Shown here: positions 1 through 64,000 of the stretch, piece by piece
Position numbering within the stretch: position 1 is the first letter of the stretch
Layout: each line of letters starts with the position of its first letter
Assembly: GCA_000004695.1 (NCBI GenBank)
Contig: CM000155.2
Coordinates: forward strand, 1,792,001 to 1,856,000
Direction of reading: 5' to 3'
Source of the DNA: Dictyostelium discoideum
Taxonomy: Eukaryota
DNA: 64,000 nucleotides
Notes under the pieces: model-generated
What the model saw: only the letters and a program-made list of their open reading frames with translations
What the model was told of the DNA's origin: nothing
Database searches by the model: none
Position numbers and translations under genes: made by a program

Positions 1-312
1 TGGATTTAGAACTGATATTACAAATAAAGAGAAATTCAAATTGGTAGAAAATCCAATTCCAGAGTATTATCCAAATTCAACTCCTCAAAATTCACTTGAA
101 GCATTTAGTGATTTCATTAATACTTCAAATGGTGATCCAAATAAATTTGCAAATGCAATTTTAAAACTTGATTTAATTCATCAACAAGGTAATAAATTAC
201 CATCAAATATTTTCTTTGGTTCTGATGCTTTAGAAGGTTCTAGTCATTTCTTTAAATCATTAATTGATGAATCTAATCAATGGAAAGAACTTGCTCTTTC
301 AACTGACCGTTC

Positions 313-316
<4 letters not shown>
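1..316 (+). CDS. 3' end of a gene whose 5' part lies upstream of the window; C-terminal about 100 aa, product unassigned
   Basis: An open frame runs from base 2 to a TAA at 314-316 (the track ORF 41..316 is its Met-initiated tail). Codon usage is Dictyostelium-like. A poly-A tract follows immediately. I did not recognise a domain. Confidence 0.4.
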
Positions 317-343
<27 letters not shown>

Positions 344-546
344 AAGAGTGAATATATTTATATTCCAATTTTAAACAATTAAAATTTCATTTGTTAATAT
401 CTTTTATTAAAATTTACATGTAAAAAAAAAAAAATTAATTTTTTTTTTTTCAATATTAAAAACCAATTGCCAACTTTCGGCACTTTTAAAACCAAAAAAC
501 ATTGGGTGCTAATTCATTGGAATGTTTAAACAATTACTAACTCTAT

Positions 547-2000
547 TTAAAGTGACATATTATTATACTTTGTACCACCAATACTAGTATGACGAATAAA
601 TTGTGATCGATTGATAGGTATTGTTAAATCTTCTGAATTATTATCACTACTACTACTAGTAAATGTTGAAGAGTCTATACAAGTACTATTATTATTATTA
701 TTAATATTTTTACTACTATTAATACTACTATTGCTCATTGTTACTAATTTCTAAACTATTTAAATTATTATTATAAAGATAATTTGAATCTTTTCTTTCA
801 ATTAATATAGTTTTAGTAATTGACCAAATGTATTTAGTTATATTTGACATTAAATTTATAAATAAATCAAAAGTATAAATTAAACAACCTAATTGATGAA
901 CACAAAAACTATATTTCATTGCTTTTGGATGCTTTGAAATTAAGAAATGGTAATCATTATACATTTGTTTAATTAATTGTTTTGAATTATCATTACGAAA
1001 AACAATTGGTGTTTCATTTTGATATCTTTGAGATTTCTTTTGAATTTTAATTGATTTTATCTCTTCAATTGATTTTCTACATTCATCTAATTCCTTTATT
1101 AAATAATTAAATTTTGGTAATAGTAATGATTTTACATCCAATAGAAAATTAGTTTGAATTATGATGATGATGATTATGATAACTATCATTACCATCTTCT
1201 TGACAATTATCAATTATAAATTCTGATCCAACTAAAACCATATATTCACTACTAATATTATTTAATAAACTTTTTAAATCTTTATATTTTTGTTTATTAA
1301 ATAATAATTCAAATCTTGAATTAAACATTAAAGAACGTTGATTTGTAATTAATGATGTAATTTCTAAAAATATTGGTCTCATAGTTTCTTGAAAGATTTC
1401 TTTTGGTATCATTATCATTGATGATACTGTTGATATTGATGTTAAATCATTAATATTTCTATTGTTATTAATATCAAACCAATGAGAATTATGATTAAAA
1501 ATACTTTTAAACGCTTCTAATTGTTTGATTGAAATATCTAATAAATTAATTTCCAATTCACGATGATCATAATATGGTAAGATGAGAATTGAAGATAACA
1601 TAATTACAAACACTGCTAATGATATATGAAATGCTTGTAATTATTAGTGCATGATCTTCAGTATATTCTGGAAAAGTTATAGTAGCATAGGATAGAATAA
1701 AGAAATTACCAAATGATTGAATTGGTTTACCACGAACAAAGAAATGTATTGAAAATACTAATGTAAAAGTTAACGCAATATATGCTAAACCTTTAGTACC
1801 ATCTGAATCTGCCAATGAAAATAATACACCAACGACGTATGCTGAGAATACTCCTAATAAAGTACCAAAAAAACGCATACAATAAAAACCACTTGCACCA
1901 ACACTTGGTGATGCTACATATAAAAAAGTAACTACAAACCATGATGAATTTTGAAATAAAATAAAATATGATTTAGTTAAAATTTCATAATAACCAATTG
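547..2000 (-). CDS. putative multi-exon gene encoding a multi-pass membrane protein, family unassigned
   Basis: Four overlapping minus-strand ORFs (1567..1878, 1149..1613, 728..1213, 547..738) sit in different frames, which suggests short introns or frame changes. The 1567..1878 piece encodes several hydrophobic helices (LLGVFSAYVVGVLFSLA..., FTLVFSIHFFV). The open frame continues upstream to about 1960, with a candidate acceptor (tttgtag) near 1925. The exon structure is not resolved. Confidence 0.35.
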
Positions 2001-2633
2001 AAAATATTGATAATAATATTGTAAATTTAATTGTAAATTTCCATTTACAAAATATTATACTAATTAAATAATTAAAATTATTTTTAATTTTTAATTTTAT
2101 TTCATTTTTTCTATTTACATGTCTGTTACTTGTTTTTTTAATTTATTCAATATTGATTTAATTTATTGATACGTGAGTTTGGGTAACTGATTGCATGGAA
2201 TTTGATCTCTGGCTATCATTTAATGAAAAAGAGGAGCTAATTAAAGATTTATTATCTAGATTTGGTTGAACTAATGTTTTGAATTGATTCTATATAAAAA
2301 AAAAAAAAAAAAAAATTAATATTTACTAATTATAAATATTTTTCTTTTGTTTTTTTAAATAATATTTACTGAATAACATTCTTTGATATTTGTAGTTTTT
2401 AAAAATATTTGATTTTAATTTGAATTTCTTTTTTTTTATTTTTTTTTTTATATTTTTTTTTTTTTTTACTTTTTTTTATAATTTTTTTTTTTTTAATTAG
2501 AAATTGTAAAAATTTCGGTTTCCCACACTTTATTAAAAATTAATTGAAAATTAAACAAATAAATAAATTTTTTGTTTTTTTTAAAAGGATTTGTTTATTA
2601 ATTTTCCATAAAAAAATTAAAAAATTCAAAAAT

Positions 2634-2706
2634 GCCCAGATAGCTCAGTCGGTAGAGCGCAAGGCTTTTAACCTTGTGGTCGGGGGTTCGAGCCCCCCTT
2701 TGGGCG
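2634..2706 (+). tRNA. tRNA-Lys (anticodon UUU)
   Basis: A 73-nt cloverleaf: acceptor GCCCAGA/TTTGGGC, D-arm TAGCTCAGTCGGTAGAGC, anticodon stem CAAGG/CCTTG with loop CTTTTAA, T-arm GGGGGTTCGAGCCCCC, discriminator G. A T-run follows at 2710-2713. Confidence 0.9.
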
Positions 2707-2736
2707 AATTTTACAAATTGTTTGGTGATAGATCGA

Positions 2737-2748
2737 GTGTTCAATTCC
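2737..2748 (+). promoter_or_regulatory. external B-box-like motif (GTGTTCAATTCC) about 30 nt downstream of tRNA-Lys
   Basis: It matches the GGTTCGANTCC B-box consensus in the position where Dictyostelium tRNA genes commonly carry an extra-genic B box. Confidence 0.4.
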
Positions 2749-3476
2749 CTAGTAAACCTATTAAAAGTAATTGTGTAGTAAAGGTTTAATAGTAATTTCT
2801 GGTACCTCTTCTGATGGTATTTTAGAGTATCTTACAGAAATAAAATTTGAGATTGTTGAAATAAACAATGCTATTTTCACTGAAAATTCAATAAAAATAG
2901 AAGCAGTTCTTATAAACTCTGTAAATATCAACAATAATAATACCTCAAATAATGATTATTATTAGTTGTAGTAGTTGTAGTTGGTTTTGTTTCAATTGGT
3001 TTTACTTCCAAATATGTTGTGATTGATGTTTGTTGTTGTTGTTATGATTGTTGTAGTTGTTGTTGCTGTTGTTGTTGTTGTAGTTGTGATTGTTGTAACA
3101 TTGCTGATAATGGCTCAGAACCCAATAAATTTAAAGAGGTTGATGTAGTTGTTGTTGTAGTTGTAGTAGTTGTATTGGTTTGTTTAGTTGATAAAATATC
3201 ACCCAATTTAGCAGGATGAGTTTGAAGATGTTTTAATACCAAAGTCAAATAAATCAGTTAGATTTTTTTGGTCATCAGAATCATTAAAAGCACTTCTTAC
3301 ACCATTGTTTGTATTTTGTTTCTTTGAAAATATATCAATACCATTTTCTCTATCTTTTTCTCTTTCTCTTTCTTTATTAATAACATTATCAGCATTTTTA
3401 AATAACTCATCAATAGAAGAATTTGGTGACACACCTCTATTATTAGTGTTATTGTTATTATTATTATTAATATTAA

Positions 3477-3515
<39 letters not shown>

Positions 3516-3641
3516 CATTATTACTACTAAAATTACTAACAACTTGAAAACTCTGTAAATATCAACAATAATAATATCACAAATAATGATAATGTAAATA
3601 ATAATAATAATAATAACAATAATAATAATAACAATAATAAA

Positions 3642-3696
<55 letters not shown>

Positions 3697-4024
3697 GTAA
3701 TAACCCAAAAAATGAAAAATTTAATACAATTACAACACTTGATAGTTATGAAGATACCAGTACATCTGTTGGAGAGATTTTAGCAGTGATCGGAAAAATT
3801 ATTTTAATCCCAAATTCTGAAAAATGTCATGATGTTGATGAAAATACTTTAAGCAATAACAAATTGAACGAAGAAATGGAAAAGAATGAACCACAAAATT
3901 CCTCTCCCTCTTCATCATCAACCACCACAACCACAACTACCACAACTACCACCACAACATTATTTCTCAAACTGCTAGTATAATCACAAATGATTGGTAG
4001 TTAAATCATACAAAAATATTCATC

Positions 4025-4056
4025 CATTCATTCATTCATTCATTCATTCATTCATT
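4025..4056. repeat. (CATT)n microsatellite, about 8 units
   Basis: Reads cattcattcattcattcattcattcattcatc. Confidence 0.9.
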
Positions 4057-4133
4057 CATCCGCTCGCTCAGATTCATTAACAACTAATCAATCACTCACT
4101 TGCCCATCACTCGAAAGCTTTTCTTTTTACACA

Positions 4134-4164
<31 letters not shown>

Positions 4165-4404
4165 GAAAACATGACAATTGTCCATATACGCTACCCCCCT
4201 CATCCACAATCCAATTCAAATTAAAAATTTTTAATTTATATAATTTATTAAAACGGAATTATTGAATTATTATTTTATTTTAAATTGTTTAAACCAAAAA
4301 AAAAAAAAAAAAGAAAAAAAGAAAAAAAAAAAAAAAATATTGATCACTTTTTAAATCTTATTTATAGTATTTTTTTATTTGTTTATTTATTTATTTTTTA
4401 AAAT

Positions 4405-6460
4405 TTAAATTATTTCATTATTTTTAAATAAATCTTTTAAAGCATAAAAAGTTGCAGATCTTTTAGAAACATTTGAATAAAATTGGGTATTAGTGATTGA
4501 AATATTACAATCCTCTAAAAGATAAAGAGATAATTGTAAATGGTTATTACTTAAAGCACGATAGAGTATTTCACGTAATTGAATTTGATCGAAAATACTT
4601 TTTGAATCATTTGATCTTTTTGAAAATATTGATTTATAACCATTATCAACCAAAGCTTTAAATAATCTAATATGACCCTTTGTTGCTTCTTTTTCCAATA
4701 AACCTCTAAGATAATTTGCAAAACAAATTTTATCGCCATTATTTAAAATTACATCTGGATTGTTACCAGTTATGGTTGTTGTTGTTTTTTTTGTTGGTGT
4801 TGTTGGTGTTGTTGTTGGTGTTGTTGGTGTTGTTGTTTCAGTTGTAGCCGAATGAAAATTTGGTAAACCTAATTTAATAAAATCATTAATGAAACCTTTA
4901 CATTCAGTATCTTCAATAGTATTGAAAATTTCTTTTGATTTTTTTGAAGCATGAGAATAACCAATACCAAAATAATAATATTTTTCATCAAAAGAGAGTG
5001 GACTGAAATGATAACTATTTGGTAAAGCATTTCTGTTGTAGAATAACCATCTTTGAACTGCAATTACAAAATAATAATTTGGACAGTCTCTGTTTGGTAG
5101 ATAGGGTCTATTATTGCCAGAATTTCTATCTAGAGTTATAGAGTAAAGATAGGTAAAATCCAATACTGAATTGACGCCTTTATAGCTAACTATATGAGAA
5201 TTTGTGAAAACAACACCTTTACTATCACCACAACCTTTTGATAGAGGTGATTGAAGATAATCTATAAATGTTTTCAATACTAAACCCATTGAATTGAATT
5301 GGCAAGTATTTAATTTTGGTGGGAGTGGTACTTTGAAAACTATATCTCTTTTAAGCAATGGCGATGGTGGTGCTGTTGGTACTGATAATAATAATGATTT
5401 ATACTTTTCAACTAAATCCAATCTACAATTATAAATAAATGCTGTAATTGGCAATACTTTACTATTATTTTTTAAACAATTATTAAAAACAAATTCCAAT
5501 ACTTTTTCTGATCTAATAAAATGAAATTCAGTATGAAAACTTGGATTACCACCAACACTGGTTGAAACTCCGATTCCTATTTCATTTTTATGTTCAATTT
5601 TTAACATTGGTTTATTTAATTGATCATATGCTAATTCTATCAATTCTAAATCATCATATAATAAAACTTGTTCAAAGAAAATGTAAATATGATTATCTCC
5701 ATATTTCTTTTGGAGTGTTACAATATTAAGATATTTGCAAATGTCTTTAATGAATTGAATTTGATTTTCTTTTTTATTTTGAAATTGAAAGAGAATTGGT
5801 ATATTTCCAACAAATGATTTATCTTCAAAAATTACATTTCGAATAGTTGAACAAATAGTTGATCTTGAAACTTCTTTAAACAATTCTATATCACCAAATC
5901 TAAATGAATGCAATAATAAATCTGAATGTTTTATATTACGTGATATATTTACTTTTTCACCTGCTAACAATGAATAAAATTCATTTCCTTCAAAAAAACT
6001 ATGGCCATAAAACAATCCTAATAATTTTAAAATTGATTTTAATTTATTTTTATTATCACTATTATATTGATAATAAACAAAATCAAATATCTTTTGATTT
6101 CTTTCAATTTTAGTTATTGATTCAATTGTTTCTTTAAATTCTTTTAAACTTGGAAATATAGGTGTAATCTTTCTTTTAATTTTTTTATTACAACCACCAC
6201 CATTACTATCTTTTTTTTCTTTTTTTTCTTTTTTTTCTTTTTTTTCTTTTTTTTCTTTTTTTTCTCTTTTTCTTTCAAATTCACTTTCGCTTTCACTACT
6301 ACTATCACTTTCACTATTATCATGATTATCTTTTTTTTCTTCCTTTTCTTCTTTTTCTCTTTCGCTTTCACTACTATCACTGTCACTATCACTACTACCA
6401 CTGCTACTATCATTATCTTTTTTTTCTTTTTTTTCTTTTTTTTCTTTTTCATTTTCATTT

Positions 6461-6509
<49 letters not shown>

Positions 6510-7395
6510 CGCTATCACTACTACTATCATTTTTACTTTTACTTTTACTATCACCTTTCTTTTTTAATTTTTTAAAAATAATATTTTGATAAAAACCTTT
6601 TGGTTTTACTTTTAAATGAATCATAGATTCACATATATTTATTAAATCTTTAATAAGTAATGATTCTTGGATTGGACAAAATTTTGAAATTTTTTCAAAT
6701 CTAAGTGGTGTCACAGCTGCTGGTTTTATATGGTATCTGTTAATCATAAAGTTAATGAATTTAGCACGTTTTCTAAAACAGTATCCAAATATTGATTTCC
6801 AAAATTCATTTTCTGTGAATGGTAATTTAAATTTATCTATACTATTTTTATTGGTATTATTACTATTATTTTTATTATTATTATTATTATTTTCATTATT
6901 ATTTGAATTTTCAAAAAGATTCATCATATATTTAAATGTTTTATAACTACCATCTTCGATTGATTGAATAATATTATCGGTAGTTGGTTTATAATTATTT
7001 TCTTCAACTAATGATTTTAATGCACCAATGCAATCAGATTTTAAAATATTTTCAACAGTATAATCAATACTGAATAATGATATCTTTGGATAAAATTTAA
7101 AAAAGCTTGTATAGAATTTTTTATCATCTTTAATTGCTGAAAATAAATCTGATAATGATTTTTCAAAACCTGTTAAATATTGATTTCTATAAACTTTGTC
7201 TTTTAACAATTCAATTTCATTACATTCAATCATGCGACTAACATTAAAAACTTCATCATATCTTAATGAATGTTTACCTGTACATAATTTATTTATAATT
7301 TGTCTATTTAAATATTTATTTCTAAAAATTTTCCAAAATAATCTTTCACCATCACTCATTAGTTGTTGTTTTTGTTGTTGTTGTTGATTCTTCTC

Positions 7396-7448
<53 letters not shown>

Positions 7449-7806
7449 TCAATTTAATAGATTCTCTAATTCTTTCTAAAATATCTAATTTTTTACCACC
7501 CAATTGTTGAACACCATACTTTGTTTTTGCGATTTTTGCTATTGTTTTATATTTTTTAGTTTCTAATTCTTTCATTATTGTATCTATATCTTTTTCTTTT
7601 TCTAAACCACAATCCATATTTTGACTACCATTTTCGTTTTCATTTTCATTTTCAACCTCTTCTTCTATGATAATCTCTTTATTATTATTGTTTTTTTTAT
7701 TATTTAATTTTTCTCTTGTTGAAAGTTTTGATTTTAATTCTTGATTTTCTTTTTTTAATTTTTCTATAACATTTAATAATTCTTTTTCTCTCTTAGAAAT
7801 ACCCAT
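4405..7806 (-). CDS. large hypothetical protein (1133 aa), Dictyostelium-specific low-complexity
   Basis: A single uninterrupted ORF. It contains a poly-Thr tract, an SESESE acidic-serine stretch and KEKKEKK repeats. The N-terminus is a coiled-coil-like MGISKREKELLNVIEKLKKENQELK. Flanking regions are AT-rich. I recognised no conserved catalytic domain. A decayed paralog lies directly upstream (8000..9100). Confidence 0.7.
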
Positions 7807-7860
7807 TTTTAACAGAAATAAAGAAACAAAAAAAAAAAAAAAAAATATGTTGTTAAAAGA

Positions 7861-7902
<42 letters not shown>

Positions 7903-7999
7903 TTAAAAAAATAAAATGTTTTTTTTAGTATTTGAGCTAAAATTATAATAGATTTTTTTTTTCCTAATTTTTTCTTATTTTTTTTTTTATTTATTTTAT

Positions 8000-9081
8000 T
8001 TATAAAATTTTATTTTTTTTAATTAATAAATCTAAAATATTAAATCCAAATCTTTCAAAATGATTTGGTTTATTATAATAAATCCACCTTGAAATTAAAA
8101 TTTTAATATAAAATTTTAGTCTTGGGTGACCATAAAAACTAAAATAGAATGGTCCTTTTTGATTTGTAAATTTATGATTAATTAAATAAATAAAATCAGA
8201 AATTGATTTTAAATTATTTAAACCAAAGAAATGTTCATTTTTAAAAATTACATCATCACCATCACTATCACTACAACCATTTGAAAGTGATGGTGAATTT
8301 ATTAAACCAATCATTGCTTTCATTGCAATAGTAATTGAATAAAGTCTATGAGAATAACAAATTGGTGGATCTAATTTAAATGATGGTTCAATATTTGATA
8401 TTTCTTGTGACGATGATGATGATGATGATGATGATAATAATAATGATTTATACTTTTCAACTAAAATCTAATCTTCCATTATAAATGAAATTGGTAATTG
8501 GTAATTTTTTATTACAATTTTTTAAACAATTTTTAAAAATAAATTCCAACACTCCTTCTTACCTAATAAAATTCAGTTTTACATTCTTTTTTATTACTAT
8601 TAGTACTTGCTCTATAAATATCTTGATTTATAAATTCAATTTTTAACATTGGCTTATCTAATTGTTTATATGCTAATTCTATTAACTCTAAATCATCATA
8701 CAATAAAACTTGATTAAAAATAAAATTTAAATAATTTGAATTATTTTTAACCAATTGGCAAACTTGTTTAATAAATTCGATTTTATTATTTAAATTATTT
8801 TCAAATTGAAATAACATTGGTTTAAATCCATCATTTGAAACAGGTTCATAAAAATCAAAAAAACAATTTATAAATTAAAACATTACTTTAAATAATTTAA
8901 AATTTCCAAACTTAAATGAATTCTTAAATAATTGATTTCTTCTAGGTTCATTACTTTTATATGAATAATATCTATTATTATTTAATAACATTGAATAGAA
9001 TTCATCATCATTTGAATTACAATTTTCAAAATACATTATGCAACTACACATGAATTTTAAAATGTAGTTATGGTGATCCAT
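8000..9081 (-). pseudogene. decayed tandem paralog fragment of the 4405..7806 gene
   Basis: Three short minus ORFs (8000..8323, 8563..8817, 8875..9081) are broken by stops and frameshifts. Their products align with internal segments of the 1133-aa protein: ...FIKQVCQLVKNN...NQVLLYDDLELIELAYKQLDKPMLKIE matches FIKDICKYL...EQVLLYDDLELIELAYDQLNKPMLKIE, and GCSDSDGDDVIFKNEHF matches GCGDSKGVVFTNSHI. Nucleotide similarity is also visible, for example 8440..8560 against 5390..5540. Confidence 0.6.
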
Positions 9082-9505
9082 TTCCTTAATTTGTGGAAAT
9101 ATAGGTGTAACTCTGTTTGTAAAATTATTATTAGATCTAGTTCTTTATTTGGAAGGAAATGGTGTAATGAATTTCTTATCAAACAAAGAAATTCATAATA
9201 TTAATAATTGTAATAGTAATAAGAATAAAGTTCATTAACAATTAAACAATAATAATTAAAATAATTATTTATTTATTTAGTTTAATGTATTTTCAGTCGA
9301 CTGAAAATTAAAAAACAGAAAAAAATTAAGCTATTTTTGATTCACGGTTTACAGATTTCTTTTTTTTTTTTTTTAATATTGGATTAACAAGATTGATATA
9401 TGTCCATCTGTGTTAATATACAGATTTCATATTATATTAATTGTGTTTAAATGTGATCAAAAAGGAATCGAACATGCGTTCCTGTTAAATTTTCTATAAA
9501 ATTAT

Positions 9506-9578
9506 CGCCTAGACATGGGATCGAACCATGGACCTAGCGGTTAACAGCCGCTCGCTCTGCCTACTGAGCCATCCAGGC
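9506..9578 (-). tRNA. tRNA-Asn (anticodon GUU)
   Basis: The reverse complement is identical to the plus-strand copy at 41377..41449: GCCTGGATGGCTCAGTAGGCAGAGCGAGCGGCTGTTAACCGCTAGGTCCATGGTTCGATCCCATGTCTAGGCG. The anticodon loop is CTGTTAA. A B-box-like GTTCGATTCC sits 33-42 nt downstream in tRNA sense (plus coordinates 9464-9473). Confidence 0.9.
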
Positions 9579-9612
9579 ATTTTTGATGTGAATTGATGAA
9601 ATATTGAAAATT

Positions 9613-9945
9613 TTATATGGAATAATAAAAACGTCCATAAATTCTGCCTCTATCATCACAGCAATTTATAACATACCGTCTATTTTTTAAATTTAATTTT
9701 GGAATTTTATAAGAACCATAATAATTCATAAAATGAGAATTATATAAATAATACGGTGGATAAAATGTAACACCATTTTTAATTGTTGGTTCTGAATCTT
9801 CAATATTATTAATTCTATCATTTATTGTTACATCTTTATCATACTTTTGATATAAATGTGGGCATTGATCTAAAATTTTTTGATTTTCTTCATTGTTTGA
9901 ATCAAAATATAATTTAACTTCTGCTTTATCTCTTGAGGAAAACAT
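9613..9945 (-). CDS. small hypothetical protein (110 aa), Cys/Tyr-containing
   Basis: An uninterrupted ORF with ordinary, non-repetitive composition, flanked by AT-rich DNA. I recognised no homology. Confidence 0.35.
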   Translation of the reverse strand: MFSSRDKAEVKLYFDSNNEENQKILDQCPHLYQKYDKDVTINDRINNIEDSEPTIKNGVTFYPPYYLYNSHFMNYYGSYKIPKLNLKNRRYVINCCDDRGRIYGRFYYSI

Positions 9946-10424
9946 TTTATATGTATATTATTTATTTAATTTTTTATTTTTTTATTTTTTTATATGTGGC
10001 GTCACCTAACATGTTTGGCATTGAGTTGACACCAGAGACAATAGAACAAAGTGTGGTGGTGTATAATACACCATATATGAGAGAAATGTACCGGTCCAAC
10101 TTAATCTAACTGAATGGATCACACTCATAGAAGATATGGTAAATTAATTCCAGAGAGTGTGTTAGTTTGGCAACATTATTTTTAATGCCATTGTAAATAT
10201 TGGAGCACCCGAATGTTTTATTCCAAAATTAATAAAAATGATTAAAAGGAAAAAAAGATAAATTATAAAAATACAATATTAAAAATGAAAAACTAACCAA
10301 TAAAACACAAAATAATAGTAAAACAAGTAATATAAAAAAAATAAAAAAATAAAAAAAAATGTTTTTTTATATTATTATTACCATTTCCCCATTTCTTTTT
10401 TTTTTTTTTTTTTATTCATAATAT

Positions 10425-11123
10425 TTAAAAATCATTTATACAATTCTCTATATTATTCTCTTTAAAAAACATAAATCTTTTTTTATCATTTTGATTCTCT
10501 TGAAAGTGTTGTTTTAATTTATCATTTTCCAATACCCAATCTACACCAAAACAAGCACCTCTCATAGCGGTTTCAGTGGTCTTCCAACTGAATCTAATGA
10601 AATTAGGATACCCAAATACCTTATCTCTATTCTTGACTAACCATTTCTTTGAGAGAGGATCACTAGGATAACCAGATCCAAAATCTGTAGATAATTGTTC
10701 ATCTTGATCATAAATATTTAAATAATCGAAATTTTTATTTGTAATTTCAAAGTCTCTAACCACTTTAGCAGCAATACTTGCAGCACTAACGATTGGATAT
10801 AAACTATCGGCTTTCTTTGAAACAATGATTTTACCAATCTCTGGAAACAATTTCTTTAACATTAATTGATATTTATCTGGTGGTCCAACTGTATCCAAAT
10901 ATAACTCTTGAACATTGACTCCCTTTTTCAAAACGGATCTAATTAATCCTATTGCAGATTCATGTGATATAACATTCAATGATATTGGTTTCTTATATAA
11001 CATTTTCTCTGATAATATCTCTGCAGTAATTACATCTGTTTCATATGCTAAAATTTTATTTGATTCTCCCATTTTATCAAATAATTGATCTCTTTGTTGT
11101 TCTGTTAATTTCTTTGAATCTTT

Positions 11124-11160
<37 letters not shown>

Positions 11161-11401
11161 AATTCAAAGTTAAAATGTATTTCATAGATTGTGTGTGTGT
11201 GTTTGTGTGTGTTTTTTAATATTTACCATTAAATTTCATTGATTTTAAAGTTGTAGATTTCGAAATTGGTGCATAACAACAACCATATACCATTGGACCC
11301 ATTACTGGTCCTCTACCTGCTTCATCAATACCCATTACAAAAGGTTCTGATTTATCAACTGATGAATCTAATTCTGTCAAATATATTATTTTATTATCCA
11401 T
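10425..11401 (-). CDS. rnh2A: ribonuclease H2 catalytic subunit A (RNase HII family)
   Basis: Two exons: join(11227..11401, 10425..11119). Exon 1 encodes MDNKIIYLTELDSSVDKSEPFVMGIDEAGRGPVMGPMVYGCCYAPISKSTTLKSMKFN, including the DEAGRGPV active-site motif. The donor is GTAAAT and the 107-nt intron (11120..11226) contains a (GT)n/poly-T tract and ends in ttaaAG. Exon 2 encodes DSKKLTEQQRDQLFDKM...LDTVGPPDKYQ...VSKKADSLYPIVSAASIAAKVVRD...GSGYPSDP...RFSW, matching human RNASEH2A motifs. Total about 290 aa. Confidence 0.9.
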
Positions 11402-11594
11402 TCTTTTATATATATGTATTTGATTTTTGATTTTTTTACATGAAACTATTTTTAAATTGAAAATGAATTATTATTTTTTTTTTTTTTTTTTTTTAAATTT
11501 TTTGAAAAAACAATGAAATTAGATTTTTCGTTTTATTTTTTATTTTTTTTTTTTTATTAATTTAATTTCATTTCCTGAATTGAAATAAAATATA

Positions 11595-13049
11595 ATGATA
11601 AAAACAATTGTTAATCAAACAATTTTAAATAAAAATTTTATAAATAAAAATGTGTATAATAATATAAATAAATGTTATCATCATCATCATTATACAACAA
11701 CAACTACAAACACAACAACAGATAAATCAAGACAGAAATTATTTTCATTTGGATCGTTTGATAATTTAAAATTGGGAGTACCAGGTAATAATGATAAACT
11801 AATTCCAACACAAATTACACATTTACCACCATTTTTAAAGATTAAACAATTTGGTAGTTCATGGTTAAATTCATTCTTATTAACAGATGAACAAAATGAA
11901 AATGATCCAACCATTTCAAATAAAGTTTATATGTGGGGTACAAATAAATCTGGAAATATGTCATTACCATCGGAACAATATAGATTTCCAACTACTATAG
12001 ATTTATTAAAAAATACATTTGTTGAAAAAGTTATTGGTGGTAGATCATTTACTTTAGTTTTAACAAGTATGCTGTTAAATTAATTTTATAAAATATATAA
12101 ATGTCAATAATATATTCAAATATTAATATATAATAATAATAATAATAATTTAGGAGATGGTAAAGTTTTAGGATTTGGTGAAAATAATTTTGGACAATTA
12201 GGATTAGGTGATACTAGAAATAGAACAGCACCAACTCCAGTTGAAACATTAAATAATCAACATATTATTGATATTGGAGTTGGATTAGATCATTCAATCG
12301 CAGTCACTAAAGCAGGACATGTATTTGGATGGGGATATAATGTTGAAGGTCAAATTGGACAAAAGGTAGTGGAATATACAAGAATGAATAGTACAACAGA
12401 GGTAATGGATGGAGAGGAGGAAGGAGGAGCCGGTAGTCTTAGGGAACAAATGATACCAGATGTTGAATATACTCTACCAACATTGGTACCAGGTTTAGAG
12501 CAAATTAAAATTTCAAATGTTTTTTGTGGTTATGATAGCACTTTCCTTTTATCAGCACGTGGTAACGTTTATTCATTTGGTTCTAATGAAATTGGTACAC
12601 TAGGTTTGGGTTCCGAATTAAAGGGTAGAGTTACAAAACCAACTAAAATCAAATTCACTGAAACAAATGAAAAGATTAAACAACTATCAAGTGGTGCATC
12701 ACATACATTATTTTTAACCAGTGGTGGTAATGTTTATTCATGTGGTTGGGGTACTGAGGGTAGATTAGGATTAGGTATGGATACTTCAAATCGTGATTCT
12801 CCAACTCTTTTAAAATATTTCAATCAAAATAAAATTAAAATTGTTAAAGTTGCTGCTGGTGGTTCTCATTCAATGGCTTTAGATGACCAAGGTAGAGTTT
12901 ATACCTGGGGTAATGGTTCAAATGGTAAATTAGGTCATGGTAATGAATCTGATGAAAATTTACCAAAACAAATTAATTTCTTTAGTCATTCAAATGTTAT
13001 TGATATTTTTGCTGGTATTGATAATTCTTTAGTTTTAATTAAAGAATAA
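11595..13049 (+). CDS. RCC1 (regulator of chromosome condensation) repeat protein
   Basis: Two exons: join(11595..12066, 12154..13049). The donor is a|GTATGC at 12067 and the acceptor is tttAG at 12152-12153. Exon 2 carries tandem RCC1 repeats: GDGKVLGFGENNFGQLGLGDT, GHVFGWGYNVEGQIG, GNVYSFGSNEIGTLGLG, GNVYSCGWGTEGRLGLG and GRVYTWGNGSNGKLGHG. Confidence 0.85.
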
Positions 13050-27607: not shown

Positions 27608-28776
27608 TTATCTTGGTAAATCATTTAAAGCAACAGCATTTACAGCTTTAATATGACCAGAATAAGTTTTAACAGCATCACCTTGATGAAGATCCCAGAG
27701 TCTTGATAAATGATCACTTGATCCAGTTACTAAATAAGCTGAATCATTTGAGAAAGCACAATCCCAAACCCATCTTTGATGACCATTCAAGGTTTGAACT
27801 ACATTGAATTTCTTTGTATTCCAAATTTTAACGGTATGATCAGCTGAACAAGTTGCCAATAACTTTGTGTCTGGACTAAACAATGTCTTTAGGATTGGTG
27901 CATTGTGTGCTTCAATCTTTTGTAATGGTTCAAATCTTGATGTATCATCTTCACCCAATCTCCAAACAAAACATTTTCCTTTAGTATTTGATGCAACCAC
28001 TAAACCACCATCACTTGATATGGTCAATGATGTTATACCAACTTCACCATCTGGTACTAATTCTCTACTACATGTATTTGATATTAAATCCCAAACTCTA
28101 ATTGACCCATTTTGATCACCTGATATTAATTCTGCTTGATTTGGATGTAAAACTACTGTATTAACTGGTGCACTACATTCATAATCTCTTTGACATCCTG
28201 GTGCTCTAAAATTAAAAAAATAATAATTAATATCATCACCATCATTATTATTAATTATCACCATTATCAATATATATATAATATATATAATTCTTACTTT
28301 AAATCCCAAATTTTAACAGTTCCATCTTCTGAACCAGTATACATCCATTTACCTTCTTTTTGGAAACCAACACCAGTTACATTACCTTTATGACCATCAA
28401 AACTCATTGCTGGTGAATTATTATTTGTATTGACTTCAAACAATCTTGTTTGTGGGTTACCTGCTGCTGCTATATAAAGTTTATCATGTGTAATCTCTAA
28501 TCTATTTATATGCTTTTTTTTTTTTTTTTTTTGAAAATAAAAAAATAAAAAAAGAGAAAATTATTTATTAATTATTACTAATTTTTTTATTTCTATTTAT
28601 ATACATATCCTTAGTTTATTATTAATTATTATTATTATTATTATTATTATTTGTTTTTTGATATATGTACTTACAAATTCACCACAATCAATTGATCTAT
28701 AACATCCACCACTGGGTGGGTCCCAAAATTTAATTGTGTGATCATAAGATGCTGTTGCCAATATAATACCTGGCAT
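27608..28776 (-). CDS. lst8: LST8 (TOR complex subunit, WD40 repeat protein)
   Basis: Three exons: join(28675..28776, 28298..28512, 27608..28205), for 304 aa. Exon 1 encodes [34 protein letters not shown], then a GTAAGT donor. Exon 2 encodes [72 protein letters not shown], then a GTAAGA donor. Exon 3 encodes [40 protein letters not shown]...[51 protein letters not shown]. It is collinear with human MLST8. Confidence 0.9.
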
Positions 28777-28855
28777 TGTTATAATTTATGTGTATCTTAA
28801 TAAATTAAATAAAAAAAATAAAAAAAAAAGGTGAAAAAAATTTTTATTAATTTTG

Positions 28856-28889
<34 letters not shown>

Positions 28890-29001
28890 TTTTTTTTTTT
28901 GATTATTTTAATTTTAATTTTAATTTTAGTATTGTTAATTTGGTAAAGTTACAAAAAATTAAATTAAGGATCCTTAATTAAGGATTAAATCGGAAGGATT
29001 T

Positions 29002-29056
<55 letters not shown>

Positions 29057-29452
29057 TAGTATAATAAAATAAAATCACCTTTTTAAACAAAAAAAAATTA
29101 TAATAATAAAAACAAGAAAAAATAAAAATTAATTTATTATATTAAAAAAAAAAGGACCTAATTAGAAAAAAGAAAAAAAAAATTTTTTAAAAAAAACCAA
29201 AAATGGTCATATGCATTATTAAAACTGGATTTTGAAACAGGTGCCTTTTAACTGAAATTCGTAAAAAAAAAAATTTATATTTTATTTTTTTTTTTTTTTA
29301 AAAAATTTTTTTTTTTTTTTTTTTTTATTTTTTTTTTTTTTTTAATTTTTTTTTTTTTTTAATTTTTTATTTTTTTTTTTGATCAACGAGTTTTTTTTTT
29401 CATATAATATATTGTGCACTCATTAGAGACATATAAGAAAAAACAGATCAAA

Positions 29453-30974
29453 ATGTTTTCTCAAAAATTGCTTGCAAATGTAATGATCATTAAATAGAAT
29501 AGTTTTTATAGTAACATTTATAAAAATAAACAATAATAAATATATTTTAATAAAATAATAGAAATAAAATATAAAAATTAATAATAATAAAAATAATATG
29601 ACACACAATGAACAAACACACACACGAATAAATATGAAAAAAAAAAAAAATAAAAAAAAATAAAAAAAAATAAAAAATAAAATTTTCAATTTCATAGTAA
29701 ATTAATTTACTAAATATCTTAAAACAACATTGGTTGTTATCAATCATTGTAGTAATAATAATAATTCTTTTATTTAAAAACAGAAAAAAATTAAAAAAAT
29801 TAAAAAATAAAAAAAAAATAATAAAAGCCAATGCAACAATAAGAATTTACTAGTACCAAAAAAATAATAATAAAAATAACAATAGTATCTTTAAAAATAA
29901 AAATAATAATTAATAGTTTCATAGTTTTCATTTTAAACACTGAAACTCATTTCCACCACACAAAAAAAAAAAAAATAAAAAAAAAAAAATTTTAAAAAAA
30001 ATTTTTTAAAAAAAAAAAAAAAATCAATTATTAACATGTTTTTTTTTTTATATTATTATATTTTAGGGTAAATTATTAAGTAAATTAGCAATTGTTAGTG
30101 GTGTTGTAGGTACAGCAACAGCAATTACTACATCAACAACTCTTTTATCAGATGATTTTGTTCAACCAACCTCATACCCATGGGAACATCGTTTCCCATG
30201 GCAATCATATGATCACGCAGCAATTCGTCGTGGTCATCAAGTTTACACTCAAGTCTGTAGCACATGTCACAGTTTAAATTTAATTTCTTATCGTCATTTA
30301 GCAAATGTTGCATATACCCCAGAGGAATTGAAAGCAATGGCTGCTGATACCACCGTTATGGATGGTCCAGATTCTGAAGGTGATATGTTTGAACGTAAAG
30401 GTCAAGTCACCGATTTCCATCCAAAACCATACCCAAATTCAAACGCAGCTCGTTTCGCAAACAATGGTGCCCTCCCACCAGATCTTTCATTAGTTATTAA
30501 AGCCCGTGGTGCCCATGAGGATTATGTATTCTCATTATTAACTGGTTATTGTGAACCACCAGCTGGTGTACGTGTTGTTGGTGGTCAATACTTTAATCCG
30601 TAAGTAGTAGTAAAAAAAAAAAAAACAAAAAAAACAAACAAAATTTATAAACTTTTTTTTTTTTTTTTTACTAATATAATTATTTATTTATTATTATTTA
30701 TTATAGATACTTCCCAGGTACTAAAATTGCTATGGCCCCACCACTTGCTGATGGTATGGTCGAATATGATGATGGTACTGATAACTCGATGTCACAAATG
30801 GCAAAGGATGTTTCCACTTTCCTTTGTTGGGCATCTGAACCAGAACATGACGATAGAAAGAAATTAGGTATGAAAGTTCTCCTTGGTGTTTCCATCATTG
30901 CTCTCCCACTTTTCTACTGGAAGAGATTAAAATGGAGTGTTATCAAAACAAGAAAGATTTCATTCAAAGATTAA
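29453..30974 (+). CDS. cytochrome c1, heme protein (complex III subunit)
   Basis: Confident exons: 30067..30599 and 30707..30974. The first starts after tttAG and encodes ...[35 protein letters not shown], which includes the CxxCH heme motif, then ...GGQYFNP with a cc|GTAAGT donor. The second starts after ttatAG and encodes [24 protein letters not shown]...[28 protein letters not shown], the C-terminal TM anchor. The start codon must lie upstream. The proposed exon 1 (29453..29479, MFSQKLLAN|GTAATG) is an inference (see findings). Confidence 0.8.
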
Positions 30975-30990
30975 AATTTTTCATAATACC

Positions 30991-31024
<34 letters not shown>

Positions 31025-31382
31025 TCAATATAATAATAATAATAATAATAATCATTTTTCACAAATTAAAACGTGTATACAATAACATCATTTTCATATA
31101 ATGATGAAATAAATAAAAAAAAATAAAAAAAAAACAACAAAAATAATAATTTTAAAAATATAAAAAAAAAAAAAAAAAAAACTAAGAGAATATATAATAT
31201 AATTTGAAAATGAATGAGGGTCTGATATTTTAAAGCCAAAATACATTGTGTTCTTGTGTTTTTTTTTATTTTCTTTTTTTTTTTATTTAATTCTTCGGTA
31301 TTAGATATCGTTTGTTATTATTTTTAAAAAAAGTTATTTTTAGTTTATTATTATTGTTATTTTATTTTTTTATTTTTTTTTT

Positions 31383-31970
31383 TTAGAAATTAGCACCTTC
31401 TGGTGGTTGAACTAACTTTTTATTTGAGGAAGAGCTCATTTCACGTCTAAGTTCTGATAAAATATTTTGAATTCTATTTTTTGAGGTCCAATTTGATAAG
31501 ATTGGTAAATTTTTTGGATCTACAACTCCATTTTGTTGATTAACGCAACCAATATTGATTTTAGTTGTGAATCTAACTGTTGGTGGTTTATTTGGATAAT
31601 CTTTATCACAATAAAGTTTTAAACTATAAAATCTATTATCAAATGGTGTCTAATTTTATGAAAATAATAAAGTAAATAGTTAGTAAATATGAAAAAAAAA
31701 AGAGAAAAAAAAAAGAAAAAAAAATGATGGGAAAAAAAAAAAAAAAAAAAAAGTAGTGGTTTTTCTGTGTGTGATTTATGATAGTTTAAAAAAAAAAAAA
31801 AAAAAAGAGATGGGTCTTACATTTTGTGGTCCAATAATGGTACCAATCCAAGAACTTAATAAAATATCATCTGGACTTTCTAAACCATAACTAATGGTAC
31901 CATCACCTGTTGATTTTTCACCTGATTCTAATTCTTCTAATAAAACAAAATTACGTGGTATTGTTGTCAT
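31383..31970 (-). CDS. ubiquitin-conjugating enzyme E2 variant (UEV/MMS2 family)
   Basis: Two exons: join(31821..31970, 31383..31649), for 138 aa. Exon 1 encodes [50 protein letters not shown], then aat|GTAAGA. Exon 2 (acceptor ttAG) encodes [71 protein letters not shown]...QPPEGANF. It matches MMS2/UEV1 closely. Confidence 0.9.
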
Positions 31971-32243
31971 TTTTTTTGAAATCTATATTATTGTTATTAT
32001 TATTATTATTATTGTTATTATTATTATTATTATTATTATGTTATATATTATTATATTAAAGGTCGTTGAGTATTTTCTTTTATTTAAAAAAAAAAAAAAG
32101 AAAAAAGGAATATATATATATATTAAAATATAACAAAAATTGAAGTTTTTTTTTTTTTATTTAAATAAATAAAGGTATTATTGTTTTTAATTTACACAAG
32201 CTTTTTATAAATTTCAAAAAAAAAAAAAATTAAAATTTTTTTT

Positions 32244-32279
<36 letters not shown>

Positions 32280-32623
32280 AAAAATTAAAAAAAAAATATA
32301 AAAAAAAAAAAAAAAAAAAGATTTTTGATCAAAATAATAATAATATAATATGAATCATTTTATTTTCAAATCCAAATCCATTTTTAGGATTTGCTTTTTT
32401 ATTTTTTCTTTTAAACTTTTTTTTTTTTTTTTAAAGCCTTTTTTAAATTTTTTTTTTTTTTTTAAAAAAAGGATAAATATTATTATATTATTTATCCTTT
32501 TTTAAATTTTTTTTTTTTTTTTTTGGTATTTATTTGGGTTTGTATCAGTTTGGGAATGTAAAAAATAAAAAAATATTCTTTTAAATTTCTTTGTTTCCCA
32601 ATTAAAAAAATAATAATAATAAT

Positions 32624-32671
<48 letters not shown>

Positions 32672-32967
32672 GAATCTATTATAAATTATATCACCTGCAT
32701 CATGTTCCCTGAAATAGATAAAAATTCAATTATTCCCAAATTAAAAAAATTTATGCTAGTGGGGTTTTGAAATAAATAATATTATTATAAATTAAAATAT
32801 ATGGAGAATTTGAAAAAACAAAAGAAATAGATATGATTCATTGGTACTAAAAAAATTGATAAAATTATACTTTATTTAAGAAAATGAAAAATATTCAAAT
32901 GTTCCAATTAAAGATGAACATATAGTTGTGGTAATAAAAAAAAAAAAAAAAAAAAAGTCTACTAATT

Positions 32968-33007
<40 letters not shown>

Positions 33008-33369
33008 CAAAACCCCATTTGCATAAAATTTAAATCCGTAAAAAAAAAAAAAAAAGAAGTTATATATTTTAAAACAACGAAATTGAAAAGGAAATTAATA
33101 ATTTATTAATTAACCAAAAAAATTAAGTTATATTGGTTATATTATTTTTTAATTTATTTTAAAAAAAAAATTAATTTATAAAATCTAAAATTCTCAAAGT
33201 ATGATTCATTTTACAATTTGCGAACAATAAATTACATATGATAACTTTAAAAACTATAAATAGTCTAAATGAAAACAAAAAAAAAATAATAAAAATAAAA
33301 ATAAAAAACAATTTGTTTAATTAACTATTATAAATTTAATACTTTAAAACTATAAATATTATTTCAAAA

Positions 33370-33426
33370 ATGACAATTATCAGTAAGTAAAATAAATTAA
33401 AAACCATAATATTAGTTAAAATCAAC

Positions 33427-33458
<32 letters not shown>

Positions 33459-33662
33459 TTTAAAAAAATAGACTCAATTTCTTCATTAGGAAAAATCTCA
33501 AATAAAAACAAAAGCCAAGCTAATTTAAATAGCAATTCAACTAATTCTCCAAATAATGTTCAAGGATTAAATCAAAACACAGGATTAGTTAGTAGTTTAT
33601 TAGAATTAGTTCGTGGAGTTACTTTTGCGCTTGGTCTTGCAGTTGAGTCTGTAGGATTGTAA
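33370..33662 (+). CDS. small spliced gene, 67-aa Ser/Asn-rich protein with a hydrophobic C-terminus; absent from the ORF track
   Basis: Proposed structure: join(33370..33382, 33472..33662). ATG ACA ATT ATC A is followed by a GTAAGT donor, then an 89-nt AT-rich intron with a 30-nt T-run, then aaaatAG. The product is [68 protein letters not shown] tiny first exon followed by an intron is typical Dictyostelium architecture. The N-terminus resembles the small hssA/2C/7E-type developmental proteins, but that resemblance is a weak recollection only. Confidence 0.5.
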
Positions 33663-34024
33663 AAAGAATTTTAAATAAATTAATATTCTTTGTATTTTTT
33701 TTTAAAAATCAAAAAAAAGTTTTATTTCTTTTTTTTTAAAAAAAAAAAAAAAGTGTCAGATTTGAATGTTTTTATCATATTAATATAAACCTAAAAAAAA
33801 TGGTTTTGGAAACAACATAATATAATTTTTTTGGAAAATAATTTCGAATCTTTCATGTTTTATTTTTTTTTTATTTTTTTTTTTTTTTTATTTTTTTTGT
33901 TTTTTTGTAAAAGATATGATGCCAAAATGTGAATAGAAGTTCATGATTTTAAAATTTTATTTAAATTTAATTTTTATTTTATTTTTTTTTTTTGTAAAAA
34001 ATTTTTTTTTTCAAAAACATTTCA

Positions 34025-34061
<37 letters not shown>

Positions 34062-34094
34062 ATTTAAAATAAAAACATATTACATACAAATAAA

Positions 34095-35141
34095 ATGAAT
34101 AAAATTTTAACTCGTAGTTTTAGTACTGGTGCAAATTTCTTTGCCTCTGGTAAAGGTAAAGCACCAGTTAGAGTTGCCATTACTGGTGCCAGTGGTCAAA
34201 TTGGTTATCAATTATTATTCAGAATTGCCAGTGGTGATATGTTAGGTAAAGATCAACCAATCATTCTCCAATGTTTAGAATTACCAGGTGCAATGAACTC
34301 ATTAAAAGGTGTTTCAATGGAATTGGATGATTGTGCATTCCCATTGCTCAAAGGTATTGTTCAAAGTGATAAACCAGAGGAAGCATTCGCTGGTGCAGAC
34401 TATGCATTATTAGTTGGTGCTCGTCCAAGAAGCAAGGGTATGGAGCGTGGTGACCTTTTAAAAGCAAATGCTGAAATTTTCTCTGTTCAAGGTAAAGCAT
34501 TAGACAAAAGTGCTAATCGTGACACTTTAAGAGTTTTAGTTGTAGGTAACCCAGCCAATACCAACGCATTAATTGCCGCCCGTAATGCACCAAATATTGA
34601 CCCAAAACGTTTCTCTGCCATGACTCGTTTAGATCACAACAGAGGTTTAGCTCAATTAGCCGATAAAACTGGTTCAGCCGTAACTGATATTGAAAAATTC
34701 TGCATTTGGGGTAACCACTCTGCCACCCAATACCCAGATATTAACTTTGGTACCGTCAAAGGTAAATCACTCGTAGATACCATCAACGATCAAAAATGGG
34801 TTAAAGATAACTTTATTCCAACCGTTCAACAAAGAGGTGCCGCTATTATTGCTGCCCGTGGTTTATCATCAGCTGCCTCTGCTGCTTCAGCTGCCATCGA
34901 TCACATGAGAGATTGGACCTATGGTACCAATGGTCAATGGACCTCTATGGCCATTTACTCTGAAGGTGAATATGGTGCCGATAAAGGTCTCTACTTCTCT
35001 TTCCCAGTCATTGTAGATAACAAAGGTAAATACGAAATCGTTAAAGGTCTTAAACTTGATCAATTCTCTCAAGAACGTTTCGATGCTACTCGTAAAGAAT
35101 TATTATCAGAAATGGATGGTGTTAAAGAATTATTACCATAA
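34095..35141 (+). CDS. malate dehydrogenase (NAD, LDH/MDH type 2) with N-terminal extension
   Basis: A 348-aa single exon. It carries the [11 protein letters not shown] Rossmann motif, [43 protein letters not shown] and the catalytic His in GNHS. The N-terminal [19 protein letters not shown] looks like a mitochondrial or other targeting presequence. Confidence 0.95.
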
Positions 35142-35271
35142 ATTAAATTTTAAAAATAAAAATAATAAATTTTTTTTAAAAAAAAAAAAAAATAAAAAAA
35201 AAAAATAAAATAAAATATTTTATTATTATTATTATAATAATATCATTATTTATTTATTTATTTTATTTTAT

Positions 35272-36150
35272 TTATTCCATAATCCAACCATGACTAACTA
35301 ATAATGATTGACCAGTTAAACATTTATTTGGAATTGAAGAAAAGTTAACAGCAACTTCAGCAACATCTTCAACTGTTGTGAATTCACCATCAACAGTTTC
35401 TTTTAAAAGGATATTTTTAGTGACTTGTTCTTCAGTGATATTGAATTTCTTTGCTAAATCTGGAATTTGATTTTTAACCAATGGAGTAAGTACGAAACCT
35501 GGACAAATTAAATTTGCACGAATGTTATGTTTTGCACCTTCACGAGCGACACCACGACATAAACCTTCCAAACCATGTTTGGCAGTTACATATGGTATTT
35601 TGTATTCTGATGCATATTTACTATGAACACTACCCATATATAGAATTGTACCACCACGTTTAATATCCTTTTTAAATTCTTGCATTGCATATTTTGTACA
35701 TAAGAAAGCGCCATCTAAATGAACGGCCATCATTTTTCTCCAAGTTGCCAATTCAACGGTTTCTAATGTTTCAATATGTTGTAAACCTGCATTCGACACA
35801 ATCACATCCAATCCACCAAATCTTTCAACTGTGTCTTTAATACCCTTTGAAACTTGTTCCTCATTTGATACATCACATTCAACAGAAATCGTTGATCCTG
35901 GAAAACGTTGATTTAATTCTTTTGATGCATTATCAGCTTTGGTTTTATCTAAATCTACAATTGCAACTTTACCACCTTCTTTAACAAATCTTTCAACAAT
36001 TCCTAAACCAATACCTGATGCTCCACCTGTTACAAAACAAACTTTTTTTTCCATTCTACCATTTTGATTTGTACTATAATATCTAATGGTTGATTGAATA
36101 AATTGTTTATTATTTGTATTATTTGTTAATTTTTTAATTAAAAAATTCAT
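35272..36150 (-). CDS. short-chain dehydrogenase/reductase, bacterial-type D-3-hydroxybutyrate dehydrogenase-like, with a putative mitochondrial presequence
   Basis: A 292-aa single exon containing TGGASGIGLGI, NAGLQH, the YVTAKHG catalytic Y-x3-K, and ICPGFVLTPLV. Similarity is highest to bacterial BDH, as far as I can recall those sequences. The N-terminal roughly 35 aa are basic and hydroxylated (MNFLIKKLTNNTNNKQFIQSTIRYYSTNQNGR). Confidence 0.8.
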   Translation of the reverse strand: MNFLIKKLTNNTNNKQFIQSTIRYYSTNQNGRMEKKVCFVTGGASGIGLGIVERFVKEGGKVAIVDLDKTKADNASKELNQRFPGSTISVECDVSNEEQVSKGIKDTVERFGGLDVIVSNAGLQHIETLETVELATWRKMMAVHLDGAFLCTKYAMQEFKKDIKRGGTILYMGSVHSKYASEYKIPYVTAKHGLEGLCRGVAREGAKHNIRANLICPGFVLTPLVKNQIPDLAKKFNITEEQVTKNILLKETVDGEFTTVEDVAEVAVNFSSIPNKCLTGQSLLVSHGWIME

Positions 36151-36924
36151 TTTATTATTATTATTATTATAAAAAAAAAAAAATAAAAAAAAAAAAAAAA
36201 GGAAAGTTGGTGATGAATTAAAAAAAAAAAAAAAAAATTAGAAATTAAAAAAATTAGAAAAAAAAAAAATAAAAAAAAAAAATAAAAAACGATTATTTAT
36301 TATGTCAACATATCGTGATATTTTAATTTCCTTCACTTATAACGATTAAAAAAAAAAAAAAAATTAAAAAATAAAAAAATATTCAAAAAAATTTACTATT
36401 CATTATCTAAATAAAAAAGACTTTTTTCTATTTTTTTTTTTTTCTATTTTTTTTTTTTAAAATAAAGATTTTTTAAAGATAAATAAATTTATTTTTATTA
36501 TTATTGAAAAATAAAATAAAAAAAAAAAACAATTATTTTATTTTTTTATTTTTTTTTCTTTTATTTTTTTTTTTTTTTTTGGTAAAAAGAATAAATAATT
36601 TGATTGTCGAAATGTGAAAATATATTTGTTGGGAAATTTGATTTTTTTTTATTTTATTTTATTTTTATTTTTATTTCACTTTTTTTTTAAAAAACTTTTT
36701 TTTCATTTTTCATTTTTTTTTTTTTTTTTTTTTTTTTTTTCGTTTTCATTGTTGTTTTTTTCTAATATTAATCAAAAATTTAAATTTTTTGTAACGAAAC
36801 AAACTTGTACATAATATAATAATATAAAAATAATAAATAATAAATAAAATAATAATAATAATATAGTAATAAATAAAACTACTAATAATAATAGTAATAA
36901 TAATAATAATAATAATACACAAAA

Positions 36925-37448
36925 ATGAAAATGCAAAGATTTTATAAATTTTTAAATATTGAAAAACCAATGAACCATTCAGAGTTATTGAAAGCATTTT
37001 CAATGCAAAAGATTTATTTACATGATGCTAAGAAAGTCACTATTCTCACATCAAAAAAAGGTGGTGGTTTATCAGCACCTAGAATTTTCAAATATAAATT
37101 CTTAGAACCAATCATATTTTGGAATAAGGACGTTCACTTTGAATATCAAAAAAAATTTGATACTGAACCACGTGTTTTAGTTGAAAATCGTAATCAATCA
37201 TATTTTTAAAAATAATAATAAATAATAAATAATAAATAATATTATGAATTTTATTATAAATAATGATATTAACCAATTTTATTTTTTATTTTTTATTTTT
37301 ATTTTCTTTTTTTTAAAAAAAAAACTATACTATAGTTAATGGAAGTGAACACACCATTCCAATCAATTCAAAAAATGCCGATCAAATTTTAGAAGAAATT
37401 TTAAGAGCTACAAATGGAAAAAGAGTCGATGTTAACATTCCAATTTAA
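36925..37448 (+). CDS. L51_S25_CI-B8 fold protein (NDUFA2 complex I B8 subunit / mitochondrial ribosomal L43-like)
   Basis: Two exons: join(36925..37189, 37336..37448), for 125 aa. The donor is c|GTAATC and the acceptor is ctatAG. Exon 2 encodes NGSEHTIPINSKNADQILEEILRATNGKRVDVNIPI, which matches the NDUFA2 C-terminus [24 protein letters not shown]. Assignment to NDUFA2 versus MRPL43 is uncertain. Confidence 0.6.
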
Positions 37449-37653
37449 TTTAAAAAAATAAATAAAAAAAATAAATAGATATTTAAAAATAGATTTTTTT
37501 TTATTTTTTATTAATTATTTATTATTATTTTTATTCATTTCCAATATTTTTTTTTTTTTTTTTGAAAAATTGAAAATATTAAAATTTGATTATATAATTT
37601 TTTTCATTTATTCAAAAAATTATTATTATTATTACTATTATCAACTCACTCCG

Positions 37654-37692
<39 letters not shown>

Positions 37693-37783
37693 GGTTATGG
37701 AAGCGTTTTTCGATTACTGATTTCTGTGACATATTCAAACCAGTGCAAAAATATACTAGCCAAAAATTTAATTTAATTTTTGG

Positions 37784-37821
<38 letters not shown>

Positions 37822-38393
37822 AAATAAAAAAAAAAATAAAGATTGGTTATAGTGGCGGTGGTGACAGTTGTTGGGATATCTTTTATAACCAACTTTTTTT
37901 TTTAATATTTTTTTTTTTTAATTTTTTTTTTTTAATATTTTTTTTTTTTTTTAGCTCCGAAACACCTGAGTAGTGCACTCCAAAAACAAAATAAAAAAAA
38001 AAAATATTTAAAAAAAAAAAAAACATCATATAAATACTGAAAATAATAAAAATAATAAATAAATTTTAAAAAAAAAAATAATAATAAAAAAAATAAAAAA
38101 AAGAATAAAAAAAAGTTATTTTAAATAATTAAACAAATTTTTTTTTAATTTTTTTAAAAAAAAAAAACTCAAAAATCGAACCCTACAAATCTTAATCTTA
38201 TTTCTAAAAATAAAATTTTTTAACAATAAATATAAAAAAAAAAAAAATAAAAACAATTTAAAATTAAAAGGTATAAAAGTAATAATAATGTGAATTAAAC
38301 TTTCTATTTTAAATTAAAAGATAGATATATTTTTTTTTTTTTTTTTCTTTACAGGGTCTCTTTCATATTCGCCACCACTTCTTTTTTTTCCCA

Positions 38394-38431
<38 letters not shown>

Positions 38432-38848
38432 CATTTAAAACAATTTGTAATATATATTAAATATTAAAGATAAATATTTTCTTTCTTTTTTTTTTATTAT
38501 AAATATATTTATATAATTCATTAAAAACTAGTTTCAACATTAAATCAATATTAAAAGAAATCTATTTTATAATATTATTTTTTTCAATTATTTATTTATT
38601 TATTTATTTTCAAATTTAATTTCCCCACCCCCTCACACCACATTTTTTTCCTATAATATTATTTTTACAAATATTTTTTATTAAATATTATTAAGTATAC
38701 TTTTGATTTGTTGCCACCTTAATCAAACTGTTTTTTTTTTTTTTTTTTATTTTTTTGTTTTTTGTTTTATTTTTTTAAACAAATATATTCACCACGCCTT
38801 TCAATACATTCCCAATTACTCACACCAATATTATATTTTAAAAATAAA

Positions 38849-38892
<44 letters not shown>

Positions 38893-38984
38893 ATTAATTT
38901 AAAATTCAGTATTTAAAAATTATAATAATATTAAAAATCATAAACAAATAAAATATTTGTAATAAAATAATAATATATTAAAAA

Positions 38985-41081
<2,097 letters not shown>

Positions 41082-41116
41082 TTTAATTATATTAAAAAAA
41101 AAAACACAAATCCAAT

Positions 41117-41157
<41 letters not shown>

Positions 41158-41376
41158 AAATATAAAAAAAGATTAAAAAATTAAATAATAAAAAGGTAAA
41201 TTAAAAAATATTTTTTTAAAAAACTAACAATTCATATTATAAAAATAAATTTTTAATTATTTATTTATTAAATGTAAAAGAAATCATAAATTAAATAAAT
41301 TTATATTTTTTTTCAAGTTGATTATTTTACAATGTATATAATTTTTTTACATTTTTGGTGAAATTTCATCAAAAAT

Positions 41377-41449
41377 GCCTGGATGGCTCAGTAGGCAGAG
41401 CGAGCGGCTGTTAACCGCTAGGTCCATGGTTCGATCCCATGTCTAGGCG
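41377..41449 (+). tRNA. tRNA-Asn (anticodon GUU)
   Basis: GCCTGGATGGCTCAGTAGGCAGAGCGAGCGGCTGTTAACCGCTAGGTCCATGGTTCGATCCCATGTCTAGGCG. Acceptor GCCTGGA/TCTAGGC with one GU pair, anticodon loop CTGTTAA, T-arm CATGGTTCGATCCCATG. Confidence 0.9.
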
Positions 41450-41712
41450 ATACTTTTTTATTTTCAATATCATTTTTTTTTTTATCTTAAAAATGGATTC
41501 TCTACATCGAGACCTTTCAAAATATCAAAAATTCATCAGAATTGGCCAACGTTGAAAAAAGTTAATGCCTTTTTTTTATAATAATTAATTGATTGGTTAA
41601 AAAAAAAAAAAAAGAAATTTTTTTTTTTATTTTCACCATTTCAAAAAAAAAAAAATAAAAAACATATTGGTCTAGATTCAGTGAAATTGTTAAATTAAAA
41701 TATAAAAATAAA

Positions 41713-42839
41713 ATGAATAAAAGAATAAATGAAGTTAGTGGTAGACCTATAGGAGAATATCTTTCAAGAGATATATCAGATTTTCAGAGAGTTTCAAGGA
41801 CACTATTTGAATGTTTTTCATCATTAGCAACAGGTGCAACATTAAATTCCCAACAATTACAACAAATTCAATTACCAATTGATCAAATATCAAATAATGC
41901 AACACCTAATATGGTATTACAATTAATGAATCATTTAATTGATGTTGATAAAATTTATCAAAATACTTTAAAAAAACGTAATAATATTAATAATAATGGA
42001 TTTATATATATTATATTTATATTTTAATAATAATTAATAATTAATAATTTTTTTTTATTTTTTTTTTATTAGTTGAAAAACATCAAAAAATTCAAAAAGA
42101 AATTACAGAAATACAAAAAGAAATTGAAGAAAAAGATAAATTAATATCAACATTAGCATTAAATTTAAAAGATATTGAATCATTTTTAGAGAATGAATTA
42201 TCACAAGACAATGTAAATATAAATAATGGTAATGCAAGTGATGGTATTGTTAATGAGGTTTTAATAGATTTAAAGCAACCAGATGACGCAGCATCAATGG
42301 ATAATATAGTGAATAGAGAGGTATCACCAGAGGATTTAATATCTTATGCACATAAAATTAGTGGTACCACATCTGCACCATTTGGATACCAACCAAATGC
42401 ACCATTGGCTTCACTATTTAAACCACCTGCACCACAAGATGAAATGATGAGATCATCAGTACTCTTTACAAAACCACCACCTCATGTTTTAAAATATTAT
42501 GGTTTAGCTGAAATCGATGTTACAACACCAACAATGGCTGCAAATATTTCTTCACCATTTTCAATTGGTGGTAATGTTGGTGATGTTACAACACCAACTT
42601 CAAAAGAACAAGAAGATCAGCAGCAACAACAACAACAACAACAACCTCAACAACAATTATCACAATCACAACAATCACAACAACAAACTGAATCAGAATT
42701 ACAACCAATTCAAAGTATATTACAACCTCCACAACAATTAAATATAGATTTAGATTTGAATCCAGATTTAGATTCAAGTGGTGATGATGATGATGAAGAT
42801 GACGACGATGAAGAAAGTGAAGAAGTTGAATGGGATTAA
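41713..42839 (+). CDS. med4: Mediator complex subunit 4 (MED4)
   Basis: Two exons: join(41713..41977, 42073..42839), about 343 aa. The donor is c|GTAATA and the acceptor is attAG. Exon 2 has the coiled-coil KHQKIQKEITEIQKEIEEKDKLISTL and the conserved MED4 block SPEDLISYAHKISGTTSAPFGYQPNAPLASLFKPPAPQDEMMRSSVLF, matching human [24 protein letters not shown].... An acidic poly-Q/Asp tail follows. Confidence 0.8.
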
Positions 42840-42901
42840 AAAAAATAATAAACAAATATATATATTTTTTTTTTTTATTTTTATTTTTTTTTTAATTTAT
42901 T

Positions 42902-43927
42902 TTATTTCTTTTGACCAAAATATTTAACAAACCAAATTATAAATTTATCAATTTTTGAAGATTTTTCAAATGGATTTATAATTTTATTCATTTTTTCTTG
43001 TTCTAATTTATGTTTTTCACCTTGTGATTGATTTGTTGAAACAAAGCCTTCTTCAATATTACGAGTTGGAACATAAACATTTTCAAATGTTTTTTGTTGA
43101 TCATTACTATTATTATTATTATTATTATTATTGTTTATTGATTTTTCTAATCTCTCAATTTCTTTTTCAATTAATGAAATTGATTTTTTATCAACTTCAT
43201 CCATTTTCATTCTTAGAAGAGTTTGTTTCTTTTTTTGTAAAATTAATTTTTGATCATCAAATGTGGTAGTGGTGGTGGTGGTTGGTCTTGCACCAGGTGC
43301 TTTATCAACTATATCTTTACTATTTTCAATGTATTCACTTTTTGATACAAAATAAGGTTCTTTAATTTCCTTTGAACCCAATGGTACATGTGGTAAAATG
43401 AATGCTGATACTCTTCTCTCTTCTTCAGCTAATATATTATAAGTACCAATTGCATTGATTGTTGTCATTGTTTCAACATTTACTTTATAACGAGTTGAAA
43501 TATCTTTTATTAATTGGTCTGGTAATTTTGAATGTGTTGCTCCTGTACCAATTAATAGGAATTCAGTTGGTGGTTCAACGATATCCAAAGTTGCCAATGT
43601 GTCAATGGTAATATCTTCAACTGAATGAACATCCCAGAGGAATAGTTGTTGTGGCATTATATTAATTGATCCTGGTATTAAGGTTTTGTTAATTGAAAAC
43701 CCAGATTCAACATATCCATCAATATTATATACCTTTGATAAATCACCTTGACTCATTTCAAATATATTACCATTGTCAATTCCTTTACAATAATTTCTTT
43801 TAAATATTTTATTTGATTTACCAAAATTTCCCAATTTATTATTATAATTATTACTATTACTATATATTATATTTTGATTTATTAAAATTCCTTTTATATT
43901 TTTTAAATTATAAAAATTTTTAATCAT
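42902..43927 (-). CDS. NDUFAF3-like (MTH938/DUF498 domain) complex I assembly factor with extended C-terminus
   Basis: A 341-aa single ORF. The central domain PGSINIMPQQLFLWDVHSVEDITIDTLATLDIVEPPTEFLLIGTGATHSKLPDQLIKDISTRYKVNVETMTTINAIGTYNILAEEERRVSAFIL matches NDUFAF3/AAMDC, including the VVGTG-like motif and the T..A..T.N.L..EGR segment. The C-terminal half is coiled-coil-like with a poly-Thr/Asn stretch. Confidence 0.65.
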   Translation of the reverse strand: MIKNFYNLKNIKGILINQNIIYSNSNNYNNKLGNFGKSNKIFKRNYCKGIDNGNIFEMSQGDLSKVYNIDGYVESGFSINKTLIPGSINIMPQQLFLWDVHSVEDITIDTLATLDIVEPPTEFLLIGTGATHSKLPDQLIKDISTRYKVNVETMTTINAIGTYNILAEEERRVSAFILPHVPLGSKEIKEPYFVSKSEYIENSKDIVDKAPGARPTTTTTTTFDDQKLILQKKKQTLLRMKMDEVDKKSISLIEKEIERLEKSINNNNNNNNNSNDQQKTFENVYVPTRNIEEGFVSTNQSQGEKHKLEQEKMNKIINPFEKSSKIDKFIIWFVKYFGQKK

Positions 43928-44360
43928 CTTTTTTTCTTTATTTGTTGTGGAATTGTGAATTAATTTTTTTTTATATGAAAACTAAAAAACTTTTTTTTTT
44001 TTTTTTTTCGAGAATTGCATAAAAAATAATTTCTTTTTTTTTTTTTTCAAACAACTATTTAATTTTATTTATTTTTCATATTATTCTAGTATAAGTAGAG
44101 AACTCAAAAATACACAAAATTATATAAAAGAATGTTTTTTGAATTTTATTTTTTATTTTTTATTTTTTATAATTGTTTTTTTATTTAGAATAACAACAAG
44201 TAGACAATAAAATTTTATATTATTACTTTTGATTAAAACATCTTTTTTGTCCAAACTTTTTTCTAAATCTTTTTTTATTTTATCGTCGGGTTCGTGATTG
44301 ATGACATATTATAAATAAAAAAATCGGATGACGTTATATTTTTTAAAAAAATAATAAAAA

Positions 44361-44431
44361 GCGTATGTGGTCTAGTGGTATGATGCATCCCTGCCACGGA
44401 TGCGAACTGGGTTCGATTCCCAGCATACGCA
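44361..44431 (+). tRNA. tRNA-Gly (anticodon GCC)
   Basis: GCGTATGTGGTCTAGTGGTATGATGCATCCCTGCCACGGATGCGAACTGGGTTCGATTCCCAGCATACGCA. Anticodon stem CATCC/GGATG with loop CTGCCAC, T-arm CTGGGTTCGATTCCCAG. A T6 terminator follows at 44436-44441. Confidence 0.9.
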
Positions 44432-44639
44432 CATCTTTTTTGAAGTTTACAGGATTTCCGAACTTCGGATGGGGTGAAAAATAAAGAATTTTACAAAGTT
44501 TGTCAAAACTGAAAATAAAAACATTTTTTTTGTTTTTCTAAAAAATCAATTAAGTTTTCATTCTTTCAAACAAATACCACATTGTTTTTAATTTGGATAA
44601 AATTATAATTTATAGTAAATAATAAAAAAAAAAAAAAAA

Positions 44640-45480
44640 TTGTAAATTATTATTACTAAACTTTTGGACTTGCAAATTTGATAATAGCTCTTGATGTAAT
44701 GTATGATTGTCAAATTATAATTGCAGGTTTGAGTAATAGTTTAAATATTTGATCAGAAATTATCGCTGAAACAATTGTCTCAAATGCTGGTTCACTGAAA
44801 TCAGTATCCAAGAGAGTTATTAGATTTCCATAATTTACACATTTAATCCCCATTCAAGTTTTCTTTGTGGAATCTAAGATTTGAAACAGGTCGTGGAAAA
44901 CTTTATGAACTAGATTCAACAATAAATTTAATAAAAATAATGAAAAAAAAATTAGAAGGGAGATAAATTCCAAATATTTTTTTGTATTTATTTATAAAAT
45001 TTTATAAAATTTTTAGAGTGAAAAATAATAATTTTAAATCAGAAGTTAAACCATTTTATTTTTAGAATTTAATTGTTTGGGAACACTATAATTTACAGAA
45101 CCATATGAATAATTTTTTTCTATTTTTGTCATATTCAAGAGTTGATAGTTTGTACCATTTGTTAATGCCGTCATGATTCCATAAGGGAAGTTTTAGGATA
45201 GGTCATGGTTTATACATATATATACCCATTCAAAGTATTCTTTGTGGAATCTTAAATTTGTGTAGTCTATGTTAACCTCTGACCCTTCTTCATATTTGGT
45301 AGAATTATAGGTGTAATCCTTTTTATAAATTTATTGTTGAATCTAGTCCTCTCGTTGGTCCAATGTTTTCATGAAAAAGAAGTTTTTCGGTTTTGGTCCA
45401 AAATTTAATAATTAAAGAATAGATGAACTAAAGGATCAATTAAAGCATCAGAAACCAATTATATTACCTCATCTCGCCAA
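44640..45480. mobile_element. non-AT-rich spacer between the convergent tRNA-Gly genes with internal direct repeats; candidate degenerate tRNA-associated (TRE3-like) retroelement remnant
   Basis: Composition is distinctly less AT-rich than the surrounding intergenic DNA. There is a 35-bp direct repeat, cccattcaagttttctttgtggaatctaagatttg at 44848..44882 and cccattcaaagtattctttgtggaatcttaaatttg at 45225..45260. No long ORF is present. Its position downstream of both tRNA genes is where TRE3 elements integrate (established biology). The identity of the element is not established from sequence. Confidence 0.3.
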
Positions 45481-45564
45481 AAAAGCTGTGAATATCAATT
45501 CAAATCAGACGTACAAATATATTTTTCCGAAGTTCGGAAATTTCGAAGCCATTAAAAAAGGTTT

Positions 45565-45635
45565 TGCGTATGCTGGGAATCGAACCCAGTTCGCATCCGT
45601 GGCAGGGATGCATCATACCACTAGACCACATACGC
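45565..45635 (-). tRNA. tRNA-Gly (anticodon GCC), identical inverted copy
   Basis: An exact reverse complement of 44361..44431, placed convergently 1.1 kb away. Confidence 0.9.
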
Positions 45636-45695
45636 TTTTTGATATAATTTTGGAAAAAATAACGAAATGCCATTTTTAAAATATTGTGTATAATA

Positions 45696-45749
<54 letters not shown>

Positions 45750-45995
45750 TTTTTTTTTTTTTTTTTTTTAAATATTGATTAATAACAGTTTATCAATTAA
45801 AGGAAATAAACGATATTTTAAAAGTTTTATTTATTGAATTTAATTATTTTTTTTTTGTATAGAAGTTATTCTTTTTTTGATTCGAATTTTTTTTTTTTTT
45901 TCAAAAAAGGGATTTGAACTGGTTTTTTTTTTTTTTTTACCTAAAAGCGGTGTAGGGGATTTGAACTGGTGACCTTAGTTTTTTCATTAAAAAAG

Positions 45996-46066
45996 TGCCG
46001 CGACCTGGAATCGAACCAGGGTCAACAGAGCCACAATCTGATGTACTACCACTATACTATCACGGC
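45996..46066 (-). tRNA. tRNA-His (anticodon GUG)
   Basis: The reverse complement is GCCGTGATAGTATAGTGGTAGTACATCAGATTGTGGCTCTGTTGACCCTGGTTCGATTCCAGGTCGCGGCA. The anticodon loop TTGTGGC is identical to human tRNA-His, and the T-arm is CCTGGTTCGATTCCAGG. Two B-box-like copies (CCAGTTCAAATCCC in tRNA sense) lie downstream at plus coordinates 45955..45974 and 45909..45922. Confidence 0.85.
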
Positions 46067-46483
46067 TTATTGTGATATTTTTCATTAAAAATTTCTCTTC
46101 CCCATTTTATTTTAAAATGATTATCAAAAAATATCACAATTGGCTTTTTTTTTAGTTAAAAATTTCTCTTTAAGGTTTTTTTTTTAAAAAATATTAATTA
46201 AAATATTTTATCAAGTCCCCCAACCTAATAATATTCAAAGATACAAACAAAGATAAAAACATAGTATAATATTAAAAGATATACAAAAACTATATAATTA
46301 TAAAACAGTTAATGATAAAGTTGAAAATTATAATTTATTAAATTGAGAGGAAAAAAAAAAAAAAAAGTAAGATTCTACAAAATTATATTCTATTATTTTC
46401 TTTTTTTATTTTTTTTTTTATTTTTTTATTTTTTTTATTTTTTTAAAAATAAATTTTACTTTTTTTTTTTACTCGTTAAATTA

Positions 46484-47573
46484 TTAAACTTGTTGGTAAC
46501 CTTGACCTCCGGTACCAGTGACTTTAGATTTGATGAAGAAAACACCATCCTTAATTAAACCACCAAAATTAACCCACATTTCTTTATTTGGGAACATATC
46601 TGAACCGTGTTGATGTTTAACTTTGGCATTGAAAATAATACCACCAACAATGTAAACAACAGTAACTGATAATAAACTAATAATAATGATAATAATAATA
46701 ATAAATTTAAAAAGAAAAATAAATGTGGTTAGGTTTTTTTTTTTTTTTTTTTATGAAAATAAACTTGATAACAATGAAAATAAAAAAATAAAAAATACTT
46801 ACATGATAATGAAAATCCAACCACCACCAATACCACCTTTCTTTGGTTGATCACCACCATTGCTACCGCTATTATTGTTATCACCACTACCACTACCACC
46901 ACTACATAAATCTTTACCGGACATGACTGTAGAATAAATACATTTATTTTCATTGACAAGAGTTGCTTGAATTGAGTTGGCATTTTGACTACATTGTAAT
47001 GAAACTACCATTGTTCTCATGTTACCACTTGAACATTTAGAGCTAGTGGTATATTGAAGACTTGGTAAATTACTAACTGTTTGCCAACTGCCCATAGTAA
47101 TCAAACCAACAGGTGTTGGAGGACTTGTTCCACCAACTTGCATTTGACAAGCTGCTGCAGCATCATTTTTACATTGAGTTGCTACACCACAAATATTCCA
47201 ATAGTATCTATATTTACCTTGAGGATTTGTACCTGATACTGCACTTAAAGCTGAATAACTTCCACTGTAATTTATTTTTTATATTTTAACATTAAAAAAA
47301 AAAAAAAAAGTATTAATAAGTTTTTACTTTTTTATAGTAATCATTATTATTATTATTTATTATTATTTTTTTTTTTTTTATAGTTATTATTATTATTATT
47401 ATTATTATAATTTTTTTTTTATTTCTCATTGCAAAAATTAAAAAATAAAATAGTACATACTTTGATAAGGCACCATAGTTGATACCATTGTGTGTACATT
47501 GTGATGGTGATCCTTGACCAAATGCCATTGTGGCAATTGCAAGTACTAATAAAATACTGGCAATAAATTTCAT
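46484..47573 (-). CDS. type I membrane protein with one MRH (mannose-6-phosphate-receptor homology) domain
   Basis: Three exons: join(47461..47573, 46803..47264, 46484..46676), for 255 aa. Exon 1 is the signal peptide MKFIASILLVLAIATMAFGQG, then an aa|GTATGT donor. Exon 2 (acceptor ttacAG) has the MRH cysteine pattern: YYWNICG...C...AACQ...LG...SSKCSSGNMRTMVVSLQCS...NENKCIYSTVMSGKDLC. A Gly/Ser/Asn linker follows, then the start of the TM segment GGIGGGWIFII and an at|GTAAGT donor. Exon 3 holds the rest of the TM segment LLSVTVVYIVGGIIF and a 45-aa cytoplasmic tail. Confidence 0.75.
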
Positions 47574-48041
47574 TTTTATTTATTGTTTTATTTTATTGAT
47601 TAATTTAGAAAAAAAAAATATTACAAGAAAAAGGGGTAAAAATAATTATGCTTTCAATCAAAAAAAAAAAATTTAATGTCAAAAAAAAAAAAAAAAAATA
47701 GAAAAATCCCAACAATTTTCAAAAAAATAAAAAAAAAAAAAAAAAATAAAAATAAAAATAAAAAAAAAAAAAGAATTTTCTGTGCCACTTTGTTATATAT
47801 AGTTTAAATTTTTGAGCTAAATGAGAATTTGGAATCGTAAAAATAAAAAAAAATTAAAAAAATGAGGTGGTAAAAAAAAGATAAAAATAAAAAAATAAAA
47901 ATAAAAAATTAAAATAAATTGAAATCAATGGAATTCATTTAAATTATTTATTTTTAATTCTTATTTATCTTTTATTTCTCTTATTTAATATTTTTTCTTT
48001 TAACCTGGTCAAATTCCTTGATTTTTTTATTTGAAATATTT

Positions 48042-48072
<31 letters not shown>

Positions 48073-48388
48073 CTTTTTGAATTTTTTTTTTTTTTTTTAC
48101 CAAAATCAATAAAAAGAACTTGAATCCATTTTATTTTTATTAATGGAACCATTTTTTTTTTTTTTTTGATTTTTTTTGATTTTTTTTTTTTGATGACGTT
48201 ATTTAACAAGACTTTGTTTATTTATAAACAAATATAATAAATTAAATAATTTACTTTTAAATTAAATAAATTAATAATTCTTCGTCGGTTAATAAATATT
48301 TTTTTTCATTTTTTGTTTTTAATTTTTTTTTTTATAAAAATATCTCTTACCTTCACTTTCCCAATTCCTAAAAATATCTATTTTTTTT

Positions 48389-48420
<32 letters not shown>

Positions 48421-48464
48421 TTTTCTTTCAATTTATTATATATTTTTTTTTTTTTTGAATAATA

Positions 48465-49967
48465 ATGAATAATAATATTAAACTTAATGAATTAATTTTT
48501 AATGAAATTGAACCATTATTAATTTATAATTGTTCATTTAAAAGGATATTAGAATTATCATTATTATCAAAATCAATATTTAAAAAAATTCAATATCAAA
48601 TTTCAAATCAACAAAAAGAAATTAAATTTAAACCAGAAATTAATGAATTTTTAAATTATATTTATAATTTTAAAAAAAATGATAATAATAATAAATTTAA
48701 TTCATTTAATGAACCAATAATAAATAATGAATTAATTTCAACAATTTTAAATAATAATAATAATTATAAATTTAAATTAATTCAATTTAAAGAAATTGAA
48801 AATTTAAATTGTATTAATAATAATGGTAGTTATCAAGCAAAACAAAATAATGAAAATATTAAAACCAATTTAAAAAGAATTTGTAAAAATTTAAAAACAG
48901 TTTATTATTCAAATTATTTTCCAATTGATACTTTAGATGAAGATCCAACACTTGATAATTTTTTTAATTTTGAAAAAGTTGAACTTTATTGGGACTGTGA
49001 TGAATCACCACCAGAATCATTCATTGATGAATGTGATAACCAAGATGATTATCAATCATTTAATTACTCATTTGAATTTTTAAAAAGATATAAATCAATA
49101 AAGAAAATTTCAATTAGAACTGTAGATAATGAATCAAATTTACATTTAAAAAATTTAAATAATTTATTTAAAAATATTAATAATATTAATCAATTAAATA
49201 AAATTCAATTCAATTATCAAAATACTTCATATAATTTTTTAATAAATGAAAAATTAAATAATATTAAAAATTTAAATTCATTTTCAATTAGATTAGGTAA
49301 TTTTGGTTTAAATATTATAAACGAAGAAAATGAAGAAAATCAAGAAAATGAAGATTTGGAAATATTAAATGAAATAATTAATAATAATTGTGAAAATACT
49401 TCTAAATTAATTGAAATTATTTTTAAAAATATTAACTTATTAAAAAATAATAAATTAAGGAAATTAATAATTAATAAATGTCATTCTGATGATAATGAAT
49501 TTAATTCACCAAATTCAAATAATCCATGTGAATTTTTAAAATTATTATTAAATGAAAATTATTCAATAGAAAATTTAAGAATTTTAGGTTTGGCTGTATA
49601 TGATTTAACTAAATATGATGATTTTAAATTATTATCAGAATTAATTAATAAAAATAATAAAATTAATCAATTAATTACAAATATTCAATCATTTGAACAA
49701 TTTTTAAAACATTGTAATGAAAATAAAAATATTGAAATTTTAAAAATTTCATTAGATAAATATTCAGATAATTTAGAATTATTAAATAATATAAATTGGG
49801 AAAATATTTTAAATTTAATAAATAATAATAAATCATTAAAATCAATTTATTTATATAATAATGATCAATTTGATGAAAATTTACAATTTCTAAATAATTT
49901 AAATTCATTAAAAAATAATAATAATAATAATAATTTAAATATTACAATTTTAAATAATTTTAAATAA
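48465..49967 (+). CDS. Asn/Leu-rich hypothetical protein (500 aa), leucine-rich-repeat-like
   Basis: A single ORF with very high Asn/Ile/Leu/Lys content and recurring L..L..N..L motifs. Its 3' half is duplicated in fragments downstream (51196..51427 and 52431..52880). Confidence 0.55.
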   Translation: MNNNIKLNELIFNEIEPLLIYNCSFKRILELSLLSKSIFKKIQYQISNQQKEIKFKPEINEFLNYIYNFKKNDNNNKFNSFNEPIINNELISTILNNNNNYKFKLIQFKEIENLNCINNNGSYQAKQNNENIKTNLKRICKNLKTVYYSNYFPIDTLDEDPTLDNFFNFEKVELYWDCDESPPESFIDECDNQDDYQSFNYSFEFLKRYKSIKKISIRTVDNESNLHLKNLNNLFKNINNINQLNKIQFNYQNTSYNFLINEKLNNIKNLNSFSIRLGNFGLNIINEENEENQENEDLEILNEIINNNCENTSKLIEIIFKNINLLKNNKLRKLIINKCHSDDNEFNSPNSNNPCEFLKLLLNENYSIENLRILGLAVYDLTKYDDFKLLSELINKNNKINQLITNIQSFEQFLKHCNENKNIEILKISLDKYSDNLELLNNINWENILNLINNNKSLKSIYLYNNDQFDENLQFLNNLNSLKNNNNNNNLNITILNNFK

Positions 49968-50217
49968 TTTCCCAAAAAAAAAAAAAAAAAAAAATAAAAT
50001 TATATTTATAGAATTTTTATAGTGCAATTTTTTTTTTTTTCCCAAAAATAATTTCGAGAGAAGACAAAAATAGTAAAAGTTTTGGTTTACCAAGAAAAGG
50101 TAGAGTAACAAAATATTAAAACAAATTAGGAATGACAAATAGAAATTATAATCTTAGGGAACTATGCTCAAAACAAATAATGATATATTTATTTTAATAG
50201 GGTTTTTTAATTGTTTT

Positions 50218-50580
50218 TTAATTTAAACATGGTTCATCTTTAATGTCTATTTTAGAAAAATTTGAGTAAACTAAATCTATGGCATCTTTAAAGGTTTTTA
50301 GGTGGTTCATATTTGAAATTTGTAAATTTAAATTACTATTTTTTTCAATTAATTCCTTTTTTTCTTCTTCTAGTAATGCTTTACCTTGTTCTAATTCAGA
50401 TTTAACTTGACTTAATTTTTTTATATCACATCCCAAATCTGATATTTCCTTTTATTAATCAAATTCTTTGCAAAAATAATAGAATCACCTTCTTTTGAAT
50501 TTAAATTACGATTCCAACCACGTGGTCTATCTGGAGTTACTCTATTTACTAAATCATCAAAATCTTCCATTTCTAAATAT
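50218..50580 (-). pseudogene. possible small coiled-coil gene disrupted by a frame change
   Basis: The minus strand 50580 to about 50441 reads MEDFDDLVNRVTPDRPRGWNRNLNSKEGDSIIFAKNLINKRKYQIWDVI*. An overlapping frame then continues MGCDIKKLSQVKSELEQGKALLEEEKKELIEKNSNLNLQ... (track ORF 50218..50436). The two parts are offset by one base, and no canonical intron joins them. Confidence 0.2.
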
Positions 50581-50690
50581 TATTTAGTTTTTTTTTAAAA
50601 AAAAATTTATATCAAAAAATAAAGATTTCAAAAAAAATTGATCAAAATTTTTTTAAAATTTTTGAAAATTTTTTAAAATTTTTGGAAAAT

Positions 50691-50900
50691 TTTTTTACAT
50701 AATTTTTACATAACATTTACATTTAAATATTATTTAATATATAGTTATTAAAAAAAAAAAAATGAATTTTAAAGAGCAGAGGCTTCAACATTATAAAATT
50801 TCTAGTGTTCTACCTTTTTCCACTTTTGTAAAAAAAGGGGTATTTTTTAATAACTATATATTAAATAATATTTAAATGTAAATGTTATGTAAAAATTAAT
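50691..50900. repeat. perfect roughly 55-bp inverted repeat (foldback) with about 85-bp spacer
   Basis: The left arm ...aatttttacataacatttacatttaaatattatttaatatatagttattaaaaaa (about 50706..50760) is the exact reverse complement of the right arm ttttttaataactatatattaaataatatttaaatgtaaatgttatgtaaaaatt (about 50845..50899). Confidence 0.8.
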
Positions 50901-51042
50901 TTCCTTTCCTTTTTTTTAATAATTTCCATATTAAAATAACATTTTAATAAAATTACAAATTTCAAAATAAAAAAAAAAAAAAATAAAAAACAAAAAAAAA
51001 AAAAAAAAAATAATAATAATAATGATAGTATAAAATTTCTTT

Positions 51043-51112
51043 CTATGTAACTATTTGTAAAATAAACTTTTCAAATAAATTAAAATTATTTATTTGAAAA
51101 GTTTATTTTACA
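51043..51112. repeat. 30-bp perfect palindrome arms with about 9-nt loop
   Basis: ctatttgtaaaataaacttttcaaataaat + taaaattat + ttatttgaaaagtttattttacaaatag. Confidence 0.8.
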
Positions 51113-51195
51113 AATAGTTAAATAATTATTTTAATGTATATTTTTCAAATTAATTATTTTTAAAATTGGAAGCTTGGCCCAGAAATTATATTTTT

Positions 51196-52880
51196 TGGTT
51201 TAAATATGATAAATGAAGAAAATGAAGAAAATGAAGATTTGGAAATATTAAATGAAATAATTAATAATGTGAAAATACTTCTAAATTAATTGAAATTATT
51301 TTTAAAAATATTAACTTATTAAAAAATAAAAATAATAAATTAATAATTAATAATTGATAAAGAAATTAATAATTAATAAATGTCATTCTGATGATAATGA
51401 ATTTAATTCACCAAATTCAAATAATCCTGTAACAACTGGTGGTCGGTTTCATCAGTGTTAGTTTTTCCTAATGATTTTTTTATTGTGTTGGTTATTGCTG
51501 CTGAAGTTATTGGTGTTGTAATGTTTGGGTGATGATGGTGGTGTTGAATGGTTATTTAATTGTTGTTGAGATTGTTGATTTATTAATTGAATGTGTTGTT
51601 GAAGAAGTTGATTTTGTTTATCTATTACCTGCTGATGTTCCCTTATTTGACGTTGCTGTTCATTGAATGTTGATACCTTTGGTTGTTGTTGTTGTTCCTC
51701 ATTATCCTGTTGTTGAGATTCATTATTATCAATATCTTCATTATTATTATTGTTGTTATTATTATTATTATTTGACATTCTTTTAAAATAAATTATTTAA
51801 TAAAATTGGGTTATTTATTATTATTAATTTAATTTATTGTTTTAATATTACTGAATTTATTTATTTTATTATTATAAAAATAAATGATTAATTATTTAAG
51901 AAATAAATGTACACATATATTTAATTGATGACCATATCCCTATCGCGTTTTTATTATTTTTAACTATTTATTACTGAGGTTAAATTAGAAACCTAGTTTC
52001 TTTTTATAGTCCTCAGATTTGAGCGAACTCAAATCTGTTAACTACTCCAACCTCAGCAGATAGGGTTAGATCCAATTTAAACTACAATATTATATTATTT
52101 TAATTTTTAATTAAATTATTTTTAAATTTATATTATTATTTTATATGATGATTTTGTGTGTGTGACATTTTTAATATCTGGTATATAATATCTATTGTGA
52201 AAACTTTTTTTTATTATTTTCTGAATTGTGTGTGTTATAATAAAATGTTTAAACAAAACTATATTCTAAATTATTATTATTTATTTTTTTGAATTATTAT
52301 TTAGTTGTGTTTAGTGAGTTTATTATATAAAATGAAACAATTTATTAAAATAAATTAAGTTAGTAATAATTAATATTGAATTATTAATTCAATATTAATA
52401 GTTATTTTTAAATGTTCTGTTTAGAACATTAAATGATAATTATTCAATGGCAAATTAAAGAATTTTATTTTTAGCTGTATATGATTCAACTAAAAATGAT
52501 GATGATTTTAAATTATTATCAGAGTTTATTAATAAAAATAATAAAATTAATCAATTTGTTACACATATTCACTCATTTGAACAATTTTTAAAACATTGTA
52601 ATGAAAATAAAAATATTGAAATTTTAAAAATTTCATTAGATAAATATTCAGATAATTTAGAATTATTAAATAATATAAATTTGGAAAATATTTTAAATTT
52701 AATAAATAATAATAAATCATTAAAATCAATTTATTTATATAATAATGATCAATTTGATGAAAATTTACAATTTCTAAATAATTTAAATTCATTAAAAAAT
52801 TATAATAATAATTTAAATTTTAAAATTTTAAATTTAAATAATTTTTAAAAAAAAAAAAATTATATTTATAGAATTTTTAT
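51196..52880 (+). pseudogene. fragmented duplicate of the 3' half of the 48465..49967 gene, interrupted by a roughly 1 kb insertion
   Basis: Segment 51196..51427 is about 90% identical to 49301..49530 and lacks one 9-bp gaagaaaat unit. Segment 52431..52880 is about 90% identical to 49545..50030, including the stop codon and 3' flank through tatagaatttttatag. The two pieces are contiguous in the original gene but are separated here by 51428..52430, which contains a minus-strand Q/N-rich ORF (51458..51778) and a 10-bp-stem hairpin cagatttgag-cgaa-ctcaaatctg at about 52006..52029. The identical antisense track ORFs 49675..49908 and 52559..52792 reflect this duplication. Confidence 0.7.
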
Positions 52881-52976
52881 AGCCATAATAATTTGTTTTT
52901 TTTTTTTTTTTTCCTCGTTTTAAAGTTCTTAAAATTTATTTAACCAAGAATTAAAAAATTTTAAAATAAAAGGAAT

Positions 52977-53019
<43 letters not shown>

Positions 53020-53103
53020 CGTTTAAAAGTTTCTTGTTTTTTTATTTTTATTATTTTATTTTTTTCGGAACTGAAATAAAAAACAAATAAAAAAAAAAAA
53101 AAT

Positions 53104-54081
53104 ATGAATAATGTTAGCGATGAAGAAATAGATGATGTTTCAGATGATTATGTTGGTGAGAAGCCAAAGAATGACGAGGATTTTTATAGTGCAGATAGTG
53201 ATATTGAAAAGTTAACTCACAAAAACGAGGATGACATCGAACCAAATCCTTCACTCTCTCAAAAAGATGATGAAAAAATACAAAAACAACAACAACAACA
53301 GCAACAGCAACAACAACAACAACAACAACAAAGTAAAGATATTAGCATCAATTTGGACGAATATCAACAAGAAACAGATAGTGAGGAGTATGATTCTGAT
53401 TATATCGATGATATGGATTCTGACGAATATGAAGAAAAGTGTGAAAATGATAGAGAAAAAGACAATTTATATGAATTAGAAAATGAAGAAAGAGATGAAA
53501 AATTTGGTATTGAATACATTAATACCAATACTGCAAATAAAAATAATAATAATAATAATAATAACAATATAGTGGAAGTTTCACTATATGAAAGATTACT
53601 AAAAAGAGATTTCAATAGATACAATAAAAGTGATATAAACACTAAAAATAATATAAATAATAAAAATAATATTAATAATAATAATAATAATAATAATAAC
53701 AATAATAATAATAATAAAAGAAAAGATTTATATATATATAGTAGTAGCGATAAAGAATTAAACAATAATATAATTAAAAGTTCTTTATCTAATCTCTTTT
53801 TCGAAGAAGAGTGTGAGGCTGATAATGAGGAAGAAGAAGATGAAGAAGGTGATGATAAAGGTATTAAACAAAGAATTAAAAGATATCAAGATATTAAAAA
53901 TAGTAAATTAATAATTAAAAGAGCAAAAAGTTTAACACAAGGTATCATATTGGATCCTATCGATCCAACAATTAAAAATAGTTTTCAACAATATCTAATT
54001 CAAAGAGAATTAAAACAAATAAAAGTAAAAAATAATAAAAATAATAGTAATAATGATAGTAATGACGGCAGTAGTAATAAT

Positions 54082-54113
<32 letters not shown>

Positions 54114-55413
54114 TAACGGTGAGTCAGTTGATAATCAAAATGATAATAAAAATAATAATGATGAAAAAACTGTTACAATAAAAGAACCAACTCCACCACC
54201 AACACCACTAAAAAAAAAGAGAAAATCAAAATCAAAACAAGCAGAAATTGAAGTTGTCCCCTTTACAAGATCAATTTCATCAATACCAGACTATCAAAAT
54301 TTTTATAATAATAATTCAAAAAAAGTTGAAACCTTATTAAATTGGGATACTTTAAATATTAAAAATTCAATTACAAATAAAAATAATAGTATAAATATAA
54401 ATAATAGTAATAATTATAATTATAATAATAAAGGAGAATTTTTAAAATTTAAAAAAGAAGAAAAAGAAATAATATATTATTATATGATTTATTATTCATC
54501 AAGTTTATTATTTTATAGGTGTAATGAATTATGGAAGATGATTTCAAATCATTTAGATAGTAAACCATCACCATTAAAAATTGGAATTTTTATAACAAAT
54601 AAATTAGAATCTAATCAATCTTTTAATGAATGGAGTTTAAAATGTAAAAATAAATATTTCAATTTAAATAGTAATAGTAATAGTAATGGTGATAGTAATA
54701 GTAATATTCAAGAATCAATAGATTTTAAATTACCACCACATTTACAATATCCAATATCAAATTTATCATTTAAAGATAAACAAATTAAAATTATTGAAAA
54801 ACAATTATTAGAATTAAATGGAATTTATATGAAATCACCAATAACGATTGGAACAAAAGAATTCAATTATAATAAAAATAATAATAATAACAATGGGTCA
54901 ATTGGTATTGAAATTACAAATGATATTAAAGATAGTAAAAAATATAGATTCGTTGCATCAAATGAAGATTTATTAATTGAACAAATTAATACAGATTTAT
55001 TATTAGAACAAGAGAAAGATAATATTAAAAAAGAATTTAATGAATTTGAAGGTGGTGGTAGTATTGTACCACAAGTATTATCAGGAAAAGGTTTAGAAAG
55101 TTTATTAACATCAAAAGAGTTTAATCATATTACACCATATCCAACAGTTTTCATTGATATGGCAGAAGCATTAAGAGATTGGTTAAAACCAGTAGTTCAA
55201 GAATTATCATTTTTAAAACCAGTCATTCACCATCAACATGCTGATAATGAAGAAATCACAGTTGAACAAGTATTAGAATCATTAAGAGTTACTCAAAATT
55301 TACCAAATGAAAATTGGAAACCTTCAAAAAGATATAAAAAATTTTATGATGAAAAAGATAAATCAACAAATAACAAAATTGATGTTTCTATATTATTTAA
55401 AAATTTAAAATAA
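53104..55413 (+). CDS. hypothetical acidic low-complexity protein (769 aa)
   Basis: A single ORF. The N-terminus is acidic (DEEIDDVSDDY...), followed by poly-Q and several poly-N tracts. A less repetitive C-terminal region reads ...GGGSIVPQVLSGKGLESLLTSKEFNHITPYPTVFIDMAEALRDWLKPVVQELSFLKPVIHHQH.... I recognised no domain. Confidence 0.55.
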
Positions 55414-55427
55414 ATAAATACTTATTT

Positions 55428-56828
55428 TTATTTCTTTTTTTTATTTTTAGGATTTAAATTATCATTTATAGTATTTGTTGTAGTAGAAGTAGTAGAAGTG
55501 GTTGATCTTGTTATAATTTTTCTTTTTAAATTTTCTTTTTCATTTTTTAAATTTTCTTTTTCATTTTTTAATTCAATTTTTAGATTATTATTATTATTAT
55601 TTTGATTTATTTCTTTTTTAATTTTAATATTTTTTGATTTTTCTTTAAATACTGATAATTCATTTGCAAAGAGTATAGTTTGAGCCCAACCTGCATGATC
55701 ACCGAAAATAGATTCCCAAAGGTTACTAATGTCTTGATAGAGTTTTGGAGTTAATGAAGAGGAGCTGTTTGCTAGAGAGGGTAGATATTTTTTAGAGATT
55801 TGATAGATATGAGTATCGATTGCAACGGCATTTGGATTATCCATTGACATTAGTGATACGCAATCAGCGACTTTCTTACCAACACCCATTAATGTTGTCA
55901 ACTCTTTTTGTACCTCTAAATGTGGTTTTAATTTCAACTGATTTAACCATTGTTCACCACCTTTTTCAATAACTTGTTTACATGATTCAACAATGTATTT
56001 TGATCTGTACCCGAATCCAAGATCATTCAATTCTTCTACTGTCGCATTTGACAATTGACTCAATGTTGGAAATTTATAATAATCCGTGTGATTGTAATCT
56101 GTGATTTTCGAACCGTACCCCACGATTAACTTATTCACAAGTGATGTAATTCTTGAGACATTATTATTTTGTGAACAAATGAAGCTGAATAAACAGTCAA
56201 CTGGATTCTGTCTAGTTAGACGAAGTCCGATGAATTTATCACAACTTTTTCGAAATTGGTGGTTTAATTGATGAAGTTTCTTATCACCGTTGTCATCATT
56301 GCCAATTTCATCGTTTCTCCATTTTTTAAATAATTGATTAATATCTAAATCTAGATAAAAGTAATTCTGTAAAGTTGAGATCCTATCTTGCATTTTCATT
56401 AATTCACTATCATGATTTATACGTTTCTCTGAATCTATGAATTTATATTCAATAATATCTTGTTCACTACCTTCTTTATATCTTAACACAATTATATTAT
56501 CACCAATAACTCCCACATATTCATTAACTATTTCATTTATTACTATTTCTTTCCAAATAAATGATTGTGCTGAAAATAATGTTTTTTTTAAATCTAATTT
56601 ATTTTTAAATAATTTTAATTCTTCCCAATTATTATTATTATTATTATTATCATTTTCATTTTTTATTATTGGTATTTTATTGTTATTATTATTATCATCG
56701 TTTTCATTTTTTATTTTTGGAATTTTATTAGTAGTAGTAGTTGTCATTTTAAATAAAATTTCTTTTTTTGTAGTTGTTGGTATTAATATTAAAAAATTAT
56801 TAAATTGTTTAGGTATAAATCTAAACAT
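55428..56828 (-). CDS. ogg1: 8-oxoguanine DNA glycosylase / AP lyase (OGG1)
   Basis: A 466-aa ORF. The helix-hairpin-helix/GPD core LRLTRQNPVDCLFSFICSQNNNVSRITSLVNKL...LGFGYRSKYIV...LMGVGKKVADCVSLMSMDNPNAVAIDTHI...GDHAGWAQTILFANEL matches human OGG1 almost motif for motif, including the catalytic Lys in GVGKKVAD and the Asp in AIDTH. There are N- and C-terminal low-complexity extensions. Translation may begin at the second Met (MTTTTTNK). Confidence 0.9.
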   Translation of the reverse strand: MFRFIPKQFNNFLILIPTTTKKEILFKMTTTTTNKIPKIKNENDDNNNNNKIPIIKNENDNNNNNNNWEELKLFKNKLDLKKTLFSAQSFIWKEIVINEIVNEYVGVIGDNIIVLRYKEGSEQDIIEYKFIDSEKRINHDSELMKMQDRISTLQNYFYLDLDINQLFKKWRNDEIGNDDNGDKKLHQLNHQFRKSCDKFIGLRLTRQNPVDCLFSFICSQNNNVSRITSLVNKLIVGYGSKITDYNHTDYYKFPTLSQLSNATVEELNDLGFGYRSKYIVESCKQVIEKGGEQWLNQLKLKPHLEVQKELTTLMGVGKKVADCVSLMSMDNPNAVAIDTHIYQISKKYLPSLANSSSSLTPKLYQDISNLWESIFGDHAGWAQTILFANELSVFKEKSKNIKIKKEINQNNNNNNLKIELKNEKENLKNEKENLKRKIITRSTTSTTSTTTNTINDNLNPKNKKKK

Positions 56829-57017
56829 ATATGTATGTATTTGAGAAAAGAAATTTCACATAAAAATAAGAAAAAGTAAAAAACATTTTTTTTTTTTTTT
56901 TTTATTTTTTTGTTTTTTTTTTTTTTTTTTAAAAAATCCATAACACGAAATAAAATTTTATTTTTTTAATTTTTTTTATTTTTAATTTCATCTTATAATA
57001 ATTAAAATAAATAAACG

Positions 57018-57878
57018 ATGAATTCATCATCAAATATAATTTATAAAAGTTTTAAAAATTCAAAAATATTTTTAAATAAACAATGTATTATTAATAATGG
57101 TTTAAAATTAAATAAAAAATATTTTACAACAACTTCAACAAAAGAAAATAATAATAATAATAATAATAAAAATCCAAAATTTATTGAAAATAATTTATTT
57201 CAAAAAGGATTATTAACAATTGGTAGTGCATTTGTTGCATTTATAAATCCAGGAAGAGGTGATATGGTTGCAACATTGGGTGAAATGACAGGTGGTTGTG
57301 CAATTAAATCAATGAAACAAAAGATGATGTTAGATCCAATTGGTAGACAATTGTTAAAGGAGAAACCTAGAATTAAAGAATCAACTTACCCATTGAATAT
57401 ACATTTATTACCATCAACTACATTTGGTGGTGCATACTATAGATGGATGAAAGAACATGGTTATTCACCTGATGAAAGAACAGAGGTTACTTTGATTCAA
57501 GATGAAGATGATGCTTACGTTATGCAAAGGTATAGAGAAGTACATGATTTTTGGCATGTCCTTGCCGGTGTTAGACCAGATTTTCAAGGTGAAGTTGCAA
57601 TAAAATGGTTTGAATTCTTACAAACTGGTTTACCAATGAATGCTATCGGTTCAATTATAGGTCCATTACGTTGTTCTTGGAATGAAAGAAACGAATTAAT
57701 CAATCATATGATACCATGGGCTATAAAATCTTCAAAATCTTGTGTTTATCTAATGAATGTCAAATATGAAGATCATTGGGAAGATGATCTTAATGAATTT
57801 AGGGCTAAATTAAATTTTATACCTTATAAATATTTATCTGATATTAATCAAAATAAAACGACAACTATCAATATGTAA
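57018..57878 (+). CDS. coq4: ubiquinone biosynthesis protein COQ4
   Basis: A 286-aa single ORF with the COQ4 zinc-ligand motif HDxxH-x11-E: [38 protein letters not shown]. There is a basic, hydroxylated N-terminus consistent with mitochondrial targeting. Confidence 0.9.
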
Positions 57879-57960
57879 TAAAATGAAATTATTTAAAAAT
57901 AATAAAAAAACAAAAATAAATAAAAAGAGGAAATTAAAAAAAAAAAAAAAAAAAAAAAAT

Positions 57961-58850
57961 CTCAACCTCTTTCTTCAACATCTCAACCTCTTTCTCCTCG
58001 TAATACCAACAAAATCTCTTCTCTATGGGAATTGATTCAATTCCAATACTACATACTTTTTCACCTCTTTGATTTTCAACTTTCATTATTTCCAAATTTG
58101 TTCAATTCCTCCTCAAATCCCTATCATCCCAATCTTAAATACAGACATGAAATGCAATTGTAAACTTTATTACAACTTCATCTTCAATCATCTCTCTCAT
58201 CGTATTAAAAGAATGATTCTATTTCAAAAACATCAATCGTGAAGCAATCATCGACAAATGGTCAAACCTTTACATTCCTCCAAAAATGAAAAGAAATTGT
58301 TGGCACAAAAGATTACATTACCTATCAAAGACTCTCCATCTCTATAAAACAATACAACCAGAGAAGCTATTTGTCCCGACTGTCCAGTGACTTCCTTGCA
58401 GCCTCTTCAATCAGGTCATGCAACCCCGTTATAAACTATTCCAACTATTACGGTATATTCAATTACTATACTTTGAAGCCTTTAACAAACATCCAATCAA
58501 CAATGTTAATTACTGGAAACATTATTGGTCACCAATAGTGACCAAATTAATATAGATTTAAATCCAAAGACTACTGATACACTCTGGACTGTATAATGAT
58601 TATTACCATCTCTGGAAGTCATATACTAACCATGTCTTTGGTAATCAAAGATATACCACTGAAAGAGTACTGCTCAACACATACAAATCCATTGAATTCA
58701 TACAACTCAAGGAAAATCAACGTACTGAATTCAACAAGAACTTCACAAATCCCTCTTTCCATATTAATTTCTAATCACAACTTTAAAAGATTTCATTCTG
58801 TTTTTTTAAAAATTAAATCCAAAACAAAAATAAAAAAAAATAAAAAAATC
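57961..58850. other. compositionally anomalous non-coding island: C-rich, G-poor on the plus strand, with no long ORF
   Basis: About 0.9 kb in which the plus strand is pyrimidine-rich (ctcaacctctttcttcaacatctcaacctctttctcctcg...), with G around 8% and C around 25%. This is unlike flanking DNA, where A+T is about 80% and homopolymers are common. Stop codons are frequent in all frames. It lies between coq4 and the PH-domain gene. Confidence 0.5.
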
Positions 58851-59061
58851 TGATCAGATTTTTTTAAAAGAAAATTGGTTCGATAAAAAAAAAAATGGTT
58901 TTTTTATGATATTTATTTCTGGGTTTGAAAATATCTTTTTTTTTTCTACTAACAAAACATGTTTTGTTTTTTTTTAATTTTATTTTATTTTTTTTTTTAT
59001 TTTTTTTTATTTTTCTTTATTTTTTATTTTTTATTAAATATCTCCAACCGTCATTTAAAAG

Positions 59062-59101
<40 letters not shown>

Positions 59102-59268
59102 AAAAAACCATTTTTAAAATTTTTATTTTTTTAATTTTTTTTGTACAAAACACAATATTCGCACAACGCATTTCATAAAAACAAATTAAAAACCTATCTA
59201 TTTTTTCTTTTTTTTTTTTTATTTTTTTTTATTTATTTTTATATATTTATTTATAAAAAAAAAAAAAA

Positions 59269-61150
59269 ATGGATTGTGTTATTACAAGTGGATGGTTACA
59301 AAAATGGTCATCAAAAGTTTTATCAGAAAGTGAAAGATCAATTTTGGATAGATCATGTTCCGGTACTTATCATTCATCAATGGCAACACATGGAGAAGGT
59401 TCTTTAAAAGCAAGATGGTTTATATTACAAAATGATTTTTTAAATTATTATGATAGGCCACCTGTAAGTTTTTTAAATTTATTAAAAAATAAATAAAAAA
59501 AAAAGAAATTAAATTTAAAATTACTAATTTTTTTTTTTTTCTTTTTTTTTTTCTTTTATTTATTTAAAAAAAAAAAAGAAAAAAATTCAAGATTATACAT
59601 GCTTAAAAGGTCAAATTTATTTAAGAGGATGTAAATTAAAACATGGAGGATTAATAACACCAATATATCAACATTGGTCAATTGGAGTTGCACCAAATAC
59701 ATCAGGTAGTAATCAAGTTTGGAAATCAATAGTTGATCAACATCAAGTGAATGGACAAATGACAATATCATTGGTTACACCAAATGGTGTGGAATATTCA
59801 TTCACCAATATGGGAGGATTGACAAATGAAGATACAATTAAAAATTTAGAGAATTGGGCATACTCAATTTCTTATGCAATCTTTTTATCAAATAAAACTA
59901 AAGATGAACCAATGTGTGGTTGGTTAAATAAACGTGGTGAGAAAGGTCATCAATTTAAAAATACAAAACGTCGTTGGTGTACACTTCAAGGTACAAAGTT
60001 ACGTTATTTCTCTTCAATTCCAAAACATAATAAAATCGGTTCACTTAAAGGTATAATAGATTTAACTCATCTTTCAGAGATTGCTGATAAAGTATTAACA
60101 GAAGTACGTTCTAAAAATGGTACATTGGTTAGTAATGGTAATCAAGATTGGAATGCTCAAAAACCATTAACCAATGGTATAGGTAGTAGTGGAGGTGGAG
60201 GTGGTTTAGATTGTTTTGGTAATAATAATCAAAGTTTTAGTTCTTCTTCTTCTTCACCCTCATCATCATCTACAACAATATCATCTTCACCAAATAATAA
60301 TTCGTCATCATCGTCATCAATACAAGAATTTGATGAAGTTTCAACTATTGTAGCATTATCATTAACAATAAATAATGAGAAAAAGTATGTTTTAATTTTC
60401 GATAATAAAGAGGATAGAATTAAATGGGTAAATGCAATTACAGCAGCAGTTGAGAAATCATATACATCTGGTAATGCATTGGCAGAGACAGTTGGAGGTG
60501 GTGATGTTTTTCAAAGTATAAATAATAATAATGATAAGCAAGTGTTGGTATCAGGTTGGATGAGAAAAACTAAAGCAAACAAATGGTGGGAGAAAAGATT
60601 TTTCCAACTTACACAAAATAGTTTAATCTACTACAAAGAGGATCCACCTCAGAAAACATTGGGTTCAATATTTCTATTGGTTTCATCATGTAGAATTATA
60701 AAACAAAAGAGTTTAGATTCTTTGGATTGGTGTTTTAGTATAGCCGATAGTAGAGGTGTAGAATACTTTTTCAATACAGAAACTTCCGATCAAATGGAAC
60801 GTTGGATTAAAGCAATTAAAGTTGCTAGAAAAAAAATGTTATTATCATTATTGGATCAAGGTGGTAAATTAATCATTCCAATTACAATTGGTAAGGATTG
60901 TGGTTTAATCACTGTTCAAACTAAAGAATCAATTCGTGTAAACTCTCTTTCTAATAAATTGGCATTTGAAATTCCAATGCCAAATGTAAAGTCAGTTTCA
61001 GTTTCAGGTGATCAAAAATTAGATGTTTCTTTCTTACCTTTGGATGGTGAAGTTTCTGAAAAAAAAGTGGAATTTATAACTCAAAATCCACATGGTGTAT
61101 TACAATTATTTAAAGATTTATTCTCTTCTCAAGAAAATACTATAAATTAA
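59269..61150 (+). CDS. pleckstrin-homology (PH) domain protein with three PH-like modules
   Basis: Two exons: join(59269..59463, 59579..61150), about 588 aa. Exon 1 encodes MDCVITSGWLQKWSSKVLSESERSILDRS...KARWFILQNDFLNYYDRPP, then a GTAAGT donor. The acceptor is aaaAG at 59577-59578. The second module PMCGWLNKRGEKGHQFKNTKRRWCTLQGTKLRYFSS and the third VLVSGWMRKTKANKWWEKRFFQLTQNSLIYYKED...MERWIKAIKVARKKM have canonical PH signatures: GWL.K, W, and a C-terminal helix with W. Confidence 0.8.
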
Positions 61151-61348
61151 TATATATATATATAATATTTATTTTAATAAACAAAAAAAAAAAACAAATA
61201 AAAAAAAAATAAAAAAAAAAAAGAAAAAAACAATTATTTTGTAAAATATGAAATCCATATATAAATATTTCTTTTTTACATTTTATTTTTTATACAATTA
61301 ATAAAAAAAAAAAATAAAAAAAAATAAAAACAAACAATAAAATTTTAT

Positions 61349-64000
<2,652 letters not shown>

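What the first reader, a model, noticed from the sequence alone, without database searches (positions are those of the whole stretch)
44361..45635. Convergent identical tRNA-Gly(GCC) pair sharing a palindromic 3'-flank motif, with a non-AT-rich repeat-containing spacer
The two genes are exact inverted copies, and the duplication extends into the 3' flank. Both carry TTTCCGAACTTCGGA, itself a TTCCGAA/TTCGGAA palindrome, about 24-40 nt downstream in tRNA sense: plus coordinates 44455..44469 and 45526..45540. The roughly 1.1 kb between them is GC-richer than normal intergenic DNA and contains a 35-bp direct repeat (44848..44882 and 45225..45260). In Dictyostelium, TRE3-type non-LTR retrotransposons integrate roughly 100 bp downstream of tRNA genes, so a degenerate TRE3-like fragment is a reasonable hypothesis. 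The alternative is an unknown Pol III-associated element.
Basis: partly seen in the sequence, partly recalled or inferred. Interest (0 to 1): 0.5.

Follow-up and report, generated by a model that had tools for sequence, protein, structure and literature searches.

The report
Paired Gly tRNA genes, conserved box
Two identical, convergent glycine tRNA genes in Dictyostelium discoideum flank fast-decaying junk DNA with no detectable TRE3 retrotransposon, and the one notable feature is a 9-base box (CCGAACTTC) kept at a fixed distance behind each gene across six related amoebae, where other tRNA genes carry an extra B box.

Summary
Two 71-nt identical tRNA-Gly(GCC) genes converge across a 1132-bp spacer in D. 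discoideum. Both carry TTTCCGAACTTCGGA at +24 to +39, and the spacer is GC-richer (25%) than local non-ORF DNA (18%).

Identical tRNA pairs are a known Dictyostelium genome trait. The TRE3 reading is not supported. The spacer has no retrotransposon ORF remnants and no real match to a genuine D. discoideum TRE3/TRE5 locus. It cannot be aligned with the orthologous spacers of its closest relatives. It is a rearranging patchwork, and the "35-bp repeat" is a lineage-specific partial duplication of a block that is single-copy and inverted in D. cf. discoideum.

The same spacer in D. dimigraforme does hold a full TRE3 plus two 3'-UTR remnants. D. discoideum has a TRE5-type remnant upstream of one Gly gene, outside the spacer.

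The motif is the real signal. CCGAACTTC sits at about +25 to +28 in 8 of 11 orthologous Gly genes, with variants in the rest. It is 93% conserved against about 40% for adjoining bases, and it occurs nowhere else in 165 kb. It occupies the position of the canonical external B box but does not match GTTCRAnYC. It is probably a Gly-specific Pol III-associated element; its function is inferred.

The parts
44135..44310 (-). Remnant of the 3' region of a non-LTR retrotransposon. It ends 51-57 nt upstream of Gly(+) and is oriented head-to-head with it (TRE5-type position). It lies outside the spacer.
   Evidence: 81% over 169 nt to L003 3263-3421, E = 6e-40; by my reading of alignment A3, about 97% over an 85-nt stretch. 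In L003 that sequence lies just 3' of a TRE-type ORF2 with a CCHC C-terminus.
44319..44360 (+). 5' flank of Gly(+), similar to the 5' flank of the other copy (45636-45677).
   Evidence: Part of inverted repeat I1, 126 nt at 88%. Within-species 5'-flank identity is 70% over 20 nt against 47% between species.
44361..44431 (+). tRNA-Gly(GCC), the copy next to the DUF498 gene.
   Evidence: ARAGORN; Rfam tRNA, 63.6 bits.
44436..44441 (+). T6 run, the Pol III terminator of Gly(+).
   Evidence: Read directly from the sequence. A run of at least four T within the first ~12 nt is present behind all 11 orthologous genes.
44458..44466 (+). Conserved 'Gly box' CCGAACTTC. Here it sits inside the palindrome TCCGAACTTCGGA, 44457-44469.
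44660..44905 (.). GC-richer patch A (30% GC). It contains direct-repeat copy D2a (44834-44883) and a 47-aa ORF (44710-44853, minus strand) with no real homologues.
   Evidence: The ORF is not a called gene, has no Pfam domain, and its phmmer hits are repeat artefacts.
44909..44937 (.). Inverted-repeat arm I18a, partner of 45320-45347.
   Evidence: 96.6% over 29 nt.
45046..45420 (-). GC-richer patch B (28% GC). It contains D2b (45209-45260), I18b (45320-45347) and a ~100-nt dispersed segment (45268-45375).
   Evidence: The segment matches window 9074-9171 (local score 38 against 20.6 +/- 2.8 for shuffles), L003 1447-1548 (76% over 103 nt) and, inverted, L003 6060-6143. A protein-level family HMM finds nothing.
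45529..45537 (-). Conserved 'Gly box' of the second gene (GAAGTTCGG on the + strand). Here it sits inside the 17-nt palindrome TTTCCGAAnTTCGGAAA.
45554..45559 (-). T6 run (A6 on the + strand), the Pol III terminator of Gly(-).
   Evidence: Read directly from the sequence.
45565..45635 (-). tRNA-Gly(GCC), the copy next to tRNA-His.
   Evidence: ARAGORN; Rfam tRNA, 63.6 bits.
45636..45677 (-). 5' flank of Gly(-), the partner arm of 44319-44360.

Best explanation
This is an ordinary Dictyostelium tRNA gene pair. Two identical tRNA-Gly(GCC) genes in convergent orientation are each transcribed by Pol III from internal A/B boxes and terminated at a T-run 4-11 nt past the gene. About 15 nt beyond each terminator lies a 9-nt box, CCGAACTTC in tRNA sense, which in D. 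discoideum is extended to a palindrome. This box is under purifying selection. It occupies the slot where two thirds of D. discoideum tRNA genes carry an external B box, and it most likely serves as a Gly(GCC)-specific protein-binding element of the Pol III transcription unit. That function is inferred, not shown. The 1.1 kb between the genes is unconstrained DNA. It turns over quickly through duplication, inversion, minisatellite growth and retrotransposon insertion. In D. discoideum it holds decayed, formerly coding-like fragments, one of them related to the DDB_G0285075 gene family, and no recognisable TRE3. The two gene copies and their proximal 5' flanks appear to be kept alike by gene conversion (inferred).
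For: The window is D. discoideum. Pairs or triplets of tRNA genes with identical anticodons are a described genome feature (PMC8163159). The convergent pair is present in D. discoideum, two D. cf. discoideum assemblies and D. dimigraforme; the pair is tandem in D. citrinum and the gene is single in D. firmibasis. Gly box: the exact 8-mer CGAACTTC lies at +26..+29 in 8 of 11 genes, and variants occur in the other three. Mean pairwise identity is 93% for the 9-mer against 42% and 37% for the 20 nt on either side, and shuffled flanks share an 8-mer in at most 2-4 sequences. All 9 occurrences of CCGAACTTC in 165 kb lie behind Gly genes, against 0.16 expected from composition. The neighbouring tRNA-His keeps a canonical GTTCRAnYC box at +29..+32 in four species, while the Gly genes have none. 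External B boxes are reported ~41 bp downstream of 66% of tRNA genes (PMC3159450). Spacer: the three closest spacers do not align outside the genes and the box. Shared blocks are short (70-83%) and rearranged, and the repeat block is single-copy and inverted in D. cf. discoideum. No gene is called in the spacer, there are no Pfam or Rfam hits and no TRE homology. Within-species 5'-flank identity is 70% against 47% between species.
Against: All 11 Gly genes come from one ancestral locus, so I could not show that the box accompanies Gly(GCC) genes elsewhere in the genome. No binding or expression data exist here. The box fails the exB consensus on either strand; its reverse complement GAAGTTCGG keeps GTTCG but has G where the invariant A58 should be and lacks C61. 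TFIIIC binding is therefore only a guess. The GC-richer patches and the ~100-nt dispersed segment, four copies in 165 kb and two of the other three lying downstream of a tRNA gene in the same relative orientation, could still belong to a mobile element I had no reference for. The gene-conversion inference rests on five species pairs.
Confidence: 0.72

Rival explanations
1. The spacer is a degenerate TRE3 (or other tRNA-downstream-targeting) retrotransposon remnant, and the direct repeat is one of its modules.
For: The spacer lies downstream of two tRNA genes, which is the TRE3 and Skipper-2 target zone (PMC5006619). The orthologous spacer of D. dimigraforme holds a full TRE3 and two 3'-UTR remnants. 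One 32-nt, 84% match to the D. discoideum TRE3 3' UTR lies at 45045-45076 in the orientation of Gly(-). The ~100-nt dispersed segment recurs downstream of tRNA-Asn and tRNA-His in the same relative orientation. An A16 tract lies at 44624-44639.
Against: TRE ORFs give no tblastn hit in the window. Blastn against a complete D. discoideum TRE3 with its TSD and 3' UTR, and against a TRE5-type element, finds only low-complexity hits. The 32-nt match does not extend (74 against 70 +/- 17). The TRE3 3'-UTR signature AACAAACACCGCCG...GATCACAGGT(A)n is absent next to the A16 tract. The dispersed segment maps onto coding sequence of the host DDB_G0285075 / 1133-aa ORF family.
Confidence: 0.12
2. The shared motif is only a leftover of the inverted duplication that made the pair and has no function; its palindromic form is a coincidence.
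For: Both genes plus about 42 nt of 5' flank form a 126-nt, 88% inverted repeat, so flanks were co-duplicated or co-converted. The full palindrome is present in only 4 of 11 genes.
Against: The box is kept at the same offset in single-copy D. firmibasis, in the tandem D. citrinum pair and in all convergent pairs, while the adjoining 20 nt on each side are at background identity. Within D. discoideum the 13 nt between the terminator and the motif are only 5/13 identical.
Confidence: 0.06
3. The box is a degenerate or inverted external B box that still binds TFIIIC. It would then be a sequence variant of exB and not a separate element.
For: It has the same position as exB (+26..+29 against +29..+32 for His). 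The Gly genes lack a canonical exB. The reverse complement contains the B-box core GTTCG.
Against: It does not fit GTTCRAnYC on either strand: G replaces A at the position equivalent to 58, there is no C61, and the bases beyond GTTCGG vary between species. Every exB seen here (Lys, Asn, His, Phe) is in tRNA sense, whereas the GTTCG of the Gly box is antisense.
Confidence: 0.25
4. The spacer holds a small functional gene or non-coding RNA that explains the GC-richer patches and the conserved repeat core ATTCCACAAWGAAWACTTTGAAYGG.
For: Patches of 28-31% GC. A 47-aa ORF. The repeat core is kept in three copies across two species.
Against: No gene is called in any assembly. In-frame stops break every longer reading frame. 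There are no Pfam or Rfam hits. The phmmer hits are repeat artefacts. Block order and orientation are not conserved, and the block was not detected in the D. cf. discoideum JBTAPI spacer.
Confidence: 0.05

Closest known systems
External B box (exB) of Dictyostelium tRNA genes (Hofmann et al. 1991, cited in PMC3159450; consensus GTTCRAnYC, ~41 bp downstream of 66% of tRNA genes)
   Same: A short conserved box in the 3' flank, about 15-20 nt past the Pol III terminator. It lies at the same offset as the exB of the neighbouring tRNA-His and is kept across species while the rest of the flank decays.
   Different: The sequence is CCGAACTTC, not GTTCRAnYC. The only B-box-like pentamer (GTTCG) is on the opposite strand and is followed by G instead of the invariant A. 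It is partly palindromic and is so far seen only behind Gly(GCC) genes of one ancestral locus.
TRE3 non-LTR retrotransposon insertions ~100 bp downstream of tRNA genes
   Same: The spacer is the TRE3 target zone, and in D. dimigraforme it really is occupied: a full element behind Gly(+) and two 3'-UTR remnants behind Gly(-).
   Different: The D. discoideum spacer has no TRE3 ORF, UTR, poly(A) junction or target-site duplication that I could detect.
Paired or tripled tRNA genes with identical anticodons in the D. discoideum genome (PMC8163159, citing the genome paper)
   Same: Two 100% identical tRNA genes about 1.2 kb apart.
   Different: Nothing essential. This study adds that the convergent arrangement predates the D. 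discoideum / D. dimigraforme split and that the proximal 5' flanks look homogenised within species.
Extra-TFIIIC (ETC) sites and solo B boxes (yeast; B boxes on the Dictyostelium rDNA palindrome, PMC5391098)
   Same: Short Pol III-factor-type motifs outside the transcribed gene body, proposed to organise transcription complexes or chromatin.
   Different: Those are canonical B boxes; this motif is not. It is also attached to a complete tRNA gene and is not a solo site.

Membership tests
Dictyostelium identical-anticodon tRNA gene pair | Two tRNA genes with the same anticodon and identical sequence, close together | tested here: met
   The 71-nt genes are identical and 1132 bp apart. The feature is described in PMC8163159.
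External B box (exB) | Matches GTTCRAnYC in tRNA sense | tested here: not met
   A regex scan finds exB behind Lys, Asn(9505), His (two copies) and Phe, but none behind either Gly gene. The sense strand reads CCGAACTTC; the antisense strand reads GTTCGG + variable bases.
External B box (exB) | Located a few tens of nt downstream of the tRNA gene, past the T-run | tested here: met
   CGAACTTC lies at +26..+29, against exB of tRNA-His at +29..+32.
External B box (exB) | Binds TFIIIC | not testable with these tools
   Needs EMSA, ChIP or footprinting.
TRE3 retrotransposon fragment | Homology to TRE3 ORF1 or ORF2 | tested here: not met
   tblastn of D. dimigraforme TRE3 ORF1 and ORF2 finds copies in L004, L005, L006, L003 and L008 but nothing in the window.
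TRE3 retrotransposon fragment | Homology to TRE3 UTRs or a poly(A) junction, with a target-site duplication | tested here: not met
   The D. discoideum reference copy L008 5985-8590 has the TSD ATTTCACCCACAGTTAAA. The spacer shows only low-complexity hits and one non-extending 32-nt match. Only one TRE3 subfamily was tested.
TRE3 retrotransposon fragment | Similarity to TRE3-B/C/D, Skipper-2 (DGLT-P), DGLT-A or the TRE5 C-module | not tested
   No reference sequences for these elements were reachable with the tools.
TRE5-type remnant (applies to 44135-44310 only) | Non-LTR element sequence about 50 bp upstream of a tRNA gene, head-to-head | tested here: met
   81% over 169 nt to the region 3' of a TRE-type ORF2 in L003. 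It ends 51-57 nt upstream of Gly(+) on the opposite strand. Identity with reference TRE5-A/B/C was not tested.
DDB_G0285075 / 1133-aa ORF gene family (fragment in spacer patch B) | DNA similarity to a family member | tested here: met
   45280-45375 against 9074-9171: local score 38 against shuffles 20.6 +/- 2.8, maximum 30. 9132-8039 is a paralogue of aa 540-940 of ORF 4405-7806 (tblastn E = 1.5e-19 and 1.1e-17) and corresponds to AX4 DDB_G0285075.
DDB_G0285075 / 1133-aa ORF gene family (fragment in spacer patch B) | Protein-level homology | tested here: not met
   The family HMM against the six-frame spacer gives a best E of 1.1. tblastn of the 1133-aa ORF gives no spacer hit.

The most novel reading that the evidence does not exclude
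CCGAACTTC (core GAAnTTC, often extended to the palindrome TCCGAAnTTCGGA) is a previously undescribed, isoacceptor-specific downstream control element of Dictyostelium Pol III genes. It would replace the canonical external B box at Gly(GCC) genes and recruit either TFIIIC in a non-canonical mode or a different, probably dimeric, DNA-binding factor that influences tRNA-Gly output, termination or re-initiation, local chromatin, or retrotransposon targeting.
Probability: 0.3. Interest if true: 0.5.

Novelty: new variant of a known kind. Interest (0 to 1): 0.3.

Why it matters
Most of the finding is ordinary: a known type of tRNA gene pair with a junk spacer. The box is a small but concrete lead. 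One third of D. discoideum tRNA genes lack the canonical external B box, and nothing is reported about what, if anything, replaces it. A conserved, differently spelt box at the same position behind Gly(GCC) genes suggests that downstream elements are more diverse and possibly isoacceptor-specific. That would bear on differential tRNA expression during development and on how TRE3 and Skipper-2 elements choose sites downstream of tRNA genes. The cross-species series also documents a convergent tRNA pair acting as a long-lived retrotransposon landing pad with rapid spacer turnover.

Tried and rejected
- **Spacer as a pseudogene.** DNA-level similarity of about 100 nt to the DDB_G0285075 family is real. 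Protein-level tests fail (tblastn with seg; relaxed; family HMM), so I do not call it a pseudogene.
- **TRE3 tail at the A16 tract or at 45045-45076.** Rejected: no 3'-UTR signature, and gapped alignment is no better than background.
- **47-aa spacer ORF.** It is not a called gene, has no Pfam domain above the curated cut-off (only a sub-threshold Tuberin match at E = 0.12 for the 47-aa ORF), and its two phmmer hits (E = 1.8e-12 and 2.3e-6) are a translated tandem repeat and a bacterial beta-propeller, with scores summed over 12 and 5 repeats. These are artefacts.
- **Known RNA families in 44200-46200.** Only the tRNAs.
- **HSE, STAT or Myb site readings of GAAnTTC / TTCCGAA.** From memory, the spacings do not fit (HSE needs GAAnnTTC; STAT needs TTCn3-4GAA). 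Not pursued.
- **RNA hairpin or back-up terminator reading of the palindrome.** The palindrome's outer arms are not conserved, there is no covariation, no T-run follows it, and it lies past a T4-T6 terminator.
- **Independent Gly(GCC) loci.** Exact-pattern scans of metagenome contigs, prokaryotic genomes and viral contigs gave nothing. The two metagenome hits to a shorter pattern belong to another organism with a different tRNA body and no box.
- **Literature string search for the motif.** Only unrelated primers.
- **Eichinger 2005 genome paper.** Not held.
- **AX4 TRE3-like protein P0017.** Could not be located on a contig.
- **Simple whole-spacer flip by recombination between the inverted genes.** The central block is inverted between species at matching distances, but gene-proximal blocks are collinear. 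At most an internal inversion is supported.

Full report
**Source and observation.** The window is Dictyostelium discoideum. It has 22.9% GC and exactly matches contig JBTAPE010000034.1 of GCA_054883475.1, whose proteins are named D. discoideum.

ARAGORN and Rfam place tRNA-Gly(GCC) at 44361-44431(+) and 45565-45635(-). The two 71-nt genes are identical and convergent. The 15-mer TTTCCGAACTTCGGA is at 44455-44469, and its reverse complement is at 45526-45540. The pattern TCCGAAnTTCGGA occurs nowhere else in the 64 kb. The "35-bp" direct repeat is real but imperfect and somewhat longer than stated: 44834-44883 / 45209-45260, at 77-85% identity. There is also a 29-nt inverted repeat, 44909-44937 / 45320-45347, at 96%. 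The spacer is 25.3% GC, against 18.2% outside long ORFs, with patches at 28-31%.

I fetched the syntenic locus, anchored on the adjacent DUF498 gene, from six relatives and mapped the tRNAs:
- The convergent Gly pair is present in D. discoideum, two D. cf. discoideum assemblies and D. dimigraforme.
- D. citrinum has two Gly genes in tandem.
- D. firmibasis has one.
- D. purpureum has none at this site.

All Gly genes are sequence-identical. The proximal 5' flanks of the two copies are more alike within a species (70% over 20 nt) than between species (47%). The exception is the tandem D. citrinum pair, at 45%. This suggests gene conversion between the copies, but that is an inference from few data points.

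**The flank motif is the genuine signal.** In tRNA sense, the exact 8-mer CGAACTTC lies at +26..+29 behind 8 of 11 genes in six taxa. The other three carry variants:
- CGGAACTTC, plus an inverted copy at +81;
- CACGAAATTCGG;
- TGAACTTCGGA, displaced by a 19-nt minisatellite.

The universal core is GAAnTTC. Anchored on the box, mean pairwise identity is 93% for the 9-mer CCGAACTTC, against 42% and 37% for the 20 nt on either side. No 8-mer is shared by more than 2-4 of 11 shuffled flanks. All nine occurrences of CCGAACTTC in the 165 kb of dictyostelid sequence I hold lie behind a Gly gene, where base composition predicts 0.16. Within D. discoideum itself, the 13 nt between the terminator and the motif are only 5/13 identical between the two copies. 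The motif is therefore not just a co-duplicated flank. It has been kept by selection since before the D. firmibasis / D. discoideum split.

The full palindrome TCCGAAnTTCGGA is present in only 4 of 11 genes, and CGAAnTTCG in 7 of 11. What is conserved is the oriented 9-mer, not the hairpin potential.

**Relation to the external B box.** External B boxes (GTTCRAnYC) are reported about 41 bp downstream of 66% of D. discoideum tRNA genes (PMC3159450). In my data the Lys, Asn(9505), His and Phe genes carry one, and the His box is conserved at +29..+32 in four species. The Gly genes have none.

The Gly box sits in the same slot but fails the consensus on both strands. Its reverse complement, GAAGTTCGG, keeps GTTCG. 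It then has G where the invariant A belongs, and the bases that follow vary between species. It lies beyond a T4-T6 terminator in every gene, so it is unlikely to act as RNA.

My best reading is a Gly(GCC)-specific protein-binding element of the Pol III unit, functionally analogous to exB. Position and conservation are shown. Binding and function are inferred. I could not test whether non-syntenic Gly(GCC) genes carry it: scans of three collections found no further Dictyostelium copies.

**The spacer is unconstrained, rearranging DNA and not a TRE3.**
- *Genes and RNAs.* No gene is called in it in any assembly. Every longer reading frame is broken by stops. There are no Pfam or Rfam hits. The only phmmer hits of its 47-aa ORF are repeat-summed artefacts.
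- *Conservation.* MAFFT cannot align the spacers of D. discoideum and its two closest relatives outside the genes and the box. Sensitive blastn finds only short blocks at 70-83%, in changed order and orientation.
In D. discoideum it is partly duplicated, which creates the direct and inverted repeats.
- *The dispersed segment.* One ~100-nt piece (45268-45375) is dispersed. It matches window 9074-9171 (score 38 against 20.6 +/- 2.8 for shuffles), L003 1447-1548 and, inverted, L003 6060-6143. The 9-kb copy belongs to a decayed paralogue (AX4 DDB_G0285075) of the C-terminal half of the neighbouring 1133-aa ORF. A family HMM sees nothing in the spacer at the protein level. I therefore describe it only as a relic fragment.

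**Direct TRE tests.** D. dimigraforme supplied a full TRE3-type element, with ORF1 and an endonuclease + RT ORF2. The D. discoideum assembly supplied a textbook locus (L008). There, tRNA-Phe is followed by an exB and then by a TRE3 flanked by the duplication ATTTCACCCACAGTTAAA, with the 3' UTR ...AACAAACACCGCCG...GATCACAGGT(A)n. A TRE5-type element lies upstream.

Neither the ORFs (tblastn) nor the DNA match the spacer beyond A/T-rich runs and one 32-nt stretch. That stretch does not extend: 74 against 70 +/- 17 for random tiles.

In D. dimigraforme the same spacer holds the full TRE3 behind Gly(+), and two 3'-UTR-only remnants behind Gly(-) that end about 54-72 nt from the gene, just past the box. 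In D. discoideum, a retrotransposon remnant lies outside the spacer at 44135-44310. It is head-to-head with Gly(+), ends 51-57 nt upstream of it, and is 81% identical over 169 nt to the region 3' of a TRE-type ORF2 in D. cf. discoideum. That is the TRE5 configuration.

**Limits.** Only one TRE3 subfamily and part of one TRE5-type element could be compared. TRE3-B/C/D, DGLT-A, Skipper-2 and the DNA transposons were unavailable.

**Verdict.** The locus is an ordinary Dictyostelium tRNA pair with a junk spacer. The TRE3 interpretation is not supported for D. discoideum. The flank motif is a conserved element at the exB position that does not match exB, and it is worth a genome-wide check. Interest is modest.

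Noticed in passing
window 44135-44310 (minus strand): Remnant of a non-LTR retrotransposon 3' region. It ends 51-57 nt upstream of tRNA-Gly(+) and is head-to-head with it, the classical TRE5 position. It is 81% identical over 169 nt (about 97% over an 85-nt stretch) to sequence 3' of a TRE-type ORF2 in D. cf. discoideum (L003 3263-3421).
   Followed up: partly
window 8039-9132 (minus strand), next to ORF 4405-7806: Partial paralogue of aa 540-940 of the adjacent 1133-aa ORF, which has no Pfam domain. It carries in-frame stops in this strain. AX4 annotates the equivalent as DDB_G0285075 (329 aa). It lies downstream of tRNA-Asn 9505-9579 in the same orientation.
   Followed up: partly
L004 (D. 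dimigraforme) 400-5222, 5442-5576 and 5632-5817: The Gly-Gly spacer is expanded to 5.5 kb by a full-length TRE3-type element behind Gly(+) and by two inverted 3'-UTR-only remnants behind Gly(-). Their UTRs are 100% and 94% complementary to that of the full copy.
   Followed up: yes
L003 (D. cf. discoideum JBTAPH) ~6260-6379: A 19-nt minisatellite (tatatttttaaccatttca) that includes the Pol III T-run is expanded directly behind Gly(-). It pushes the Gly box about 150 nt away from the gene.
   Followed up: no
window 41451-41530, and orthologous flanks in L002-L006: tRNA-Asn 41376-41450(+) lacks an external B box. Its 3' flank keeps a conserved block, AAAAATGGATTCYCYACA...CGAGAnCTTTCAAAATATC, at about +35..+75 in the discoideum-group species. 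It may be the promoter of the neighbouring Med4 gene.
   Followed up: no
window 45919-45927 and 45966-45974: tRNA-His 45995-46066(-) carries two copies of the external B box GTTCAAATC (+29 and +76) in D. discoideum. The relatives have one.
   Followed up: no
window 44319-44360 / 45636-45677, and orthologues: The 5' flanks of the two Gly copies are more similar within a species (0.65-0.95 over 20 nt in convergent pairs) than between species (mean 0.47). The tandem D. citrinum pair is at background (0.45). This suggests gene conversion between the inverted copies.
   Followed up: partly
L003 2400-2800: A 42-49% GC island with a 119-aa ORF lies in the D. cf. discoideum His-Gly interval, among retrotransposon 3'-end repeats. 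It has no Rfam match and its identity is unknown.
   Followed up: partly
L008 4883-5800 (D. discoideum CM142510.1): Five tandem ~199-bp modules lie at the tRNA-proximal end of a TRE5-type element upstream of tRNA-Phe, with a TRE3 downstream of the same gene. This is a doubly targeted tRNA gene.
   Followed up: no

What the first reader, a model, noticed from the sequence alone, without database searches (positions are those of the whole stretch)
50691..51112. Perfect foldback inverted repeat (about 55-bp arms) plus a separate 30-bp-arm palindrome in a rearranged intergenic region
Perfect inverted repeats of this length do not arise by chance even in AT-rich DNA. The first (arms about 50706..50760 and 50845..50899, about 85-bp loop) has the architecture of a foldback/MITE-like element or a cruciform-forming site. 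The second (51043..51112) is an almost loop-less hairpin. Both sit just upstream of the fragmented duplicate of the neighbouring gene, so they may mark breakpoints of the rearrangement.
Basis: seen in the sequence. Interest (0 to 1): 0.5.

Follow-up and report, generated by a model that had tools for sequence, protein, structure and literature searches.

The report
Two local palindromes in young Dictyostelium DNA
Two real, near-perfect AT-rich inverted repeats sit in a stretch of intergenic DNA found only in the laboratory lineage of the social amoeba Dictyostelium discoideum; they look like local copying errors (template switching), not jumping genes, so the finding is genuine but fairly ordinary.

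Summary
The window is Dictyostelium discoideum AX4 chromosome 6. Both repeats exist. IR1 has 56-nt arms (50700-50755 / 50843-50898), 100% complementary, with an 87-nt spacer. IR2 has 37-nt arms (51044-51080 / 51088-51124) with one mismatch and a 7-nt loop. Shuffles give perfect arms of at most 23 nt, and a separately deposited assembly has both repeats unchanged.

They lie in 1.18 kb of DNA (N, 50020-51195). N is followed by a decayed copy (A') of the last ~716 bp of the F-box gene DDB_G0292612. Two diverged relatives lack window 50041-52427 altogether. A' is itself split by a truncated ~1.15-kb transposon, which elsewhere shows terminal inverted repeats and 5-bp target-site duplications.

IR1 and IR2 show none of those transposon marks:
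- no target-site duplication beyond a self-complementary TA;
- no second copy in about 115 kb of related sequence;
- an 11-bp tandem array that runs across IR1's left edge, so the right arm looks like a partial inverted copy of local sequence.

They are 60 bp or more from the rearrangement junctions and are cleaner than the age of the duplication predicts. They are absent from the published Dictyostelium miRNA tables I could check and from Rfam.

Best reading: local template-switch inverted duplications, probably without function. A whole-genome copy count and small-RNA mapping could not be done.

The parts
50700..50755 (.). IR1 left arm (56 nt, 7% G+C); probably the template copy
   Evidence: its first 23 nt lie inside the local 11-bp tandem array
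50756..50842 (.). IR1 spacer (87 nt, 28% G+C). It has no significant structure of its own and holds a 37-codon ORF of no known family.
50843..50898 (.). IR1 right arm, an exact reverse complement of the left arm; probably the derived copy
50692..50722 (.). 11-bp tandem array (TTTTTACATAA, 2.8 copies). It starts 8 nt outside IR1's left edge and continues a 10/20-bp array at 50644-50707.
51044..51080 (.). IR2 left arm (37 nt; 51048-51080 pairs perfectly)
51081..51087 (.). IR2 loop (7 nt)
51088..51124 (.). IR2 right arm (one mismatch, G51047 opposite A51121)
50020..51195 (.). N: 1.18 kb of DNA private to the AX4 lineage and of unknown origin. It holds IR1, IR2 and the orphan gene. It is absent from L002 and L003 and has no match in L004 or L005.
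50218..50571 (-). DDB_G0292614: orphan 93-aa gene model with one intron; IR1 and IR2 lie upstream of its ATG
49304..50019 (+). A: the 3' ~716 bp of the F-box gene DDB_G0292612 plus its 3' flank; source of the duplicate
51196..51427 (+). A' part 1: decayed duplicate of A (frameshifting 4-bp deletion, 23-bp tandem insertion)
51428..52427 (-). INS: truncated copy of a ~1.15-kb transposon, inserted in A'. In other copies the ends are TGTAACAA...TTGTTACA with 5-bp target-site duplications.
52428..52904 (+). A' part 2: the rest of the duplicate, running on into the ancestral downstream DNA

Best explanation
IR1 and IR2 are local inverted duplications made by template switching: during replication or repair the polymerase briefly copies the opposite or nascent strand and then returns. 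They arose in a fast-evolving, AT-rich intergenic segment that exists only in the AX4 lineage. For IR1, the left arm is native sequence, part of an 11-bp tandem array. The right arm is a 56-nt reverse-complement copy of it laid down 87 bp away. IR2 is the same kind of event with almost no spacer. They are single-locus structural features, not mobile elements. They most likely arose after the partial duplication of the F-box gene rather than with it, and probably have no selected function. Their likely consequences are hairpin or cruciform potential and local instability. Shown: the repeats exist and are non-random; the DNA around them is lineage-specific; target-site duplications and extra copies are absent from what could be searched; the tandem array crosses IR1's edge; the arms are cleaner than the age of the duplication predicts. 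Inferred: the template-switch mechanism, the direction of copying, and the lack of function.
For: The arms are perfect with sharp boundaries on both sides. This is the signature of one templated copying event, not of slow convergence. The mechanism is documented to create perfect hairpins in one step (PMC8794818, PMC5453318, PMC10710096; found). The 11-bp array TTTTTACATAA (50692-50722) starts 8 nt outside IR1's left edge, and the right arm carries only the truncated mirror image. There is no target-site duplication beyond a self-complementary TA. No other copy of either repeat was found in the rest of the 64-kb window or in 52 kb of other D. discoideum-complex loci. N is absent from two diverged relatives, in which the F-box gene is followed directly by the next gene. 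Site patterns place the duplication on the AX4 branch: 5 derived sites shared by A and A', 23 private to A', 5 private to A, over 604 columns. At 3.8% neutral change per copy since then, arms of that age should differ at about 4.3 positions in IR1 (0 observed) and 2.8 in IR2 (1 observed). Every perfect inverted repeat of 15 nt or more found in the AX4, L002 and L003 loci lies wholly in lineage-private DNA, and each lineage has its own. Such palindromes therefore arise repeatedly and do not last.
Against: No ancestral allele lacking one arm is available, because N is missing entirely from the outgroups. The template-switch model therefore cannot be tested point by point. The full 34-Mb genome could not be searched, so a small family of copies elsewhere is not excluded. 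Perfect arms could also be kept by selection or by gene conversion between arms rather than by youth. Two such repeats within 425 bp is more clustering than a purely random mutational process would suggest. The age argument rests on small counts and assumes equal neutral rates in A' and N.
Confidence: 0.55

Rival explanations
1. The repeats were made in the same complex event that produced N and the duplicate A', for example replication-based repair with several template switches that laid down filler DNA. On this view they are scars of the rearrangement.
For: Both lie in the DNA that separates the two gene copies and that relatives lack. IR2 ends about 70 bp from the N/A' junction. An 8-nt palindrome also spans the right junction of the transposon copy at 52427/52428.
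Against: Neither repeat sits on a junction. A' has 3.8% private substitutions since the duplication, so arms of that age should show about 7 mismatches in total; 1 is seen. N holds a spliced gene model with coding-like composition, which is unlike short templated filler.
Confidence: 0.13
2. IR1 and IR2 are small non-autonomous transposons (MITE or foldback type) that inserted into N.
For: The architecture is right: long terminal inverted repeats around a short unrelated core. Both repeats start with TA and end with TA, which would fit a TA target duplication of the Tc1/mariner type. IR2's left end reads TGTAAC, the first six bases of the terminal repeat of the neighbouring transposon family.
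Against: TA is self-complementary, so it cannot be told apart from two more paired bases. No 3- to 10-bp direct repeat flanks either element. No second copy turned up in about 115 kb of D. discoideum-complex DNA. IR1's left boundary falls inside a tandem repeat unit that continues into the flank. The TGTAAC match was noticed afterwards, is only 6 nt long, and no 5-bp duplication flanks IR2.
Confidence: 0.12
3. They are hairpin-RNA genes: transcripts through IR1 or IR2 fold into perfect 56-bp or 33-37-bp stems that a Dicer-like enzyme cuts into small RNAs (young miRNA-like or endogenous siRNA loci).
For: The predicted RNA hairpins are very stable (-74.1 and -37.7 kcal/mol, z about -12.5). IR2 (81 nt) is the size of a pre-miRNA. 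Nearly all amoebozoan miRNAs are reported to be recent innovations (PMC11014262), and template switching is a documented source of new miRNA hairpins (PMC10710096). On the minus strand, a roughly 48-nt T-rich tract ending in G at 50963 lies 65 nt upstream of IR1. This resembles the pri-miRNA start motif described in PMC6161686.
Against: No tile of either arm occurs in the supplementary miRNA tables of Liao 2018. The tiles tried in Edelbroek 2024 were also absent; for IR1 that search did not cover every tile. Rfam gives nothing. Perfect stems fail the 'at least 1 mismatch' criterion listed in those tables. T-rich tracts are everywhere in this genome. There is no cross-species conservation to test, because N is lineage-specific.
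Confidence: 0.1
4. They are cis-regulatory or protein-binding palindromes in the upstream region of DDB_G0292614.
For: IR1 lies 129-327 bp and IR2 473-553 bp upstream of that gene's ATG at 50571. A TATAAA followed by a T-run sits 35-40 nt upstream of the ATG.
Against: The gene is an orphan with no homologue among 5.8 billion proteins, and it was not called at all in the newer assembly. Arms of 56 nt are far longer than any transcription-factor site. No conservation is available.
Confidence: 0.05
5. Assembly or cloning artefact.
For: Palindromes are prone to cloning and assembly errors, and the reference is a Sanger-era assembly (general knowledge).
Against: A separately deposited assembly (GCA_054883475.1) has the identical sequence through both repeats.
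Confidence: 0.01

Closest known systems
Template-switch mutations that create perfect hairpins in one step (Loytynoja and Goldman 2017, PMC5453318; Monttinen and Loytynoja 2022, PMC8794818; de novo miRNA hairpins, PMC10710096)
   Same: A perfect reverse-complement copy of nearby sequence, sharp boundaries, no target-site duplication, single locus, lineage-specific.
   Different: Published cases are mostly arms of 10-30 nt; IR1's 56-nt arms with an 87-nt spacer are at the large end. The ancestral state needed for the four-point test is not available here.
Palindromic AT-rich repeats (PATRRs) of human chromosomes 11, 17 and 22 (own knowledge; general reviews PMC7999016, PMC3176155 found)
   Same: Very AT-rich, near-perfect palindromes in non-coding DNA that are predicted to extrude cruciforms. 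IR2 has almost no spacer.
   Different: PATRRs are several hundred bp long and carry rearrangement breakpoints at their centres. IR2 is 81 bp, IR1 has a long spacer that disfavours extrusion, and no junction lies within either.
MITEs and foldback transposons
   Same: Long terminal inverted repeats around a short non-coding core; total size of 81-199 bp.
   Different: No target-site duplication, no further copies found, and the terminus is not discrete from the flank.
Young hairpin small-RNA loci (proto-miRNA or hairpin siRNA genes born from inverted duplications)
   Same: Long, perfectly paired, lineage-specific hairpins in intergenic DNA.
   Different: No small-RNA evidence, no recognisable target, and not in the published D. 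discoideum miRNA tables I could check.

Membership tests
MITE / foldback transposon | Terminal inverted repeats | tested here: met
   Met trivially: 56-nt and 37-nt arms
MITE / foldback transposon | Target-site duplication flanking the termini | tested here: not met
   Only a self-complementary TA, which is uninformative; no 3- to 12-bp direct repeat
MITE / foldback transposon | Multiple dispersed copies in the genome | tested here: inconclusive
   None in the 64-kb window or in loci L002-L005, and none in the metagenome, prokaryote or viral collections. The 34-Mb genome itself could not be searched.
MITE / foldback transposon | Termini discrete from the flanking DNA, with empty sites in other genomes | tested here: not met
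   An 11-bp tandem array crosses IR1's left edge. No empty site can be examined, because the whole of N is missing from the relatives.
Template-switch inverted duplication | Exact reverse-complement copy of nearby sequence with sharp ends and no target duplication | tested here: met
Template-switch inverted duplication | Ancestral sequence lacking the copy, explained by a four-point switch model | not testable with these tools
   The outgroups lack N, and the only other assembly that carries N is identical
Dictyostelium miRNA gene | Stable hairpin precursor | tested here: met
Dictyostelium miRNA gene | Imperfect duplex (at least 1 mismatch and at least 16 paired, as listed in the tables of PMC11014262) | tested here: not met
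   IR1's stem is perfect. IR2's only mismatch is at the base of the stem.
Dictyostelium miRNA gene | 5p and 3p small-RNA reads; Dicer (DrnB) dependence | not testable with these tools
   No read data available. Not in the supplementary tables of PMC6161686, nor among the arm tiles tried in PMC11014262.
PATRR-type cruciform palindrome | AT-rich near-perfect palindrome with little or no spacer | tested here: met
   Met for IR2 (11% G+C, 7-nt loop). Not met for IR1 (87-nt spacer).
PATRR-type cruciform palindrome | Several hundred bp long, with rearrangement breakpoints at the centre | tested here: not met
   IR2 is 81 bp; the junctions are at about 50019/50020 and 51195/51196
Cut-and-paste transposon (applies to INS, 51428-52427, not to the IRs) | Terminal inverted repeats, target-site duplications and several copies | tested here: met
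   TGTAACAA...TTGTTACA ends; 5-bp duplications AAACT (L004) and CAATT (L005); at least 3 copies at 76-97% identity

The most novel reading that the evidence does not exclude
IR1 and/or IR2 are newborn hairpin small-RNA genes. On this reading, template switching in lineage-specific DNA created perfect stems that are transcribed (for IR1 from the T-rich/G motif at about 50963 on the minus strand) and diced. This would catch de novo birth of a miRNA-like or siRNA locus in Amoebozoa, where nearly all miRNAs are reported to be recent innovations.
Probability: 0.07. Interest if true: 0.55.

Novelty: new member of a known kind. Interest (0 to 1): 0.22.

Why it matters
On its own it matters little: it is a clean example of how perfect palindromes arise and sit in young, AT-rich intergenic DNA. 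Its modest value is as a dated case. The partial gene duplication next to it gives a local clock, and a true transposon beside it serves as a positive control for mobility. Each of the three lineages compared carries its own private perfect palindrome, which suggests a high birth-and-death rate of hairpins in this species complex. That turnover would be the raw material from which the fast-evolving Dictyostelium miRNA repertoire could be drawn. If small RNAs map to the arms, the locus would become a useful model of hairpin-gene birth.

Tried and rejected
1. N as a diverged inverted copy of the F-box gene (a duplication / inverted-triplication structure). Weak BLAST hits in reverse orientation did not exceed control segments in local alignment, and the proteins are unrelated. 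Rejected.
2. A diverged third, direct copy of the IR1 arm at 50910-50982 (family D3). Score 44 against shuffles of 33 +/- 5.5, maximum 59. Not significant.
3. A' extending left as far as IR2. The alignment left of 51196 is not significant; 29 of 300 shuffles reach its score.
4. Known RNA families. Rfam gave nothing at gathering or E-value thresholds except chance matches.
5. Published miRNA tables. No arm tile was found.
6. Literature on the gene identifiers, on Dictyostelium palindromes and on MITEs. Nothing relevant. Glockner 2001, the repeat catalogue, is not held, so the transposon family of INS could not be named.
7. Exact-match scans of the metagenome, prokaryotic-genome and viral collections for arm and spacer sequences: 0 hits. 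This was expected, because none of them holds this eukaryote.
8. Pfam on the small ORFs: nothing above the cut-offs.
9. The bacterial promoter/terminator scan does not apply to a eukaryote.
10. The other high-scoring hairpin windows are not comparable features. 34121-34240 is a protein-coding region (my reading of the translation: malate dehydrogenase-like, not tested). The 24-nt 'repeat' at 29173-29315 is A/T homopolymer runs.

Full report
WHAT THE WINDOW IS. G+C is 13-33% throughout. The ORF at 48465-49967 is identical to XP_629523, the F-box protein DDB_G0292612 of Dictyostelium discoideum AX4, on a contig of 3,602,379 bp that I take to be chromosome 6. This is a eukaryotic nuclear genome, so the bacterial gene, promoter and phage tools are of little use here.

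- IR1 has arms at 50700-50755 and 50843-50898: 56 nt, 100% complementary, 87 nt apart. Complementarity stops abruptly at both the outer and the inner ends.
- IR2 has arms at 51044-51080 and 51088-51124: 37 nt with one mismatch (33 nt perfect) and a 7-nt loop.
- In 60 shuffles that keep local composition, the longest perfect arm averaged 15.2 +/- 1.5 nt, maximum 23.
- As single strands both fold far better than shuffles. IR1 gives -74.1 kcal/mol as RNA (z -12.7) and -56.3 as DNA (z -12.0); IR2 gives -37.7 (z -12.5). The IR1 spacer has no structure of its own (z 0.0 and -1.2).
- Apart from an inverted pair of tRNA-Gly genes, nothing comparable exists in the 64 kb.
- A separately deposited assembly (GCA_054883475.1, locus L001) carries both repeats unchanged. 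Across the 13.5 kb compared it shows no substitutions, only indels, most of them homopolymer-length. An assembly artefact is very unlikely.

THE SETTING. Two diverged members of the species complex were compared: L002 at about 91% identity and L003 ('D. cf. discoideum') at about 87%. In both, the F-box gene is followed within about 200-330 bp by the orthologue of the gene at 53104-55413. Window 50041-52427 has no counterpart in either. Alignment resolves the AX4 arrangement into four parts:
- A (49304-50019): the last ~716 bp of the F-box gene plus its 3' flank.
- N (50020-51195): unrelated DNA holding the orphan gene model DDB_G0292614 on the minus strand, IR1 and IR2.
- A' (51196-51427 plus 52428-52904): a decayed copy of A with a frameshifting 4-bp deletion and a 23-bp insertion.
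- INS (51428-52427): 1 kb that interrupts A' and replaces 21 bp of it.
DDB_G0292614 has no homologue among 5.8 billion proteins, and N matches nothing else available. Site patterns over 604 aligned columns show 5 derived states shared by A and A', 23 private to A' and 5 private to A. The duplication therefore happened on the AX4 branch, and A' has since drifted by 3.8%.

A POSITIVE CONTROL FOR MOBILITY. The 106-codon ORF in INS has paralogues elsewhere in D. discoideum. Fetching two of them showed that INS is one copy of a dispersed element of about 1.15 kb, 76-97% identical between copies. The other copies end in TGTAACAA...TTGTTACA and are flanked by different 5-bp target-site duplications, AAACT in L004 and CAATT in L005. 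The window copy has lost its last ~55 bp. This is what a real transposon looks like in this genome.

IR1 AND IR2 DO NOT LOOK LIKE THAT.
- No direct repeat flanks either one, apart from a TA that is self-complementary and so cannot be distinguished from two more paired bases.
- No further copy occurs in the window or in the other four loci, about 115 kb in all.
- Tandem Repeats Finder places an 11-bp array (TTTTTACATAA, 2.8 copies) at 50692-50722. It starts 8 nt outside IR1's left edge and continues a 10/20-bp array that begins at 50644. The left arm is thus part of its surroundings, and the right arm is a truncated mirror image of them.
This fits a copy templated on local sequence, not an inserted unit.

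TIMING AND BREAKPOINTS. The junctions of N lie at about 50019/50020 and 51195/51196. IR1 is hundreds of bp from both, and IR2 ends about 70 bp from the second. If the arms had drifted independently since the duplication at A's neutral-copy rate (3.8% per copy), IR1 should show about 4.3 mismatches and IR2 about 2.8. The observed counts are 0 and 1, for which the Poisson probability of at most 1 given 7.1 expected is about 0.007 (my calculation). The repeats are therefore younger than the duplication, or are kept clean by conversion or selection. 'Scars of the breakpoints' is the weaker reading.

RNA-GENE READINGS. Rfam has nothing in this region. Ten-base tiles of both arms, written as DNA and, for IR2, also as RNA, are absent from the supplementary miRNA tables of Liao et al. 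2018. The tiles tried in Edelbroek et al. 2024 were also absent; for IR1 that search did not cover every tile. The 2024 tables list 'at least 1 mismatch' among their criteria, which perfect stems fail. Against dismissing the idea, that paper reports that nearly all amoebozoan miRNAs are recent innovations, and template switching is a published route to new hairpins. On the minus strand, a long T-rich tract ending in G lies 65 nt upstream of IR1 and resembles the pri-miRNA start motif. Such tracts are ubiquitous here, so this is only a lead.

A WIDER PATTERN. I scanned the three orthologous loci for perfect inverted repeats of 15 nt or more with a gap of 100 nt or less. All five found lie wholly in DNA private to one lineage: IR1, IR2 and a 15-nt one in INS (AX4), a 25-nt one (L002), and an 18-nt one (L003). 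Private DNA makes up 17-30% of each locus. This is partly confounded, because private DNA is also the most AT-rich and non-coding. It still fits frequent birth and rapid decay of palindromes in this species complex. In a 120-nt sliding fold, 7 of the 13 windows most structured for their G+C content lie between 51001 and 52480, within or overlapping the AX4-private DNA.

CONCLUSION. Both repeats are real. As far as can be tested, each occurs at this one locus only and shows no sign of mobility. They are best explained as template-switch inverted duplications in young intergenic DNA (confidence about 0.55). The rivals are scars of the original rearrangement (0.13), small transposons (0.12), hairpin small-RNA genes (0.10), regulatory palindromes (0.05) and artefact (0.01). 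The two analyses that would settle it, a whole-genome copy count and small-RNA mapping, were not possible with these tools.

Noticed in passing
window 51428-52427; L004 5164-6326; L005 5234-6190: A dispersed element of about 1.15 kb with 8-bp terminal inverted repeats (TGTAACAA...TTGTTACA) and 5-bp target-site duplications (AAACT, CAATT). There are at least three sequenced copies, plus AX4 chromosome-2 gene DDB_G0271474. It carries a small Q/N-rich ORF annotated only as 'hypothetical protein'. The TG...CA ends and 5-bp duplication recall integrase-type elements (Tdd or thug families; from memory, not tested).
   Followed up: partly
window 51935-52072 (minus strand); L004 5708-5853; L005 5786-5931: A G+C-richer block (33%) inside that element folds into a long nested stem (-48 kcal/mol, z -6.8 on the minus strand). 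The minus strand folds better through G-U pairs and has a UUCG loop. It is well conserved in the three copies, with no compensatory changes. It is not in Rfam, and its tiles are absent from the supplementary files held for the Liao 2018 and Meier 2016 miRNA papers. It could be a transposon-borne hairpin RNA.
   Followed up: partly
window 50218-50571 (minus): DDB_G0292614 is a 93-aa orphan with one intron that lies wholly in lineage-private DNA. It has no homologue in 5.8 billion proteins and was not called in the newer assembly of the same lineage. It may be a de novo gene or a spurious model.
   Followed up: partly
window 44319-44444 and 45552-45677; L002 1296-1381 and 2224-2309: An inverted pair of tRNA-Gly(GCC) genes: 76 nt identical, with arms of 126 nt at 88% and 1.1 kb between them. 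The pair is conserved in L002 with a different spacing. L003 gave no exact inverted repeat of 18 nt or more there.
   Followed up: no
L002 3327-3395; L003 3334-3374: Each relative has its own perfect AT-rich palindrome (25-nt arms with a 19-nt gap; 18-nt arms with a 5-nt gap). Both lie in lineage-private intergenic DNA in the intergenic tRNA-gene region and have no counterpart in the other genomes.
   Followed up: partly
window 52412-52431: A small palindrome, AATGTTCT-GTTT-AGAACATT, spans the junction at 52427/52428 between the truncated transposon and the resumed A' sequence. The TTAAATG motif occurs on both sides of it. This may be microhomology at the deletion that removed the transposon's end.
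   Followed up: no

Follow-up and report, generated by a model that had tools for sequence, protein, structure and literature searches.

A 0.72–0.74-kb segment comprising the 3' part of the F-box gene DDB_G0292612 and its 3' flank occurs twice in the window, that is, in the whole 64-kb stretch of Dictyostelium discoideum DNA that was analysed, and its downstream copy is split by a 1.0-kb insert. In the explanation that we favour, with a probability of about 80%, the segment was tandemly duplicated in the AX4 lineage, the downstream copy (copy B) decayed, and this copy was then hit by a Ty3/gypsy-type LTR retrotransposon, of which a truncated solo LTR is left. The features of the locus and the complete copies of the insert found elsewhere are listed in Table 1.

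Table 1 Features of the locus (window positions) and complete copies of the insert at other loci.
Feature	Position	Strand	Remarks
F-box gene DDB_G0292612	48465..49967	+	intact, 500 aa; source of the duplicated segment
Copy A	49301..50040	+	667 nt from the gene's 3' end, then 3' flank into a T13 run
Spacer X, orphan DNA	50041..51192	.	AX4-lineage-specific; 1.15–1.17 kb, between the gene copies
ORF DDB_G0292614	50218–50580	-	annotated orphan inside X
Perfect 56-bp inverted repeat in X	50700–50755 / 50843–50898		-75 kcal/mol, z = -12
82-bp palindrome in X	51044–51124		
Copy B, left piece (pseudogene)	51193..51427	+	counterpart of 49301–49525
Truncated solo LTR, Ty3/gypsy-type retrotransposon	51428..52430	- (sense strand)	collinear with complete copies elsewhere
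Q/N-rich ORF, 106 aa	51458..51778	-	degenerate N-terminal part of gag, starting inside the LTR
Conserved self-complementary LTR region	51938..52065	-	nested helices; 160–290 nt before the gag start codon
Copy B, right piece (pseudogene)	52431..52900	+	counterpart of 49550–50022; runs on into the ancestral downstream flank
769-aa gene, downstream neighbour	starts at 53104		
8-oxoguanine glycosylase gene	55428–56828	-	protein match
Complete solo copy, L004	9164–10326		1163 bp; TSD AAACT
Complete solo copy, L005	9234–10190		957 bp; TSD CAATT
Complete solo copy, L009 (L002 strain)	2088–3195		1108 bp; TSD ATTTA

A duplicated gene segment split by an insert

The window has a composition of ~78% A+T, and its coding sequences carry poly-N and poly-Q. 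The 500-aa ORF of the F-box gene is an exact protein match to XP_629523.1 / Q54CZ7 of D. discoideum AX4, and the window is accordingly assigned to chromosome 6 of this species, AX4-type. An earlier note on this DNA had described two downstream pieces, collinear with the intact gene, about 90% identical to it and separated by about 1 kb of unrelated sequence. BLASTN of the window against itself recovered both pieces at 87–93% identity. The right piece (52428–52859 against 49547–49986) is 92.6% identical over 443 columns with an E value of 3e-180, and the left piece (51193–51430 against 49301–49529) is 87–89% identical, with indels and E values of 1e-55 to 1e-62. A further match of 27 nt at 100% (52856–52882 against 49996–50022) lies in the 3' flank, in agreement with the earlier claim that identity extends into non-coding sequence. 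A repeat search found a 300-nt block at 98% within the right-piece repeat, and 99% identity between the copies over the final 70 nt before the left junction.

The left junction of the insert in copy B lies directly after CAAATAATCC, at 51427, exactly where it had been placed before. The right junction can be placed anywhere within 52427–52430, owing to a 3-bp ATT microhomology. Two further features go beyond the earlier note: 24 bp of the gene (49526–49549) are missing from copy B at the right junction, and 1.17 kb of unrelated DNA (50041–51192), here called X, separates the two copies. The order in AX4 is the 5' half of the gene, copy A, X, the left piece of copy B, the insert, the right piece of copy B and the original downstream flank. 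Copy B is a pseudogene. Deletions of 4 bp and 9 bp and a slippage insertion of 23 bp lie in its left piece, which is readable only in three frames, and its right piece contains an in-frame stop (NDNYSMAN*).

Orthologous loci and spacer X

Orthologous loci were reached through the 90% cluster of the F-box protein, which yielded L001, L002 and L003. The arrangement recurs unchanged in L001 (GCA_054883475.1), which matches the window at 99.6% identity. A 132-aa gene call in this assembly (13417–14381) overlaps the LTR and the pseudogene remnant. Two genomes served as outgroups, L002 (GCA_054859355.1, another D. discoideum assembly) and L003 (GCA_054859205.1, D. cf. discoideum). Each has a single F-box gene, followed by ~0.2–0.3 kb and then the orthologue of the 769-aa gene, and the sequence from ~50041 to 52430 is absent as a whole from both. 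Beyond the repeat, only copy B keeps collinearity with the two outgroups, the homology of copy A to the ancestral flank stopping between 50022 and 50040. The copies are adjacent, direct and collinear, they include non-coding flank, and the duplicate is absent from the orthologous loci of the relatives, as in a lineage-specific tandem duplication.

X is likewise absent at L002 and L003, and no second copy was found among all fetched DNA. Its annotated ORF, DDB_G0292614, gave only a self-match among 5.8 billion proteins and no relative in metagenome contigs, and a search of X for remnants of TE proteins was negative. Comparison of X with the 5' half of the F-box gene revealed no similarity, and X is therefore no diverged duplicate of it. 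X is bounded by the T13 run, which continues the ancestral flank, and by TTTTGG of the gene. For annotation, DDB_G0292614 sits in lineage-specific orphan DNA.

Two readings of X agree with its borders. In one, X would be a captured or mobile sequence whose insertion left the duplication as its footprint, a target duplication of ~0.74 kb generated by widely staggered breaks or a replication template switch. The geometry is exactly repeat–X–repeat in direct orientation, the outgroups lack X and the duplicate together, and, with the T13 run and TTTTGG as borders, X read in the direction of its minus-strand ORF is followed by A13. However, X lacks a second copy among the fetched DNA, a TE protein and terminal repeats, its A run is not preceded by AATAAA, and the T run was already in the ancestral flank and so does not argue for a poly(A) tail. 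In the other reading, T-run microhomology would have given rise to a tandem duplication and X would have entered during it or later; this accounts for the data just as well, and we consider an origin of the duplication from the insertion of X unlikely.

Timing of the duplication

In a four-way alignment of copy A, copy B, L002 and L003, six informative sites group A with B against the outgroups (AB|L2L3), compared with one for AL2|BL3 and none for AL3|BL2. This 6:1:0 pattern indicates that A and B derive from one sequence after the AX4 lineage had split off. Private changes number 26 in copy B and 5 in copy A, and none of those 26 was found in L002 or L003. The duplication is thus specific to the AX4 lineage, with the qualification that gene conversion between the copies could also give shared derived sites. 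The segmental duplication proposed in the earlier note is thereby upheld, by the single-copy state of the outgroups and by the six derived substitutions common to copy B and the AX4 gene.

It is improbable that the two-copy state is instead ancestral and that the outgroups became single-copy through direct-repeat recombination, deleting X together with one copy. Direct repeats of 0.7 kb are good substrates for such a deletion, and the outgroup sample consists of two genomes only. Against this, each outgroup, or the ancestor common to them, would have had to undergo the loss, the six sites shared and derived in A and B are opposed by one and zero, and B-specific changes are missing from both outgroups (0/26).

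The insert is a member of a dispersed repeat family

Within the window, BLASTN detected no further copy of the insert other than AAT-type low complexity. At L004 and L005, the loci of paralogues of its ORF, the entire insert sequence recurs at 87–97% identity. Complete solo copies are present at L004, L005 and L009, each flanked by a perfect 5-bp target duplication; they are listed at 1.11–1.16 kb, the L005 copy having 957 bp. All three begin and end with TGTAACAA...TTGTTACA (TG..CA), which form an 8-bp inverted repeat, as does the 5' LTR at L007 described below, and the longer terminal stretches common to the three start with TGTAACAAG and finish with GTTGTTACA. The insert, for which the earlier note had left copy number and termini to a genome search, accordingly has further copies with TG..CA ends and TSDs. 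The later insertion event that it had proposed holds as well: the insert belongs to a mobile sequence that is dispersed, has defined ends and at other loci shows 5-bp TSDs, and the empty insertion site is present in copy A, L002 and L003.

In the window copy, the U5-side end is intact, closing with ...TTGTTACA / GTTGTTACA at 51428. On the U3 side, 55 bp of the LTR end are gone, together with the expected AATCC duplicate and 24 bp of the target, and a 131-bp internal deletion lies near 52215. The window copy is 5.4 kb away from the nearest tRNA gene. No tRNA genes were found within 3–10 kb of the solo copies.

The nature of the repeat is given by L007 (D. cf. discoideum, the P0021 locus), where 9266–10338 (1073 bp) is collinear with the insert along its full length and occupies the 5' LTR position of a near-full-length element. 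TGGTAGCTTCTCT follows directly after this LTR. The coding order is gag with zf-CCHC, a D-S-G protease motif, RVT_1, RT_RNaseH, Integrase_H2C2 and rve, and a GPY motif is present; the 522-aa integrase ORF gave no Chromo match. At the 3' end of the element, only the last 346 bp of the LTR are present, 97% identical and closing with TTTGTTACA, and TTTTT is found on both outer flanks. No polypurine tract precedes this 3' LTR, the integrase ORF running directly into the truncated LTR, which we read as a deletion in that copy. Two further loci, L006 and L008, are TE junkyards with DIRS-like arrays and hold just the final ~140 bp of the LTR together with gag. In L006, L007 and L008, the PBS-like sequence TGGTAGCTTCTC(T) abuts the LTR terminus, and TGGTAGCTTCTCT comes directly after it in L006 and L008 too. 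None of the six tRNAs of the window fits TGGTAGCTTCTC (0/6); initiator tRNA-Met is suggested by analogy as a candidate primer.

The insert thus belongs to a dispersed repeat whose complete copies have TG..CA termini and are flanked by 5-bp TSDs, positioned as the LTR of a gag–RT–RNaseH–IN element. Its assignment as a solo LTR follows from its collinearity with the 5' LTR of that element and from the junction of the terminus with TGGTAGCTTCTC in L006 and L008. Reduction to a single LTR would have occurred through LTR–LTR recombination.

The termini and target duplications also fit a Tdd / Ginger2-type DNA transposon that is non-autonomous and is moved by cut-and-paste through an integrase-like transposase. 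TDD-4 and TDD-5 carry TGTNR termini, 5-bp TSDs and TIRs of 260–297 bp (PMC2836005); the complete copies of the insert match them in their TGTNR termini and 5-bp TSDs and have the 8-bp terminal inverted repeat TGTAACAA/TTGTTACA, and the copy in L004 has an ORF with Tdd-4-like SPXX repeats, as well as thug-S copies, in its neighbourhood. TGTNR ends with a 5-bp TSD are common to gypsy LTRs as well, and so do not discriminate these from Tdd elements. TDD-4 and TDD-5 differ in their long TIRs (8 bp here), in their integrase-like transposase and in the lack of RT, and the Tdd-4-like DNA of L004 does not resemble the insert in sequence. The same sequence holds the 5' LTR position of the gag–RT–RNaseH–IN element, with TGG... 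directly after it and its ORF continuing as gag, and its last 346 bp recur at the 3' end of the L007 element. The gag–pol context overturns the Tdd-type assignment, which we regard as highly unlikely.

The element thug-S was considered separately. It is marked by a multicopy hairpin, miRNA_can_D3, as described in PMC4894637 (Table 2 and S4), for which the best site in the insert has 5/23 mismatches; true thug-S copies, with 1–2 mismatches, are located at L004 1951–4607. The identity of the insert as thug-S was rejected because miRNA_can_D3 is absent from it.

Origin of the Q/N-rich ORF as the beginning of gag

The earlier note had reported a minus-strand 106-aa ORF in the insert and had raised the question of whether it is a fragment of another gene. 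The ORF is present, and it is the N-terminus of gag: it corresponds to the first ~105 codons, begun inside the LTR. Paralogues in AX4 and the sister assembly are P0007, P0008 (= DDB_G0271474) and P0009, and an exhaustive HMMER search with P0007 as query added P0011–P0017. The relatives from this search end with ...TNTIKK.L....DDTDH.LL at the element terminus, beyond which the sequence is unrelated. The frame, however, runs on for about 270 aa in P0012 (DDB_G0294302), P0019 and P0021, P0019 and P0021 being gag proteins of 270–370 aa. The window ORF is frameshifted near its end, with KKIIRKN* in place of the KKSLGK.NTDDTDHQLL of intact copies. A precedent is found in Ty1, in which gag begins in the LTR and the primer-binding site lies within the gag ORF (PMC4974528). 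For annotation, the 106-aa 'gene' and its paralogues (e.g. DDB_G0271474 and ACTFIT_010762) are LTR-borne gag starts and not host genes.

Hairpin region and palindromes within the LTR

The perfect 10-bp hairpin reported in the earlier note is present (52014–52023 / 52028–52037), and so are the AT-rich palindromes (52369–52399 and 52412–52430), which it had assigned to the right edge of the insert. The palindromes are internal LTR sequence and not junction structures, since a deletion has removed the real end of the LTR together with 24 bp of target. Folding of the minus strand of a 171-nt stretch around the hairpin (51915–52085) gave -51.4 kcal/mol with z = -7.6. The hairpin region is near-identical among three AX4-lineage copies, with compensatory changes in 0/42 pairs, and L007 keeps only its outer helices. 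ARAGORN detected nothing in this GC-richer region, Rfam gave no match at the gathering threshold or at E <= 10, and the only literature matches to the hairpin were human primers without relation to it. A structured RNA gene (tRNA, snoRNA or Rfam family) in the insert was rejected on the lack of both model matches and compensatory changes. A box C/D snoRNA at 51920–51988 was rejected because its putative box C reads TAATGA in L004 and is thus not conserved.

The hairpin and the AT-rich palindromes are ordinary conserved internal parts of the LTR, the palindromes being kept in all copies. Judged by its position in the LTR upstream of gag, the hairpin region may plausibly play a role in the promoter or leader of the element.

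Discussion

The order of events that we infer for the locus is as follows. The 0.72–0.74-kb segment would have been tandemly duplicated after the AX4 lineage left its two sequenced relatives. The upstream copy, joined to the 5' half, would have stayed part of a working gene, and the downstream copy, lacking the 5' half and keeping the original flank, would have decayed by frameshifts and a stop codon. A Ty3/gypsy-type retrotransposon would then have integrated at ...AATCC of the dead copy, in antisense orientation. LTR–LTR recombination would have left one 1.1-kb LTR, from which an ~84-bp deletion at the ATT microhomology probably took the U3 end, the 5-bp target duplicate and 24 bp of target; the 131-bp internal deletion would also belong to the history of this LTR.

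That the 'copies' are independent low-complexity or paralogous AT-rich sequence, an alternative that the earlier note itself had raised, is next to impossible: the genome is ~78% A+T, rich in AAT repeats and prone to many weak low-complexity BLASTN matches, but the copies are collinear, with 92.6% identity across 443 nt and 98% across 300 nt, and their likeness reaches the non-coding 3' flank, copy B groups phylogenetically with the AX4 gene, and the insert is not unique but a dispersed element. We are also doubtful of a more far-reaching combination, in which X caused the duplication as a target duplication of ~0.74 kb, bringing with it DDB_G0292614 and the 56-bp hairpin locus, and in which, separately, the 1.1-kb LTR stems from a D. 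discoideum-group gypsy family outside the three tabulated ones, with ~105 gag codons and a PBS in the manner of Ty1.

The locus is a case of ordinary genome turnover, and no new biological mechanism is implied. It provides a dated example, in the AX4 lineage, of a partial gene duplication followed by decay and then by a retrotransposon hit. Its value lies mainly in annotation, to which a possible undescribed long-LTR gypsy family and an orphan spacer are added.

Comparison with known systems

The LTR family was set apart from the tabulated D. discoideum families Skipper-1, Skipper-2 and DGLT-A by their published descriptions (PMC5006619). Dd_DGLT-A has a 265-bp LTR, a PBS, TGGCGACATCGTCTTTC, 2 bp past the LTR, and a location 13–33 bp upstream of tRNA genes; in Skipper-1 the LTR is 390 bp long, a polypyrimidine tract takes the place of TGG, and a chromodomain is present; and Skipper-2 (DGLT-P) has a 208-bp LTR, a chromodomain, and a location downstream of tRNA genes (PMC5006619). 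With DGLT-A, a dictyostelid Ty3/gypsy element without chromodomain, the present family shares the order gag(CCHC)–PR–RT–RNaseH–IN, the GPY motif, the lack of a detected chromodomain, TGG directly after the left LTR and the occurrence of solo LTRs. It differs in its LTR of 1.07–1.16 kb, in the PBS-like TGGTAGCTTCTC at 0 bp and in having no nearby tRNA genes, and identity with Dd_DGLT-A was rejected on LTR length, PBS-like sequence and distance from tRNA genes. Skipper-1 and Skipper-2 are likewise Ty3/gypsy-type LTR retrotransposons of the same host, and Skipper-1 occurs in DIRS-rich junk regions, as do the gag-fragment relatives in L006 and L008. Identity with either was rejected because there is no Chromo match, TGG is present and the LTR length is different. 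With its unusually long LTRs, the family fits none of the three tabulated families (PMC5006619) and is possibly undescribed.

The duplication itself resembles a partial tandem gene duplication that leaves a 3' gene relic: the copies are direct, collinear and adjacent, and the one without the 5' half degenerates. It differs in the 1.17-kb orphan spacer at the junction, which holds an annotated ORF and a perfect hairpin.

The placement of gag is like that in Ty1, in which gag also starts in the 5' LTR, a solo LTR bears an ORF that stays open across the LTR end, and target duplications measure 5 bp. The first seven bases of the Ty1 PBS, TGGTAGCGCC, are the same as those of TGGTAGCTTCTC. Ty1 is a copia-type element, with IN before RT, and its 334-bp LTR contains only a few gag codons, whereas here ~105 gag codons lie within a 1.1-kb LTR that belongs to an element of gypsy order.

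A perfect inverted repeat in the lineage-specific spacer

The AX4-lineage-specific spacer between the F-box gene DDB_G0292612 and its partial duplicate contains a perfect 56-bp inverted repeat with a folding energy of -75 kcal/mol (z = -12), present in identical form in the sister assembly GCA_054883475.1. The adjoining pseudogene copy has decayed by 5-10%, whereas the arms of the repeat carry no mismatch, and the repeat is therefore either recent, homogenised or maintained. If maintained, it might represent a putative hairpin-RNA locus; comparison with the known Dictyostelium miRNAs of PMC4894637 gave no matches. The spacer also contains a near-palindrome, ending about 70 bp ahead of the start of the pseudogene copy, and the annotated gene DDB_G0292614. 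Homologues of the latter were found neither in a database of 5.8 billion proteins nor in metagenome contigs. Either the annotation is an artefact, or the gene is an orphan or arose de novo.

Features of the window and of the LTR-gag locus L006
Feature	Position	Strand	Details
tRNA genes (six)	2633-2707, 9505-9579, 41376-41450, 44361-46066		Lys, Asn (2), Gly (2), His
GC-richer block	34001-36000		33% G+C
DDB_G0292614	50218-50580	(-)	93 aa, one intron; all within AX4-lineage-specific DNA
Perfect inverted repeat	50700-50755 / 50843-50898		56-bp arms, 87-nt spacer; inside orphan spacer
Near-palindrome	51044-51124		82 bp, self-complementarity 92.7%; same spacer
Insertion in pseudogene copy	51316-51356		23 bp
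Repeat in L006	6578-12690 (of L006)		periodicity 4.66 kb

The pseudogene copy and related assemblies

In the pseudogene copy, slippage at AAATTAATAATTAATAA appears to have produced the insertion as a local duplication. In GCA_054883475.1, the source annotation includes a 132-aa spliced gene (13417-14381 of the locus) that spans both the LTR remnant and the right-hand piece of the pseudogene; this model is very likely spurious.

GCA_054859355.1, labelled D. discoideum, and 'D. cf. discoideum' were compared with positions 47000-54000 of the window. In the F-box gene segment the former shows about 4% divergence from AX4; over wider flanking stretches the figure, including indels, is 8-10%. This divergence, at least as great as that of 'D. 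cf. discoideum', is high for strains of one species.

Retroelement surroundings

Three of the six tRNA genes are clustered within 1.7 kb; the tRNA genes and the GC-richer block are possible landing sites for tRNA-targeted retroelements. In L006, which carries an LTR end, the repeat comprises a tyrosine-recombinase/RT (DIRS-like) unit alternating with the gag fragment P0019 on opposite strands, and a 61-nt motif (ATTTTTAAGAAAATAAAAACGTATAAATAGTGGCAC...) is found three times. At locus L004, one solo-LTR copy sits within a zf-B_box/FNIP gene array, adjoined (1-549 and 1951-4607) by a Tdd-4-like ORF with SPXX repeats in tandem and by several thug-S hairpins, which contain miRNA_can_D3 with 1-2 mismatches.

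Follow-up and report, generated by a model that had tools for sequence, protein, structure and literature searches.

The D. discoideum gene coq4 and a neighbouring PH-domain gene are separated by a spacer that contains a compositionally distinct island of about 0.9 kb. The window, that is, the whole 64-kb stretch of DNA analysed here, carries at 57018–57878 an open reading frame that is exactly the COQ4 of D. discoideum AX4 (XP_629528 / Q54CZ2), and coq4 corresponds to DDB_G0292620 (table in PMC11237637). An 8-oxoguanine glycosylase gene occupies 55428–56828 on the minus strand, and the PH-domain gene starts at 59269. The tRNA gene nearest to the island is 11.9 kb away.

Several other features of the region deserve mention. 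Six tRNA genes are present in the window (2633–2707, 9505–9579, 41376–41450, 44361–44432, 45565–45635, and 45995–46066). External B boxes accompany several of them, for example, at 9464, 45910, and 45957, and no reverse transcriptase (RT)-like sequence was found near any of the six. TRE elements reportedly occur at 61% of D. discoideum tRNA genes. A local duplication joins 49328–49986 and 51211–52859, which lie about 2–3 kb apart and share 87–92% identity (in pieces of 202–220 bp and 432–440 bp); the duplicated segments involve the gene or genes upstream of 53104. Within the coq4-PH spacer itself, three short blocks are near-invariant among D. discoideum, D. citrinum, and D. firmibasis, while their surroundings are fluid, A/T-rich DNA. 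These blocks (~58905–58935, atgatatttatttctgggtttgaaaatatc; ~59036–59060, aaatatctccaaccgtca; and ~59150–59185, caatattcgcacaacgcatttcataaaaacaaat) are, from their conservation and position, probably promoter elements of the PH-domain gene.

The compositional island is real. Its core (57961–58790) consists of A 0.355, C 0.237, G 0.093, and T 0.314, with a GC content of 33%, a GC skew of −0.44, and no homopolymer longer than 5, while the whole window has C 0.117 and G 0.112. A preliminary description, which had put C above 20%, was thus correct on this point (23.7% in the core against 11.7% in the window), but ‘almost devoid of G’ was an overstatement (9.3% against 11.2%). Since C is doubled and G stays near the genome average, the strand asymmetry stems from C. 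The same description had reported that homopolymers are absent, which holds for the core but not for the last 50 bases of the range it covered (58801–58850). These comprise T7, A9, and A7 runs and belong to an A-rich tail and a target-site duplication. The surrounding context, given as 80% A+T, was measured at 86–90% A+T in the island flanks. Among 830-bp windows in the 64 kb, the island ranks third for negative skew, and it is the largest GC-rich stretch in the window that lacks a long open frame. Its composition is unusual, not unique.

The claimed absence of open reading frames also stands, in that no stop-free stretch of the island exceeds 91 codons. Yet stops are depleted on the plus strand, where the window allele has 32 against 44.9 in dinucleotide shuffles (P=0.0025), and the allele of another D. 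discoideum strain (L006) shows the same deficit (P=0.001). On the minus strand, there are 68 stops against 70 in shuffles, and hence no deficit. The D. cf. discoideum allele L007 retains an open frame of 122 codons (P=0.017). Automated annotation has also placed coding sequence here. Assembly GCA_054883475.1 has a 99-aa two-exon gene model within the island (L001 11130–11521, or about 58147–58538 of the window), and in assembly GCA_054859355.1, a COQ4 model of 347 aa reaches into the island via a presumed intron (L006 6001–7222). Both models are probably ab initio annotation artefacts on a decayed repeat.

Orthologous coq4 loci were compared across seven other genomes, taken from a 90%-identity COQ4 cluster. 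Three of these are D. discoideum strains (L001, L004, and L006), two are D. cf. discoideum (L005 and L007), and the remaining two are D. citrinum (L003) and D. firmibasis (L002). L001 is 99.8% identical to the window. At 1390 bp, the coq4-PH spacer of the window is longer than that of D. citrinum (469 bp) or D. firmibasis (435 bp), and the entire length difference maps to 57963–58841 in both blastn and MAFFT alignments. This insert is missing from D. firmibasis and D. citrinum, which therefore represent empty sites, and is present, with differing deletions, in the window and in all five of the D. discoideum-clade genomes. COQ4 substitution identity to the window is 96.5–98.5% among clade members and drops to 92.4% in D. 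citrinum and 89.4% in D. firmibasis; by this measure, D. citrinum is the sister and D. firmibasis the outgroup. Because the insert occurs in every clade member and in neither of the outgroups, a single gain on the D. discoideum-clade stem is the parsimonious explanation. On the evidence of these alignments, the insertion dates to that stem, after the split from D. citrinum.

The anatomy of the insert is summarised in Table 1.

Table 1. The insert in the coq4-PH spacer and its junctions, in window coordinates.
Feature	Position	Strand	Description and basis
Left target-site duplication	57936–57962	+	A24 then TCT; runs on from the original coq4 3′ flank, ...AAGAGGAAATT-A(n)-TCT
Tandem duplication of 21-bp period	57956–57995	+	Two ATCTCAACCTCTTTCT units at the insert's 5′ end; repeat search
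Insert body	57963–58789	+ (sense)	C-rich, G-poor, 33% GC; stop deficit on the plus strand only
Block 1 common to the chromosome-3 copy	58099–58229	+	78–79% identity; nhmmer
Segment deleted in L004 and L006	58268–58537	+	About 270 bp; blastn, MAFFT
Blocks 2 and 3 common to the chromosome-3 copy	58514–58790	+	75–80% identity, to the common 3′ end ...ATTAATTTCTAAYCMMAACYTTAAAA; nhmmer
A/T-rich 3′ tail	58790–58841	+	Decayed oligo(A), merging into the A run of the right duplication; read from the sequence
Right target-site duplication	58842–58851	+	A7TCT
Perfect palindrome	58841–58866		13+13 nt, TAAAAAAATCTGA/TCAGATTTTTTTA; inverted-repeat search

The junctions can be read against the two empty sites. 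The D. firmibasis site is AAGAGGAAA-A(12)-TCT-AAAGATTTTTTT and that of D. citrinum is A(n)TCT-AAACAGATTTTTT, each with a single A(n)TCT. The filled site is AAGAGGAAATT-A(24)-TCT-(insert)-A-rich tail-A(7)TCT-GATCAGATTTTTTT, and A(n)TCT is found at both junctions in all five D. discoideum-clade alleles. As the target-site duplication is of low complexity (an A run plus three specific bases), its exact length is uncertain, at about 10–16 bp. The A-rich tail is confined to the 3′ end of the plus strand. Together with the empty sites, a duplication that starts with A and a one-sided A-rich tail form a signature of target-primed reverse transcription, with the nick in a T-rich bottom strand. The insert has no terminal inverted repeats, as the only inverted pairs at its ends are A/T runs.

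Imperfect versions of the palindrome at 58841–58866 occur in the same place at the D. citrinum and D. firmibasis empty sites. Judging from this shared position, the palindrome is a pre-existing target, and the insertion is in its left arm. It is also the sole Rfam match in the spacer, a sub-threshold one to the terminator-like hairpin SpF36 (E=0.25) that falls outside the insert, and it may be a conserved 3′-end or terminator-like element for coq4. At the other end of the insert, ATCTCAACCTCTTTCT is single-copy in L005 and L007, and the 21-bp tandem duplication is confined to part of the clade. By this distribution, the duplication arose after the insertion.

Sequence related to the island was found elsewhere in the genome, which was sampled via the multi-copy actin gene. 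This added six 21-kb loci (about 105 kb unrelated to the coq4 locus) and brought the scope of the copy search to about 170–190 kb in all. A second copy lies on the minus strand at L008 3965–4628 and at the orthologous L013 3107–4054. It adjoins DDB_G0280721 on AX4 chromosome 3, and its flanks are unrelated to the coq4 locus. The island and this copy share three collinear blocks, with nhmmer E values from 6e-11 to 8e-5 and about 75–80% identity. The individual matches include 58124–58229 (E=6e-11) and 58623–58788 (E=1e-7) against L008, and 58099–58222 (E=3e-6) and 58514–58635 (E=1.6e-7) against L013. At its 3′ end, the second copy has the identical terminal motif ATTAATTTCTAAYCMMAACYTTAAAA, followed by an A-rich tail. 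It lacks 58222–58515, nearly the same stretch as is deleted in L004 and L006, and the 5′ region of L013 aligns to L006 contiguously across the deletion gap.

The chromosome-3 copy is stop-ridden, and where it differs from the island, the mismatches are not biased by codon position (P=0.42). The 5′ 140–430 bp of the two copies have no detectable similarity, no target-site duplication was resolved for the second copy, and the 21 kb around it contain no tRNA gene. It also carries a secondary insertion of about 560 bp (L013 3252–3800, minus strand; L008 4153–4439), made up of a (CAAA)n microsatellite and a G-rich, serine-repeat coding-like piece. The repeat part resembles Ser-rich coding repeats such as those in the long gene at 61349–63763 of the window.

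Since the second copy is on an unlinked chromosome and has unrelated flanks, the island belongs to a dispersed family. Finding one further copy in about 105 kb, although a single observation, suggests that this family is not rare. The preliminary description had proposed that a multi-copy match would make the island a repeat; the copy beside DDB_G0280721 does so, without naming the family.

The insert has decayed differently in each lineage. L004 lacks 58025–58154 and 58268–58537, L006 lacks 58268–58525, and L005 has many smaller gaps across the island. L007 keeps the first 100–160 bp, followed by about 290–390 bp of unique sequence, and everything from about 58153 to the tail is gone. Overall, the deletions that differ between strains span 130–650 bp. 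Substitution-only identity between the window and L004, L006, L005, and L007 is 94, 92.6, 85.6, and 82%, respectively, in the island, compared with 97.3, 97.8, 96.2, and 94.6% in the adjacent spacer, and the flanking coding sequences (COQ4 and the PH-domain exon) are 96.5–99% identical to the window. The island changes at 2–4 times the rate of the neighbouring spacer and is the fastest stretch in the region. When changes are polarised, the counts are small, but per site the island still changes about twice as fast as the spacer beside it, with an about twofold excess of GC-to-AT changes. Because the island evolves faster than the spacer next to it, it is unconstrained. As these alleles read, the insert has no detectable function and is undergoing piecemeal removal by deletion.

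One part of the L007 allele stands apart. This D. cf. discoideum allele, the most basal of the set, contains about 290 bp of C-rich, G-poor sequence (L007 7121–7412) that forms part of the 122-codon frame. Neither the other alleles nor the chromosome-3 copy contain any recognisable counterpart of this segment, and no internal duplication was found in L007. The segment probably belonged to the original insert and was lost in the other lineages.

The island is therefore an ordinary genomic fossil: an inert, eroding repeat copy with no sign of a working non-coding RNA gene. It is probably the relic of one retroposition event, in which the polyadenylated RNA of a dispersed repeat was inserted into the coq4/PH-domain spacer, with target-primed reverse transcription as the most likely route. 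An endonuclease would have nicked the T-rich bottom strand of the A(n)TCT...AGAT(n) palindrome. The T run could then have acted as primer for cDNA synthesis on the A tail, and repair of a staggered second nick would have duplicated A(n)TCT. The sequence comparisons show an insertion relative to the empty sites, a target-site duplication, an A tail confined to the 3′ end, a second copy, and a lack of constraint; from these, we infer the reverse-transcription mechanism and the source of the enzyme. To our knowledge, the ORF2 of TREs is the only source of RT and endonuclease for poly(A) retroposition in D. discoideum. The preliminary description had offered two readings of the island. That of a mobile-element remnant or complex-repeat segment agrees with the lineage-specific insert, its duplication and 3′ A-rich tail, and the paralogous copy, while that of a long non-coding or structured RNA gene fares poorly, as set out below.

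The identity of the inserted repeat is less clear than the manner of its arrival. Protein-level searches returned nothing informative. There was no Pfam match for any plus-strand frame, a stitched frame, the L007 and L005 alleles, or the L013 5′ region. Large protein collections gave no match at E<=1–10 for frame 2, for the six frames concatenated, or for the 122-codon frame of L007, and the collection searched includes the AX4 proteome (COQ4, OGG1, actin, and DDB_G0280721 were all found there). A HMMER search with the 70-aa stop-free frame-2 peptide against 1.84 billion representatives produced one match, to a tandem-repeat metazoan-like protein, which was judged to be due to chance. The PDB sequence search with L007 and L013 translations yielded no LINE or RT match. 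No RT-like sequence was present in the window or the fetched loci, no TRE copy in roughly 250 kb, and no APE, RT, or zinc-finger similarity was detectable in the island family. A metagenome scan with the 3′ motif of the family found nothing, and a full-text literature search with the same motif found an unrelated primer only. That no match emerges at a divergence of only about 10–20% implies that the source was non-coding, or that the family has no intact members among predicted proteins.

Faint resemblance to a LINE protein was nevertheless seen using human L1 ORF2p, the query sequence of which was checked against PDB 8UW3/8C8J. The L007 stretch ‘KTPGPESLSNELYKT..VPILLK’ resembles L1 ORF2p 462–496 (E 0.005–0.026), and the L013 stretch ‘SL*ADET...SGLKLNIDKS’ resembles 684–749 (E 0.24), both marginal matches that were picked out after the motifs had been noticed and scored in a deliberately tiny search space. 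A second weak match of L007 to L1 ORF2p is not collinear with the first, and the L007 and L013 matches are not mutually collinear either. Two more specific assignments were set aside. One, which placed the sequence at the C-terminal end of a LINE ORF2 (‘IPPKMK..W’, CxxC, ‘W..RN..F’), was not confirmed. The other, of L007 to RT ‘domain 0’, clashes with the position implied by the ‘YADD/SGLxxNxxKS’-like stretch of L013, and the L007 and L013 placements alike are unproven. If the two copies are considered as fragments of a non-LTR (LINE) element, their 3′ ends coincide, but their 5′ parts have no detectable homology, which would be unexpected for two 5′-truncated copies of one LINE. The proposal that the inserted RNA derived from the 3′ portion of an old non-LTR element is tentative, with the balance somewhat against it.

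The most serious competing explanation shares the mechanism of retroposition and differs in novelty only. The island could be a truncated or rearranged copy of a catalogued D. discoideum complex repeat, such as the 3′ end of TRE3 or TRE5, or H3R, thug, or DDT-S. One further copy in about 105 kb around actin genes hints at tens to hundreds of copies in the genome, and families so abundant were catalogued long ago (Glockner 2001, cited in PMC5006619). TREs also end in oligo(A) and are often 5′-truncated (PMC5911963). Against this, the non-LTR elements of D. discoideum, which constitute 3.7% of the genome, are all TREs, and these integrate exclusively beside tRNA genes, about 50 bp upstream (TRE5) or 40–150 bp downstream (TRE3) (PMC5006619, PMC5911963). 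The distance of the nearest tRNA gene from the island, and the lack of any around the second copy, do not fit this pattern, and the coq4-PH spacer has no B box at <=2 mismatches. With no tRNA gene or B box near either copy, this is not a typical TRE insertion. Moreover, a coding transposable element at about 10–20% divergence should match its ORF, and no protein similarity was found. A catalogued repeat is thus possible but rather unlikely.

If no catalogued family accounts for the two copies, they could represent an undescribed, non-tRNA-targeting retroposon family that was active after the split from D. citrinum, either an extinct LINE lineage or a non-autonomous element of ~1 kb that TRE enzymes mobilised in trans. 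This suggestion is speculative, and its chances are modest.

The inserted RNA might instead have been a cellular polyadenylated transcript, an mRNA or lncRNA retrocopied in trans by the TRE reverse transcriptase, in which case the locus on chromosome 3 would represent either its parent gene or a further retrocopy. Such an event would account equally well for the duplication, the A tail at the 3′ end, and the shortage of stops on the sense strand, and only two loci are known so far, with about 170–190 kb screened. Such an origin is nonetheless improbable. No frame matches any D. discoideum protein, even though the AX4 proteome was included in the search. The chromosome-3 copy is itself stop-ridden, with a secondary insertion and an A-rich tail, and DDB_G0280721 is not listed as a flanking gene of any lncRNA model (neighbour table in PMC5295588).

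That the island is a working RNA gene peculiar to D. discoideum, whether long non-coding or structured, is far less probable than that it is a decaying repeat copy. The island does lack a long ORF, one assembly places a gene model on it, and its plus strand folds slightly better than shuffled sequence. The folding z-scores are −2.7 for the plus strand and −1.9 for the minus strand (20 shuffles), which is unremarkable for 840 nt, and the 99-aa model is a two-exon ab initio construct over stop-ridden sequence. Rfam gave no match at the gathering score and nothing relevant at E<=1. D. discoideum lncRNAs have a median GC content of 17%, compared with 25% for ORFs (PMC5295588), while the island has 33%; coq4 and five adjacent even-numbered gene IDs flank no lncRNA in the neighbour table of the same study. 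The alleles miss 130–650 bp in differing places, and the island is the fastest-evolving stretch in the region. A conserved fold is impossible in alleles with such large deletions, and these, together with the absence of the island from sister species, make a functional RNA gene very unlikely.

An insertion by some non-retro route (a DNA transposon, or filler DNA captured in double-strand-break repair), or an ancestral sequence lost independently from D. citrinum and D. firmibasis, is highly improbable. The low-complexity duplication is compatible with microhomology-mediated capture, but the insert lacks the terminal inverted repeats of a DNA transposon or MITE (DDT, Tdd, thug), its tail is one-ended, and its duplication opens with consecutive A residues, which is what a T-rich nick serving as primer would leave. 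With D. citrinum as sister (92.4%) and D. firmibasis as outgroup (89.4%), two precise deletions that each restored a single A(n)TCT would be unparsimonious.

As the probable relic of a retroposed repeat, the island is of little weight for biology at large. It nevertheless offers a lesson for annotation, namely that a stretch which catches the eye by its composition in an AT-rich genome can be a decaying retroposed repeat. The insertion also serves as a datable marker of clear polarity, shared by the D. discoideum clade but missing from D. citrinum and D. firmibasis, and it illustrates the pace at which deletion erodes neutral, GC-richer DNA in the D. discoideum genome. Specialist interest lies in the fact that both known copies are remote from tRNA genes. 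Should the family turn out to be uncatalogued, it would show that this gene-dense genome has undergone and tolerated retroposition beyond the ‘safe havens’ of tRNA-gene targeting. An undescribed non-tRNA-targeting family, if real, would be the first exception among the described non-LTR elements of D. discoideum.

Several known systems can be compared with the island. The intergenic lncRNAs of D. discoideum (Rosengarten et al. 2016, PMC5295588) are similar in being intergenic, about 1 kb long, and without an ORF, but they differ in median GC content (17% against 33%), and the island is absent from sister species and has strain-specific deletions. TRE3 and TRE5, which belong to the L1 clade, likewise have oligo(A) ends and target-site duplications and are often incomplete (PMC5006619, PMC5911963), but they are found beside tRNA genes, whereas neither copy of the island family is near a tRNA gene or B box. 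The NLTR elements of D. purpureum and P. pallidum are dictyostelid non-LTR elements that do not belong to the TREs (PMC5006619). [quoted passage not shown] Mammalian L1 insertions involve another host and another enzyme, and the resemblance of the island family to L1 ORF2p is marginal (E 0.005–0.24). In form, 5′-truncated L1 copies and L1-processed pseudogenes are nevertheless like the island: they share a duplication of about 10–16 bp that starts with A, a nick in T-rich sequence, an A tail at the 3′ end, a relic of the sense strand, and neutral decay after insertion.
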